Shown here: positions 1 to 64,000 of the stretch, piece after piece
How positions within the stretch are numbered: position 1 is the stretch's first letter
Layout: each line of letters begins with the position of its first letter
Notes under the pieces: generated by a model
Seen by the model: only the letters and a program-made list of their open reading frames with translations
Told to the model about the DNA's origin: nothing
Database searches by the model: none
Program-made: the position numbers and the translations under genes
NCBI GenBank assembly: GCA_030295235.1
Contig: AP026164.1
Location: 930,001-994,000, forward strand
DNA: 64,000 nucleotides
Direction: 5' to 3'
From: Fistulifera solaris
Taxonomy: Eukaryota

Positions 1-611
1 CTTTCAACTTCATTTGGTTCCATTGACCACCCTTTTGTAAACAATTATCAATATTCCTCACAAAAACATTGAATCCACGATGAAGATTGCAGCTTAGAAC
101 GAAAATTCGCATGGAAATTCGGTTCACTAAGAGTTTTTCCCCCACAAAGTATTATACTAGGATAGGTTTGTTCGATCCCTACCGTATTTTACACTAAGAT
201 GAGTTTGTTCGATGCTCGATGACTTCTGGCACCACGAGGCCCAAAGGAGATAGCAATATTTCTGCGTGTGAACACGAGTCATCACGAATCTGGACAACCT
301 TACGCGGCAACTGTTTTGATGATACAGAGTAAAGCACAGAACGAATACTTCATGCGAAGCGGTGCTGTCGACAAAACAATGTCACCGGAGAAGACCGACA
401 AGTTTCTATTCACTGCTCTGCAATCTCATTTGGTATTCACCGTATTTATTGACTCGTTCGGATGAAGCACGACTTGCGAAATGCTCAATCTACATCTTGA
501 TCGTATCTCAGGGCAGCTTTCGACTAAAGAGACACCAGTTCTTATGTCTTCCGGTCCTGCCCCCGTGCGCTGCTCGCAAACATTCTTTGTTGCCAACACC
601 TGGACGATTCT

Positions 612-845
612 AGCACATTAAACCCAAAATTAGACAGCCCAACTATCGGAAGTTCTAAAGAGATTGGCATCTTTCTTATAGCAGATATAAACTATTCACT
701 GATCCACATCTCGACCAATAGCCATCATAATTCTAAGAGCTTAGTCCGACTATCAGATGTTCTAAACAATTGCTATCTTCCTTACAACAGACATAAATTC
801 TACGACTGATCCAGTTCTCCTAACTCATAAGTAGCATTCCAAACG
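612..845. repeat. Degenerate tandem duplication, about 107 bp period, about 2 copies
   Basis: ctatcggaagttctaaagagattggcatctttcttatagcagatataaactattcactgatcca (from 643) aligns by eye with ctatcagatgttctaaacaattgctatcttccttacaacagacataaattctacgactgatcca (from 750). Confidence 0.6.
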
Positions 846-891
846 GCGAGCCGCTTAATAATTCTTCATAAAGTCTTCTGGCAAGACTTGC

Positions 892-2435
892 TTACCAAGT
901 AGCACTCAGTTGCATCAATGGCGAACCCTCGCGTACGGGCTGAATGCGACCATGCTTTTCGGTGACTTGGATGAGTTCATCCACGAACTTATCGATTTTG
1001 CTACGAGTTACGTTGGGCATCACTACCACGTGGCAAATATCTTCTTCACAGGCCAACTGCCATCGCTGGATGAAATCGTTGGACAAAGGTCGCTCCAAAC
1101 AAACAGTGCTACTGAGATCGTTCAGACGGCACGACAGACCCTTCTCTGTCAATTTGTCTCGCAAGTAACGGGCCGTTTGAATGCAGTGCAAAACATCGCG
1201 TTTGATTCCTTCCACGCCCTTCTTGCGCAGACTGTACCACATGTACAAGGCCGCGTGGCCATTTCGGCTACCCATGATGGTAGTATCTACAGAGTTGAGG
1301 TAGTCAATGTGCTGCTCGACGTTTTGAACGTGCTCCTTGCGGCAGAGGGCGATACCGCACGGCATCGGACTACCGAGCATTTTGTGACCGGAGACAGCGA
1401 TACTGTCAATGGGTTTGCGGAAACTGACTTCAGGTGCAAAGTCGATAAAGGGCATCATGAGAGCAAAAGAGCTCCATCGCAATGGATGTAGTATCGCTCA
1501 CGAGGTATTTGCAGTTGCTGCAGCATACGGAGGATGCGATCCAAATTATCTACGGCACCCTTGACAGTCGTTCCAATATTGACATTGATGATCACGGGCT
1601 TGTCCTTGTTTTCAGCAATGGCTTCGGCCAGAATGTCGTAGTTGATTTCGCCCATGGGTAGAGTGGGGATGGACTGGCATTCCATGCGGTAGTATCGGGC
1701 GGCTTTGAAAACGGAGTAGTGTGTTTCTTGACTTGTGTACAAAATGCCGTCAGGGAAACGTTCCCTGGCAAGTAGAATACCGTGGAGGTTGCCTTCGGTA
1801 CCGCTTGTTGTGACGTATCCCCAATAAGCACCAGGCTGCATCTTCCAAAGGCGAGCAAAGAAATCGATGACAGCCACTTCGAACTGGCGACTGTGCACGC
1901 CGTAGTTACTGGGTACAAAAGGATCTCCCAAGTTGTTGATGCTGTATTGCAAGAACTGCATGACTTCACGAAAGTCAAACATCAAGTTATACGGGTATCC
2001 GAAATGAACCGATGACTTTCCCTGCAAGAAAGAATTGTAGGCAGCGAGGATGTCGGATTCGTCGGGTAATCCTTCACGATCGTTCTCGTCCATTGGGATA
2101 GCGACTGCCTTGGCGGAAAGCATGGCTTCTTCTACCTCACTGGATAGTCCATCTTTAATATCGTTGGCTCCCCACGCATCAAAGACGGCCCAGGGCGAAG
2201 GAGTGCCCGACTTGCTAGGGTTAAAAGTAGACCAGTCGGTAGGAGTATCAATCTTGGGCAAAGCTTCGTCAACCGTTTTTGCCGCTGTATCCAATTCCTC
2301 CAAATCTACTTCAGCTTGCGCCGCAAGTGAGGATTTAAAGCGATCAGTAATAGCCGCGCTTCTTAACGCAGCGAACGAATAACGCTGGCACGAATGACGA
2401 CCAACGCGCGACGCTGCTCGAGCAATAAATGACAT
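892..2435 (-). CDS. SDC: Serine decarboxylase (PLP-dependent group II, histidine decarboxylase-like); one frameshift near 1470
   Basis: ORFs 1455-2435 and 892-1482 join at HCDGALFALM if one T is restored in a T-run. Motifs [25 protein letters not shown] lysine SGHK, GSRNGHA and WQLACE resemble plant SDC1. Arg/Ser/Ala-rich N-terminus. Confidence 0.85.
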
Positions 2436-3170
2436 GGTTTCTTTGAATCAAGGGGGTGAAATAAATGAGACTGCAAGATAATCACAGTCGTCTTAAATAA
2501 AAGGCAATGACGAAAGGAAGAACCTTTCTATGCGAATAGATAAAGGGATCAAGGTCACTTTTGGAAGAAAGGGGTGAGCAAAGAACGCGAAGCGCAAAAC
2601 TACAGCCGCCGCACCGCAACCGCAACGTGTGGTGTATGGTGTAGTTTGACTCATCGGATGGCGTGACGCTTGCGTGACGCGCAACCAAGAGCGAAGGCAC
2701 AGCGACAAGCGGTGGTGGCGCAGCTTTTGCTGTTCGGATATCACTCTAATCTATAGTGTAGTCTTGTTTCATTCTATTTAACAGAAGTGTATCCGTTGTT
2801 CTCTGGCATTGGAAATTGGAAAATGAATGACTTATCTAATGTTGCATAGTATTATTTTCAACGTATATTTATGAAAAGCTACTAAACAATAAAAAAGATT
2901 AATTAATCGGTATCTTTTCCGTTGTAAATACATCTGTCATTCTTTCAGACCCGAAACTCGAAAACTCGTGGAGGGAATTTTGAGAAGAGGAATTTTCGAT
3001 AATCCGAAAAATCAAGCATCCATCAACCCGTTCCATTAGACATTATTATTTAGAGCCACTATGTGTTGTGATTGGATCTTCGAACCCTTCACTCATGACA
3101 TCGGTTGTTAGTTACCGAGTGCATCAAGAATATTATACTCAAGGAGCAAAGATAGTACCGCTGCTACAAA

Positions 3171-6100
3171 ATGCCTCCTCGAAAGCGCCAACAACGAGAC
3201 AAGAGGGGAAACGCCAAGGAAAAGATAGCCCGCCGCAATGAGGCACATCCGGAAGACGATCCCATCCGTTCGACGTGGTGTTCGATAGGTCAATCCGAGG
3301 AACCTACGCGTCGCCAGTGGTGCTGGAAATTTGCGGAATTGGTATCGAAGGAGCACATCGAAGGGATTAAATGGGAAGGGTTCGGATGGATGGAAGGAGA
3401 TGAGCATTCGGCGGAAGTGTGGAAATTCATCTGTCGAGATGTGTTTGATACTCGTTTCGCTTTGAACGATACTGATCACGGAAGACTGGCTCTTTCGAGT
3501 CATTTTCTGACTATTCTCTTTGGGATCTCTCAACAAGCATCACCAATAAGCTTGATACTTCGCTCCGTCATAGAAGGATATACCGTGTCTTGTGGGCTCC
3601 TATCATGGTTACCCGATCGTTCTCGGGAGTTATACGAACGACGAAATAACGTCCAACTCACGCCCCGTGACGAGCATCCACCGTTCATTGCCGTGATTGT
3701 GCAAAAGATACTGGAAATAATGGAAGGGGAACAGTTTCAGGATTCTTTTACGAATCATGACGACAATACCGCGGAGTGGAAATTCATCCACCGAGGCTTG
3801 GAATCTCTGTTGGACTTGTTGCTCCATCATGAAATGCGGGAGACACTTATACCTTACTTGATAAGTGTACACTTTGTCATTCGAGGGCGACTCGCTTTGG
3901 GTAGTCCCACGTTCAGTCGCGCTCCTGCTGATACTTTGCTTCTGGCTCAGCAGCTTTTTGAACGAATCCATTCGAGCATGTTTCACAGTTCCGATTACGT
4001 AAATACCCGCACTCTGTATCATCAACGAGCTGGGATTGTGCAAAAGATGTGTCAGCGTTACTTCGAAGATGAACTCCCCGACGTAATTTTTTTCGGGGGC
4101 GGGAATTTTGTGTCAGGAAGGATTGATACGCACCTATTTGAACGGCTTCTCGGACGAAAATCTTTTGGAATTGCTACATAAGCTGCGATTGGTTGACAAA
4201 GCAAGTTCTGATGTAGGATTGCAATACAAGCGCGAATTTTTACTGCAAATCCTGGAGGAACATCTGGTAATCCCCAAAGATTCTTTGGAAGAATTACAAC
4301 AATATCCCATCTATCCGAACGAAACGGTGCTTTGGGATTTTACTCGTATTCCGCCGAGTCACCCCAGCTTACTTCCGCCCTCCCACGTGCTTTCACTGCC
4401 AAAGTTGCATCTTTCTTATCTCTCGTTTGCAGACTATTTGCGGCGCAACTTTGATTTGATGCGCCTGTCGACCGCTTACGATATACGGTCAGACTTGGTA
4501 GACGTCATACGTCGTCTGCGCCCAGTTGTACGCCAGTCTCTGGAGCTAGACGCTAAATCGAACGAAGTTCATGTATTACGAACAGAATTTAGTGGCTGGG
4601 CTCGCATGGCTTTGGAGATTCATTCGCCACTTGCCCTCAAAAAAGTATCCAAACCAGCTTACGGTATTGGTGCAGCCCAGGTGGTTGCCGAGTTTGCGGT
4701 CGACTTGTCACCTTGTGGTGTTTCTATTCGGCGTGAATGGGACTCGCTGGGCGAATTCGATAACGTTTTCTTGGTGCAAATTGATGCAAGCCGAATGAGT
4801 GGACGCCCGGCTCCTAGTGTGAACGATAGGTTAGTGCCCGACGAAGACGATCGGACTTTCCCGGAACGATACGGAGTGATTCGCGTCCGTGGTGCAATGA
4901 TTATGCATGTTCGGGATGAAAACGGGACGCTGCTGTCTGATGCGTTGTCGGAAAAGCAGCAGGAGCTCGGGCTCAAACGGATTTTTACTGTGTCGCTCGA
5001 TCCGACTCAGTATTTCCTCGATGAGAAATCTTTCACAGGTACTGATCTTTACCAATCACTCAATGTTGTCGTCAGAAGGCATGGAAGAGAAAATAATTTC
5101 AAAGCGGTCCTGGAAACAATCCGTGGATTGATGTCAGGCACTGGCTCCATCAATAGAGTACTCCCTTCCTATCTTCAGAATGTGATGCTTGGAAGAGACA
5201 CTTTTTCTTTCACCGCCCAGACTGGTGTTTCAAAAGTATCCTTTTTGATTTTGGAGACACATTCATCGACGAGAAGCACCTGAGGGATTCGTTTCCTGGA
5301 GCAAAAATCAAGATAAATTTGTGCGACGACTTGGATGAAAGTCGGAGAAGAAATTATCGCCTGCGGTTCGATGAGACTATAAAGGGACTCTCAATCGAGG
5401 CTCTTGTCTATTTGGGAGGTTCCATCTGTAGTGGCAATTCCGTACGCTTTACCCCAAGTCAAGTGTCCGCAATACGGCGGGGCTTGTCAACTGGGCTTTC
5501 ATTGACTGTCGGTCCACCTGGAACAGGAAAAACAGATGTTGCTGTTCAAATTATTGCTAGCCTGTATCATTCTTTCCCAAATCAAAGAATAGTTGTAATC
5601 ACGCACTCAAATGCGGCTCTGAACGACATATTTGAAAAACTCGCGCTTCGCGGTGACGTCGAAGAACACGGCCTTCTTCGTCTTGGGGCGGGAGAGAAGG
5701 AGCTGCGCGTTGTGTCGAGCCACGATTTCACGAAAAGCGGCCGTGTGGCGTACTGCCTTGCACAAAGAAGCTTACTTCTAGAGGAAGTCCAAAAATTATC
5801 AGAGACATTAGGCGTCAGTGGCAAAGCAGAGAGAGGACCCGATGGCTCCCCGGGTTACACTTGCGAAACGGCCGAGTATTTTTGGAAGCTTTCCGTGAAG
5901 CGACTTATTCGACGCTTTGAATTGTGGGCGGAAGATAATATCGCAGAAGATAGTGACAGCATTGATATCGATCGCTTTCCGTTCAAGGCGTTCTTTAATC
6001 TAGAAAGCAAAATTTCGCTGGATGAAGCAAGAAAGCTCATCGACAAAGTCAAAGGGTTATTTGAGAGCACGTCCTTGTATCGCCCATTTGAGCTCCTCAC

Positions 6101-7205
6101 ATCACAAAGACAACGAGCTGACTACATGTTAATAAAACAGGCACGTGTTGTCGCTATGACATGCACCCATGCTGCTATTGCAAGGTCGCATTTGATAGAA
6201 TTGGGCTTCGAGTATGACAGCTTAGTCATTGAAGAAGCAGGACAGATGGTAGAAATCGAATCGTTCATTCCCCTCCTGTTACAGCGAGGCGACCCCGACG
6301 GCTCTGACTCGACGTCTTCGCGGTTGAAACGAGTGTGCTTGCTGGGAGATCACAACCAGCTTCCTCCTGTAATAAAAAACATGTCGTTTGCTAATTTCAG
6401 CAACCTTGATCAAAGCATGTTCGCTCGACTGATACGACTCGGAGTGCCCTACACTCAACTTGATAGGCAAGGGCGTGCACGTCCAGAAATCGCTCAGCTG
6501 TATAGTTGGCGTTATAATAACCTTGAAAACCTTGATCATGTCACCACTCAAGAACACTTCCAGGTCGCAAATGCTGGTTTTGCCCATACTCTTCAGTTGA
6601 TTAATGTTGATGAATTTCAAGGAAAAGGAGAGACGTCGCCGACCGCCTACTTCTATCAGAATGTCGGCGAAGCTGAATACGCGGTTGCCTTATTTCAGTA
6701 TATGGTGCTGATAGGCCATAGCACTAGCAAGATATCTATTCTTACGACTTACAACGGCCAAAAGCAGCTAATAGAAGATATTGTGTCTCAACGTTGCGGA
6801 GACGGCACTCCACTGGAAGGAGTACGACCAGGAGCAATATCAACGGTGGATCAATATCAGGGACAGCAGAACGATATTATCTTACTGTCGCTGGTGAGAA
6901 CGGAATCCGTCGGTCATTTGCGAGATGTGAGACGTCTTGTGGTGGCTTTATCACGAGCAAGGTTGGGCCTTTACGTCTTTTGTCGGCAGAACTTGTTTTC
7001 GTCAGTTCCCGAACTCAGGCAAGCGTTTGATCAATTCGAGACGAAACCCAATAAGCTCACTTTAGTGTTGAACGAAACTTATCCAACTGACCGTAAAGTT
7101 AATGATGCCCCAGAGTCAAGCAATCTTCTTGAAGTCGATGACGTTTCACACCTTGGTGCGATTGTTCACAAAATGCAGGAGGATTTAATAGCACAGCTAG
7201 AATAA
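3171..7205 (+). CDS. AQR: Intron-binding spliceosomal SF1 helicase Aquarius; frameshifts near 4090 and 5245
   Basis: LPKLHLSYLSFADYLRRNFDL, FSGWARMAL, ENNFKAVLETIR, Walker A GPPGTGKTDVAVQI, AMTCTHAA, GDHNQLPPV, YQNVGEAEY, TVDQYQGQQND across three consecutive ORFs. Confidence 0.93.
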
Positions 7206-7284
7206 GAAGAATTGCAAATGCACTTAATCCCATATTTACTCAAGTAAATGATAAGATAACCTTGCATTAGTTGCGAAAATATGG

Positions 7285-8127
7285 TTATTTACTTGGAAGA
7301 GTACCACCGCGAGCCAAGATAGCTTGCTCCCGAAGAGACAGATGCTTCGTTGCCTTACTGGCATCAAACCCATCCCTCCATTTCGATTTCACACTTTCTT
7401 TATCTGCTTCCTTCTCTGCTGCTGTCTTCAGACGCTCCTTCCACATTTCACTCTTGTAAGGACGTCCACCACCCTTCGCTTCATCCAAGTCGCCAATCAT
7501 TTCAAATTTACGAATACTCGCATCATTGTAGGGCGATCCAGGCTGAGTGTAGTAAGCGTCTGGTGCACCAGGCGGGAGACCGACGACATGGTTACCGATC
7601 CCATAACCGCGAGAACGAATTAAGGACTGGTTGTGCATGTGGTGGAAGTTGAAGTAAGGTTCTTGGTGTCCCACATTGCTCTTAAAAGGCGCGTGACTGA
7701 TTTCCGAGGATTTGAGATGACTCATCTTCTCTTCGATATATTCATTCTCCATACTCGGAGTAGCATCGTTCATGCAGGTCAACCAGCCGTGCCATTCAGG
7801 GGGGAACTTGTGCGGAATCGAAGTTGTGAATGTCCGCCGGTTCTACCCAGCGGTGTTGCCCATAGGTATAATCGACGCGGTTTTCGTAGTATCTATTTCC
7901 AGCAGCGTCAGCTCCCATGAATGTGCCAACCTTGAAAGGATAATCTCCATTCTAAAAAATCGACAGTCTGAGTTACGGCCTAATAGAAAAGAAACTCTGG
8001 CGCCCCCCTTTCGAAGGGCACTCAGACCTTGAACCAAACTTACCGTGTACATATGCTCAAGGAGGCCTTTCCAACCACCTCGATAGCGAAGAGCGACCTT
8101 GAAATTATTGATGATTCCCAAAACCAT
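7285..8127 (-). CDS. NDUFA12: Complex I subunit NDUFA12 (B17.2) family; intron 7952-8043
   Basis: Splicing GTAAGT...TTTTAG gives MYT|NGDYPFKVGTFMGADAAGNRYYEN...GQHRWVE...VPPEWHGWL, the NDUFA12 signature. Confidence 0.9.
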
Positions 8128-8782
8128 GGTGAATAATCTCTTTATTGTTAGACGTTGTCAAACAAACTAATTTCTGATGCCAGGTCCTTTGCTCTACTGC
8201 GCTGCAACAACACCATCGCAAACAGCAAGCAAGCGAGGAGCCACAACGCGCGCGGAATACGTCAACATCACGTCATACTGGTACATCCAATAATCAACGC
8301 ACCGGTACTAGCGTATATATACTATAAAGTGTAGGCGAAACTTTACCACGACTGCTCTCAGTCATGAGTCTAAAGGGAGCGTTAGAACTCACGAAAGCTA
8401 TTTTTTGGAAACTTGTCGTTTTATTTTCTCTACTTACATTTGTGCAAGTGAATGGAACTTTGGGTCGCTCATCTTACCCTAACAGTCTGGGATGCATCTG
8501 CGGTACATTTTAAAACCTTTCCAGCGGGGATTGTCTTCATCGTCAACCCTTTACATTTACAAGTAATGTAATAGTGAGTCAACATGGACTTTTGACATAT
8601 CAAGTAATCGTAGCAGCGAATATAGTATTCTTAAGCTGGATTTAAGGTGTGTATTAATAGGTGTTGATTCGCTCATCGAAAGTCGACCACTAAAAAATAT
8701 GAGTGCATGCCCTATATAAGCATCGGTGATGTTACGATTCGGAGGTAACCAAAATTTGCTTCTAAATCACTGTCTACGACGG

Positions 8783-10334
8783 CTACTTCGCTTTCCCAGC
8801 GCCGCCGACGCGAAATGTCACTACTTGTAGTGCCCCTTCCTTCAAATTGAACTTGTGACACTTTCCATCTTTCATTACCAACTCTATGTTCGACCTTTTC
8901 AACGCGTATATATCCTCAAGAGGATTTCCGTTGACAACCAAAATATCGGCGTATGCTATATGTTTCAAGAATGAGTACGCCTTTTATCCAAAGACCGAAT
9001 TACAATCTCGCAAAGACATACCTCCTTCTTCAATAACCCCCAGAGTACCTTCGGTATACGGGTTCAATGTTCCCGTCCAACTCAAAACTGTAGCTGCGCT
9101 ACTTGTCGCCGCTCTCAAAGCTTCGGCATGTGTAAAACCACCCATTGAAACCATGTGAATTATGTTATCAGCTTGTCTAGAAGAATTGCCTCTTCCAAAC
9201 AGTTCACCGCCTGCGATGGTTAGCGGCTTGTACTTGTGAACAAGATCTAACATTTTCTTCGCGCCACTAAACACAAGAGCCGCCTTGGTTTTTTGGTTAT
9301 TGTCTAATTCCAAGAGCGCGTCTGGGTCTCCGAATGCTTCGAGCGCCAGTGTTGCCTGTACTGATAGCGCAATGTTCTCTTCAACCATCCTTCGCATCGT
9401 TTCCTCGCCCATTAAATATCCGTGTTCTATGCAACGCACGCCCGCATCGATTGCTCGATTGATTGCCTTATCATGATAGGCATGCTAAGAACGCAGAAAA
9501 GGAAGTTTTAAACCATGTCAGTAAAGATTGAAAAGACACGGTTCCTTGTCGCCCGTTCGCATCAACTCCACTCACCGCCATCACGTAAGTACCGTAATCA
9601 CTAGCCACTTCTACTGCAGTCTTCATCTCGTCCAATGTAAAGTGCGTTGCATAGAAGTTATTGTACGGTCCCAGTACGGATCCCGAGGCCATGATTTTCA
9701 GTTGTGTCGCTCCATTTCGAATGTTGTTACGGCACGCCTTTAGTACCTCCGCTCGTCCGTCACAAACGTGGGCAAAGCCATTCTTTTCTAAATAATCCAT
9801 GTCTCCCGGTTGATCAAAACAACAACCCGTGTCACCTGGGCCGCCTGTTTGGGTGATGAAAGCCCCGCTAGGGTAAATGCGTGGCCCCGGAATTCGTCCT
9901 TTCTGCACGGCTTTGGCTATCCCCAAGATATTTCCGCCAGCGTCTCGGCATGTGGTAAAGCCTTGTTGTAAGTAATCTAACAGATCATGAGCGCACATCG
10001 CTCCCATGGCCATCTGGTCATAGCTGTCTCGTCCTTCTTTCATCCCATCTTGGATACAAATATGCGAATGCATGTCAATGAGACCAGGCATCAATGTCTT
10101 GCCACCACAATCCACTTTAATGAGCTTTACGTCTTGCGGAACTGGTACAAGTTTTCCTACTTTTCGAATCAGATTCTTATGAATGAGAACCTCCTGAGGC
10201 TCACTGAGTAAATCCGATCTACCATCGTAGACGCGGGCATTTGTGAACAAGACGAATTGAGCCGATGGTTCTTCTTCAAACTGAATATGGGCTGGATCCT
10301 TCCATTTTGGATCTCGCGGAAGGTACTCGGGCAT
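8783..10334 (-). CDS. Metal-dependent amidohydrolase (Xaa-Pro dipeptidase-like); introns 9485-9575 and 8956-9021
   Basis: GKTLMPGLIDMHSH, GFTTCRDAGG, PGPRIYPSG, QLKIMASG, spliced MA|HAYH, CIEHG, GVIEEGA|YADILVVNGNPLEDI. Both introns are GT-AG and restore the frame. Confidence 0.88.
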
Positions 10335-10791
10335 TCTCCTGGTCTTGGCACGGATAGGCGATGCTGTTTGTTGATAATAGTATCATCAATGATTGCTACG
10401 GAGTACAAAGTACAGTATCAAGAAAAAAAATCATTGTGTGCCCTATTTTCCGCACCTCAACCGCAACCGCAACATTGTAGCCGACTGGCTTGCTCCAACA
10501 GACCTGCATTCACTAACAAGAATGAAACAACATCCGTTGGAGAAGCTGCTCTATAATTTATTGTGGGAAATGTAACTCGTTACTCGTAGCCCGTGACTCA
10601 AACATCCACCAGTTGTTTCCAACAAAAAAACGCCGAACACGAACCTCGTGGAAGATGATGATTCATTCCTGCAAAGGTAAAACATTGACTACAAAGCACT
10701 AGTCTGCACCTGCAGTCATACGAGGATTTCAGCCTAAATCGCTACCAGAGATCTTCCTCCGTTTTGTATATAAAGATTCAAAAATTCCACG

Positions 10792-11100
10792 ATGCACCCA
10801 CCACTCGACCGACCGCACCCGGACTGTCAGGAAGCCATCAAAGCTCTGCACGACTGTCATGCCGATAATTGGAAGAAATATACAGGAGGATGCAATGATA
10901 TCAAAGTTTCTTTGGACCAGTGTCTCAAGTACGAAAAGAAGCGACTGCTGGACGAAATGAACAAGGATCTTCCGGAGCAAAGGAACCAGCAAGAAGAAGT
11001 AATAAAGAAAGCCTTTGGTAAACAAATGACATTCCAGGAATACTTGAAACAAGACAAAGAATTTCAGGCCGAGCTTGAGAAGAAGAACACAGGAAGCTAG
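10792..11100 (+). CDS. CMC2: Twin CX9C cytochrome c oxidase assembly protein, CMC1/CMC2 family
   Basis: MHPPL start and the pattern CQEAIKALHDCH...GGCNDIKVSLDQCL (twin CX9C). Confidence 0.8.
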   Translation: MHPPLDRPHPDCQEAIKALHDCHADNWKKYTGGCNDIKVSLDQCLKYEKKRLLDEMNKDLPEQRNQQEEVIKKAFGKQMTFQEYLKQDKEFQAELEKKNTGS

Positions 11101-11218
11101 CTAATCCGTAGGCAACGCGACGATTGCAGTTCAAACTAACTGTTTTATCTGTAAGACTCTTTATAATTTACCACAAAGACGAAAGTGTCACAGGTATTCT
11201 TTCGTTTCTTGAAACATC

Positions 11219-12289
11219 TTACATACCCTTGATGTAAGTGATCTTACGAGCTTTGCGAGATGCCCATCCGACACGCTTGGAGTAACCAGCACCTAACGCC
11301 ATGAAAATTAGAGCACTCATGTGAAGAGCAGCGTTCTTCTTTCGTTCATCACTCTCCGGCTCGGCAGCCCAATTCAAAAACTGAGCTACATCACGGGCCT
11401 GTTGCGCGATGGAGGCAACGGTGCCGTCCTCGTACTCGACACCATCGTCCTGTAGTGGTGGAGGCATCGAGATAATTCCACCGGGAAAGTAAGGGTTGTA
11501 GTGACGTCCTTCCATAATAATCTTTCCAGCTGGAGGGTCCATGTAGCCGGTAAGAAGAGCCATCACATAATCATGTCCTTCGTGTCGGGCCTTGACCATC
11601 AGACTCAAATCCGGTGGATAAGCTCCTCCGTTGGCGGCTCGACCTTGCTGGATATTGGAGTACGGAGAAGGGAGCTTGTCGAAAAGCTTTGACGGACGTT
11701 CAAACATTTCTCCTTCCTGATTTGGTCCGTCTGTAATTTCTACCTCTTTTGCCATGTCCTTCACTTCCTCTTTCGTGTGCGTGACGCCCACTAATTCACG
11801 CCAACGAATGCGCTCGAGGGAGTGGCAAGTTGAGCACACCTCACGGTACACCTGAAGACCCCTACGAAGAGCACCGCAGTCAAAAGATGCAAAGAAACCT
11901 CGATGTCGCCATGGATAGGACGGTGGATGCGCCAAGTCTTCGTCCAAAAGCGTCATGGCAGGCACCGAGGCCATCAACGCAACACCAGCCGCGGCAGCGA
12001 CCGGGCGACTTGTTTTTGCCTGCAAGTGACAAGATGAGCCGTAAGCACAACTTAAAGTAAAGCATTAAACATGTTCGCAGACAAAGCGAAACATAACAAT
12101 TCAGTTTCACGTTCGTCAAAGAACGGAATCAGGAATCTCAAGCTTGCAGTTCAACATTGGCATTCAGGAGAAAGCTTTCGGCAGTTTTTATTGCGTGATT
12201 TGCTGTCAATACACGCGCCTTGTGCGACAAACAATCATCCCCATTCAAAATAGTAAAAAACTTACAAATGCAAGCATTTGAGACGCCAT
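11219..12289 (-). CDS. CYC1: Mitochondrial cytochrome c1; exon 1 12266-12289 (MASQMLAF), intron 12020-12265
   Basis: Heme motif CSTCH, RRGLQVYREVC, ANGGAYPPDLSL, YNPYFPGG..ISMPPPL, C-terminal TM. A GTAAGT...TTGCAG phase-0 intron joins exon 1 in frame. Confidence 0.95.
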
Positions 12290-13032
12290 GATGGTATTCA
12301 AAGCGTAGAAAGTGAACTGTTGATCTTCTTGCGCTTGTTCGCTTTTCGTCAATCGCCGTCTCTACGGTTGTGGAGACCACCGACTGAAAATCTACGTGTT
12401 TCGACGTACCAAGAAGGTACGTAGTACGATAAAATGTGTAGAACCACAAAGCGAAAGTGACGTAAGCAAAAGAGAACCGGCCGATAAATTTAGTACTCAA
12501 CAACCAATAAAGCAAGAACGACTATATGTGAATGTGTAGAAGTGACAATAGGTGACACGTGACGCAACTGAAATTCAGTCCCGAGAGATTTCCACCTATT
12601 GGTATTAATGATAAAATAGAATAATAAACCTTAATTGAAAAAAGCAATTCCTGATAGCTATGAATCGAGTGTAATGATACGATAAGCGCCTCCTTAGCCG
12701 TTGTTGCTGATGTCGATGTTGCCGTTTGGATTATCTATCTTAGGCATGCTGCAGCCAAGATTTATAATAACAACCCAGGACCGTAATGGCAAGCAAAATC
12801 AGCAAGTCAAGCAATAGAGCTCTCGTTACTTGTGTGGTGCCTCGGCATCGATATACATCCACACACACACCAGTACGTTACTTTTAACAGGACTTTGGCA
12901 TAAAACGGATGAGAATATGATACATAAAAGAAAGTGTTGAAGGCTGACTATATTTGCCTTCAATGCCTGTTTTGATTTAGTAGCTGACTTTAGATTACTG
13001 ATGACTACCGTTGATCGGAAACAGACCATATT

Positions 13033-13836
13033 TCAAGCCAAGAATACCAACTGTAGTCCACCCATCAGCATTCCTAACAAGGACCGGTAACGCACACCAA
13101 AACTGCTTCCGCCGTAAGCATTGACTCCAGTACATTGTCCAGGAGTATCTACAGTATCGTAAATGGGCGTAAATCCGCCATTCTCAGTTGCCTCGGTACA
13201 TTCGCTCTGTCGTTTATCATCGACTACATTGCAGCAATCTACGGTAAGTTTGTTCGCATCGCATACTGCGCAATAGTTACAGGCTTCTCCATTGAGGGTC
13301 GCAGCACATGACTCGACAATATAGAAATCTTTCGGAGTGCTGGCAACGACCTCGACACACGTGTTCTGAAGAACTTCACTGGTTGTAACATTGAAGCAGC
13401 TTTTCGTCTTGTAGTGATCACCTTCCGCATTGAGAGTCAACGCAAAGCCTCCCTCAATACAGGCCGTGACGTTGTTTTCAACGTCGGTGTTGCAAGAGGG
13501 TTCATCGTAAACACAGTCAACGAATATCTCATCTTGTTCTAGATTAGCACAGGCGCAAGTCATAGTTTTGTCTGTCACATTGCTGTTCGAGAGTTGCAAA
13601 TTGTACTGCTCGCATACTTCTTCCACAGTCCGCTGCAAGTTTCGAGAATGAGAATCGGTTGTTAGGTCTTGCAGCAGCGTGGGGATCTGAAACTCTCGTA
13701 TCAATTGCGACAGAAGAGTCGTCGAATCTTCGTCCTGCACCAAGGAAGGAGGCGGTGCGACGGATACTACTCGAGTGCAGCCGACGAAATTCTGGAAAAC
13801 GGCAAAAAATGACAGAATAAGGCCCACTTTATTCAT
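13033..13836 (-). CDS. Cys-rich secreted or cell-surface protein, possibly GPI-anchored
   Basis: Hydrophobic N-terminal signal, RNLQ motif, many Cys, small-residue spacer and hydrophobic C-terminus (LLGMLMGGLQLVFLA). Confidence 0.7.
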   Translation of the reverse strand: MNKVGLILSFFAVFQNFVGCTRVVSVAPPPSLVQDEDSTTLLSQLIREFQIPTLLQDLTTDSHSRNLQRTVEEVCEQYNLQLSNSNVTDKTMTCACANLEQDEIFVDCVYDEPSCNTDVENNVTACIEGGFALTLNAEGDHYKTKSCFNVTTSEVLQNTCVEVVASTPKDFYIVESCAATLNGEACNYCAVCDANKLTVDCCNVVDDKRQSECTEATENGGFTPIYDTVDTPGQCTGVNAYGGSSFGVRYRSLLGMLMGGLQLVFLA

Positions 13837-14874
13837 CGCTTTGCAAATGCAATCGACAATAGGGTTTCTCCGATAGTGGTTTTACGATAAAACCTTTGTT
13901 TAGATGATAGAAAACAATAATGAGGAGGAATCGTTGTCAAATAAAACGCTGCGAAGCAAGGTCAAGATCGGATTTGGAAAATGACTCTTTCTCTATATAG
14001 CCCCAAAGTGTAAGCGACGTTTTCTCCATGATTGGGATGATGACTCATGACTGAAATCAAGTCGCGGCAAATCTACCTAATCAACTTTCGACGCAGACTA
14101 TCTCTAGGCTTTAGGGTGCGCTTCAAAAGAGGAATTGGTCCTCCACGCCACCCCATTTTGATTGTGCTTACCGTACATGTTACTTTTTACTTCGTTTGGG
14201 GAACTGTTTTCCCGTTTCAGTCGTGTGGATCATGACATCGAGTCGTGGTGTCTGAAAACCTACTCCAAGTTTGGCAATCAACTTTCGACACAAATACTGT
14301 CTGTAGACTAGACTAGGGTGCAATCAAAAGTACTTGCTCCTTCGCAACAACATATGCGTTGATAAGGTGCGACGCAATCTTCAGATACGGATCCATAATT
14401 TACAAAACTACTCGAACTTTACGCCACGAGCGCGATGGACCAACCTCGTGACAAGATCTTTGCGATGTGTCATGGGTTGTGATAGTTGCATTGTGGTTCA
14501 CAACAAAAGCGAAATCTAAAAAAGTCACTGGTATGGTGTAGTTTAAATTATATTATTTTAACATGTACAAGAATGCGTCACACGAAAATTGCTGGGAAAC
14601 TGCTTATCGCGAGGCGAATGTTTGGGAAGATGAAAGGGTAGATAGACATTTGCCAGTAATCGGGTTTAAAATACCACGCCACTGGGCTAAGGATTCGTGA
14701 CCGAAATAGTTGTATCATTGTTGGCGTTTCTGTCCGGTTAATCAGTAAGGCCGACGGACAAGGTATGAACACATAACAACACATAATGGTACTGTTCTAG
14801 CGGGCTCAACAAACAATTTGGCCAAGCTACAGAGCAATAAATACAGCTTCAATTTCATTTCATGTTAAAGTAGA

Positions 14875-15309
14875 TCACAGGTGAGTAGCCAGAAGGTCGA
14901 ATCGCTTCACCATAGATGTTAGCTCTGCATTATTTCTTTTCAATACATCCGTATTTTTCTTTCCGAATGTGTTCTCATCTCGCTCTCTGATCTCTTCGAA
15001 CGCTTTTTCTCCTCCTTGAAGGGCAATGGGGAGCAAAGCTGTCAGAATAGCGAGGATTCCTGCGCCGACGGCCAAAACAATGGGAGCGTCGACTTTTCCG
15101 TACTCATAGTCATCTTCAACTTCGGCTACCGCCAAAACGATGACAGGAATATTGGCCATGACGAAAGCGGAAGCCGCAGCAATTTTGGGCTCGATATTCT
15201 CAAGCAGCGAAGCTTGGAGAGGAAGCATTCTTGCCGGAGAGACAGCTTTTGGGACGAAAGCTGCCACCACACTAGCAAGCAGGCAAAGGAGAAAAGCACG
15301 ATGGATCAT
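14875..15309 (-). CDS. Small plastid-targeted membrane protein of unknown function
   Basis: Signal peptide ending VAA-FVP (ASAFAP-like), transit-like region, second hydrophobic stretch, then an acidic segment and one TM helix. Confidence 0.7.
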   Translation of the reverse strand: MIHRAFLLCLLASVVAAFVPKAVSPARMLPLQASLLENIEPKIAAASAFVMANIPVIVLAVAEVEDDYEYGKVDAPIVLAVGAGILAILTALLPIALQGGEKAFEEIRERDENTFGKKNTDVLKRNNAELTSMVKRFDLLATHL

Positions 15310-16140
15310 ATCTGAATAATTTAATATCGGCCCCGTTGCTGAAATAGTTACCTGACGTTCGCTGCAGTCAAAACCTTAATTATTGATTTATTTGGGCACC
15401 TGGTGAAGTACTTTTTTGTATTGATCCTCGCCAGAAGCTGTCAATGGTGATGAATTGATTGCGATGACGGATGACATGACAACGACAACGACCAACGACC
15501 CTTCGATTTTTAAGATTATTTTTAAGTTGCACTGTGCGGATCGGATTTTTTCTACGGTAAGTCGCTGGTCGCTGCGGTTATGCATGGCATTCGTGATTGA
15601 TTCGGGATTGTCGGCATTGTTACCGTCGGTCGACGGCGTCTTTGACCAGGTACTGGTATCCAGTATCGTGCGTCGTGCGACTTGCGTCGTGCGTTGCCTA
15701 CTTAGAGCGCATGCATGGCGCCTGAAGTCTGAAGTCTGGAGCAAGGAGCAAGAACCTATCACATCTTGGTCTGGAGTCTATTTTCCTAGCCAGTACTTTG
15801 TACTGCATGTACGACTTGAATTTTTCTTGTCCTCATTCTACTGTACTCGCCGAAATTCTGTGTCTACATTCTTCAAGAGATGATGCCAAAACTCTTTTTC
15901 TTTTACATGCGGTTACAGTATAAAGTAGGAAACTAGGAATAATTATTTTGTAATAAGTGGAATTTACTTTTTATCGTTGGTCGTTGGTCGATCGTAATTA
16001 CTACGTATTGATTTAATTTATTTATTGACCGAAAAGCAACAAACCGAGGTGCGACGAAAGACTTGGTAGAAGATTGTTGTTTGTCGCCTCTGTCTTATGA
16101 ATTTAAAAAAGAACGACGTGTCGCTTGAGAAGCAATTCAC

Positions 16141-17698
16141 ATGTGGGTCAAAGTAGGCTGGGGTGCTGCTCTTTTGGCCGCGATAGGGATTCAAAAGGCT
16201 TTAGGAGACAATATTGTTCTCTCGGCATTGACGTCATTTGCTCTAGTGTTTATTATTTCCTACGTGTATCTTTATCGACCCACTTACCTTTGGGGAGAAT
16301 GGGACCCGCCAATTTACGAGATGAAGTCGGTGAGCTTATCGAATCTTCCAGAAAATATCGATTTGGAAGGTAGCGATGGAGACGACGAGAAGAATAACCT
16401 TCTATATTCCGAAGATACAGCAAAAGATATCTCGAGACAGAACGCACCTGAAGACATACAAGTTGTAAGCTTCAAGGCCAAAACAATCACTAGGACAAAA
16501 ACATCATTTCAGCCTCGCGCGGAGAAAATACACTTTCTGACAAACACCAAGATTTTCTTGACCTTCATCGTAGTTGCGTTCCACGTCGCTGGAGCATTCG
16601 GCGCTATGGGCAAGAACTTTCCCTTGGTTATCGGGTTCTACAAACAAAATGGAAACAAATTCCGCATCTTTTCTGAGCGGACTGGCTATTCTCAGCCAAT
16701 CCTATTTCATGTCACTTTTCTTTTTTATATCCGGATATCTCACGCCATCCAATTATGATCGTAAAGGCGGAGAACAATTCGTCAAGGATAGGGCCAGACG
16801 CTTGTTGATACCAGCACTAGCGGTTACCTTTGTGTTAGTTCCTTTGATAACCGCGGTCGCGCAATGGAGCGCTTCTTTTTCTCTGATGTACCTTCCGTTT
16901 CCGGAGCACACATGGTTTATTTACTGGCTTCTTCTTTTCGAATGGGCGTACATTACTATCAGAAAAGATAGAATACGGTCGAAACAGCCCTCGTTAAAAG
17001 TCGCGTTTCCAAACACCACTACAAGATGGGCTGCGGGGTTACTGGTGTGTGGGATGCCAACTTACATCTTGACGAGGAAGGCTTCGATCAGATTATTCTG
17101 GGGTTTGCCAACCATCTCACCAGGAAGCTTGTTCTGTGACATTCTCTTCTTCTTTGCTGGCACTGTTGCGAAAGAATCAGGATGGCTTTCATCCAAGTTT
17201 AAGATTGCTGACCAACTTGATCTTCCTCTTGAGACATTTCGCCGTGTAGTTCTCACTGAAGGCATAGTCATCTTCGTCCTCCATGTTTCCCGTGTACAAA
17301 GTAATGCTCTAGAAACACTCTACTACTTGGTTGCGGGCATGTATTGCATCGACATGTCCATCTGCGTGCTGCAGCTCTTTCAAGAATATGTGAATGAGCC
17401 ACTTCCGGTGTTTCTAGCGGATGCGACCTTTACTGTATACTTGATCCACACTTTTGTGATCACAGTATGCACTAGCATCTTTGTCAAGATCTACAATGTT
17501 CTTTACGACAATCCCATCTCTTTCAACCCTGGACTTGGAAAGATCTTTCCAATCTCTCAAAGTCATCTGAGCGGACCGATGGATGGTATAGTTCATTTAT
17601 TGATCGGATTCTTATTTGTCTTCATTCTATCCAATGCTATTGTCTGGCCTGCTGCGTGTTTTGCGCGAAAGTTGCCCGTTTTAAATCAATATCTCTAG
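16141..17698 (+). CDS. Acyltransferase family 3 (OpgC/MdoC-like) polytopic membrane protein; frameshift near 16670
   Basis: FLTNTKIFLTFIVVAFH, YFMSLFFFISGY, FVKDRARRLLIP, HTWFIYWLLLF, FTVYLIH are acyltransferase-3 motifs. The true start is uncertain. Confidence 0.8.
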
Positions 17699-17820
17699 CG
17701 GCCGGGCATCTTCATGGTTAAAAAATTGTATTAGTTATTAGCAAATGTTAAACTGTTCTGTACAAGTTGTAGATAACTTCGGCCATAATCGTTTGCTCGA
17801 TTCGGATTTGTAGACTCGAG

Positions 17821-20772
17821 CTAGTTTGTTTTGCGCCAACCGGTAGCTTCGCTGACAATATACTGATATTTGCGTTGATGCTCGCGGATAACTAGAGGCA
17901 TCTGCTCTTCATACACTTTTTCAAACCCATTACGTTCCATCACGTTCCGTAGAACATTCTTGGAGTAAATGGGCTCTTTCGTTACTGGGTCATTGAAACC
18001 ACCTAACCACTTCGAACGTGGAGTGAACTCAGTGAGCCAACTAAATGGCGTTACCATGACAACCACGCCGTCCTTCTTGACAATGAAAGGCAAGTCTTCT
18101 AGGCATGACATCGGATCTGGCAAGCGACATAATAGGTTTGACATAATAACCCCGTCGTACAACTCTTTGCTCAACAGGCCGTTCTCCGCCATATCGCGCA
18201 AATTGCAGGCATCCCCGGTGAAAAAATTAACTCTTTTACGTATTTGTTCCGTGGTTCCCGCTTCATGTACCGCTCTAACCTCTTCGTATAATTCTGCTTC
18301 TACAGGAATGGGAAATCGGATTTCTTCGTTTGCCTGCATTCGCTTAGCCGCATTCACAAACGACTGGCTGAAATCAAAAGCATCAACTTTGTCAAATGCT
18401 TTTGCCAACTCAAACGACGCACCGCCGACAGCACATCCAACATCAAGCGCTCGTTTTGGACGCGGTTTCTCCGGAAAAAGTGAGACTAGTGCTCGTGCAA
18501 CACGTTGGGGAAAGCCAACGCCATGCATGGGTGAGTTGTCGTGTGGGAAAATAGGTGAAAGATTCTCTTCTTTGCCCGAGGAAGGGTAATGCAATCCCAG
18601 ATACATATGAAGACTATCGTTAGTTTCATAAACGTTTTCGTTGTCTTCGCGAGGCGTATGAGAGTCTTCGATAGCAATCGCATCACGAGCAGCAGCCTGA
18701 CCTTCAAAATTGCCAGCGAACAGATGCTTTGCGGGGGCTTCATGATTTGAGGCGACGAGCCGAAAGCCAGAGTGTTGCAGGAAATGTGGACGGAAGTGGA
18801 AGCGAGCGAAAACGGATGCCTCATCGCCGGTACTCATAAAAGATCCGCCCACAATCATGGAATGTTTACCATCAAAACATGGCGTAGAAAAGTCATCGTA
18901 CACATGATGCACTTCAAATCCCTTCAAAGGATTGAAATGATCTTCGGTCCACTCCCAGGCATTCCCAGTGGTATCACGATGGCCAGTTTGAGAAGGAGGA
19001 AAATAATCTACCGGATTCTGAGAAGAGTACGCTAGGTTCAGGTTGGCACCCGACTTTCCCCGGGAGAAGTCATGCCCAGTTGTCACCATGACCTTATCGG
19101 CTTTAAAATTCCTCCGCGCTGCCGCCAAATTACTGTCCGAGTTGCGAATCAAATGATGCTCAGCTTCAGTGAGCAAACGATAAGGTTTGGATGTGGGTGA
19201 GCCTTCCTTCTTTGTTTTCCATCGACAAAAAGCTTTGGATTCGTAATAGTTCACGTCCACCGGCCAATCCCAGCGCATAGGAATGATTTCAAAAATCGTG
19301 CGCAGACTGTATTCATGCGAGCCAGCGGGACCCGCAGGCTCCCAGAAAAAAGGCCACTTCATATTCCGATGTGTTCGCCACGCCCACCCATCATCGCACC
19401 AAAACTCGGCGTTCCGATATCCTCCGTCCGCAACAAATTCCCAATATTCCCCATTCGTCACCATGTGTTCGCTGGCCATGAAAGGAGGCACTTCCACCTG
19501 GCGTTCCCCATATTCATTATCCCATCCAAACGACGGAAAATGGGCGGGCTTTCCCAGATCGACTGTCAAATCCTGGTCGTCCACCGCAATCATTGGATTC
19601 GGAGGATAGTCTACGCCTCGAACAGGTTTGGATGTCGGAGGCGGACGACGCGTGGATTTCCCAGTAGCGGACGGATGCAGAGGGGGCCAATGATTCGGGC
19701 GCTGCACGAGATAATACGGTGTTTCACGAAACAGGACGGAACTAGTCTCCATGTGAATGCGTTCGTGTTCGAATCCCATAAAAGTGCCCACATGGGATGA
19801 GCTTTGTCCACGTGTACGGGCCCCTGCGAGTCATCCAAACTGGGATGCGTTTCAATAGCTTCCATGACTGTTTTGTAAACTTGTTTACGATACGCGTGAA
19901 CTTCCGAAACCATGGGCCAAAGCATATCATTCTTGTGCATATCATCCCACAGCATTTCGTCGACGCCCACTTCGAAAATGGATTCAAAATAAGGATTGAC
20001 TGGCTTTGACAATACACCAGCAACGCGGAGCTTGTTGATGTAAAGACAGGCAGTGTGGCCGTAGTAGAAGATTTGAGGATGACGAAGACCATGCGGCGGC
20101 GGGCTACAATAATGGTCGATGTAAGAAACCATCGCGTTGCTCCGAAATAGTCGACGAGAACTAAAACTTACCGGTAGAAGCCTTCTTCGCCCTTGAGCCC
20201 TGCGAACAAAGTCTCGTAAAGAGTCCAAGAGTTGTTGAAGTACTCCTTGGCACTTTGACGAGTCACAGCCGAAAGGGTCGGAAGAGGAAGGGAACGAATG
20301 ATTCCGTCCTTGTCGACGCCTGTAGTTCAATGAAGCATGAAATTAAGAACATAAACTCGAACGACCGAATGAATAGAGCAGTGCTTGTACGTCACTTACC
20401 GGGACATTCATTCGGAGCAAGACCGGTGAACCACTCCTCCGCCTTGCGCGGACCGGTCAACCAGGCGTTATCCGTACCCCGATGCAGATTGATCTTCCAG
20501 AGATCGTCGGCAAACGTCGCTGACGAAACACGCAACGCTGCGGCTGAAGCGAGACCCTTGCTGCGATAATCGAGATCATCTTCACTATCGTACAAATCGG
20601 TCTGCGTCGACTGCCAGCGCACCGTCAAAGTAGCTTTCAGTAAGGAGTGGCGACCCACCAAATCGGTACGGAGCTTCTTCTTCTTCGGCAAAGACCAACG
20701 ACAAGCAGGGCCAATCTTGCGAAGCGTCGTCCACACAGTTCCCATACGAGCGGCTTGAGGAGAGAGCATCAT
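17821..20772 (-). CDS. ovoA: Ovothiol synthase OvoA (5-histidylcysteine sulfoxide synthase plus SAM methyltransferase); introns 20320-20399 and 20104-20171; frameshift near 19785
   Basis: Spliced product reads YFNNSWTLYETLF...LRHPQIFYYGHTA...FEVGVDEMLWDD...MGFEHERIHMETSSVL (iron-binding His motif). It continues into an FGE-sulfatase domain (FGWDNEYG, GNAWEW, FRPHFLQHSGFR) and a methyltransferase (ALDVGCAVGG, REHQRKYQ). Confidence 0.93.
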
Positions 20773-21277
20773 GTTGAAGCTTGTATCTGTCGAATAGAAA
20801 AGAAGCGAAAGATTCGTTTGGATGGCAACGGAGAAATTTTTTTGTGTGAATTTGTGCACGCCATGCGTGATGGCGGGTGACTCATCATTCGCTCCAATCA
20901 TCACAACATACAGTACCAAAATCTCCACCGATTTTAGTGAGTGCTCTACGTGGCGTCTGGTATAAATCTGTACGTCCACTATGTAGACCATAGTTTGCCT
21001 TGCATTCGATGATGTTCGTGCCACAAAAAAAAAATGCTCGAGCCGAAAAGGCAAAAGAAGTTGAGAATGTGCCCGAGCAGAGATCATTTCTTTCGATGAT
21101 GATCGACGCAGCTCTAGCTGTCAAGAAAGCTTTTAAAGATGACAAGTGAGCAACGGCATCGTTCGTGGAGTGTACAAGTACTGTCGGAGGTGCACTATTT
21201 CCGTCCCAAAGACAAGCAAACGTCGTGAGGGGTAACAGTTTTCTGTCTTTTGCAGTAAGCCACTCCTACATCAGCAT

Positions 21278-22001
21278 TTACCTCCATCCCTGTTCCGCTT
21301 TCAAGAAAATAAAGACATGGTACCAGGTACCGCGATCCAATACTATGCGACAAATGTGACGGGATTTTTTTCTACTGACGTCCTTGTAACTATTTCTCAT
21401 ATTATGAAAATATCTCCCTCCTCGGACCAAAGAAGCAAACGACAATCCACTTACGCCCTGAGCGACTTTCTTCTTCGCCTCCGTGGTGTGGACGAAACGG
21501 ACGTTGCACCCGTGGACGTTGGCAAAGTTGGCCGAGCCGCTGTTCTTCAACTTCTGACAGAACGATTTCTCAAACGCACTGTGCAAGAAGGCCAATGTTT
21601 CGCATTATCCATCCGACTTGGACGAAACCAAGAACCATCTGCCCGTTGCGTTTGGTATCCTTGACGGCCATCACATCATCATCATCCTTGGGGCAGAGAC
21701 GACAGTCCGGTCGAGACAGACCGACAAGTTCCGGAACGGCAGCCACCGACTCGGCTTTGAAGCTATCCATGGTGTATCCGGCGGAACAATAGGCCTTGTT
21801 GGAGGCCGACTGGACAGCTTTGCCGATGATGGTGATATTATCGGCCGTGGCTTCGTGTCTCATACCGTGAACAACAACTCGAACGTCGCCGTTGTCGGCA
21901 TTCTTGGTGCCAAGAAGCTGGTTCGCTGCAGCATGAAAGTTGAAATCAGCAGAAGCGCTGCCAAAGAGAAAGGCGGTCAAGGTGAAGGGACTAAGCTTCA
22001 T
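21278..22001 (-). CDS. Secreted protein with CRLCPxDDD motif; frame break near 21600
   Basis: Signal peptide MKLSPFTLTAFLFGSASA and DCRLCPKDDDD. A plausible C-terminus (LAFLHSAFEKSFCQKLKNSGSANFANVHGC) lies in another frame. The 3' end is uncertain. Confidence 0.55.
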
Positions 22002-22856
22002 CGTTGGTGGAAAAGGTTTGGAACGTTGCTGGAATAGAGGGAGGCAATACCGGTTGCACGTTTGAATGCAAATACAAATTATGAGCTCGAAACGAGAACA
22101 ACGATGTTTTAACCAGCATGTAGAATGAGAAGTGAATGAATGTAGAGGGAATCCGATGTGAGCTATAACTTCTATTTCTCCAAGCTCGTTTACGACTACG
22201 AGAAGCGAAGAGCTTTCTACTTTATGTTGTTGATTGCCGTCTCACTATAATCAATCCTTGAGGTCCTAGACCTATGTGCGCATTGCGCACTTTAGTTGAT
22301 GGCGATAGCATTATGATTAAGCTCATCGCAGATCATACATTTACACACTTTCCCAACAAGCAACAAGACTGACGTCGACATCAATGATCAATGATGTCTA
22401 ATGTCTATGTTGTCTAGCGTGAACGTATGAGACTCCGTTCAGAATCCTTTGAATAAAAACTATCATCTGATCGGTACCCATCCAACTGCTGCATATCTCT
22501 TGTTGAAACGTAAAATGCGAAAAGCATCTCAGAGAAGAAAAAAACCAAGAAAAGAAAGGCAATCTTCTTCTTGTGTTTGATTGGTTGAATAGCTGTTCGT
22601 CAGTTTGCCACATGTAGTAGAGAACGTCATGTGTTTCTGATTTCCGACTCTTACTTCTTACTTGACATTGTCTTCCCGCGGCCCGTAACCAAAATCTCCA
22701 CCCATGCTTGGCAGCAGCAACAAACACCATCGCATGAGAACATGAAGTTCAGCATCCGGAAAAACCATAATCGTCAACAATATCATTCGATATACAAGTT
22801 GAGGATAACTACGTTTCACTTGCGACAATCTCTTTTAAGGGAACTGAATAGGCACC

Positions 22857-23411
22857 ATGATTCGCAATGATAAGCAGAAACGTGACACCATCAATCGCGC
22901 CGTACAGCAATATCTTTCCCTTTTAACATCGTTGAAGCGAAGGCGTCTAAACCAGGTTGCGCTCGCTGTTATATTTAAAAAGGTGGACGCACCATGGATG
23001 AAACCCAGTATGATATACCAAGAGTTATCGAGACGTCGTCGCAGACTGAAATCCGAGAGAGATGCTTCAAACGTTGAATCAGACTCCACTTTATACAATA
23101 TCCCTTCTGATATTCCTTTGTTCGTCTCCGTTGGCCTCGATGATAGCTCGCGTATATCGGGTGTATCTGAGATCAAGAATGTACAGACAGGTCATCAGCT
23201 TTCATTGAGGGATCCTGTGTCTCCAGAGACAATAGGTGAAGAATACTTGAAAAGATGTCTGTCAAATGAAGATACTCGCGGTGTTCCACCGTTCGATGAC
23301 GTATCGGAACTTTCTATGGAGCTCCCAAAACATCAAGTTGTGCTCGAATCAGGCGCTGGATTGAATAACTTGCCTCAAACCTTGGTGACGGTCGGACCAA
23401 CGCAACCGTAG
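22857..23411 (+). CDS. Hypothetical protein
   Basis: 184-aa ATG-started ORF with protein-like composition but no recognisable motif. Confidence 0.3.
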   Translation: MIRNDKQKRDTINRAVQQYLSLLTSLKRRRLNQVALAVIFKKVDAPWMKPSMIYQELSRRRRRLKSERDASNVESDSTLYNIPSDIPLFVSVGLDDSSRISGVSEIKNVQTGHQLSLRDPVSPETIGEEYLKRCLSNEDTRGVPPFDDVSELSMELPKHQVVLESGAGLNNLPQTLVTVGPTQP

Positions 23412-24521
23412 GCTTTCTACGATATTATTACGCACGACAAAAAATGATCAGATTGTCTATATCCCGCGAAATTTTTTGCGACATTCCTATGATTCCAAAC
23501 ATTTGGCGACAAATTCGACGAAGTGTTTTTGTGGTATAGGTTGTCAAAAAGAGAAAAATTACGTTTATAAACAATTATTTCGCTATGAGTTCCTAAGGAA
23601 ACTAATTGTTTTACTACAGCAAATTATTGCAGTGTTCTCTAAGAAGATCTTAAAATTTCAATGTAAATGGAACTAATAGACCCAGTGAATAGTAATTTGA
23701 AACTTGACTTCATTGTGTTAAGTTGACTAATGACTGAAGTGCAGTCGTGATTTAAGTTGACAGTACCCTTTGGTCTACGGATGACAATCATTCCCAATGC
23801 TTTTCGACATTCGATGCAAAGAAACGATGTGTGAGTTGCAAATGCTACGAGAGTATTTGGAATGTGGAACACAAGTTTGTAGAATGAACGAACGCTCGGT
23901 TGCAGTCTTACTCGTAAAATATGAATTTATGACTGAACAGCAGTCGTGGTGGAAGGTCTCCTTCACTTTGGGCCTATAGTCAAAACCCGACGAACCTCTC
24001 CGCAAGGCTTTTGAGCATCAATAGTCGATGTGCTCACTGAGAATGCTGCTGAAAGCTTTACAAGGTACCGGTACCAGGTATCAAAGAACAAGAAAGGTCA
24101 GCAAATTTGAGGAATGAACAAGACTTGGCAATGGCTCCGGGATATTGACTCGTGACTTTTTTTAAAGTGCAGTCGCGGTTAAGTTGAAACGACACTTTGG
24201 CTTTACAGCAAATAGTTAGCTTAGAAGACAACAATGAAATATCGAATTGAAATAGATATAAACAAGACCTAATTTACATTATGTAGCCTTCTTAATGAAA
24301 AAATATACGATTGCTGTTTTTGAATGCTGGTAGGTTGGATAAAGGTAGTATGCAATGCATTCCACATGACTGGATTGTAGCATAAGTCACGTTTAACCCC
24401 GCCGCATGCAAACGACAACAATAAAACAGAAAGGTGAATAATAAAACCAAGCAGTAATCATCAACCGCACCTGCCTTATGAGTGCAACGATCAAGCAATT
24501 CAGAACAATTCCACAAGAGTA

Positions 24522-26476
24522 ATGCGAGTCAACAAGTTGGGGAAGTTGGCTTGGAGCGTAGATGTTCGCCGTTTCTGGCAATACATCGCATGCTTCCTTG
24601 TCGTTCATTTCCAGTGCCTTTCAGCCTTTTCCCCGTACTACCACCGATCTTGTCAAAGCCACTATTCCGAAAGAAAAGATGTCTTCAAAATAAAACACGG
24701 GTTTCCGTTTCATAATCTTGCAACATCGGATAGTAATTACTCGCAAGAAAAGCGACGGCAGAGTTTGGTGGTAGGCAACGATCCCCTTCTTTCTTTGAAC
24801 ATGAATCTAGATGCACTGGCTCGCGCTCAAGCCGCAGAACGAGCGCAAGAACTTTACCAACGAATCGCTGCCTTACACCGTGAAGGATATTACGCAGTCT
24901 CTCCTGACGTGGTTTCTTTTAACTCCGTCATCAAGGCGTGGCAATCAGACCCCTCCCGTGCCTTGGAATTTTGGGAGCAAGAAGTGGACCAGCTTGCACC
25001 GAAAGATAAGCCAAACACGCGCAGCTTCAACACGTTTTTACTATCACTTGCAAATGCGGGATTGTACAAGTCAGCGGAAGAATTATTGGAGCAAATGAAA
25101 AACTCTGAATCAGTGGTGATTCCCGACCGTATAACATACAACACCGTTTTGTTGAGCTACCTATTGAGTGCGGAAGATTCGATTGCGGCAGACCGCGCAG
25201 AAATATTACTGAAAGAGATGCTATCCGGAGAAAACGATCTTTCTTTGGCGAGCATTCATTATTGCCGTCCTGACATTATATCATTTAACACGGTCATCGC
25301 CACGTGGGCGAATCATCCCAACCCGGAGGTTGCAGTTGCAAAAGTTGAGGAGTGGTTACAGTTTGTAATGAACTATCCTGGTGTGAAGCCTGATATATAT
25401 ACCTACACTACGGTGTTGCACGCCTGGGTACGCTATGGTCGTACGAGACGTGAGAAACAGCGTACAAACACAGAACCTAAATCGACGTTTGACGACTCCT
25501 CGGCGGCAAGGATTCGTGAAATTTTCCAGGAAATTGATAACGCTGGATTGATTCCGAATCGAGTTACGTATACAGTAGCAATGCAAGAACTTGCTCTGAA
25601 TGCAAATGGAGGGCCCGAAACAGCGAGAGAACTCTTACGAGAAATGCTGGCAAAAGTAATGCTCACCCCGAGGCTCGCCCAGACGTTGTTACGTTCTCTG
25701 TATTGATTGGCGCGTACTCGGATTTAGCAAGAGAGTCCCCCGAAGAGTCAATACAATCTTGCATCATTACTCTTTCTGAAATGAAGCAATTGGCGAAACG
25801 TTGGCCCGACGTTGCACCAAATGAGCGAACTTATACGAGTATGATCTCTGTCTTAGCGCAGTCTCGTACATGGGAAGCTGGGCCGTTGGCAGAAAAACTG
25901 TTACAAGATATGTGGAACACGCCAGAGTTGACGCCATCCTCGATCCATTATAATGCGTGCATCAACGTGTTTGCCAAGTCTTCTCGGGCGGACAAAGCAA
26001 TGCGCGCTGAACGCATTTGGCAAGATATGAAAGCAAAGGGGATAGCGGAAGACACAATCACATACAATACTCTGTTAGCTGTGACGTCTGGAGTCTTTGG
26101 TTCGTCGAACCTAAAAACGTTAGGACTGAAACTAGGCATCAAGGTCTTCCAAAGTCTTCAAGAAAACCCAGAATGCATTCCAAATACTTTATCCTATTTT
26201 TATTGGTTCAAAACGATACGACGGTTAATGGAGCCCTCTCATCCTCTTCGCGATGCTGTCGTCAGACAAGCATTCGATTTATGTTGTCAGCAAGGCTGTC
26301 TTAATGACACTTTGTTGCAGTATCTAACGACTCATTTCGATTCTATGTGTTCCCTTTTAGAACGTTTGGTCCAAGTTGAAGGCAAGGAAGGACAAAATAG
26401 CCCCTTTTCAACTGAATGTCTTCCGAGAGAGTGGTCGAAAAATGCCTTGAAAAATCGATCTAAAGTCGAATGGTAA
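24522..26476 (+). CDS. Pentatricopeptide repeat (PPR) protein, probably plastid-targeted; frameshift near 25665
   Basis: Repeats PDVVSFNSVIKAW, PNTRSFNTFL, PDRITYNTVL, PDIISFNTVI, PDIYTYTTVL, PNRVTYTVAM, PNERTYTSMI. N-terminal CLSAF motif. Confidence 0.88.
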
Positions 26477-27018
26477 TGCTAGGCTAGTCGCGCCAATACA
26501 CCGCCTCCGAAACCGTTGTGGTTAAACACTCATGACTGATTAATCGATCATCCTCTAGCCTTCTGGAAGCTAATGCTTAAAAATGATCCGAGAGACGGCA
26601 GAGAAGCATCGAAACATCGCTGCTTTTGGTTTCCACGGTTCCAGGAACTTTTGACTAAGTTCGTGCGAACAAAATCCGCTCACATCGTCACATCTATCCA
26701 CACCATGGGAAAGTAAAAAGTATATTCTGTCTTTTGTGGGCACATGCGCGCTTGCTGCGAGCAGCAATGTGCTTGTCCTACCTGGACCTTATTTCACCCA
26801 AATAGCCATATGGAATGGAAAGAATTGTCGGCGCACGTTTTCCTTATACTGCTGAATCAAATGAAACGAACACCTCTTTCGATAGGCTGAAGTTGCGAGT
26901 GACAACGGGAGGGACGGTATCAGCACTACGTTCTTCAGAAGCACGCTTTCTATGATTCGCACCCTTCCACTTTCCCGTGGATCATGGTCCCGAACACCCA
27001 TCACCCTCTAAGTTGTAT

Positions 27019-27035
27019 AGAGAGAGAGAGAGAGA
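27019..27035. repeat. (AG)8 microsatellite
   Basis: agagagagagagagaga in intergenic sequence. Confidence 0.8.
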
Positions 27036-27339
27036 TCCGAATCATTAACTCCGTATTCCGTGATGATCAAGCAGTAGCATGCGTTGAGTTTGATTATTGA
27101 CTTGACACGAAACGGCTCATTTTTCTGTTAAATGTACTCAATCTACTTGGAAACGGTACTAGATTTGTACTCCTGACTAACAATAGAAAGTCGTTCGGTG
27201 CTCAAATGCGAACATAATTTTTCATTTTCTGCCCTCTCACAAAATTTGTTTCGAGTGAAAATAAATTACAATACGCCACAATTACGAAACATCTCAGCAA
27301 AATTAAAGCTCTCTTGATGGAAATCATCAAGACAAGACG

Positions 27340-29023
27340 ATGAGTCGATTGGTGATACTTTTTGTGACGTTCCTCACCGTGCTTTGCGAGAACGAGAGAG
27401 TTTTTCTTAGATTTCGACCCGGATGCTGAACGATCCATGTCTTGTCGATCGGACGAGTTTCAATGCTACGTTAATTGGCATGACTCCGTAAACGTTGGCG
27501 GGTCGGTTGCAACCTTAATCTCGCCCAATAACACTGACAGTAACGACTTCTCTTCCGGGCTTGCGGCACTTCAACAGCTTGTTGATGAAGTCTACAGCGA
27601 CGGACGCAGAATGCGAGCCTACGGATCAAAATGGTCTCTTAGCAATGTCGCCTATACAAACGATGTTATGATGAATTCACAAGGCCTGACTTATTGCAAA
27701 GTCGGTATTGATGATGAAAGCCACGTGACTGCTGCGTACAAAGGCATTCGGAATCGGCTGGCGATCGTGCAAGCTGGAATGATGGTGAGAGATGTCCACC
27801 AAGCGCTCAAGGTGAAGAATTTAGCGTTATCCACCACTGGAGCTGGAGATGGCCAGCGTTTTGCAGGTGCGATTAGTACGGGAACACATGGCTCCGCGTT
27901 GCACTACGGTGCGATGCAAGAATTCGTCCGCGCGTTACACATTGTGATCCCAGGGGAGCACGTTCTGCTCCAGAGATCTTCCGATCCGGTCATCACGGAC
28001 GCTTTCGGTGAATGGATGGACGGATCCCGCGTCATCGCCAATGATACGCTGTTCGACGCAGCGGTTGTAAGCTTTGGTAGCTTCGGAGTCATTCACGCGT
28101 TAATTATCGAAGCAGAACCACTTTACGAGCTGAAGTTACAGTCGAAGCAATTCAGTTACGACTTAATCAAGCCTGTTCTTGAATCGCTCGATCCAAGCTC
28201 GCTCGGTTTTGACGGAATATATTCCGATTTGCCGTTTCATTTTGAAGTTGCCATCAATCCGTATAATCGCAACACAAATGGATGTTTTGTCCGTCTGTTC
28301 GAGAAGGTGACGCTTTCAGACGAAGAATTTCAAATTCAGCAAGAAAGTGGATTGCTAGACGCGTATGATCCCGAGGAAGCTGACTTGTTTGAGGCGGTTG
28401 GCCAGGCTTTTAGGCCTTCAATGGGACTACTCCCTACCGCGGCGATGAGAAAGGTGGTATTTGGCAGGGGGAGTTCAGTTTGCGTTGCGCAAAGTCTTCC
28501 AAACTAAATCAAGAACAGAACAAAGTAAGACAAAGAAACCATATGAATGGTTTACATTCAAGGGCGCACACGATCCATCGACAATGTCACCGGTCCCTGG
28601 AACTGCCTTTGAGATTGGAGTACCAGCTGAGCGAGTTGTTGAGGCCGTCGAGCTCATTTTCAGCATTGTGGACACTAATCCACTGGCTGCCCCTGTCGCA
28701 ATTCGCTTCATCAAAAAATCTAGGGCGACTTTAGCGTTTACAAAGTTCAATCTGACTGCTTCTATTGAAGTTTCGGGTCCTTACGATCGTGTCTTTTTCG
28801 AAGCCAGATAGAGATTCGGAACAGAATTTACGAAGCACTAGCTACTAGTGGAATACCGCACACCTACCATTGGGGACAGGGCTTTCCCGTGAATGACGTA
28901 TGGATACCATCTGCTTTTGGGGAGCAGCTTGATACATGGAAAAAGACACGGGCCGAGTTCTTGGGTGACTCTATTGAGACATTTTCCAGTGATCTTTTGG
29001 AAGATATTGGATTGTATCCCTAA
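27340..29023 (+). CDS. Secreted FAD-linked oxidase (VAO/PCMH fold, aldonolactone oxidase-like), copy 1; frameshifts near 27385, 28470 and 28797
   Basis: Signal peptide MSRLVILFVTFLTV from ATG 27340, GSKWSLS, GAISTGTHGS, VSFGSFGVI, HTYHWGQ, ends GLYP-TAA. Collinear with the intact copies 3 and 4. Confidence 0.82.
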
Positions 29024-30073
29024 CTTGACGTGTTTTATCCAGTAAGATGATACTTGCTTTCGAGAAACTGATTACATTGCTGCTTAATGAAACTCCTCTG
29101 GTTACTTCGAGCGCCACAGAAAGCATTAGATGCTACGGAGTATTGCTTTTGCAAGTCAGAGCTGGTGCCGAACTTTTTCACGTTTTGTGGTGAGATGGTT
29201 GTGGATAGCTGCTTGGATACCGTGCCCCAACAAAATGCGATAGACATAGCTATAGCCATCAAAGTTGTCGCTTTATCTTTGAGTCTGTCTCAATTTGCTA
29301 TTTATTTGCTCATTCACGTATTGCTAATTTGGAGAATAACTAGTCTGTTTGAAGTTTTTTGACTTTTTTATTGTCTGTTGTCATTAGAACTGAACAAGTC
29401 TTGTTCTCATTCATTGTAACAGGTAAAACCTTTACAAAAATCGAACTGCTCTGGGTTCAGATCGGAAGTCGTCAGCGCCGGGCAACCCAACGCGAAGCTG
29501 ACCGACCATTGAGGAATGCAAGACTTCGTTGAAGTACTTGTTTTTCCATGCAAAATCCGAACTCTTGGTTCGTCGCAAAAACATTCGCATCCATTTGTTC
29601 TTCATGATTTTCTGTCAAGGGGATGCGAACCCAAAGAATGACCTCTAGTAGAGGGCCGTAGTATCGTTGCGGACCGAAACAAAGGCCTCATACCGGACTA
29701 ACAATTGGTGAAAAACAGCACGCTTTTTTGATTTTCACTAATAAATGCGAATACTGAAACGTGTAGCTGCGCAAGGCGCCACAAACACAAAGAGTCGCAT
29801 TTCAGTGACATACATGTTCGCTTCAGAGAGCTAAATGCTATTTGCTCGACGCGAATACCATGCACAGAGCAGCGAGCCTCTTACAGAGTAAAGATCAGAA
29901 CCTTTGCCATTGCTCGCCATTGCCCTTATTCCCTCGTGACAACGAAAATCGAACCTTATATCAATTATGCCTCTCCTCGGTAAAAGCCATTCCGTCAAGA
30001 GTTGCAATGCTCATAAAATACAAACAAATTTCACAGCAAAAATACACATTTTCTAAAAATCTTCACTGATTCC

Positions 30074-31752
30074 ATGATTCGTTCAACACTATTGTGCGCT
30101 CTTTGCTTCACTTCGTTCAGTGCTGCCGAAAGAGATTTTTATCTGCGAGATCCTGATACTGTTAAGGCGTTGGCTTGTCGTCGGCATGAGGATCGATGCT
30201 TCCTCAATTGGTACAAGTCCATCAACGTTGGTGGTCCAATCGAAGCCCGGGAGGCTCCGAATAACACTGATAGCACCGACTTTACGTCCGGTCTCGCGGC
30301 CATCCAAAACATCGTTGACGAAGCTTTTGACAACGGGCTCAGAATCCGAGCCCATGGATCAAAGTGGTCACTCAGTAACGCCGCCTACACAAATGATGTC
30401 ATGATGAACTCACAAGGGCTTACTTACTGCAAAGTCGGTATTGATGATACAGATCATGTGACTCCTGAGTACCAAAACATTCGCGACCGCCTTGTGATCG
30501 TCCAGTCGGGTGTGATGGTGAGGGATCTTCATCAGATACTTAAGAACAACTCGTTGGCCTTGCCTACAACGGTGGCCGCAGGTGGGGAACGCTTAGTAGG
30601 GGCGGTCAGCACGGGGCTCATGGTTCAGCGCAAGCCTACGGCGCGATGCAAGAAGTCGTGCGCGCTATCCATATTGTTATTCCAAGCGGACACTTTTTGC
30701 TTCAGCGAGCTACTGATCCAGTTATCACCGAAGACTTTGGTCTGTGGCTGGATGGAGCCAGCGTCATCAGTGACGATACTCTGTTCAATGCCGCACTTGT
30801 CAGCTTTGGCAGCTTTGGTATCATTCATGCGGTTGTCATCGAAACAGAACCACTTTACGGATTGAAGTTACAATCAAAGCAGTTCAGCTATGACAAGGTA
30901 AGGCCTGTTCTCGAGTCACTAAATCCAAGCTCACTTGGTTTCGATGGAATCGGAACTGAGTTGCCCTTCCACTTTGAAGTTTCATTCAATCCCTACAAGC
31001 GCGACAAGGATGGTTGCTTCGTCCGCTTGTTTGAAAAAAGTTGAACTCCCCGAAGAAGACTTGAGCATTCAGCAAGAGAGTGAACTGTTGGAGACCTACA
31101 GACCGACAAACTTGTTTGAGGCCCTTGACCAGACAATTACAACCTCAATGGCGCTGCTCCCTACGACCATTTTGAAGAAGATTGTGTTCGGTAGAGGTGT
31201 ACAAATTGTGTTGCAGAACGTATTCCGGACTACATCCCCTGGGGATCAGGGTCAGGTAAGGAAACCCTACGAATGGTTCAACTACGAAGGAGCCAAATAC
31301 GCATCGTCGGAAGCCCCAATCGCCGGAACGAGCATCGAGATTGGTGTACCAGCCGATCGAGTAGTCGAGGCCATCGAAATCATCTTCAAGATTGTCGACC
31401 GCGACCCTGTTGCCGCACCAGTTGCCGTGCGCCTTGTCAAAAAGTCCGGTGCAATGTTGGCGTTTACCAAGTATGATCTGACAGCCACCATTGAAATGCC
31501 GGGTCCGTGCGATCGCATCCTTTTCCGCCATCGACTCAAGACTATGCAAAGATCTTTAAAGCGTTTGCCGCTAGTGACATACCGCATACTTATCACTGGG
31601 GTCAGCAACTTCCGTTGAATGAGGTATGGGTACCCAAAGCCTTTGGAGAAGATGTAGTAGAGACATGGAAACAAACACGCGCCGACTTCTTAGGTGATGC
31701 CGTCGACACCTTCTCGAACGAAATGATGGAGGACCTTGGGCTGTACCCGTAA
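30074..31752 (+). CDS. Secreted FAD-linked oxidase, copy 2; frameshifts near 30615, 31038 and 31530
   Basis: Signal peptide, GSKWSLS, GAVSTGxHGS, VSFGSFGII, HTYHWGQ and GLYP spread over four consecutive ORFs. Confidence 0.82.
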
Positions 31753-32198
31753 ATGACTTTTCCGTTTTCATGTTTAGGTAGCATCATTTCATGATCCATC
31801 AATTCCATCAACTTGAATACGTAGCGATTGCATTTGAACACGACAGAATGTTCTTTCAGCCCTAGTATTTTTTGTGTGTCTGCTGCCAAGCGATCTACCC
31901 ATCCTATCCTCTGGATCTGCTAAGATTGGGAAATGAGCAAAGCAATAAGAGATAACTCTCAGGAAATTTTGAGATAATTCTAAAGAAGATATCAAAAAGG
32001 CAACACCGCTGTTGCGTACTCCGTAATATTGATTGATTGACGAGAATGGGCCAATTCAACGTCAACACCTACTTGTACCAAGTATTGCATCGCATAAATG
32101 AGTCCTGAGTTGTCTTCGATCATCCGCTGGTCGCTGGTCGCTGGCGGGTTCGCGGAACTGCTCTTTCGTAATTCGTACGTTTTCGCCAACCACTACCA

Positions 32199-32279
32199 GG
32201 GAACGGCGTTAAAATTCTGCCTCGTCGTAGACGCTAGGTAGAATCTTGTAGTGGGAGGCAGAATTTTAACGTCCTTCCC
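32199..32279. repeat. Inverted repeat / hairpin with 25-bp arms
   Basis: gggaacggcgttaaaattctgcctc (32199-32223) versus the reverse complement of 32255-32279 (gggaaggacgttaaaattctgcctc): 23/25 match, inner 17 bp perfect. Confidence 0.85.
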
Positions 32280-32687
32280 ATATCTGCTGTTGAATAGACG
32301 TCATTTGTACATGGTACCAGGTACACATTTGTATTCACCAATTCACCAAGTATTTGCTTAGGCGTCATGCGGACTTTCGGAGTTTCCTTTCTGTCTGAGA
32401 ACTGGGAAATGGCATCATTGGCAATAAGTGCATTAGCCACGTCATACTATGGAAGAGGTTGGTGGTTGGTGGTATGTGAGAATGGTACTGTATGTGTACT
32501 TTGTACTGTGCATCTGTGTCACAGTATGAGGACTTTCCAAGAACATCACAAACAAAAAGCCTAACTTTTATCACAATCCCAATCGCTGACTCTGACTCTG
32601 ACGGAAGAAAACTAATTGCATGCTCGAACATTGGCCATAGGCAAGGCAGCCAACGCGCGTCAAACATGGTAAAGAATCAAATTGAAA

Positions 32688-34400
32688 ATGAAGACGAACC
32701 CGACGACAGCATTTCTTTATCTCGCGATTTGTTTGGCGCGAGTGGGAGGGCTGGATGGTGAGGAGATGCGTGATAGCCGGCGCTCTTCGTGTGGCAGAAA
32801 CGACGATCAATGCTTTACCAATTGGTACAAATCAGTTGGTGTAGGCGGCTTCGTAGACGAAATTGTTAGTCCGACGAACCAACAGAACCCCGGATTTACA
32901 ATAGATGAAAGCAAATTGTTTTTAAGTGGTCTCACTCTCCTCACGGAACTGGTAGATCGTGTCTACGGCGAAGGGCTGAGAGCCCGCGCTCACGGATCTA
33001 AATGGTCTCTCAATAATATCGCTTACACAGACGATGTCGTGGTCAACTCGCAAGGACTAACTTACAGAAAAATTGGTATCGAAGATGAGACGCACGTTAC
33101 TCCGGAGTACATAGACATTCGCAATCGCTTGGCAATAGTCCAATCGGGAGTCATGACGACAGATATCAACAAAGATTTATCTGAGAAATCACTGGCGCTC
33201 TCCACCAATGCCGCCACAGATGGACAGCGTCTCGTCGGGGCGGTTAGTACGGGGACCCATGGCTCAGCTGTAAACTATGGGTCAATGCCAGAATTTGTTC
33301 GAGCCATCCATATTGTTATCCCTGGAGAACATGTTCTAATTCAAAGAGCATCTGACGTAGTAATAACGGAGTCATTTGCTGAATGGTTGGGTGGAGCTCG
33401 CGTCATCAACGATGATACACTGTTCAACGCTGCTGTTGTCAGCTTTGGTAGCTTTGGGATTATACACGCATTAATCATCGAGGCCGAACCTCTTTACAAA
33501 CTAAGACTACAGTCGAAACAGTTCAACTACGATCAGGTCCGACCTGTATTGGAGTCCCTTGATCCGAGTTCACTTGGTTTCGAAGGAATAGGGTCTGAAT
33601 TGCCTTTTCACTTTGAGGTCGCTATCAATGCTTATAGACGCAACAATGGCGGTTGCTTCGTCCGATTGTTTGAAAAGATAGCCGTTACCGACCAAGCGTT
33701 CAGCACGCAAGCAGAAGGAAATGTCTTTAGTCGCGAGGGTGCAAACGACACTAGTATCGACCTCTACGAAGCTATGGGGACAGCGTTTCGTCCTGCAATG
33801 GGACTTCTTCCCTCGGCATTTCTGAAGCGTAGAGTGTATGGCCGAGTGCTACAGATTGTTCTGCGCAACTTCTTCAAAACCAACCAGAAACGGTTGCAGG
33901 GCGCTTCCAGAAAACCGCATGAGTGGTTCACCTCCCGAAACAATGGCAGTCCCTCCACGACGTCGCCGATCGCTGGAACAGGTTTAGAATTCGGTGTGCC
34001 AGCGGACAGAGTTGTTGAAGTCATCGAAATAATATTTGACATTGTGAGAGACGACCCACTGGCTGGACAAATCGCTATGCGCTTCATCAAGAAATCCAGC
34101 GCAACATTAGGTTTCAACAAATACGACTTGACCGCCACTGTCGAGATGTCGGGTCCCTATGATGTTGTCTTTTTCCGAAATCAAGGACGAGTGCGGCAAA
34201 AAATAAAAGAAGCCATCGCAGCAAGTGGGATCCCTCACACGTATCACTGGGGTCAAGATTTTCCAATCAACGATGAGTGGGTGCGGAATGCCTATGGCTC
34301 TAGCGTTGACGAGTGGAAGCAAGCGCGCTTGGATTTCCTAGGCGATGCCATCGACACCTTTTCGAACGATCTATTGGAAGATCTTGGGCTATATCCTTGA
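32688..34400 (+). CDS. Secreted FAD-linked oxidase, copy 3 (intact)
   Basis: Uninterrupted ORF with signal peptide, GSKWSLN, GAVSTGTHGS, HTYHWGQ and GLYP. Confidence 0.88.
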   Translation: MKTNPTTAFLYLAICLARVGGLDGEEMRDSRRSSCGRNDDQCFTNWYKSVGVGGFVDEIVSPTNQQNPGFTIDESKLFLSGLTLLTELVDRVYGEGLRARAHGSKWSLNNIAYTDDVVVNSQGLTYRKIGIEDETHVTPEYIDIRNRLAIVQSGVMTTDINKDLSEKSLALSTNAATDGQRLVGAVSTGTHGSAVNYGSMPEFVRAIHIVIPGEHVLIQRASDVVITESFAEWLGGARVINDDTLFNAAVVSFGSFGIIHALIIEAEPLYKLRLQSKQFNYDQVRPVLESLDPSSLGFEGIGSELPFHFEVAINAYRRNNGGCFVRLFEKIAVTDQAFSTQAEGNVFSREGANDTSIDLYEAMGTAFRPAMGLLPSAFLKRRVYGRVLQIVLRNFFKTNQKRLQGASRKPHEWFTSRNNGSPSTTSPIAGTGLEFGVPADRVVEVIEIIFDIVRDDPLAGQIAMRFIKKSSATLGFNKYDLTATVEMSGPYDVVFFRNQGRVRQKIKEAIAASGIPHTYHWGQDFPINDEWVRNAYGSSVDEWKQARLDFLGDAIDTFSNDLLEDLGLYP

Positions 34401-35021
34401 GTTCCTTATTCTCATTGCAGTGATTTGGGTAAGAGACTACGTTACTTTGCAAAACGGCTCTCGAGTAGATTGGGACGTCAGGGTTGTAATTGAATTCATT
34501 AGAACTTTCTCTCCTCGAAACATGACTCATCATTCTTCGTCTAGCTAAAATAGACACTTGATCATCGGTTAGAAACCCACAAGCAAGTTTACCTTGTTCA
34601 CCATGAGATTTGAGATTTATGAGATCAAAAAGTTTCGTTTGTCGAGCTTCGTCCAACTTTCCAAAACTTCGGCCGAGAGGGGCGTTTCTTATCTACAGAA
34701 GATGCGTCGGTTCGCGTTTAATTAGGCCTCTGTTTAGGCATCCGTTGTACACATTCTAATATAGGCCACATTGAAAGTTTAAGTAATACGCACTGCACAT
34801 ACAAGCAGTACTTTTCTTGGCTCTAAAAAAGAGCAATGGAGCGGTTAAGTGGCCCAATGAAATTCGAAGGAACGCTAAAAGCTTTTATCGTTTATCCTCC
34901 TTTCGTCCTGCATTTTCTTCCTTAACCTCCAATGCGAATGAGAACCGCTTGGCATAAATCAACTGTATTCATAAAATAATCGTTAATAATTTCCACAACT
35001 CGAGGGCTATTCCTTCCTGCT

Positions 35022-36704
35022 ATGATTCGATCGACACTCTTATGCGCTATTTGCTTCACTTCTTTGAGTGTGGCTCAAACAGACTTCTTTTATCGAGACC
35101 CTGACGCAGCACACGCTATGGCTTGTCAACCCGAAGAGGATCAATGCTACATCAATTGGCACAAGTCTATCAATGTTGGGGGCAAAGTCGAGACACTGCT
35201 GGCTCTCAACAACACGGATAGTACCGATTTCTCGTCTGGACTCGCAGCCCTCCAACAGATTGTCGATCAAGTTGCGAGTGAGGGGCGGAGGATCAAGGCT
35301 TTCGGATCGACGTGGTCGTTGAGCAATGTTGCCTACACAAATGATGTTATGGTGAACTCACAAGGCCTTACTTATTGCAAAGTCGGTATCGATGATGAAA
35401 GTCACGTGACTGCTGCGTACAAAGACATTCGGAATCGTTTAGCTATTGTACAAGCTGGAATGATGGTGAGAGATGTCCACCAAGCGCTCAAGGTGAAGAA
35501 TTTAGCGTTATCCACCACTGGAGCTGGAGATGGCCAGCGTTTTGCAGGTGCGATTAGTACGGGAACACATGGCTCCGCGTTGCACTACGGTGCGATGCAA
35601 GAATTCGTCCGCGCGTTACACATTGTGATCCCAGGGGAGCATGTTCTGCTCCAGAGATCTTCCGATCCGGTCATCACGGACGCTTTCGGTGAATGGATGG
35701 ATGGAGCTCGCGTCATTAGTGATGACACATTGTTCAACGCAGCGGTTGTAAGCTTTGGTAGCTTTGGAATTATTCACGCGTTAATCATTGAAGCTGAGCC
35801 ACTCTACGAGTTGAAATTTCAATCAAAGCAGTTCAACTACGGCCAAATCAAGCCTGTTCTAGAGTCACTCGATCCGAGTTCACTGGGCTTTAAAGGGATC
35901 GGCTCCGAGTTGCCGTTTCATTTCGAAATTGCAATTAATCCTTACAGACGCAACCAAGATGGTTGTTTTGTTCGTTTGTTTGAGAAATTGACGTTGTCGA
36001 GCGAGGAGTTTCGAGTTCAGCAAGAAAGTGGCATGCTGGACGCGTATGATCCCGAAGACACCGATTTGTTCGAAGCAGTTGGTCAGGCGTTCAAACCGGC
36101 TATGGGACTGCTGCTCACGCCATCGTTGAGACGTTTAGTTTTTGGCAGGGGTGTGCAATTCGCATTACGTAGGGTTTTTCAGACGAAAGCCAGAAGGGAG
36201 CAGGGCCAGATAAAGAAACCTTACGAATGGTTTACATTCAAGGGAGCACACGATCCATCGACAAGGTCTCCAGTGCCTGGAACTGGTTTGGAAATTGGTG
36301 TTCCTGTGGATCGAGTGGTCGAGGCTATTGAGCTAATCTTTGCTATTGTCGACTCCGACCCACTGGCCGCCCCAATCGCGATTCGTTTTATTAAGAAGTC
36401 TAGGGCGACGCTGGCATTCACAAAGTATGACTTGACGGCGTCCATTGAAATATCGGGTCCCTATGACAGGGTGGCGTTTCGCCGTCAAATAAAAACTCGC
36501 AATCAAATTTTTGAAACGTTGGTCGCCAACGGAATTCCACACACCTATCATTGGGGGCAACACTTCCCGGTGAATGGTGAATGGGTTCGGAATGCATTTG
36601 GGGCAGATGTTGACGAATGGAAAGATGCTCGCTCTAACTTCTTGGGTGACTCTATTGACATATTTTCAAATGATCTTTTGGAGCATCTTGGTCTGTATCC
36701 GTGA
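35022..36704 (+). CDS. Secreted FAD-linked oxidase, copy 4 (intact)
   Basis: Uninterrupted 560-aa ORF with signal peptide, GSTWSLS, GAISTGTHGS, HTYHWGQ and GLYP. Confidence 0.88.
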   Translation: MIRSTLLCAICFTSLSVAQTDFFYRDPDAAHAMACQPEEDQCYINWHKSINVGGKVETLLALNNTDSTDFSSGLAALQQIVDQVASEGRRIKAFGSTWSLSNVAYTNDVMVNSQGLTYCKVGIDDESHVTAAYKDIRNRLAIVQAGMMVRDVHQALKVKNLALSTTGAGDGQRFAGAISTGTHGSALHYGAMQEFVRALHIVIPGEHVLLQRSSDPVITDAFGEWMDGARVISDDTLFNAAVVSFGSFGIIHALIIEAEPLYELKFQSKQFNYGQIKPVLESLDPSSLGFKGIGSELPFHFEIAINPYRRNQDGCFVRLFEKLTLSSEEFRVQQESGMLDAYDPEDTDLFEAVGQAFKPAMGLLLTPSLRRLVFGRGVQFALRRVFQTKARREQGQIKKPYEWFTFKGAHDPSTRSPVPGTGLEIGVPVDRVVEAIELIFAIVDSDPLAAPIAIRFIKKSRATLAFTKYDLTASIEISGPYDRVAFRRQIKTRNQIFETLVANGIPHTYHWGQHFPVNGEWVRNAFGADVDEWKDARSNFLGDSIDIFSNDLLEHLGLYP

Positions 36705-36816
36705 ACCCCCCGTTTCGCCGAAAAAGATCTTTAAGTAATAAAACATGTATTGATAGAAATCTAATTGAAAGCAGTTATATAGATCCGCACTTTAATTATA
36801 GAGAGATGAAAATCAT

Positions 36817-39191
36817 TCAGTGTTCTCTGAGCACGTGGTTGTCAAGCTGTTGCCGAGAATCGAAGATCATGTCACAAGATGCACAGTAAAGACCATGGAT
36901 TTCACGACAGTGAATGTCTCTCGAGTATTTTCCGTTAACTATTCGATGGCACTCCCCACAGTCAAACTGCTTCCTTGGCGATCCGACGGAAACCATCGTG
37001 CTTGCTGAGTCGCTAATCTCGCTTCGAAGTGAACGGATGTCGAGTATATCGTCCGCTGCCATCGGCACTGGTTGATGAATTGTAGATCGCGTCTTGTTCA
37101 AGAATCCAAGAATATCAGTTGCGGTGTTTTTGCCAGAAAATCTTAGCGGCCTCTCCGTATTTTGATCACCGACGTAGACCACATTTCCTCTATACACGGC
37201 TTGACCATCTTTATTGATCAAAAACGGTAAGCTGACGGAGTAGACTGCGTCTTTTGCTTTTTAAGATACCGATATCAGTATCACAGATAAGGAGTTGCTG
37301 TCGAAGCTTTTCTTCGTTTTCTCATTGCTATCCTGAAGAGAATCGTATCCTCGTGGAACTGGGAGGATACGATATCAACTGTTTCAGTCTCTTTATTCTC
37401 TTCTTCGTACAAATCGTAAGAGTCCACCGCTTCTTTATCAATGGAACACCTTTGGATGATTTCTAGGAGTTCTTTTGGCGAACATTTTCTCTTACAATTT
37501 TGGCTTTTGAAGACATCCGTGTTGCCGGATGATGAAAGAAATAAACTGAATCCCACGGTTTGTGTTTTCAGAAAGACATTCAAACGACCTGCTATCTCGT
37601 CGGTGCAATCAAATGTCATGACACAACTGAATGTCTCGAAGTTTGTTTCCTGATAGCTTGGCTCAGTGGCCAAGATGCCGCGCACAAAATCAGCAGTCCA
37701 ACCTATAACGCTGCTACTATCACTAGTCTCTGCTGCATTTAAAGAGGTGCATGACAGAATGTCGAGAATTAGCGTTTCAGAAACATGATCCGGAACCCAT
37801 CCTTCACTTACGACAACACGACAAAAAGATACCCCAGTGTCTACATTCGTTATGAATCAAAAATCCTTCTTGAGCATGGACAGGATGGCGGACCAAGTTC
37901 ATACTTGCCGAATTATACATTCCCAGTAGCCTGCTACAAAAGGAACGGTTTTCATGAATTGATGATAATTCCGATTCTCATAGAGCCACCCTGATCCATC
38001 AGCAAGGAACAATAATGGTCCGTTTCCCTGTTGCTCGAAACTCGGAGAATGTCGAATAACTTTCACAACCACCATTTCACCTTTCTCAATTCGCAACTTG
38101 TCGGCTCTTTGACTGTTGTACGTAATATCGGTGTGGACTTGAGTGAAAAGATCGTCAGTGAGAGCCTGATAGATTGCATACTGATTCAACAAAACGAGTC
38201 GTCATCGATTATAGGATCTCCGTTCGTTGTTATTGTTTTCAAATGTGTCCATCGGTACTCTAACTCGATCAAATACCCAACCGGGTGATGCTACCGTTGA
38301 GGCGGCTTGATATGTAATTTTGGTTATGTCTCTCATTGACGGAAGAATCGTATAGTCGTCCTGTTGTGCCAACTCACTCGAGCCTTCTGTTTCTGCTGAA
38401 GCTGATGATGACATTAGGTGTTGAAAGGGCTCACCACCATTATTGAAAAGACGTTTTTCGCTATCTCCAGCACTGCATGACTGTAAGCGGTAGAAAGTGA
38501 CGCCTGTTGATGGATGCTTCACGCGGGTATCACAGTATATTCTTTGGAGTGGTAATATTGTGCGGTTCAGCGTCTTCGAAGGCAGTATTTCGGGCGAGTC
38601 CGTGGGGTGGCTATGAACGGTGATCCCTTCAGGGAAATTATCTACGCACCAAGACCAAAGACCCTTTTCCATGGCTAATTTCTTCGCAGCAACTTCGTCA
38701 CTGAACCGTGCAGCAACCCATCCTGAAAGATCAGCTAAACGAAGGAAGACGTTCTCTCCGACCTTGATTACGTGGTCAACTTCAATCATCTCGGAGCAAC
38801 GAATAATTATTTCTTGAAGATGGTCAGACTCGCTAGAATTCGAAGATCTTTCGCTCTCAGTTTGCTCTTCTGAATCGTCTTCAGCCTCGAGATCATCGTC
38901 ATCTTCATCGGACAACAATTCAAAGATATTCTCGTCAATTTCCGAGTCGACGACACTATCATCGTCCATACTAGTTGAGGCACTGGCGCACGTATTTTTA
39001 TTGCGTGGTACACTGAAGAAGTCTATGGTGTTACGGCGGGCAAGCACTTCATCCTTGCGGACATTTTGGTAAACAAAGGATGGTCTTCGATCACCGGCAC
39101 TTCAGGGATGCCATCATGCCTTTCGATCCGCCTCCTGCAACGTGACCTCAAACTCTTCTTCTGAACATGGCGAATTCAGGGTTTTCCTCAT
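36817..39191 (-). pseudogene. Disrupted multi-domain gene with repeated beta-rich (SH3-like) modules and a C-terminal C2H2 zinc finger
   Basis: Collinear ORF fragments with repeats FLRLADLSGWV / LFLADGSGWL and TGVTFYRL..GWV / TGVSFCRV..GWV, ending CASCDMIFDSRQQLDNHVLREH. In-frame TGA at 38202-38204 plus several frameshifts. Confidence 0.55.
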
Positions 39192-39724
39192 TGTGATTGT
39201 TTCTGTTGATATCCTTCTCTATTATTTTGTCGCAAAGTTTTGTGAGCGACTTAAGCGATATTTCGCGCGAAACGACGGCATGAGCATCTCGAGTATTAAG
39301 TAGAAAACGTCTTAGGTGTTTTCTTTTGTACCACTGCGAACTATGTACTATCTACAAACATCCCGCAAAGAACTGAACTGACAAAGTTGTGACTATCACT
39401 TAGTTTTATTGTCCGTTCGGCTTTGAAAGTGGTATGATCAATGATCAACCTTCTCGAGAGTACCTCTTCTATGATGTATCCAACCGAAATTTGAGCTAAC
39501 TGTTGGTTGGACACTACGAGGTAAATACTGCAAATTATTTAAAACATCGGCCTAAGTAGCGCGTAAAATCAGCGGGAGAAGGCAGGAGCGCCATTTTGTC
39601 GTCCACGCAACCCCCAAAATAGCAACAATAATGAGAGGCAACAGGTTGTGAAACAAGTGCTGTTTTCTTTGCTACAGAAAGAGAGTTATCCAACAACATA
39701 TCGATACAAGACATTGACGAGAAA

Positions 39725-41152
39725 ATGACCTTCTTTGTTTCATTCGAACAAGCCCGCGATCTAGCGTTTGGCCGTGAAGAGTGGTGGAAGTGCACTGGTC
39801 GATACGGGGAGCGCATAGATGAGGAACAACATCTATTAGACCAGAAAACAGCTCGTCAACCGGTACGTTATAAACACAACAGGCGGAGCGAGAAAGGCAG
39901 ATCGACGATGTATGTAGGCGACTGGAGAGATGGTAGTTGCAATGGCTTCGGCGTTTCCTATTTCGAAGAAGGTTACGTTATTGCAGGGACGCGCACTAAA
40001 AACAATCTCAACCCAGCCAAGCTGGTGTGGTTGTCATCGTCGCCCTGCTGGATTAACAATAACTGGCCTAGTTCTGTGCTCCGTGTCAGAGAGGAAGATT
40101 TTGACGGTGATGATGAAGAGCCCACGGGCTTGCCTTTCATGTACCTCGGAGGTTTTGTCAACGGGCTAATGGAAGACGACCATGCCGCAGTTATTTTAAA
40201 AGATGGAACCACACGAATCGGGCCTTGGAAGGAGGGTAATCCGGTGGGAGATTGGTGGGAAGACCACGAGGAGCGATACACTACTCTGGAAGATATTGCC
40301 ACATTGCAATCGTTTGGCTCATTTTGTCCAGATCTTTCTAAGGAAGTTAAAGCTGTTAAAAAGAAGCTATTTGCGAAAGAGTCGGCATTTACGGCGATAA
40401 GAGACAGTCCTACGACCACTACAGTCTGCAGTGAATCGTACCGAGATAGTCCGACGCTTCAGAGAATTGATGAGCTCAAAGCAGCACAATCCGTTGTCGT
40501 GACACCTACGGAACGGAACTTTTCCTCAATGAAAAAAGTTCACATCTCTGATCTTCCCGAATGCACGGAGAATGAGGGTAGCATTTCTGATTTCGGTCGG
40601 TCTCTCACGACTAACATGTCCGGCAAAATGTTTCATCACGAATCTACTCTTTCGTTCCTCGACCAAAACTCCGACATCCTTGATGACAAGACTAGCGCCC
40701 AGGAAATTATCAATAACATCTGCAACTGGCTAAGCGAAGATGTCATTGGAACCGACGCCAATCCTGTCGATGTTTACAAGTACGCTACAAAATTCCAAGA
40801 AGATGGATTTCAGTCTGTTGAAATGATTCAACGATCGTGTACTCTCGACGACATCGCCGGCTGGATGAAAAAGGCTCATATTCGTGTTTTTATCGAGAAA
40901 GCCTTCGTACATCGGTCGGAAGTGACTACGTGGCTATTGGAAACAGTCATTCCGAATGCCGACATTGTGGAGATGGAGGTATACCGGCAGCAATTTTACG
41001 ACGAAGGTCTGAACTCTGTGGATGCAATCAAGACAATGTGCACTCCACAGGATATTGAAAGCTTCACATGGATGAAGAAGTTTCATCGTCGCAGTTTAGC
41101 TGCATGCATTAGTGCGAAACGTGAGGGCGAACTGCTTAGCTGCGACCACTAA
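39725..41152 (+). CDS. Hypothetical protein with MORN-like N-terminus and two SAM-like C-terminal repeats
   Basis: YVGDWRDGSCNGFGV and YLGGFVNG (MORN-like). Duplicated YATKFQEDGFQSVEMI...WMKKAH and YRQQFYDEGLNSVDAI...WMKKFH (SAM-like). Confidence 0.7.
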   Translation: MTFFVSFEQARDLAFGREEWWKCTGRYGERIDEEQHLLDQKTARQPVRYKHNRRSEKGRSTMYVGDWRDGSCNGFGVSYFEEGYVIAGTRTKNNLNPAKLVWLSSSPCWINNNWPSSVLRVREEDFDGDDEEPTGLPFMYLGGFVNGLMEDDHAAVILKDGTTRIGPWKEGNPVGDWWEDHEERYTTLEDIATLQSFGSFCPDLSKEVKAVKKKLFAKESAFTAIRDSPTTTTVCSESYRDSPTLQRIDELKAAQSVVVTPTERNFSSMKKVHISDLPECTENEGSISDFGRSLTTNMSGKMFHHESTLSFLDQNSDILDDKTSAQEIINNICNWLSEDVIGTDANPVDVYKYATKFQEDGFQSVEMIQRSCTLDDIAGWMKKAHIRVFIEKAFVHRSEVTTWLLETVIPNADIVEMEVYRQQFYDEGLNSVDAIKTMCTPQDIESFTWMKKFHRRSLAACISAKREGELLSCDH

Positions 41153-41508
41153 CAAGCTACGTAAGGGCCATGAAAAGAGAACCATATCTGGTAATTGAAC
41201 ACATCCCGAAAATTGCTATTCCTTATAAGAAAACTGAAAATCGAGATTGTTTTAGTAAGGGTGCTGTCAGTAAAAGGGTAGAAAAAGGTGAGACTCGGTA
41301 TGACTTGTTCTGCTATTCTATACCTGAGTAGACTTGGCAACGCGATATATACAAGTGGCCAACGTAGAAGTTTCGTTTTAAACTCCTTTGCTACCTCGTG
41401 TTATAATTAAGAGTCTTAAGCGGTCAAAACGTTTTTAACCAATAAATAATTGTATACCACAACTATCCGGTTTGAGTCCTTTCTCTCCGAAGTACAAAAT
41501 GAATTCAC

Positions 41509-41940
41509 CTACTCGTCTTCGTCCTCTTCTTCTTCCTCCCCCTCTTCTTCTTCATCATCGTCATCATCGTCTTCTCCAAATTTCAGCATCTTACGAGACA
41601 TACCGTCCCAAGTTCCGCTTGCTTGTGTTCGTATAACATCCTGATAGTGCGTTCCAAACTCGAGTGTTCCGTTGTAAGCCAAGCGCGCCGCCGCTTCCTT
41701 CTGAGCCCAAGCCTCGATACTTGTGTCGGGTCGAGTACCCAATACAGCACAAATCAAGAGAAAAGAGGACCCGTACCACGCAGCAATCACACCTTCCCAG
41801 CCTTCTCGTTTGGGATGACCTTCAAAGAGGACCGCTTTGCTGCTCTGCGGCACAGGCATGGCGCCCATGCCACGTTTGGCGGTCAAAATTCGTGCACCAG
41901 GGAGGGCAAATCGGCTACGTGTTACCACTGACGACCACAT
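41509..41940 (-). CDS. NDUFB11: Complex I subunit NDUFB11 (ESSS)
   Basis: Mitochondrial presequence, then REGWE-TM-RPDTSIEAWAQKEAAARL, the ESSS signature, followed by an acidic tail. Confidence 0.8.
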   Translation of the reverse strand: MWSSVVTRSRFALPGARILTAKRGMGAMPVPQSSKAVLFEGHPKREGWEGVIAAWYGSSFLLICAVLGTRPDTSIEAWAQKEAAARLAYNGTLEFGTHYQDVIRTQASGTWDGMSRKMLKFGEDDDDDDEEEEGEEEEEDEDE

Positions 41941-42414
41941 TATGGTATGTTATTCGTAATTACAACTATTTGACACGCACCAAGTGTTTCTCTTTGAACT
42001 GTTTTTTTTGGTGTTGAGATAGGCGTGCTGCTTTATGCGCTGCGCTGCTGCTACTGTACAAAGTAGTATGCTGCTTTGCTATGCTGCGTTTTGCTTGGTG
42101 TCCGACCTCCGACCGTTCTCCGTTATTGAAAATTCTTTACTCTGTATGTCTCACCGAGTACGAATCGAGTGTAAGATGAAATGAAGCGGTGACTTGTACG
42201 GCTCGTGACTGAACCATCACCATTTAGTCCCGTTACAGACCCTCCGTCGTGCGTCCCGCTTTTCAAAGCCAACCAAACGAGCAAAGAGAAAAAATCCGCC
42301 TAAAATTATCATCTTGTCGTTGAAAGACTATTGCGAAGAAACTTGACTTCTTTGAAAAGAATACATTTCATTAGATTAAACGCATAACGCGCGTCGAATC
42401 AACGCTTGATAGCC

Positions 42415-45400
42415 ATGGTGGAAAGCAAAAGAAAGAAGTTTCACGATAAAGACAAGTACTATCGACGTAAGTCTCGGAGACATTTCTCGTCCTTCTTTGG
42501 AGTTTGCCTTGCTATGTGACAATGGCTGGGAAATGAATTTTTGCATTATTCTTTTTTGGTTAAAGACCGACTAACGACTCATTTGTCTCTATTTTTCAGT
42601 TGCGAAAGAGCAAGGGCTAAGATCTCGTGCCGCTTTCAAGTTGAGTCAAATCAACAGAAAATATCCTTTTCTAGAAAAGTGTCAGCATGGAGTCCTAGAT
42701 ATTTGCGCTGCTCCAGGAGGATGGGCGCAGATGTCACTTAAAACCTGCCCGAAGGGTATTCCAATTGTTGCTGTTGATATTCTTCCTATTAGAAATATCC
42801 CAGGAGTCAAAACTCTCATCGGAGATATAACAACGGCCAAATGTCAAGCGGAGATTCACAAAACCGTCGGAAAGGTAGACGCCGTGTTGCATGATGGCGC
42901 TCCGAATGTCGGTGCTGAATACGGTAAAGACGCATACGAACAGAACGAATTGGTATTACATGCTTTGAAATGCGCTACGCATCATTTGTTGCCCGGCGGA
43001 ACGTTCTGTACGAAGGTCTATCGCTCAAAAGACTACGCATCAATTCAGTGGGTTTTGAACCAGCTCTTCGGTACCATTCATACTATCAAACCAGCGGCAA
43101 GTCGTAGTCAGTCGGCAGAAATTTTCTTTCTATGTCTCCAGTACAAGGCACCGACCAAGATAGATCCGCGCTTGTTCGATCCCAAACATATTTTCGCAGA
43201 TGACATCGCCGCCAGCACGGGTGGAGTCATGGCTAGTTCGTCGTCTGGATTGACTGTTCTTGACAAGAATTGGGACAAGAAACGTCGTAAGCGTGGAGGA
43301 TATGATATGGAACACTTGGATGCGACCATGAGACACATTGAAAGTGTTCGCGATTTCGTCATGCTTCCGGCTATGAAGTCGGCGGTGGACCTCTTGTCTC
43401 AGAGTACTGGGCTTTCTTTCTATTGTCAGTCATGTAAAGAAGAGCGCAACGCAGTCGACAAGAAAGACAACAAACTAACTTGTCCTTGCGAATTCCTGTT
43501 GCACCATCCCTTGACCAGTACTGATATCAAAGAATGTATCAGCGATTTGCAAGTTTTGAATCAATCTGACTTCAAAAGGCTTTTGAGTTGGCGAACGCAG
43601 ATGAGAGATGCCCTCAAGGCTAGGGATGAAAGGAATGAAGCAGATTCCGATGAAGAGTCTGACAAAGACGAAAAATCATCAGATATTGATAGCGAAGAGG
43701 AAGATGAAAAAGTGTTACAAGAAATTGCGGAGCTCAAGGCTCGTCGACAACGTGAAAGGAAACGGCAAAAGAAAAAGGAGAAGGAGCTGGCCGCTAAACG
43801 AAGACGCCGTGCGGCGATGGATGTTTTGCAAATCGACGAAGCAGAAGACGACAAGATTTTCACGCTAGCTACTCTTACGAGCCAAGCAGATCTTGACGCC
43901 ACCGTGGATGTCAATCTTGACCAGTTGACTGACGAACAGATTTTTGGGCACGAATCAGATGACGACGAGGGCAATGACCCAGGCAAAAACGCTGATGAGG
44001 ACGAAGAAGAGCGTCGAAAGGCTCTTCGCGAAAAGGCGCTAGACGATGCGTACAACATGTATCTACGAAATACAAAAAAATGGAGAGGCCAAAAGCGGGA
44101 CGAGAATGGCTAAGCGATCTAAGAAGCTTGAGCGACAGAAGGTACTTGAAGAGGCTTTAGAAGACCAGGAGATGGCTCTTGTTGGAAAGAGCATGAGCGA
44201 TTATAACACGCGAACATACGCGGAGATGCTGACAGGACCGAAAGACAGCGACGACAGTGACAGCGATGCAAGTGATGACGATGAAGAAGACGATGGTTTT
44301 AGCGATGATCCCATGACTCCCGAAGAGCACGCAATTCTTGTACAGCAGAGAAAGTCAGAAAAAAAGAAGCCTTCCAATCCGTTGATTCACTCGTTTGCCG
44401 AAGATGAGAAACCCTCCGTCAAGAGCGCTCGCTGGTTTAGCAATCCTCTTTTCACGTCGATCGGTAAGGCAGCAGAAGAGGCTGATATAGACAGCAGACG
44501 TCGAAGTGGTCGTTACGAAGAAGACAACTCTGATGTAGATGAAAATGACGCAGACTCAGTGGGTAGTGACAAACCAAAGAAGAAGAGAAAAGTTGGCATC
44601 AGCGCTGATGAAGTACTGGCAATGATCCCGAAAACGGACAAACAAGTTCGTCACGAGAAAAGATTAAAAGCAATGGCTCGCGAAGAACGAAAGAAAGAAC
44701 GACGTGCGAAGCAGTTAGGAAAATCAGAAGAAGAATTCGAACTTGTGCCAGCTGGGGAGCAGGGAAGCGACGAGAAGGATGATATAATCGATGGGATGGA
44801 CAATATGTCAGAAGCTCAGAAGAAGCGACTTCTTGAAGCCAGAGCCCTCATAAAAGCTGGTATGGGAGCTCAGCCAGGGGTACAGGAAAAAGACGGCTCA
44901 GGTATTGAGGTAGTTCCTGGGCAGCCCCTGCCTAAAGTGGATTTGCGCAATTATGGTGACGAAGATTACGATAGTGATGACTACGCCCAGACGCTTGCTT
45001 TGGGAACTATGATGCTGCGAAGGAGCAAGGAGAAGGCATTTGTAGATGCCTCGTATAATCGTTACGCTTGGAACGATCCGGAAGACCTACCTGACTGGTT
45101 CGTCGATGACGAGAACAAGCACTATCGTCCCCAGCTTCCAATTCCCCCCGACTCTTGTTGCCAAAATGAAAGAAAGAGTTTTGGCGTTGACGACGAAACC
45201 AATCAAGAAAGTAGCCGAAGCTCGCGCGCGAAAGAAGAAACGAGCTCGTGATAAACTGGCAGCAGCGAAAAAGAAAGCCGAAGCGATGGCTAAGTCGAAC
45301 TCAGATATGTCGGAAGCCATGAAACTTAAAGCGATTAGCAAAGCACTGCGCGGGCAGGATTCCAAGAAACCCGGCAAATCTGTCGTTGTTGCGAAGAAAG

Positions 45401-45516
45401 GGCGTGCTGGTATGCAAGGCGCCAAGGGCGTCAAGCTGGTGGACAAGCGAATGAAAGCAGACGCAAGAGGCATGAAACGAGCCGAAAAGAAAAAGGGCGG
45501 AAAAAGGAAAAGATAA
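42415..45516 (+). CDS. SPB1: Pre-rRNA 2'-O-methyltransferase Spb1/FTSJ3; intron 42467-42599; frameshifts near 44075 and 45147
   Basis: Spliced DKYYR|LAKEQGLRSRAAFKL, LDICAAPGGW, HDGAPNVG, KPAASRSQSAEIF, DASYNRYAW, LPDWFVDDE, PIKKVAEARARKK, KLVDKRMKAD. Confidence 0.95.
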
Positions 45517-46052
45517 AATGTTTTCTTTTGCCAAGGAGTAAATGAAATGATACGAAACTATTCTAGACTGCCTGTATTGTCGTCGCTATTGGTGTCTGAG
45601 CCCTTCAAAGGGTCGGATAGTAGACCGTTGGCTCAAGTAATTCATTTTACCTAGTAGTTAATTTCGGTTCGGATCTCGGTATCATACTTGGATGAACTGT
45701 AGTCGTTGAAGATCGATTATCAAACGAAGACAGTCTTTTTCTCCCAGGTGCTACCATTGACCATCATAGAGTTCCGTGACTCCCCTGCTGTCCTTAGATG
45801 TTTCGGCATTCGGGACTCAGAACATTTTTAGTTTTCAACTTATTGTTTGCGAGTGCGACACCTTAGAGACACCGCAAAGTTACACAAACCTTTTTCGACC
45901 ATGACGCATACCTGGTACTCGCACGCAAGGCAGATGATTCTTCAGGCGGTAGCCGTTCGGGCATTATTCGTCTTCGCTACCAGGTACACCCAACAAAAAT
46001 CATATATTGGTGTTTGTGTGAGAGCATCGCAATTTAACGTTGAGCAAGGCAA

Positions 46053-46928
46053 ATGAGAAGGTCTTCACACTCAACACGGACATGGTTATTCTTCATTGGC
46101 GGGTCCCTATTGTGGGCTACCTGTCGAGCGTTTATCTTCTCTCGTGAATCATGTACCGGTACTCGTCGAAACTTAATCCTCCATATGGTGGATCCCTGGA
46201 ATGAAAAGCAATCATCATTGCCAATTGTATTCGGTGAAAGCCAGCCTTTGAAAATAAACGGCGCCGACGCCACCGACGCTTCACAATTTGGAATGTCCGT
46301 TTCTCGAAACGACAAACCAAATGTTACCCAATTTCGACAACGCAATCTTGTCGTCGCCATCATGGCCATCGCTTTGGCGATCGGTCAATATGCCTGGCAG
46401 TTTACTCATCCGGTGACACCCGTTTCCTTGTTGATGCAGATGACACAAGAATCGAGCGCTCCACAAATCATCGGAACCAACAACAAACCCACATTGGTCG
46501 ATTTTTGGGCACCCTGGTGTGAAAACTGTCGCATCATGGCCCCGACACTCCGTGCTCTGCATGAGGAGTACAAAGATCAAATCAATTTCGTTACTATCAA
46601 CGCCGACGCTACGGATCGAAATCCATGGCCTTTGATCAATGCTTTTGGTGTCGATGCTATCCCGCACTTGGCACTGGTGAATGCACAAGGTGATGTCGAG
46701 ACAGCATTGATCGGCCTAGTACCCAAGAGTATATTATCGGCGGATTTGGACGTTTTGCTTCGGAATGCTGCACTCAATTGTCCGCCTTCTGCGACCAGTA
46801 GCAGTATGGAATCCTCTTTGGAGAGTACGACATCGCTCATGTGCACGGAACGTAAAGAACTACCTTACCAAATGCTAGACGCCTTCCAAGGAAGACCGGA
46901 ACAGCGAAGGGTGCGATTCGATCCGTAA
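46053..46928 (+). CDS. Plastid membrane-anchored thioredoxin-like protein, HCF164/TxlA family
   Basis: Signal ending CRA-F, TM segment, LVDFWAPWCENC active site, FGVDAIPHL. Confidence 0.8.
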   Translation: MRRSSHSTRTWLFFIGGSLLWATCRAFIFSRESCTGTRRNLILHMVDPWNEKQSSLPIVFGESQPLKINGADATDASQFGMSVSRNDKPNVTQFRQRNLVVAIMAIALAIGQYAWQFTHPVTPVSLLMQMTQESSAPQIIGTNNKPTLVDFWAPWCENCRIMAPTLRALHEEYKDQINFVTINADATDRNPWPLINAFGVDAIPHLALVNAQGDVETALIGLVPKSILSADLDVLLRNAALNCPPSATSSSMESSLESTTSLMCTERKELPYQMLDAFQGRPEQRRVRFDP

Positions 46929-47007
46929 GTATTATTTTAGAGAGAAAAAAAAACAGTCATATAATTAGTGCTACTGCTAAAAGCAAAGAGTGTTAGTTGA
47001 TGTAAAT

Positions 47008-47741
47008 CTATTTGACAGGAGCTGCTTTCGCTTTCTTGGCAGGAGCCTTTGCAGCCTTCTTTTTCTTGGCATTGTTGATTAGAGGATTCAATTCCTCGAC
47101 TACTTTAGCGGTAATATTGTCAACATTGATTTCAACTTCATCTTCCGTAGCGTTTCGCTTCAAGGCTTGAGGACATTTCTGCTCGAGCTCCACTAAAACG
47201 CGACCTAGATCTTCCTTACTAATTTGAAAGAGTGATTTCGCAAAATTGCGTCGATCCTGTAAACTGAGCTTGCCAGTCGTGTCTTCTTTCGAGGGAGGCG
47301 CCGGTGCCGCCATGCGACAATCTTTGAGCAACGCGGTGTATTGCTTGTCCCATTTCTCTTGCAAATCTTTGGCGAGAGTGTAGAAATCGGATCCGTCGGC
47401 ATTATAGGTCATGCAGTTACGCCACACGAGCCTCACGTCTTCGTTCACCTGATAGAGCGTCTGGTAATGGTCTTTCTTTTCAAGCGCGTTTTGATCGTTC
47501 CCAAGTCCATCGGGTGTTTGATGATGTGCGGGTAATCTGTCAGGCCTTTTGATTAAACGAAACGAATAGAGACGTAGCTATTCAGCAACACAACACCCTA
47601 ACAATAAGTAAATCAAACCGTGCACATACCGTAGGCCTTCCAATCTACTGGAACACGGAAGGGTTCCGCTTCGGGGCGATTGTAAAAACTATCGACCAAC
47701 TTCATCGTCCGATTCCAATCTTCTTCCGAAGGTGCTGACAT
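47008..47741 (-). CDS. Single bromodomain plus extra-terminal (ET) domain protein; intron 47546-47629
   Basis: Spliced AEPFRVPVDWKAYG|LTDYPHIIKHPMDLGTIK...DVRLVWRNCMTYN (bromodomain), then LSLQDRRNFAKSL...EVEINVDNI (ET domain). Confidence 0.88.
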
Positions 47742-48074
47742 GATGTTGTCTGTGATGAAGTAGTTTTTGAGTGAAACTAATAACAAGAGCACTTGAATGA
47801 TTGCTCTCACTTTGTCGGCTCTTTTTTAGCTTTCATAGCTTTCAGGGGGGAAATATCGCGGTTATTTTTTCGGCGCTTGATCTGCAATTTTGTTCGCATA
47901 AGGTTTAGGGCAAATAAGTGCCGGTATGACGCTACAATCAGGTAGAAGTAATTTCGCGACTGCATTTCAGTCACGTCCCTTGTATGGAATTATCCCACCG
48001 CGACGCCAAGCAACGCGAAGATCGAGAGACGAAAGGATAATCAATTTGCACTAATACGTAGTAAGAATAAGACA

Positions 48075-48467
48075 ATGAGCTGTAGATTATTATTATTCTT
48101 AACTTCTATCCTGTTGAGCTCCTCGAGTGCATTTATCATCCCCAAGTGTCGAGGAAGCGGTACCGCTTGTCGGATCAGCAGTGGATTTTCTTTTCGAGAC
48201 GACAATCAGATTCTCATATCCGCCCAGAAACCGCTGGGTCTGATTTTAGAAGAACAAGAAGATGCCTCTATAGCAGTCGTCGAAATGAACGAAACTGGAT
48301 CCGCGGCAAAAGCGGGTGTCCAAATTGGTGACGTGCTTTTGTCGGTACAAAATGCTTCTGTTGAAAACGTTTCTCTCGAACAAGCCATGACTTACATCGC
48401 ACAATCCCCCAGGGTAGTCAATCTTCGTTTTGTGCGGGCTATTCAAAGTCGCAATACTGGTCAATAA
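48075..48467 (+). CDS. Small plastid-targeted PDZ-domain protein
   Basis: Signal ending SSA-FIIP. KPLGLILEE, GSAAKAGVQIGDVLLSV and VNLRFVR fit a PDZ fold. Confidence 0.78.
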   Translation: MSCRLLLFLTSILLSSSSAFIIPKCRGSGTACRISSGFSFRDDNQILISAQKPLGLILEEQEDASIAVVEMNETGSAAKAGVQIGDVLLSVQNASVENVSLEQAMTYIAQSPRVVNLRFVRAIQSRNTGQ

Positions 48468-49237
48468 TATTGTTAGAAGCATAGGAGAGCACCTGGTTTC
48501 CATAGACACCGCGGGTTTATCCTCTTGATAAGGAGCAAAACACTGAATCTGAGTTTGCTTGACGGGAATGTTCGAGTCACAGCGACAGAGTTGCTAATTC
48601 ACATCCAAAGATTTGCCCGCTAATTCCTTGCTATTTTTGAACCTGCTCACGACAGATCGTGCGTTGTCTACTGCGTAGAGGCGCAGCTTTTGTAGTAACT
48701 TTTGCGGGAACTAGCAGAGCGATGGATCGCATGTTAAAATTAGTCTTGATTTGATATATTTTCGTGAAACATGGAAATCCTTTTGGTTGATAGACTCGAA
48801 GGTGTTTCTCCCTAGAGAGAGCAGGCCATGGCCGGAATCGCAAAAGCATCTCAACCTTCGGCTTGCCCCAAAATATTGCTTGTTTATTTTTTAAGCTACC
48901 TTTCCAACGATGCGTCCTTGGCAAAACTAGAGTCAAAGTCGGAATCGCCAATCACCTAAGCGGATTCGAGCGAAAGGGACCTTGCGATAGGCAGCTAAAC
49001 AGTTTTTTAATAGGCTTCGCAAGAATAGAGTATATCATCCACCCCAAAAGTATACGCGTTAGAGTGACAGCTGATGTATCGTTCAAACCAGTCAACTCTC
49101 TCCAATGCGACGATGATGACGCGAGAGTATTCCGAAAGTAATTCTCGATGTGAAAACACTTACTACTTGTAGAACCTCAGAACAGGCTTCTTCATACGTC
49201 TGACTTGTTGAAGACGGGACGAGTACGACACATCCTG

Positions 49238-50385
49238 TCAATTCGAGAAAGTAGACCCTTCCCATTCCCCGTAGTCCCTAACTAGTTGAAAACGACAATG
49301 ATCGGCACCCATAGGCGAACGGCAGCCACAGTATTTCTCGTGAAGAATGTTCAACACGAATTCTTGAAGGTCTTCCGTAACGCTAGCCGGGTGAAGCCTT
49401 CGAGGCTACTCCTCGCTACGGAAATAAAGAATGGACAAGCAACCGGCAAATACTTCGAAAAGTGGTGCAATCGTTCGGTCATGCAGTTGCTGTTACAACC
49501 ATCGTGGGGCATAGTAAGGATATTTGCCAAATCATTGGGTAAGGCTTTTCCGTCGATGCAATGTTGTTGTATCACAGTGACCAACTCAACCACATCTTCC
49601 TTTTCTTCAAAGAACGCAGCCATTTTCATCATGTGTTCCTGTGATTCGGGCCTTGCTATAATGTCATTCCAACAGGATTGAAAGCGTTGCATCCACTGAA
49701 TATGATCCGACGACGTTGGATTGCCGTAATTGCGACATGGTATAGATCGATGCAAGAGACGGGCTAGTTGTTTGTCTTCGACAAACGGGTTGTGACAATA
49801 AAAGTAATCCAAGCAAACATCTAAGCCGTATATTGGCTGGAGTCGTTCCTGATAAGGAACGGGACTGACGAGCAACTGCAGTTCTTGTGGCAAGAGCAAT
49901 TCCAATCGAACATCGTCATCGTCTTGATAATACGGAACCGACCAACTGACTTTAAGTAGTGCATCGTGTGGCAAATCGAGAAACGATTCGACGTGCGTAT
50001 TGTCGGTAGGACTCCATGCGCCTACTTGAAGAGTGAAATCTCCGTCGGGAAGCTGTTGCATGGACGTTTGGAGAGGACGGATCCATTGAATGTGCTGTAG
50101 TCGCGCCGCCAATACCAAAGGCAATATCCATTCTGCAATACCGGAGGGTGTAGCATCGAGCGCATCATAGAGGGTTTCATGATCATGAAGAGTGTCATGT
50201 GGACGAAAACAGTGCTTTGCGGGACAGCGAGGACACGCGAGATCGGGATGGGCGTCCCAGTGCAGCAAGGACCACGAATTAAGGAGAGGCTTCTGACGAC
50301 GCAAAAGGAAATGAATATGTTCGAGAACGTGATGATGTGATTCGACGATAATGATCGGGATTTTCGGTGAGGTGCTCTTCGTCAT
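49238..50385 (-). CDS. UPF0489 (C5orf22-like) protein; frameshift near 49390
   Basis: IVESHHHVL, LHWDAHPDL, IAEWILP, LDVCLDYF..NPF, ISVARSS..GFTP. Restoring one C extends the ORF to TGA at 49238. Confidence 0.8.
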
Positions 50386-50948
50386 GGCGGCATTCTTTTT
50401 TACGTTTTCGTCCTATATTTATTGTGATGCACTACAGATATTGCAAGTTTAAATACTCAGTCATTGTAGCACAAGGGTCTTTTGCAGGATGAAAAGAGTT
50501 TGACGATCACCTTCTTTAGCAAGAGGAGCGCTGTCAATTATCATCTACTACGTATCATCGCTTGTCATCGGTGAAAGGTGGAATGAATGAATAATGTTGA
50601 CGCTCCCTTGTAAGGTTAGGAGTTAGGACGGAGGTAGGCAGGCGTCGAACGGAAATCGTAACGCTACCCACATGATCCGTTTCATCTCTTTAATCGCAAT
50701 AGTAATCTAGATATGACTTTTTGTCTCTCGCTCGAACTGTTCTTCCCCATGCTTTACGGTACCCGGTACCGGTACTTAATGTTGAAAGGTGGACGACGAC
50801 GGCTTTGATTTAGCGCTTGGCGGCCAACATCTCATAAACGGTCCGAATACCTCGTAAAGTCTATCAAACATCAAACAGGCTGCTAGTGAACGCTTGTGCA
50901 TTGTTGCTACTGTAATAATCCATTTACAGTGCTTCTTCTGACAAAAGA

Positions 50949-53900
50949 ATGGCAAAGTACGCCTACGCGCCGTTGTCAATTGTAAGTTTGCCGATTTTAA
51001 TTTCAATACACGTCTTTCTCGACGGCAGTTTGTCTCATTGTGTCATTTTCCGTGTTGCAGGACGAAGCGCGTCGCCGTCGTTCCTCCAATGATTTACCAC
51101 AACAAGCTCAAGATGATGACGCTCTTGTTCAAGAGCGTATGCCCATGTGTATCGGAATTTGTGTTCTCCTCGCCATTGTGTACGTATTGAGTCGAACCGG
51201 CGATCGCGATGCCATTGCTGTACAACCGCACAACAATGTTCGCGTGGAAAATCACCCGCAACTAGTTCCTACAGCACAGACTACGAACGACGATGACTGG
51301 GATGCATCCGCGCCTACCAAGAGCGCCGCCAAGCCGAGTAAGACACCCAGCGATAGCGTCTGCCACTGCGATCTAAGTCCCGACGAAGCCATGGGCGTAC
51401 TACGAGAACAAGCTCTCAGTCGCACGACACCTCATATTATTGAATGCGCCGCAGCCGATGCGGGGAAATCACAGGCGGCTTGCCATTTGCCCTCTGCGGA
51501 GCGTTTCGCGGCGCTCGGACAGAAGGGAGCGACTTTGTGGATGACTGGCTGCAGTGGAGCGGGCAAAACGACCATCGCGACGGCTCTCGAAGAGCAACTC
51601 GTCAAATATTATGGAAAACACGTGTATCGATTGGATGGTGATAACTTGAGGACGGGACTCAACCGTGATTTGGGGTTCAGTGCGGCCGATCGGGCCGAGT
51701 CGGTTCGTCGAACGGGAGAATTAGCGACACTCTTTGCCGATGCGGGTGTCATTACCCTGGTGGGATTGATTTCGCCGTATGCCGAAGATCGAGATGCGGT
51801 GCGAAAGCGTCATGAGGAGCAAAATATTCCATTCTATGAAGTCTTTTTGGACGTGCCGGTGGATGAACTAAAGAAGCGTGATCCGAAGGGTCAGTACGCG
51901 CGAGTCGAATCGGGTGAATTGAAACACTTCACCTGCATTGATGATCGTTATGATCCTCCAGTCAAACCAGAAATTACTCTCAAGACACATCAACTAGCGA
52001 TTGAAGAATCAGTCAATATTTTGTTGCGACGTCTCGAGCGGGATGGTATTCTTATGGGAGCACCGAAACTGGCTCCTCCTGGACTGCCGAATCCGGATGG
52101 TGATGTCATTGTCGATCTACATGTCCCGGAACATTTGCGAGAACAACGTCGAGCGGAAGCGGGAGACATTACCAAAGGTTCTTATCACAGACATTGATCT
52201 GAACTGGTTGCAAACGGTCGGAGAAGGTTGGGCAAGTCCTCTCAAAGGTTTCATGAGAGAAGGAACCTTATTGGAAACGCTGCATTTTAACTCGATCTTA
52301 ACAGATCCCTTCAATGTGACGGGCAATATTGATCGCCATGAAAAGAAGACGAATTTCGATCAGTTCCCCGAGCATCTGCCGCACAACCGTGTCAGCATGC
52401 CCATTCCGATCACTTTGGCATGTACTGCTTTTACCAAGACTGCTATTGAAAAATCCGGCAAGTCGGCTGTGGCGCTTGTCACACAAATGGGTGAAACCGT
52501 TGCCATTCTGCGTGATCCGGAAATATACAACAACCGCAAAGAGGAGATTGTGACGCGGATGTACGGTGTCATCGACTTTGATCATCCATATGTGAAGCAC
52601 ATCTATTCTGGTGGAGACTACTTGATTGGAGGAGAAGTGGAACTACTTGATCGCATTCGGTACAATGATGGTTTGGATCAGTGGCGCAAAACTGCTTCGG
52701 AACTCCTGAAAGAATTTCAAGACAAAGGTGCGGATACGGTGTACGCCTTTCAAACTCGGAACCCGACGCATTCAGGGCACGCTTATCTGATGCGTTCAGC
52801 GGGGAAGATCTTCGAAAGAAAGGTTACCAGAAACCCGTCTTGTGGCTGAGCCCTCTCGGTGGATGGACAAAGGAAGATGACGTTCCTCTTGATGTCCGCG
52901 TTAAGCAACACGAACATGTTCTAAAAGCCGGAATGTCCCATCCTGGAGGACTTGACCCGGAAACAACCGTCCTGGCTATCTGGCCCGCTCCTATGGTGTA
53001 TGCTGGACCAACGGAAGTTCAATTTCATGCCAAATCGCGCCGTAGCGCTGGTGCCTCTTACTTTGTCGTCGGTCGCGACCCAGCTGGTATGAAGGGTTCA
53101 CCCAATGCCCTCGCTCATCCTGATGATGATCTGTATGACGGCGACCACGGACGCTATGTGCTACAATACTCTCCAGGTCTTCAAGGAATGCAAATGCTCA
53201 GTTTTGTAAAAGTCATGTACGACATTTCCGACAACGTCATGAAAGTACCCGACCCAAGTCGAATGCAAGACTTCATTAGCATCAGTGGGACGAAGATGCG
53301 TCTCTTAGCGCGTAATGGTGCAACACCTTGCAGTCCAACTAACATACCAACTGATCTTGTCGCGGCAAATTGCATTCCAAGTGGATTCATGGTCCCAGAT
53401 GGATGGGAAACTGTCGTCGATTACTATCGAAATATTGACGTGCCTAGTCGCTGGACGCCATGGTCAAAACCAATTGTGAACCCTCCCGCAGACGCGCAAA
53501 CCAAGTACAAAGGAAAGCTGGGATTCACTTCTTTTATGCTTAGAAGTACGGCGGTTGACTCGTATTGGCATGACGTACCGGTGCGTTCGGAGAAGGGTAA
53601 CTTTGTCATCAACATGGTAACAGAGATCCCTATGCACATGACGGCCAAAATGGAACTCAACAAAGAGTTACCACACAATCCAATTATGCAGGATTCCAAC
53701 GATGATGGTTCGACTCGATATTACACGTACGGAACTCCGTTCTTCAACTACGGTTTGATTCCTCAAACATGGGAGGATCCATCGTTGAGGTCGACTGATG
53801 GTTTCGGTGGAGACAACGATCCTCTGGATGTCATGGAAATCGGAATGCATCCATTGAAAATGGGCGGCATCGTCCCTTGCCGTGTCATTGGTTCGTTAGA

Positions 53901-54234
53901 ATTGATTGACGAAGGCGAGACCGACCACAAAATTCTTTGCATTGCCCTTTCCGATCCCGACGCTAATCGAATCAATTCGATTGAAGATCTAGAGAAAGTT
54001 AAACCAGGTCATGTTGATCGTTTGGTCGACTGGTTGAAGATGTACAAGACGAGCGATGGCAAGCCCGAAAACAAACTAGCTTCAGAAACACCTCGATCTG
54101 CGAAAGAAGCCATGATGGTAGTCAAGGAAATGCACGAACGCTGGAAAGCATTGTGTGGCAAGGGTGGCGATTTCACGCACACCGAAAAAACGAAGAGCTT
54201 GTGGTTGAACAGTCCGGGTTGCCGGGGTAGTTAA
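50949..54234 (+). CDS. PAPSS: APS kinase-ATP sulfurylase-inorganic pyrophosphatase fusion with N-terminal TM anchor; exon 1 50949-50981, intron 50982-51060; frameshifts near 52162 and 52802
   Basis: Kinase: LWMTGCSGAGKTT, LDGDNLR, RDPKG. Sulfurylase: GWASPLKGFMRE, AFQTRNPTHSGH, VGRDPAG. Family I PPase: NYGLIPQTWEDP, GDNDPLDV, LIDEGETDHK, YKTSDGKPEN. Confidence 0.93.
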
Positions 54235-54297
54235 GAGCCACCCAGTCTATACTAAAAAATTGTGATGCTTCAAATTTTATGCATGCTGACTAAGATT

Positions 54298-55167
54298 CTA
54301 TATTCTTGGAAACAAGACTTCATTCAACACTCTTTGCGTCCATTCTTCTCCATACAACGACTTGAGCATGGGTTTCGCGGGATCGTTTGCCAGTCTGTAC
54401 TCGATATAATTCGTCTGTCGATTGAGCGATTTTGTTGCCGGCCGTGAAAGTAACTGAACGTAAATATTCAAGTGTTCTCGAGCGGCTTCGAGTAAGTGAG
54501 TTTGCATTCGTTCAACAGGGTCTTTTACGTCTTCTCCGAACCTAGTCCATAGAGAATACTTCGAAACATACTGTTGCACAGCTTCTGGCATTTCTCCTCC
54601 CCATGGGAACCGTGAAGCTATTTGTTGATTTTCGTACCAATCTCGCCAATGCTCAGCATAATTATCCGACCCACTCATAGGTTGAGCATCGAGTAGTAGC
54701 AAGTGCCGCCCGCCTGGTAAACTAACAAAATCACAACTCCACACGGGCCAATCTGACAATCGGTCTGGGAACACGACCAGATTGAGCACTTGCGGCACTT
54801 CGGGTGCCTCCAGTAAAGCCAGACGCGCGTAACGGACGGGACCAGTTGTGGCACTCAAAGCTCTGGTTTCGATGTGGACATTTTTTGCAAAGTTTGTGGA
54901 TAATATCTCGTCATAATGAACCTCGGATAACTCGGGGAATGACTTGGAAATAACATTCCAAGCCATCTCTGCAATCGGTCTATACAGTCCTTCCACCTTG
55001 TTTTCTTCTTCTTTGTTATGATTCGGATTGTTGGACGTTGCTCGAATCGGTGGCCGAGGAATAGATTGACGATGAAGAAAAGACGATGCAAATCGGCCCA
55101 TCACAATCGCGACGATGAATATGAACACAGGAAATGACGCTGCTTTAGAGTTTCGCTTCTTCATCAT
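54298..55167 (-). CDS. Ferredoxin-dependent bilin reductase, PebB/HY2-like, plastid-targeted
   Basis: QVLNLVVFP, CDFVSLPGG, LDAQP, PWGGEMP, LWTR, YIEYR..NDPAKPMLKSLYGEEWT..EVLF. Signal ending ASS-F. Confidence 0.85.
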   Translation of the reverse strand: MMKKRNSKAASFPVFIFIVAIVMGRFASSFLHRQSIPRPPIRATSNNPNHNKEEENKVEGLYRPIAEMAWNVISKSFPELSEVHYDEILSTNFAKNVHIETRALSATTGPVRYARLALLEAPEVPQVLNLVVFPDRLSDWPVWSCDFVSLPGGRHLLLLDAQPMSGSDNYAEHWRDWYENQQIASRFPWGGEMPEAVQQYVSKYSLWTRFGEDVKDPVERMQTHLLEAAREHLNIYVQLLSRPATKSLNRQTNYIEYRLANDPAKPMLKSLYGEEWTQRVLNEVLFPRI

Positions 55168-55750
55168 TGCTCTCTTTAGTCTTAAGGAATCCGTTGGCCT
55201 TGTTTTGTATTAGGTACGTTGTTTTATAACTCGGTAACTGTCAAGTACTGTAATGATGAATGAATGATACAAGATACTTGTACAACCTCATTTTTTATGC
55301 TTGTTCGTCTGCTCGTCGCGTAAAAAAAAAACGCAGAAAGTGCTTCGTGACTGACGACTTAGTCTTGGTATCCGGTCTGTTAGCCGTCCGTATGCATCGT
55401 GATGATGCATGACGAGATGATGAATGATGACGGCGGCCGATGCAGAGGAGAAACGTCGACACAACCAAAATGCACTAGAGAAAAAAGTGAAGTGCCATGT
55501 CGCACCGACTGTTATTTTTCGTCACCACCTGCACACACGCTCGCTCCCGTTGATTACTTACTTTTCGACAGTGCAAAACTGCAACGTGCCGATCAAAAAC
55601 GCAACCTCGTCTTTTTCGCCCTTTCGACGACCACGGAACCGAGGAAAACAGAAAACGTGGCCTGCCTCATCCGGATCCTCCTTGCGGAAGACAACCTCAT
55701 TGTGTCTCTCCCGTGTCGCGTTCCCTATAATTCAAAAAAACTGAGCAACG

Positions 55751-57039
55751 ATGTGCCGCAAACCGGTAGAATTAACTCCTAAACCCACTGCTCCGCTCGC
55801 AGAGCACGATGCGTGGCTCGCCAAGTTTGATTATGAAGGTTTTACGACCGAAATACGCGCTTTGGGCAAGAGGCTTGAAGCCGAGCAAGGAGAGAAGGAC
55901 GTAAATCACTTGAACAAGATGATCTTCTGGTCAAACAGCTTTGCTACTATCGGCTTTCTGACCGCTGGTTTCAGCGTCAATGCCATTACAATCTTCTGCA
56001 TCTCTACTTTTATTTTCACTCGTTGGGCTTGCATTGCTCATCACACGTGCCATGGAGGTTATCAAAACTGCCATCCGAATTTGGATCGCTGGTCTCGTTT
56101 TAAATTTGGTCTCGGTACATTTTGGAGGCGTTACAATGACTTCTTCGACTGGATGCTTCCGGAAGCCTGGAATGTGGAGCACAACAATCGCCACCACTAC
56201 AATCTTTCCGAACTCACCGATCCAGATTTGGTTGAGAACAACACCAAACTGCTGCGTGAACTCAATGTCCCTAGTTTCATGAAGTATCCCATGGTAGTCT
56301 TCTTCATGTGCACTTGGAAATGGTTTTATTACAGTGCCAACACCTTCAAGGAACTAAAACTAGCGCAGTGGCGCCGCGAAGGACGCAAGATCCCTGAGGG
56401 TATTGTCCCGGAGGACCAGATTACCGTCAAGTCCGTCATCTTTGGTCAGAATCCTTTCTATTCTCTTGCGGAGTACTTCACAGTCGTCTTTGGTCCGTAT
56501 TTTATTATGCACTTCCTCGTAGGTCCTATTCCCTGGTACTTTCTCGGTGAGTATCTTGACGGATACACGGGACGACAAATGTTCATGACGGCTTTGACAA
56601 ATCTTGTCTTGGCCGACGTTCTATCCAACATGCACGCCTTCTTGTGCGTGGTGACAAATCACGCTGGAGACGACATGTACCGCTTCCGTAACGCTTGCCG
56701 TCCGTACTCGGGATCATTCTTTTGCGTCAAGTCTTGGCGTCCGCCAACTACGACATGGGAACGGACTTGATCGACTTTTTTCATGCGTACCTGAATTATC
56801 AGGTAGAGCACCATTTGTGGCCGAGCTTGAGCATGAAGAGTTACCAACTTGCGGCACCGGAAGTTCAAGCGATTTGCAAGAAATACGGAGTCCCCTACAC
56901 GAAGCACAATGTATTCTGGCGTCTGAAGAAAACTGTTGATATTATGGTGGGAAACACAAGTATGCGTTGGTTCCCAGAGGAGTATGAGGCTTTGCTTCTC
57001 GAAAAGGACGCTCAAATGGAAGAAATCAAAACCAAGTAG
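55751..57039 (+). CDS. Membrane fatty-acid desaturase without a fused cytochrome b5; frameshift near 56720
   Basis: Three His boxes HHTCH, HNNRHH and QVEHH (LNYQVEHHLWP). No HPGG b5 domain at the N-terminus. Confidence 0.88.
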
Positions 57040-57201
57040 AGCTCTCACACTCTATGTATGAATTAGGGCTAATGAACTAAAGAATAACAACCAGATATTT
57101 GACTTTGGTGAAATAGACAGAAATAGAGAAAGTCGATTCCGCATCCGTGGGATTGGTGCCTCGGGCTGCTCAAATTGCAGAAAATGTTGGTTTGTTACAT
57201 C

Positions 57202-57788
57202 TTACTGACTACATTGGACAGCATCTAAGTCAATTTCTTCTTCTCCATCATCATTATTCTCGTTTTCGTCACCATCCTCTATTCGTTTCGCGATTTCTAC
57301 TGGGTCTGTTGGGCACGTGTTCTCATCGCCATCGCTGTATTTCCACCATTCAGGCTCTGCTTGCGCAAGTGTTGTACAAATGATCTTGAAGCTATCCATC
57401 ACAGTTTGTAACGTGGCGTGGACTTTTTCAAAGCTTCCTTTTGTCATATTGACCGGCAGCCCGCATTCTAGACTCGACTATTAGAATTATGTAGTTCAGG
57501 CCCGAAAATGCTAACACACTTACCAGGGCAATGGGCGTCGTCGCAATTGTGATTTTCGATACATTTTCGACAAAAGGAATGACCGCAAGCTGCCAAGCTG
57601 ACAGGATCGACGTATATACACTTACAAAGTGAACACTTTAATAGTTCCTTCATTTCTAACAAAGCTTTTCTCATTTCCGGCGTCCCTTGGCTGGCCTGGC
57701 TCAGTACGGCATCAATGGTCGACTCCAAAATCGCTTGTTCGGTCTCTTGTTCAAGCCATTCTTTTCGTTTGGATGCTCGACTTGTCAT
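57202..57788 (-). CDS. C3HC4 RING finger protein; intron 57468-57523
   Basis: CSLC...CGHSFCRKC...CP|ECG, completed by splicing GTAAGT...CTAG. Confidence 0.8.
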
Positions 57789-58129
57789 GACGTATGTATA
57801 TGAAGATGTTGTGATATGACCGTGGTGTAATAATAAAAGTACGGAGTAAGTTGTAACGAAAGTACCGGTATGGCGAAAAATGACACAATGTTTTTTGATT
57901 TGTCGCCTCCTCTCAATTCTCAATCGGGACAATTTGGTCGTGAGTTATGCGTCAGTAACGGCTTTAAGCACCTAACTCGTAACCTTATATCTGGTACCGT
58001 ACCGGTTTCAGTTAGATTAAGGGTACTGGTACATGTACCTGCCGAGATGCTTGCGATCAAAGTTGAAAGACGAATTGTGCGATGATCGATGATCGATGAT
58101 CCATTTTGTTGCAAAAAGATTAATCGAAA

Positions 58130-59118
58130 ATGATATCCACATCAAAATTAAATGAAGGATCACTTCTTGCCCGGGTGGTCGAAAATTTAATGACCAAGGA
58201 AGATCCGTTGCATTTGCACAAGTCTCTTGGAATAGCGTGTTTGACGTCGTTTCTTTGGCGTTTTTCATACATAAATAACCCTTCTGCCGATCTTGCTTTC
58301 GCTTTTTTTCCACAACTCACTTTCACTACCATTCTGCTGCATCTTTTTTTGAATTTTAGTAGTTTTGAGTTTCATTTACCCGAGAAACGAATCTCCAGTG
58401 GCTATCGTATTTGGCCAGAATATCGCCTTCATTCTTTGGTTTTTCTGATTCGGTCTCTTATTCTCATGACAATCTACTGGCACGAGAGCTTGTTTGGTAT
58501 AGAGCCAAACTATTGGTTGAACGGACTAGTCGTCTTAGGCAGTATGGCAGCCGCAGATCTCGCCAGCGCATCTTGCAAGCACCAATCTTCCACCATTCGA
58601 GCTCTACAAGCGCCGAATATAGTCAAATATTACTTCTCTGTTATGCAGTTCTGTGCGACAGCAACCTGCCTGTACGGATTGAGACGATTTACGGTGCAAT
58701 TCTATTTCGTCATGATCATCCAATGCAACGCTTTTCTCATGACACTCCGAAGAAAAAACTTGATGCCTCATCAAGTGGGGTTGTTCTCTACGGCATCGGT
58801 CTAGTCCTGGGCTTAGCGTTGGCTATTATTGAATATGACCGGGCCGGGGGTCTGGATTGCGTACGCAGTGTGACGTTGGTGGCCTGCTCTGCTGCACTTT
58901 GGAGAATGGGTCCGTGGAGCGAACGGTTCAAGAACAAGTACTTGATTTGGGCGGCGGAATGCTTATTCTTGAACCTCGTCATTCGGCCTTCCCTTGAAAG
59001 CGACTACCCGTTGCTACGATCACAACTAGGTCGGCTAGCAGACACATCGATGTCGCTGGTCGTTCTGTACGGTATCTCTACGAGCCTCCCAAACGAGAAG
59101 AGAAGGAATGTCAAATGA
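58130..59118 (+). CDS. Polytopic membrane protein of unknown function; frameshift near 58778
   Basis: Two hydrophobic ORFs joined at a G-run. Polar motifs TKEDPLHLHK, IWPEYRLHS and QCNAFLMTLRRK lie between TM segments. Confidence 0.7.
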
Positions 59119-59342
59119 AGCGTCTGCTTCACTACTTTTGCTCCAAATAGACTACGTACTACCTTCCCGTTTATGGACGATTCCATGCTTTACGTTGCAC
59201 TTATGATAGTTAATTTGCACATGCGACCCTGGTTGTGCTTGACATACTTTCGTCGTAGTGTATCCAAGGCGTAAAATCCACTATATTTAGGGACTTCTGA
59301 TACACGAATGATAACAGCGAGCATATTGCTTTTCTAGGTGTC

Positions 59343-60253
59343 CTAATTCTTGCGAAAAATAACCGAGAGATTGTTGGCAGGCATCTCAACAGTCTCCTCC
59401 AGCTTTAGACCATTCAATTCTGCGAGTTTCGTTACCTCTTCCAAATCTCTTACACCCCAGGAAGGATTTCGACTTTTCAAAGATTGGTCAAACACACTGC
59501 GATAAATACAAAAGTGAGATATGCAGGTTGTCGTTTTATTACAAGCGTCTAACCAATCACTTACAGATTCGACTCCACACAGGATCCTCCGACTCTGTAT
59601 GGGCCGTAGAGGAAAAGTACCCCATTTATTTTTAATTTTGAACCAGCGATACGCATCAGACCTTCCGTTGCCGACCAGGGTGCTATGTGAATCATATTGA
59701 TAGCCATCATCACATCGAGTGAGGCTGGTAACAATTGCTGCGTTTCTTTCTCGCAAATCCCGTCTGAATCTAATGTGAGTGGAGCCGCTGGAGAGACTAA
59801 CGATAAAAGATCTTGCTCAACCTTCAATCGAGCTTCTATAGACTGTCGCGAGGGTTCATCTGGGTCTGTAGGAATCCATCGAAAGTTAACACAGGCTGTT
59901 TTTAACATTCGGGCAAAGTGAATGGTATGCACTCCTGATCCTGCAGCGATTTCTAGAATCTGGAAGGGCCCCTTGGAATCTACGCTTGATTTGAATATCT
60001 TGGATTGCAAAATTTCCCATATTGGAGCTTTGTTGCGCTCTGCAGACGGTGATTCCAGGATATTCTTCGATGAGAGCATCCCTACTGGAAGTAGAATTGA
60101 AGGCGACCCCGCAAATTGCCGAGCCTTCGATAACGCAGTCGGTTGTGACAAGAATCCTGCTTTGGTCCGTCCAGCAGCTAGTGATGAGCAAGTTATTTTC
60201 AATACAAAGAATAATGAGAAAGTTTTTCTTTGAAAGTTCTTGAACCAGATCAT
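59343..60253 (-). CDS. METTL26: METTL26/DUF938 SAM-dependent methyltransferase; intron 59497-59564
   Basis: SAERNKAPI, LEIAAGSGVH, INMIHIAPW, LYGPY, spliced ESNL|VFDQSLKSRNPSWGVRD, EMPANNL. Confidence 0.9.
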
Positions 60254-61086
60254 TATTTTCCCTCAGCTTTGTCGTTTTGTCGTCGAAACTCGAAACGAAA
60301 AACGAGCGAACGAGGCGCAGCAAGAATTCGCGAGGGTTGAGGTTACGTCCACTCATCAAAAAAATCATCGTTCGTAGGTCGTACATTTGGCGGGGATGGG
60401 AGCAGTTCGCGGACTGCTCGGAGTCTCTGAGCCAGAGTGTGGATAGCGGACCGTTGAATTCTGGTCACATAGGTTCTTTTCTCGCCACTCCGTCGTAAGA
60501 CTCGAGCTACTTGAAAGCTGATGGCGTTTACATCCTATAGAGAAATAAGAAAACTCACTTATTAGAGGACACTTCGATCTTGGTTATTGATTCAGAAATC
60601 CGCTTAACTAATAATCTAACGGATACTTGTCGCGCAAGCCGGTCTCTACTATGGCCTTTCGATGAAAACGGATCAACGTACCTGGTACTCTTGCGTAGTG
60701 AATCTACTTGCAAGCTGGCTTTGCTGTGTGGACGAGAGACTTTGTCGCCGTCATCGTCGTTCATCTCTCGTCCACGCGGGGAGAAACTAAACAGAACAGA
60801 GATACCGTGGGAATATTCTAACGTCTGAAACCATTGTCATCAGACTTTGATTATTCATCACAACAGATAACTTCATTGACTTGTGCTGAGGGCCGTTGCG
60901 CTAGCGCGAGGAGCGACAAAGCCAAACTTCACACCGTCGTCGAAAGAAAGTCGCAAGGATCTTATTACTGTTGCAGGTCCTCTAACTTCAACCGAGACGC
61001 TCATTCTTCTTTCTGTGATACTTCTCGCAAGGTGATAGGTAAAGACCCGGTGTGGCCCTGCAGATTTTTAGAAAAATCTCAGCAAC

Positions 61087-64000
61087 ATGGAAGCAGGTGC
61101 ATTTGTGTGGGCACGCGACAATGAGGGCGACGAAGCCTGGATCTTGTGCGAAGTATTGAAGAAGACGGACACCGAATTACGATTGAAACAGAAAGACAAG
61201 CCAAGCAATGAGTTCTCTCGTGGAATTGAAACTCTTAACGAGGAGACAGGGGAACGGAAATTTGAGGGAGTTGAATTAGCCAACACTCCGTTGTCGCAAG
61301 AAGAGAAAGAGGAAGGGCGAGACAATGATTTGATCGCTTTACCTCACTTGCATGAACCTGCTATCCTACATGCACTGTCGGATCGGTTCTTTCGCGGTAA
61401 AATTTACACGTGGACAGGACCGGTGTTGATTGCTGTCAATCCATTTCAACGTCTTCCTCTCTATACGGACGACATTCTCGAAGTCTACCGACGAGATGGT
61501 CTGTTGAAAGCACAGGGCATGCAAAGTGGCGATGAACTCGAGCCCCATGTCTTCGCTATTGCTGATCACTCGTATCGTCAGATGATGGGAGAAAAACGAC
61601 GATCCCAGGCCATTCTCATTTCGGGCGAATCTGGAGCTGGGAAAACCGAGTCGACCAAGATTGTCATGCTGTACTTGACCACCCTTGGATCTGGTAGCGG
61701 AGAGGTCGTGAAAGAAAACGGGGGTGATGAGAGTGGAGAGCTTTCTGTCATGCAGAGGGTTTTACAGTCCAACCCTGTACTAGAAGCCTTTGGAAATGCG
61801 AGAACCCTTCGAAACGACAACTCATCTCGTTTCGGCAAGTTCATCGAGCTTGGTTTCTCCCGAGCGGGTCATCTTCTTGGTGCTAAAGTTCAGACCTATC
61901 TTTTAGAAAAAGTTCGACTTGCCTTTCATGCTGCTGGTGAGCGAAACTATCATATCTTCTATCAGCTCTTGCGTGGTTGCTCTGAAGAAGACCATATGAA
62001 GTACGAGTTTCACGACGGTGTTACAGGAGGCTTAGATCTTCCCAACTATTTTCACTACACTGGACAAGGTGGTGCACCGCACTTGCGAGAATTCACGGAT
62101 GAGTCTGGGTTTAAATATACACTCAAAGCCATGCGAAGGCTGGGATGGTCGGAAGAAACGATTGATGCCGTGTTGTCGATCATCGCTGGCCTGTTACACC
62201 TTGGTCAAATATCGTTTGAGTCTGTAGAGGTCGATGGAGTAGAAACAGCCAAAGTCGCATCAGAGAAGACACTCGGATATGCAGCTCGTCTCCTCGGCGT
62301 GGATATTGACAAACTTCGCGCTGCTTTGACGGAACGCATCATTCTGGCACGTGACCAAGAAATCAAGACGCTTCTGACTCCTGATAAAGCCATGGATGCC
62401 CGCGATGCGTTGGCGAAGACCATTTATGGAGCACTCTTCTTATGGGTAGTAGATCAGGTGAACCAGTCGATTTGCTGGGCTGACGACAACGAAGTGCGTT
62501 CTTCGTGCGGTGTCCTAGATATCTTCGGTTTCGAATGTTTCGCTGTGAACTCCTTTGAACAGTTGTGTATCAATTACACAAACGAAGCTCTTCAACAGCA
62601 GTTCAACCAGTTTATTTTCAAACTAGAGCAAGCAGAATACGAAGCAGAGAATATCGAATGGGCTTTCATCGAATTCCCTGACAACCAAGATTGCCTCGAC
62701 ACCATTCAAGCCCCCAAAGTTGGTATCTTATCCATGCTGGACGATGAGTGCAAGTTACCCAAAGGAAGTGATCGCAACTGGGCGAAGCGAATGTATGAGC
62801 AATATCTCCCGGAGAAAAATCAAGTTGTCTCGGCAAATACAAGGTTCCACGCTACGAAGGTTCAGCAAGGTAAATCACTCTTTTGCGTCCGACATTTTGC
62901 AGGCCTTGTCACATACACTGTGGAGACGAATTTCATGGAAAAGAATAAAGATGAAATTCCGATTACTGCTCAGACTTTGCTGGAAACGGCACCAAGTCAG
63001 CTCATCAAAGATACCTACGAAATCCAAAAGCGAGAAAATATAGGTCGCGCCGATGCTGGCAGTAATGCCCGTGCAGCCAAACCCAAAACAGTTGGCCAGC
63101 AGTTCAAGGAGCAACTGACGGCCTTAATTGAAAGCGTGCAGAAAACGGACCCGCATTACATACGATGTATCAAACCCAACGATGCAGCCAAACCTCTTTT
63201 GATGACTCGGAAGCGTACAACTGAGCAACTTCGTTACGGAGGTGTTTTGGAAGCCGTCAGAGTTGCTCGAGCCGGCTACCCAGTCCGAATGGTCCATTCT
63301 GGTTTCTTCCAACGCTATCGGATGTTGCTTCCGACGACACCGGATGATGTTCTTCCTTGGAGCATGGATGGTCATGTGGCTCAAGATCTGTGCGTGAAAT
63401 TAGTTCAGATTGTGTTGGAAGACGGAAAGAAACACAGGGAGGCTACTAAAGATGGTCCGCTTGATCCCCATGAGCCTGGAATCACTCGATCGGAGAAGAT
63501 CAGGCGTATGCAAAATCAGCCTATACCAATGGCATTTCCAATAACTGATGTGCAACTAGGAAAGACCAAGGTTTTCATGCGCAAGCATCCTCACGATTGC
63601 ATGGAGGCACATCGCGTTTTTCATCAGCACGCTAGTGCTACTGTGATGCAAAGTTGGGCTAGAGGCTTGGCGCAACAACGGAAGTACCTTATCGTTGGAG
63701 ATGCTGCGCTCACCATTCAACGTTGTTACCGTGGATACAAGGGCCGTGAAAGGTATGTGACAAGATGCATTTATTGTGTCAACGGCTTTTCAAGTTTTTG
63801 TATTCTTACCCATGTCTATCTTCAGATGGTGGGACCTACGAAAAGCAGATGCTGGAATGCTGCTCACCAAGGTATTTCGTATGCTTATTTCATGGCGAAA
63901 GTTCAATCGGGTCAGAAAAGGAACTGTTCGCTTGCAAGCTCACATTCGTGGTCGCACCGTTCGTCGTGAGCAAGCTAGCATTAGAGTTCAACGATACTAT
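61087..64000 (+). CDS. Myosin heavy chain (motor plus IQ motifs), truncated by the window end; intron 63753-63825
   Basis: GESGAGKT, LEAFGNARTLRNDNSSRFGKF, LDIFGFE, NSFEQLCINYTNE, PHYIRCIKPN, QLGKTKVF. IQ motifs continue after splicing (LQAHIRGRTVR). Confidence 0.96.

Follow-up and report, generated by a model that had tools for sequence, protein, structure and literature searches.

The fused PAPS synthase of diatoms and other eukaryotes: a conserved membrane anchor and possible synthesis of PAPS in the secretory pathway

The PAPS synthase gene and its reading frame

The stretch of DNA analysed here, referred to as the window, comprises 64,000 nucleotides of contig AP026164.1 of Fistulifera solaris. 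On its forward strand, between positions 50949 and 54234, lies a gene for a PAPS synthase of about 1067 residues, in which a tail, a helix, a stem and a Cys module precede three enzyme domains. A reading of the letters alone, without database searches (hereafter the sequence-only reading), had described the gene as a triple fusion of kinase, sulfurylase and pyrophosphatase, and all three domains are indeed found by Pfam. The APS kinase domain (51523..51981; PF01583, 3e-56) has its P-loop, GCSGAGKT, at 51547-51570 and matches solved APS kinases as well as the kinase domains of human PAPSS1/2, with E values of about 1e-50 to 1e-52. The PUA-like domain and the first part of the ATP sulfurylase follow in a second reading frame (52169..52807; PF14306 or PUA_2, 3.1e-31; PF01747, 1.2e-10), where the HxxH motif of ATP sulfurylase, QTRNPTHSGH, occupies 52751-52780. 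Relative to human PAPSS1/2, the PUA-like domain has an insertion of about 28 residues that includes NVT (52304-52324). The second part of the sulfurylase (52840..53331; PF01747, 1.7e-33) matches 4maf, 7fh3 and 1x6v, and leads into a Cys-bracketed loop, CSPTNIPTDLVAANC (53329..53373), which in alignments falls within an insertion of 16 residues that the soybean and human enzymes do not have. This loop segment holds exactly two Cys in 235 of the 235 triple fusions that match its pattern (15 of 250 did not match). The family I inorganic pyrophosphatase domain (53614..54147; PF00719, 3.3e-39; DNDPLD at 53812-53829) matches solved eukaryotic pyrophosphatases with E values of about 1e-47 to 1e-48, and the stop codon, TAA at 54232..54234, stands behind a conserved C-terminus, ..SPGCRGS, of which ..GCRG.. 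is also found in named diatoms.

As written, the coding sequence is not one open frame and changes at two runs of G, a point that had escaped the sequence-only reading. A tblastn search with protein P0001, which is 97% identical, follows the gene in frame 1 over 51001-52176, in frame 2 over 52115-52837 and again in frame 1 over 52798-54231. The first change lies at 52161..52163, where the window has GGG and relatives imply GG (..AEAETLPKV..), one G too many, and the second at 52801..52804, where GGGG stands in place of the GGGGG implied by relatives (..RSAGEDLRKKGY..), one G too few. It is improbable that both changes are real, such that the locus is either a disabled copy or a gene for an anchored APS kinase alone, ending at the TGA at 52195-52197. 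The sequence as written does close its first frame at that TGA, so that the frame ends at 52197, and the frame is restored only after 640 nt. Yet both changes involve a single base within a G run, the part that is out of frame shows no decay, since it is 98.1% identical to P0001, and the essential gene Spb1 and two oxidase paralogues likewise change frame in the window. Both are probably homopolymer-length errors of the assembly, given that similar frame changes at homopolymers affect further genes of the window. Spb1 and the oxidase paralogues have four frame changes, three of which adjoin runs of 5 or 6 bases.

Exon 1 and the membrane anchor

The gene begins with a short exon (50949..50981) whose 11 codons encode Met1-Ile11, MAKYAYAPLSI, including a YxxPhi motif, Tyr6-Ala-Pro-Leu9. 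On inspection of the sequence, the start ATG at 50949 is flanked by A at -3 and G at +4 and is preceded, 12 codons upstream, by two in-frame stops. Intron 1 (50982..51060) is 79 nt long, runs from GTAAGT to TTGCAG and is in phase 0; exon 2 begins at 51061 and reads DEARRRRSS. Retention of the intron shifts the frame and leads to a stop after 47 codons. The N-termini of orthologues were surveyed in the 120 best matches from a protein database search. The exon-1 motif forms the N-terminus of 59 of them, 54 of which are spliced as proposed, while five (P0002, P0008, P0037, P0069 and P0073) have the motif and then read into an intron at the identical codon boundary. The 11-codon exon and phase-0 GT..AG intron, which the open reading frames had hidden and the sequence-only reading had proposed, are borne out both by their coordinates and by these 59 starts. 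Another 31 models begin at or within the helix, and the remaining 30 start elsewhere, in most cases on residues translated from the intron. Among the same 120 matches, the motif starts all 13 transcriptome-labelled (MMETSP/CAMPEP) entries, and the full tail is present in 13 of these 13 diatom entries. Gene models often miss exon 1 (61 of the 120 lack it or begin at the helix), and such models are an unreliable basis for predicting targeting.

The remainder of the N-terminal tail, Asp12-Arg37 (51061..51138), has RRRR at 51070-51081 followed by an acidic DDD, and the basic cluster behind the exon-1 motif is also found in named diatoms. The tail leads into a single hydrophobic helix, Met38-Ser55 (MPMCIGICVLLAIVYVLS; 51139..51192), whose 18 uncharged residues are bounded by Arg37 and Arg56. 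In P0001 the helix has a Kyte-Doolittle mean of about 2.6 over 17 residues, AlphaFold2 models fragment residues 16-46 as helical (block pLDDT 74-90), and A38, I39, V42 and L43 are invariant across 23 ochrophyte sequences. A hairpin or monotopic segment was ruled out, the uncharged span being only about 18 residues. Behind the helix comes a stem of 56 residues rich in Pro, Thr, Ser, Asp and Ala (51193..51360), which varies in length and sequence among species and is flexible, AlphaFold2 modelling it at pLDDT below 50 (fragment residues 51-95). It is followed by a 4-Cys module of 44 residues, CHC...IIEC...ACHLP (51361..51492), in which IIEC, Q and CH do not vary across 23 sequences and for which AlphaFold2 gave no confident fold (pLDDT about 50-68). 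The segment from the tail to the 4 Cys is 93.4% identical to P0001, the lowest value among the four gene segments compared.

Much of what had been claimed for this region holds. A stem rich in Pro, Thr, Ser and Asp and a 4-Cys segment do lie ahead of the catalytic domains, and the supposed layout of tail, helix and stem is found as a 37-residue tail, an 18-residue span and a 56-residue stem. The hydrophobic stretch, whose absence from orthologues had been named as a point that would tell against the anchor, is kept in 118 of the 120 best matches as a segment with a Kyte-Doolittle mean of at least 2.0 ahead of the P-loop, the criterion used here, and the remaining two models begin inside it. 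It is a conserved single helix about 40 residues from the N-terminus rather than a terminal signal peptide.

The position of the helix bears on whether it might be a cleavable signal, used after initiation at Met36 or Met38 or cleaved after ..VLS, so that a soluble enzyme is released into the lumen or secreted. Met36 and Met38 are in frame just ahead of the segment, residues at -1 and -3 are small (V-L-S, or V-L-A in chrysophytes), and 31 of the 120 database models begin at or in the segment. Those 31 starts are gene-model choices, however, whereas all 13 transcriptome-labelled entries have the full tail. An uncharged span of 18 residues is also long for a cleaved signal, and cleavage would leave the tail motif without a purpose. 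We regard a cleavable signal as quite improbable.

The anchor is conserved across diatoms, and identity to named diatom proteins is 60-80% over the first 370 residues. The sequence-only reading had dealt with the anchor as a feature of diatoms, which is too narrow: it is not special to diatoms, and the same layout of tail, helix and stem is common to several other eukaryote lineages. These are oomycetes (Pythium, Lagenidium, Plasmopara, Bremia, Phytophthora, Aphanomyces, Saprolegnia and Achlya), brown algae, chrysophytes, eustigmatophytes (Nannochloropsis), pelagophytes, dictyochophytes, haptophyte-like forms, chlorarachniophytes and diplonemids, with Ectocarpus, Ochromonas, Chrysophaeum, Florenciella, Partenskyella, Lotharella and Diplonema among the further genera that share it. 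A segment with a Kyte-Doolittle mean of at least 2.0 precedes the P-loop in 202 of the 250 proteins that have all three catalytic motifs; of the other 48, the majority either are models truncated at the N-terminus or have scores of 1.5-1.97. Some proteins of about 920-950 residues (P0377-P0382 and others) looked at first as if they had no anchor, but they proved to be internal-Met starts of longer haptophyte-like proteins, which carry the tail, the helix and a Cys/Pro stem.

This distribution is also relevant to the published readings of the fusion. For the Thalassiosira pseudonana fusion, a 2008 paper reported a "signal peptide", which in the excerpts used here (PMC2275785) is read together with a transit-peptide-like region as plastid targeting, while the diatom and haptophyte fusion has elsewhere been called cytosolic and a plastid call described as "to be taken with care" (PMC4220642). 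If the published plastid reading applied to the window's protein, the hydrophobic segment would be the signal-peptide half of a bipartite plastid presequence, which the Ser/Thr/Ala-rich stems of Thalassiosira, with their few charges, would suit. The window's own stem opens with acidic residues, however, and once exon 1 is included the segment begins at residue 38 behind a conserved tail and is itself conserved in sequence, unlike signal peptides. Diatom plastid proteins have Phe, Trp, Tyr or Leu right after the signal peptide, whereas the residue behind ..VLS is Arg both in the window and in all 120 of the best matches that show the site. Oomycetes and diplonemids, moreover, have no plastids and share the layout. 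A presequence of this kind on a plastidial enzyme is highly improbable; plastid targeting of the PAPS synthase appears unlikely, and was rejected on the position of the segment, the residue at +1 and the presence of the layout in plastid-less lineages. The neighbouring bilin reductase in the window does show the plastid motif, with ..FASS and then F.

Orientation of the anchored enzyme

Orientation was judged from in-house counts of charge and hydropathy. The counts differ between two sets of sequences. In 109 full-length sequences outside the best 120, mostly from organisms other than diatoms, the mean charge of the six-residue flanks is +2.02 before the helix and +0.26 after it, and the N-flank is the more positive in 93 of the 109. 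The diatom-like set (n=84) has six-residue flanks of equal charge and 15-residue flanks that average -2.12 before the helix and +0.10 after it, with the N-flank lower in 77 of the 84. The charge-difference rule alone would place the N-terminus of the window's protein outside and the enzyme in the cytosol.

It is possible, though doubtful, that the enzyme is indeed tethered to an endomembrane in this way, with its N-terminus lumenal (type III) and its catalytic part facing the cytosol, so that PAPS would be made beside PAPS transporters and stay open to cytosolic enzymes. The diatom flank charges fit such a topology, as does the Arg that always stands directly after the helix, and ATP and sulfate are available in the cytosol. 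On the other hand, the relatives outside the best 120 have basic residues before the helix, and the named oomycete sequences are mostly without net positive charge after it. Ochrophytes share a homologous helix with homologous flanks, which makes a flip of orientation in diatoms alone unlikely. A type III topology would further require the membrane to be crossed by a tail that is about 37 residues long and contains four Arg in a row. It would also place the conserved N-terminal YxxPhi motif, present within the first 16 residues of 61 of the 84 diatom-like and 80 of the 109 other sequences, in a lumen, where we know of no role for it.

Features of the catalytic part and stem give mixed signs as to a lumenal location: Cys/Pro-rich stems and the Cys-bracketed loop stand against the lack of an even-Cys bias and the depletion of sequons. 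Repeated motifs of the CPxCP type, which resemble antibody hinges, occur in the stems of haptophyte-like forms, Ectocarpus and Cylindrotheca. Eighteen sequences have only three Cys beyond the helix; one of the three sits in the stem in the named oomycetes, and by inference the two others are those of the clade-specific loop. Cys counts after the helix show no bias toward even numbers (52 even and 105 odd, n=157), and NxS/T sequons in the stems are depleted rather than enriched (61 observed compared with 140.5 expected from shuffles), with none in the tail, stem or kinase of the window's protein. These two null results would agree with a cytosol-facing enzyme. The NxT of the PUA insertion is present in 174 of 195 sequences; since chlorarachniophytes carry D-L-T at this site, its conservation points to a structural motif.

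Taken together, the basic N-flanks of the relatives, the N-terminal YxxPhi and the Cys/Pro stems favour a predicted orientation in which the enzyme faces the lumen. The diatom flank charges, the parity of the Cys, the depletion of sequons and the sulfur metabolism of oomycetes went against it.

Lumenal PAPS synthesis and comparison with known systems

PAPS is the donor for all sulfation and, in the usual account, is carried into the Golgi. The conserved membrane anchor of the diatom enzyme suggests that synthesis of this donor takes place on or within the secretory pathway instead of free in the cytosol. We give about an even chance to a single-pass, signal-anchored PAPS synthase of type II topology with its catalytic unit in the lumen of the secretory pathway. 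In such an arrangement the helix would insert into the ER membrane as a type II anchor and leave the tail in the cytosol, where the N-terminal YxxPhi could be read by cytosolic adaptor complexes, as motifs of this type are. A short helix suits ER and Golgi membranes better than the plasma membrane. The sulfate-activating unit would convert ATP and sulfate to PAPS in the lumen, adjoining the lumenal sulfotransferases, while the fused pyrophosphatase would clear PPi in a compartment without another pyrophosphatase, and the cysteines of the stem may link the dimer. A lumenal enzyme needs import of ATP and sulfate.

Oomycetes place a further demand on a lumenal enzyme. In the sections consulted of PMC2275785, the listing for Phytophthora sojae gives no ATP sulfurylase or APS kinase other than the fusion, alongside a PAPS reductase in the cytosol, and in those of PMC6493774 the fusion is drawn as the first assimilation step in oomycetes. 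Because the fusion feeds assimilation with a cytosolic PAPS reductase, PAPS would have to be exported from the lumen; a cytosol-facing tether agrees with the cytosolic reductase as it stands (same excerpts of PMC2275785 and PMC6493774).

It is conceivable, somewhat more tentatively, that the PAPS synthase of the whole clade (stramenopiles, haptophyte-like algae, chlorarachniophytes and diplonemids) is a self-contained lumenal sulfate-activating unit. If this is true, Golgi sulfation in the clade would be independent of PAPS import, and activated sulfate for assimilation in oomycetes would be exported from the lumen. The anchored layout also offers a reason for the pyrophosphatase fusion, long puzzling, which would be explained by a lumen without a pyrophosphatase of its own. 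That diatoms, brown algae, oomycetes and others carry a conserved anchor on their only fused PAPS synthase alters the place where this step belongs in their sulfur maps; it corrects the labels "cytosolic" and "plastid" used in reviews and bears on the sulfation of the polysaccharides that marine algae export in bulk.

Bradley (2009) is said to have also dealt with the stramenopile/haptophyte triple fusion. The window's protein is an orthologue of that fusion, with the same three domains in the same order (Patron 2008, PMC2275785, in excerpts; Prioretti 2014, PMC4220642). The tail, membrane helix and stem, which are conserved family features here, go unmentioned in the parts of these papers that were available (PMC2275785; PMC4220642), and the literature searched yielded no account of a PAPS synthase that is lumenal or anchored in a membrane. 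Known sites of PAPS synthesis, as given in excerpts of PMC3734648, PMC11350084 and PMC9796589, are the cytosol, the nucleus, the plastid and the Entamoeba mitosome. Metazoan PAPSS1 and PAPSS2 (1x6v, 2qjf and 7fh3) share with the window's protein the order of kinase and then sulfurylase and the catalytic motifs, with E values of about 1e-46 to 1e-52 per domain, but they have neither the 16-residue Cys-bracketed loop nor the PUA-like insertion of about 28 residues. They are also without pyrophosphatase and anchor, and are described in the excerpt of PMC3734648 as soluble and nuclear or cytoplasmic.

Type II enzymes of Golgi sulfation have a short tail in the cytosol, then a single short helix and a flexible stem ahead of the catalytic part. 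Carbohydrate and tyrosylprotein sulfotransferases and the Golgi PAP phosphatase resemble the window's protein in layout with no relation in sequence, and they use or clear the nucleotide, whereas the window's protein, in its predicted orientation, would make it. Helix-driven dimerisation and Golgi localisation of TPST1 are the subject, by its title, of a reference cited in PMC3734648 (excerpt).

Two soluble systems provide precedents for parts of the lumenal arrangement. The Entamoeba mitosome encloses ATP sulfurylase, APS kinase and an inorganic pyrophosphatase and exchanges PAPS across its membrane (PMC9796589, in part), and its likeness to the proposed lumenal unit is that of a self-sufficient, enclosed unit with its own pyrophosphatase, a precedent for a closed compartment. 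It differs in that the three activities are separate soluble proteins in a mitochondrion-related organelle, from which PAPS is exported for cytosolic sulfotransferases (same part of PMC9796589). The plant plastid, with its PAPS synthesis and PAPS/PAP exchanger, is a precedent for export from a compartment, though its enzymes are separate and soluble and the compartment is another one (PMC11350084, in the passages available).

Exon structure and N-terminal anatomy

The predicted membrane-anchored PAPS synthase gene (50949-54234, + strand) opens with an 11-codon exon encoding MAKYAYAPLSI, with the ATG at 50949 and two in-frame stops 12 codons 5' of it. A 79-nt intron (GTAAGT...TTGCAG, 50982-51060) follows, and the frame resumes after splicing at the start of exon 2 (DEARRRRSS, 51061); retention of the intron shifts the frame and leads to a stop after 47 codons. 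Exon 2 encodes an 18-residue uncharged segment, MPMCIGICVLLAIVYVLS, with an Arg on each side (51139-51192), then a Pro/Thr/Ser/Asp-rich stem of 56 residues and a 44-residue module with four cysteines. Exon, intron and downstream layout are as the sequence-only reading described them. The protein belongs to the known triple-fusion family, with Pfam matches to APS_kinase (3e-56), PUA_2 (3.1e-31), ATP-sulfurylase in two parts (1.2e-10 and 1.7e-33) and Pyrophosphatase (3.3e-39). Residues 12-381 were modelled with AlphaFold2 on 23 aligned sequences (mean pLDDT 70.7); the model gives the hydrophobic segment as one long helix (block pLDDT 74-90), an unstructured stem (pLDDT < 50), a Cys module of moderate confidence and a confident kinase core.

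A search limited to longer proteins returned 420 matches, and the counts that follow refer to the best 120 of these, among which the named proteins are diatoms. Kinase, PUA-like and sulfurylase domains occur in all 120, and the pyrophosphatase in most. The exon-1 motif, spliced as proposed, opens 54 models, and in five more it is followed by read-through into the intron at the same codon boundary. In another 31 models the start is at or within the helix; the remaining 30 have other starts, often read out of the intron, as in P0001, the database protein closest to that of the window. All 13 transcript entries labelled MMETSP or CAMPEP open with the motif. These counts show that exon 1 is real, that the intron position is old and that gene predictors often lose the exon. 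The hidden exon that had been proposed is thus borne out by both the spliced starts and the transcript-labelled entries, and the hydrophobic stretch is likewise kept: a strongly hydrophobic span of 17 residues precedes the P-loop in 118/120 models, and the other two begin inside it. The segment is kept as sequence (..ERMPxCxGxCVLLAIVYVLSRTG..), beyond mere hydrophobicity.

The gene occupies more than one open frame in the window, which the sequence-only reading did not see. With P0001 (97% identical) as the tblastn query, it maps as three pieces on the + strand: 51001-52176 in frame 1, 52115-52837 in frame 2 and 52798-54231 in frame 1. Relative to P0001 and other orthologues, the G run at 52161-52163 has one extra G and that at 52801-52804 is one G short. 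These shifts could mean that the gene is a truly disabled copy, but this seems quite improbable. We think that both are assembly errors, because the would-be out-of-frame part is 98.1% identical to P0001 (210/214) and because other genes in the window shift frame likewise. Identity to P0001 is 99.5% in the kinase, 97.9% in the C-terminal part and 93.4% from the tail to the four-Cys segment. In the Spb1 rRNA methyltransferase gene the frame changes at a C6 run near 45150 (45140-45175). One FAD-oxidase paralogue has two such changes, near 28470 (28450-28495) and 28795 (28780-28830), where a G5 and a T5 run lie, and another paralogue has one near 31550 (31530-31570), where there is no long run. 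The pattern suggests that the assembly of the window carries homopolymer-length errors, and therefore that an ORF-based reading under-calls its genes.

Distribution of the predicted anchor and published localisations

The search was widened by an exhaustive scan of representatives and two follow-ups, and 421 proteins were collected in all. The named proteins added come from oomycetes (Pythium, Lagenidium, Plasmopara, Bremia, Phytophthora, Aphanomyces, Saprolegnia, Achlya), other stramenopiles (Ectocarpus, Ochromonas, Nannochloropsis, Chrysophaeum, Florenciella), chlorarachniophytes (Partenskyella, Lotharella) and the diplonemid Diplonema papillatum. In these named relatives a tail of about 25-65 residues leads to a single hydrophobic segment, after which come a variable stem and the kinase; the sole exception is a truncated Bigelowiella model. 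All three catalytic motifs are present in 250 of the 421, and 202 of those 250 have a segment with a Kyte-Doolittle mean of at least 2.0 before the P-loop; most of the remaining 48 are models whose start lies in or past the helix, or have scores of 1.5-1.97. The predicted anchor is therefore much wider than the diatoms, and the original observation of exon and helix is confirmed and extended.

In alignment A1 the helix (..AIVYVL[SA]R..; 51139-51192) is nearly invariant across diatoms, brown algae, eustigmatophytes and chrysophytes. Conservation so far in excess of what anchoring needs points to a specific helix-helix contact, which may be dimerisation or binding of a partner. An apparently anchor-less group proved to consist of models that begin at an internal Met. 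The longer haptophyte-like proteins to which they correspond have a tail, a helix and a stem that holds CPxCP-type repeats with up to about 20 cysteines. The metazoan-type enzyme in the set, from a nematode, is without pyrophosphatase, helix and Cys-bracketed loop. Three diplonemid-type proteins (P0153, P0152, P0156) have, between kinase and sulfurylase, an additional insertion rich in cysteine (CC...C...HCP...C..AC) that is missing from the diatom protein.

Passages of Patron et al. 2008 (PMC2275785) describe the triple fusion, call the Phytophthora enzyme cytosolic and call that of T. pseudonana plastidial, its model having a "signal peptide" and then a transit-like region. Passages of Prioretti et al. 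2014 (PMC4220642) treat the diatom and haptophyte fusion as cytosolic and advise that the Thalassiosira call be "taken with care", and in those of Mueller and Shafqat 2013 (PMC3734648) the fusion is mentioned only for the pyrophosphatase. Plastid targeting, though published for T. pseudonana, fits poorly: the hydrophobic segment begins only at residue 38, the residue after it is Arg where the neighbouring bilin reductase has ..FASS then F, and the tail, helix and stem layout also occurs in plastid-less lineages. That neighbour, a ferredoxin-dependent bilin reductase (54298-55209, - strand; PF05996, 8.3e-35), lies tail-to-tail with the PAPS synthase gene, 64 nt from its stop. Its N-terminal hydrophobic core and ..FASS then F, the classical diatom plastid signal, offer an in-window contrast. 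No description of a membrane-anchored or lumenal PAPS synthase was found in full-text literature, of which coverage was incomplete, so that absence is unproven. The conserved tail, helix and stem appear to be new, and the literature covered has either missed them or taken them as a plastid signal.

Orientation of the enzyme

A tail in the cytosol with the enzyme in the lumen is given about an even chance. Across 109 full-length sequences outside the best 120 matches, mostly non-diatom, the six-residue flanks average +2.02 before the helix and +0.26 after it, and the charge is higher on the N-terminal side in 93/109, which was counted for a lumenal enzyme. Of the diatom-like sequences 61/84, and of the others 80/109, have a YxxPhi motif in their first 16 residues, in a tail otherwise diverged; it was counted for a cytosolic tail because cytosolic adaptors recognise motifs of this kind. 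Cys/Pro repeats of some stems look like the hinges of covalent dimers. Also counted for the lumen was a 16-residue insertion between two cysteines of the sulfurylase, relative to the soybean and human enzymes; neither cysteine is missing from any of the 235 sequences matched by pattern. Counted on the same side were 18 sequences in which only three cysteines follow the helix; one is in the stem in the named oomycetes, and the other two are probably those of this loop.

A tether facing the cytosol is rather unlikely, but it would agree with the diatom-like 15-residue flanks, which are acidic before the helix (-2.12) and neutral after it (+0.10), with the N-terminal side lower in 77/84 sequences and the six-residue flanks equal. 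Several other results also count against a lumenal enzyme. Cysteine counts after the helix are not biased to even numbers (105 odd, 52 even), stems hold fewer NxS/T sequons than expected (61 seen, 140.5 expected) and none occurs in the tail, stem or kinase of the window protein. An NxT in a clade-specific PUA-like insertion is present in 174/195 sequences, but chlorarachniophytes have D-L-T at that place, which points to a structural motif. Oomycete sulfur metabolism was counted on the same side: in the relevant passages, the fusion is the only listed ATP sulfurylase and APS kinase of Phytophthora sojae, whose PAPS reductase is cytosolic (PMC2275785), and for oomycetes the enzyme is shown as the step that opens assimilation (PMC6493774). 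Export of PAPS from a compartment has precedents in passages on the Entamoeba mitosome, where a pyrophosphatase is enclosed as well (PMC9796589), and on plant plastids (PMC11350084). Synthesis of PAPS in the lumen, as the sequence-only reading proposed, is plausible; its assignments to the Golgi and to EPS sulfation are guesses.

Other genes in the window

The window fits a diatom nuclear genome in its ordinary eukaryotic genes, 46% G+C, short GT..AG introns and best matches. It encodes an Aquarius-type helicase (3156-7205, +), cytochrome c1 (11222-12064, -), a myosin heavy chain (61072-63969, +) and four tandem FAD_binding_4 paralogues (27368-36704, +; 39-64% mutual protein identity), one with an ALO (arabinonolactone-oxidase-like) domain. 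An ORF at 17824-19830, perhaps to 20342 (-), has an FGE-sulfatase-type domain followed by a SAM methyltransferase at the C-terminus, the layout of the ovothiol synthase OvoA; it is another sulfur-metabolism gene, with no evident link to the PAPS synthase.
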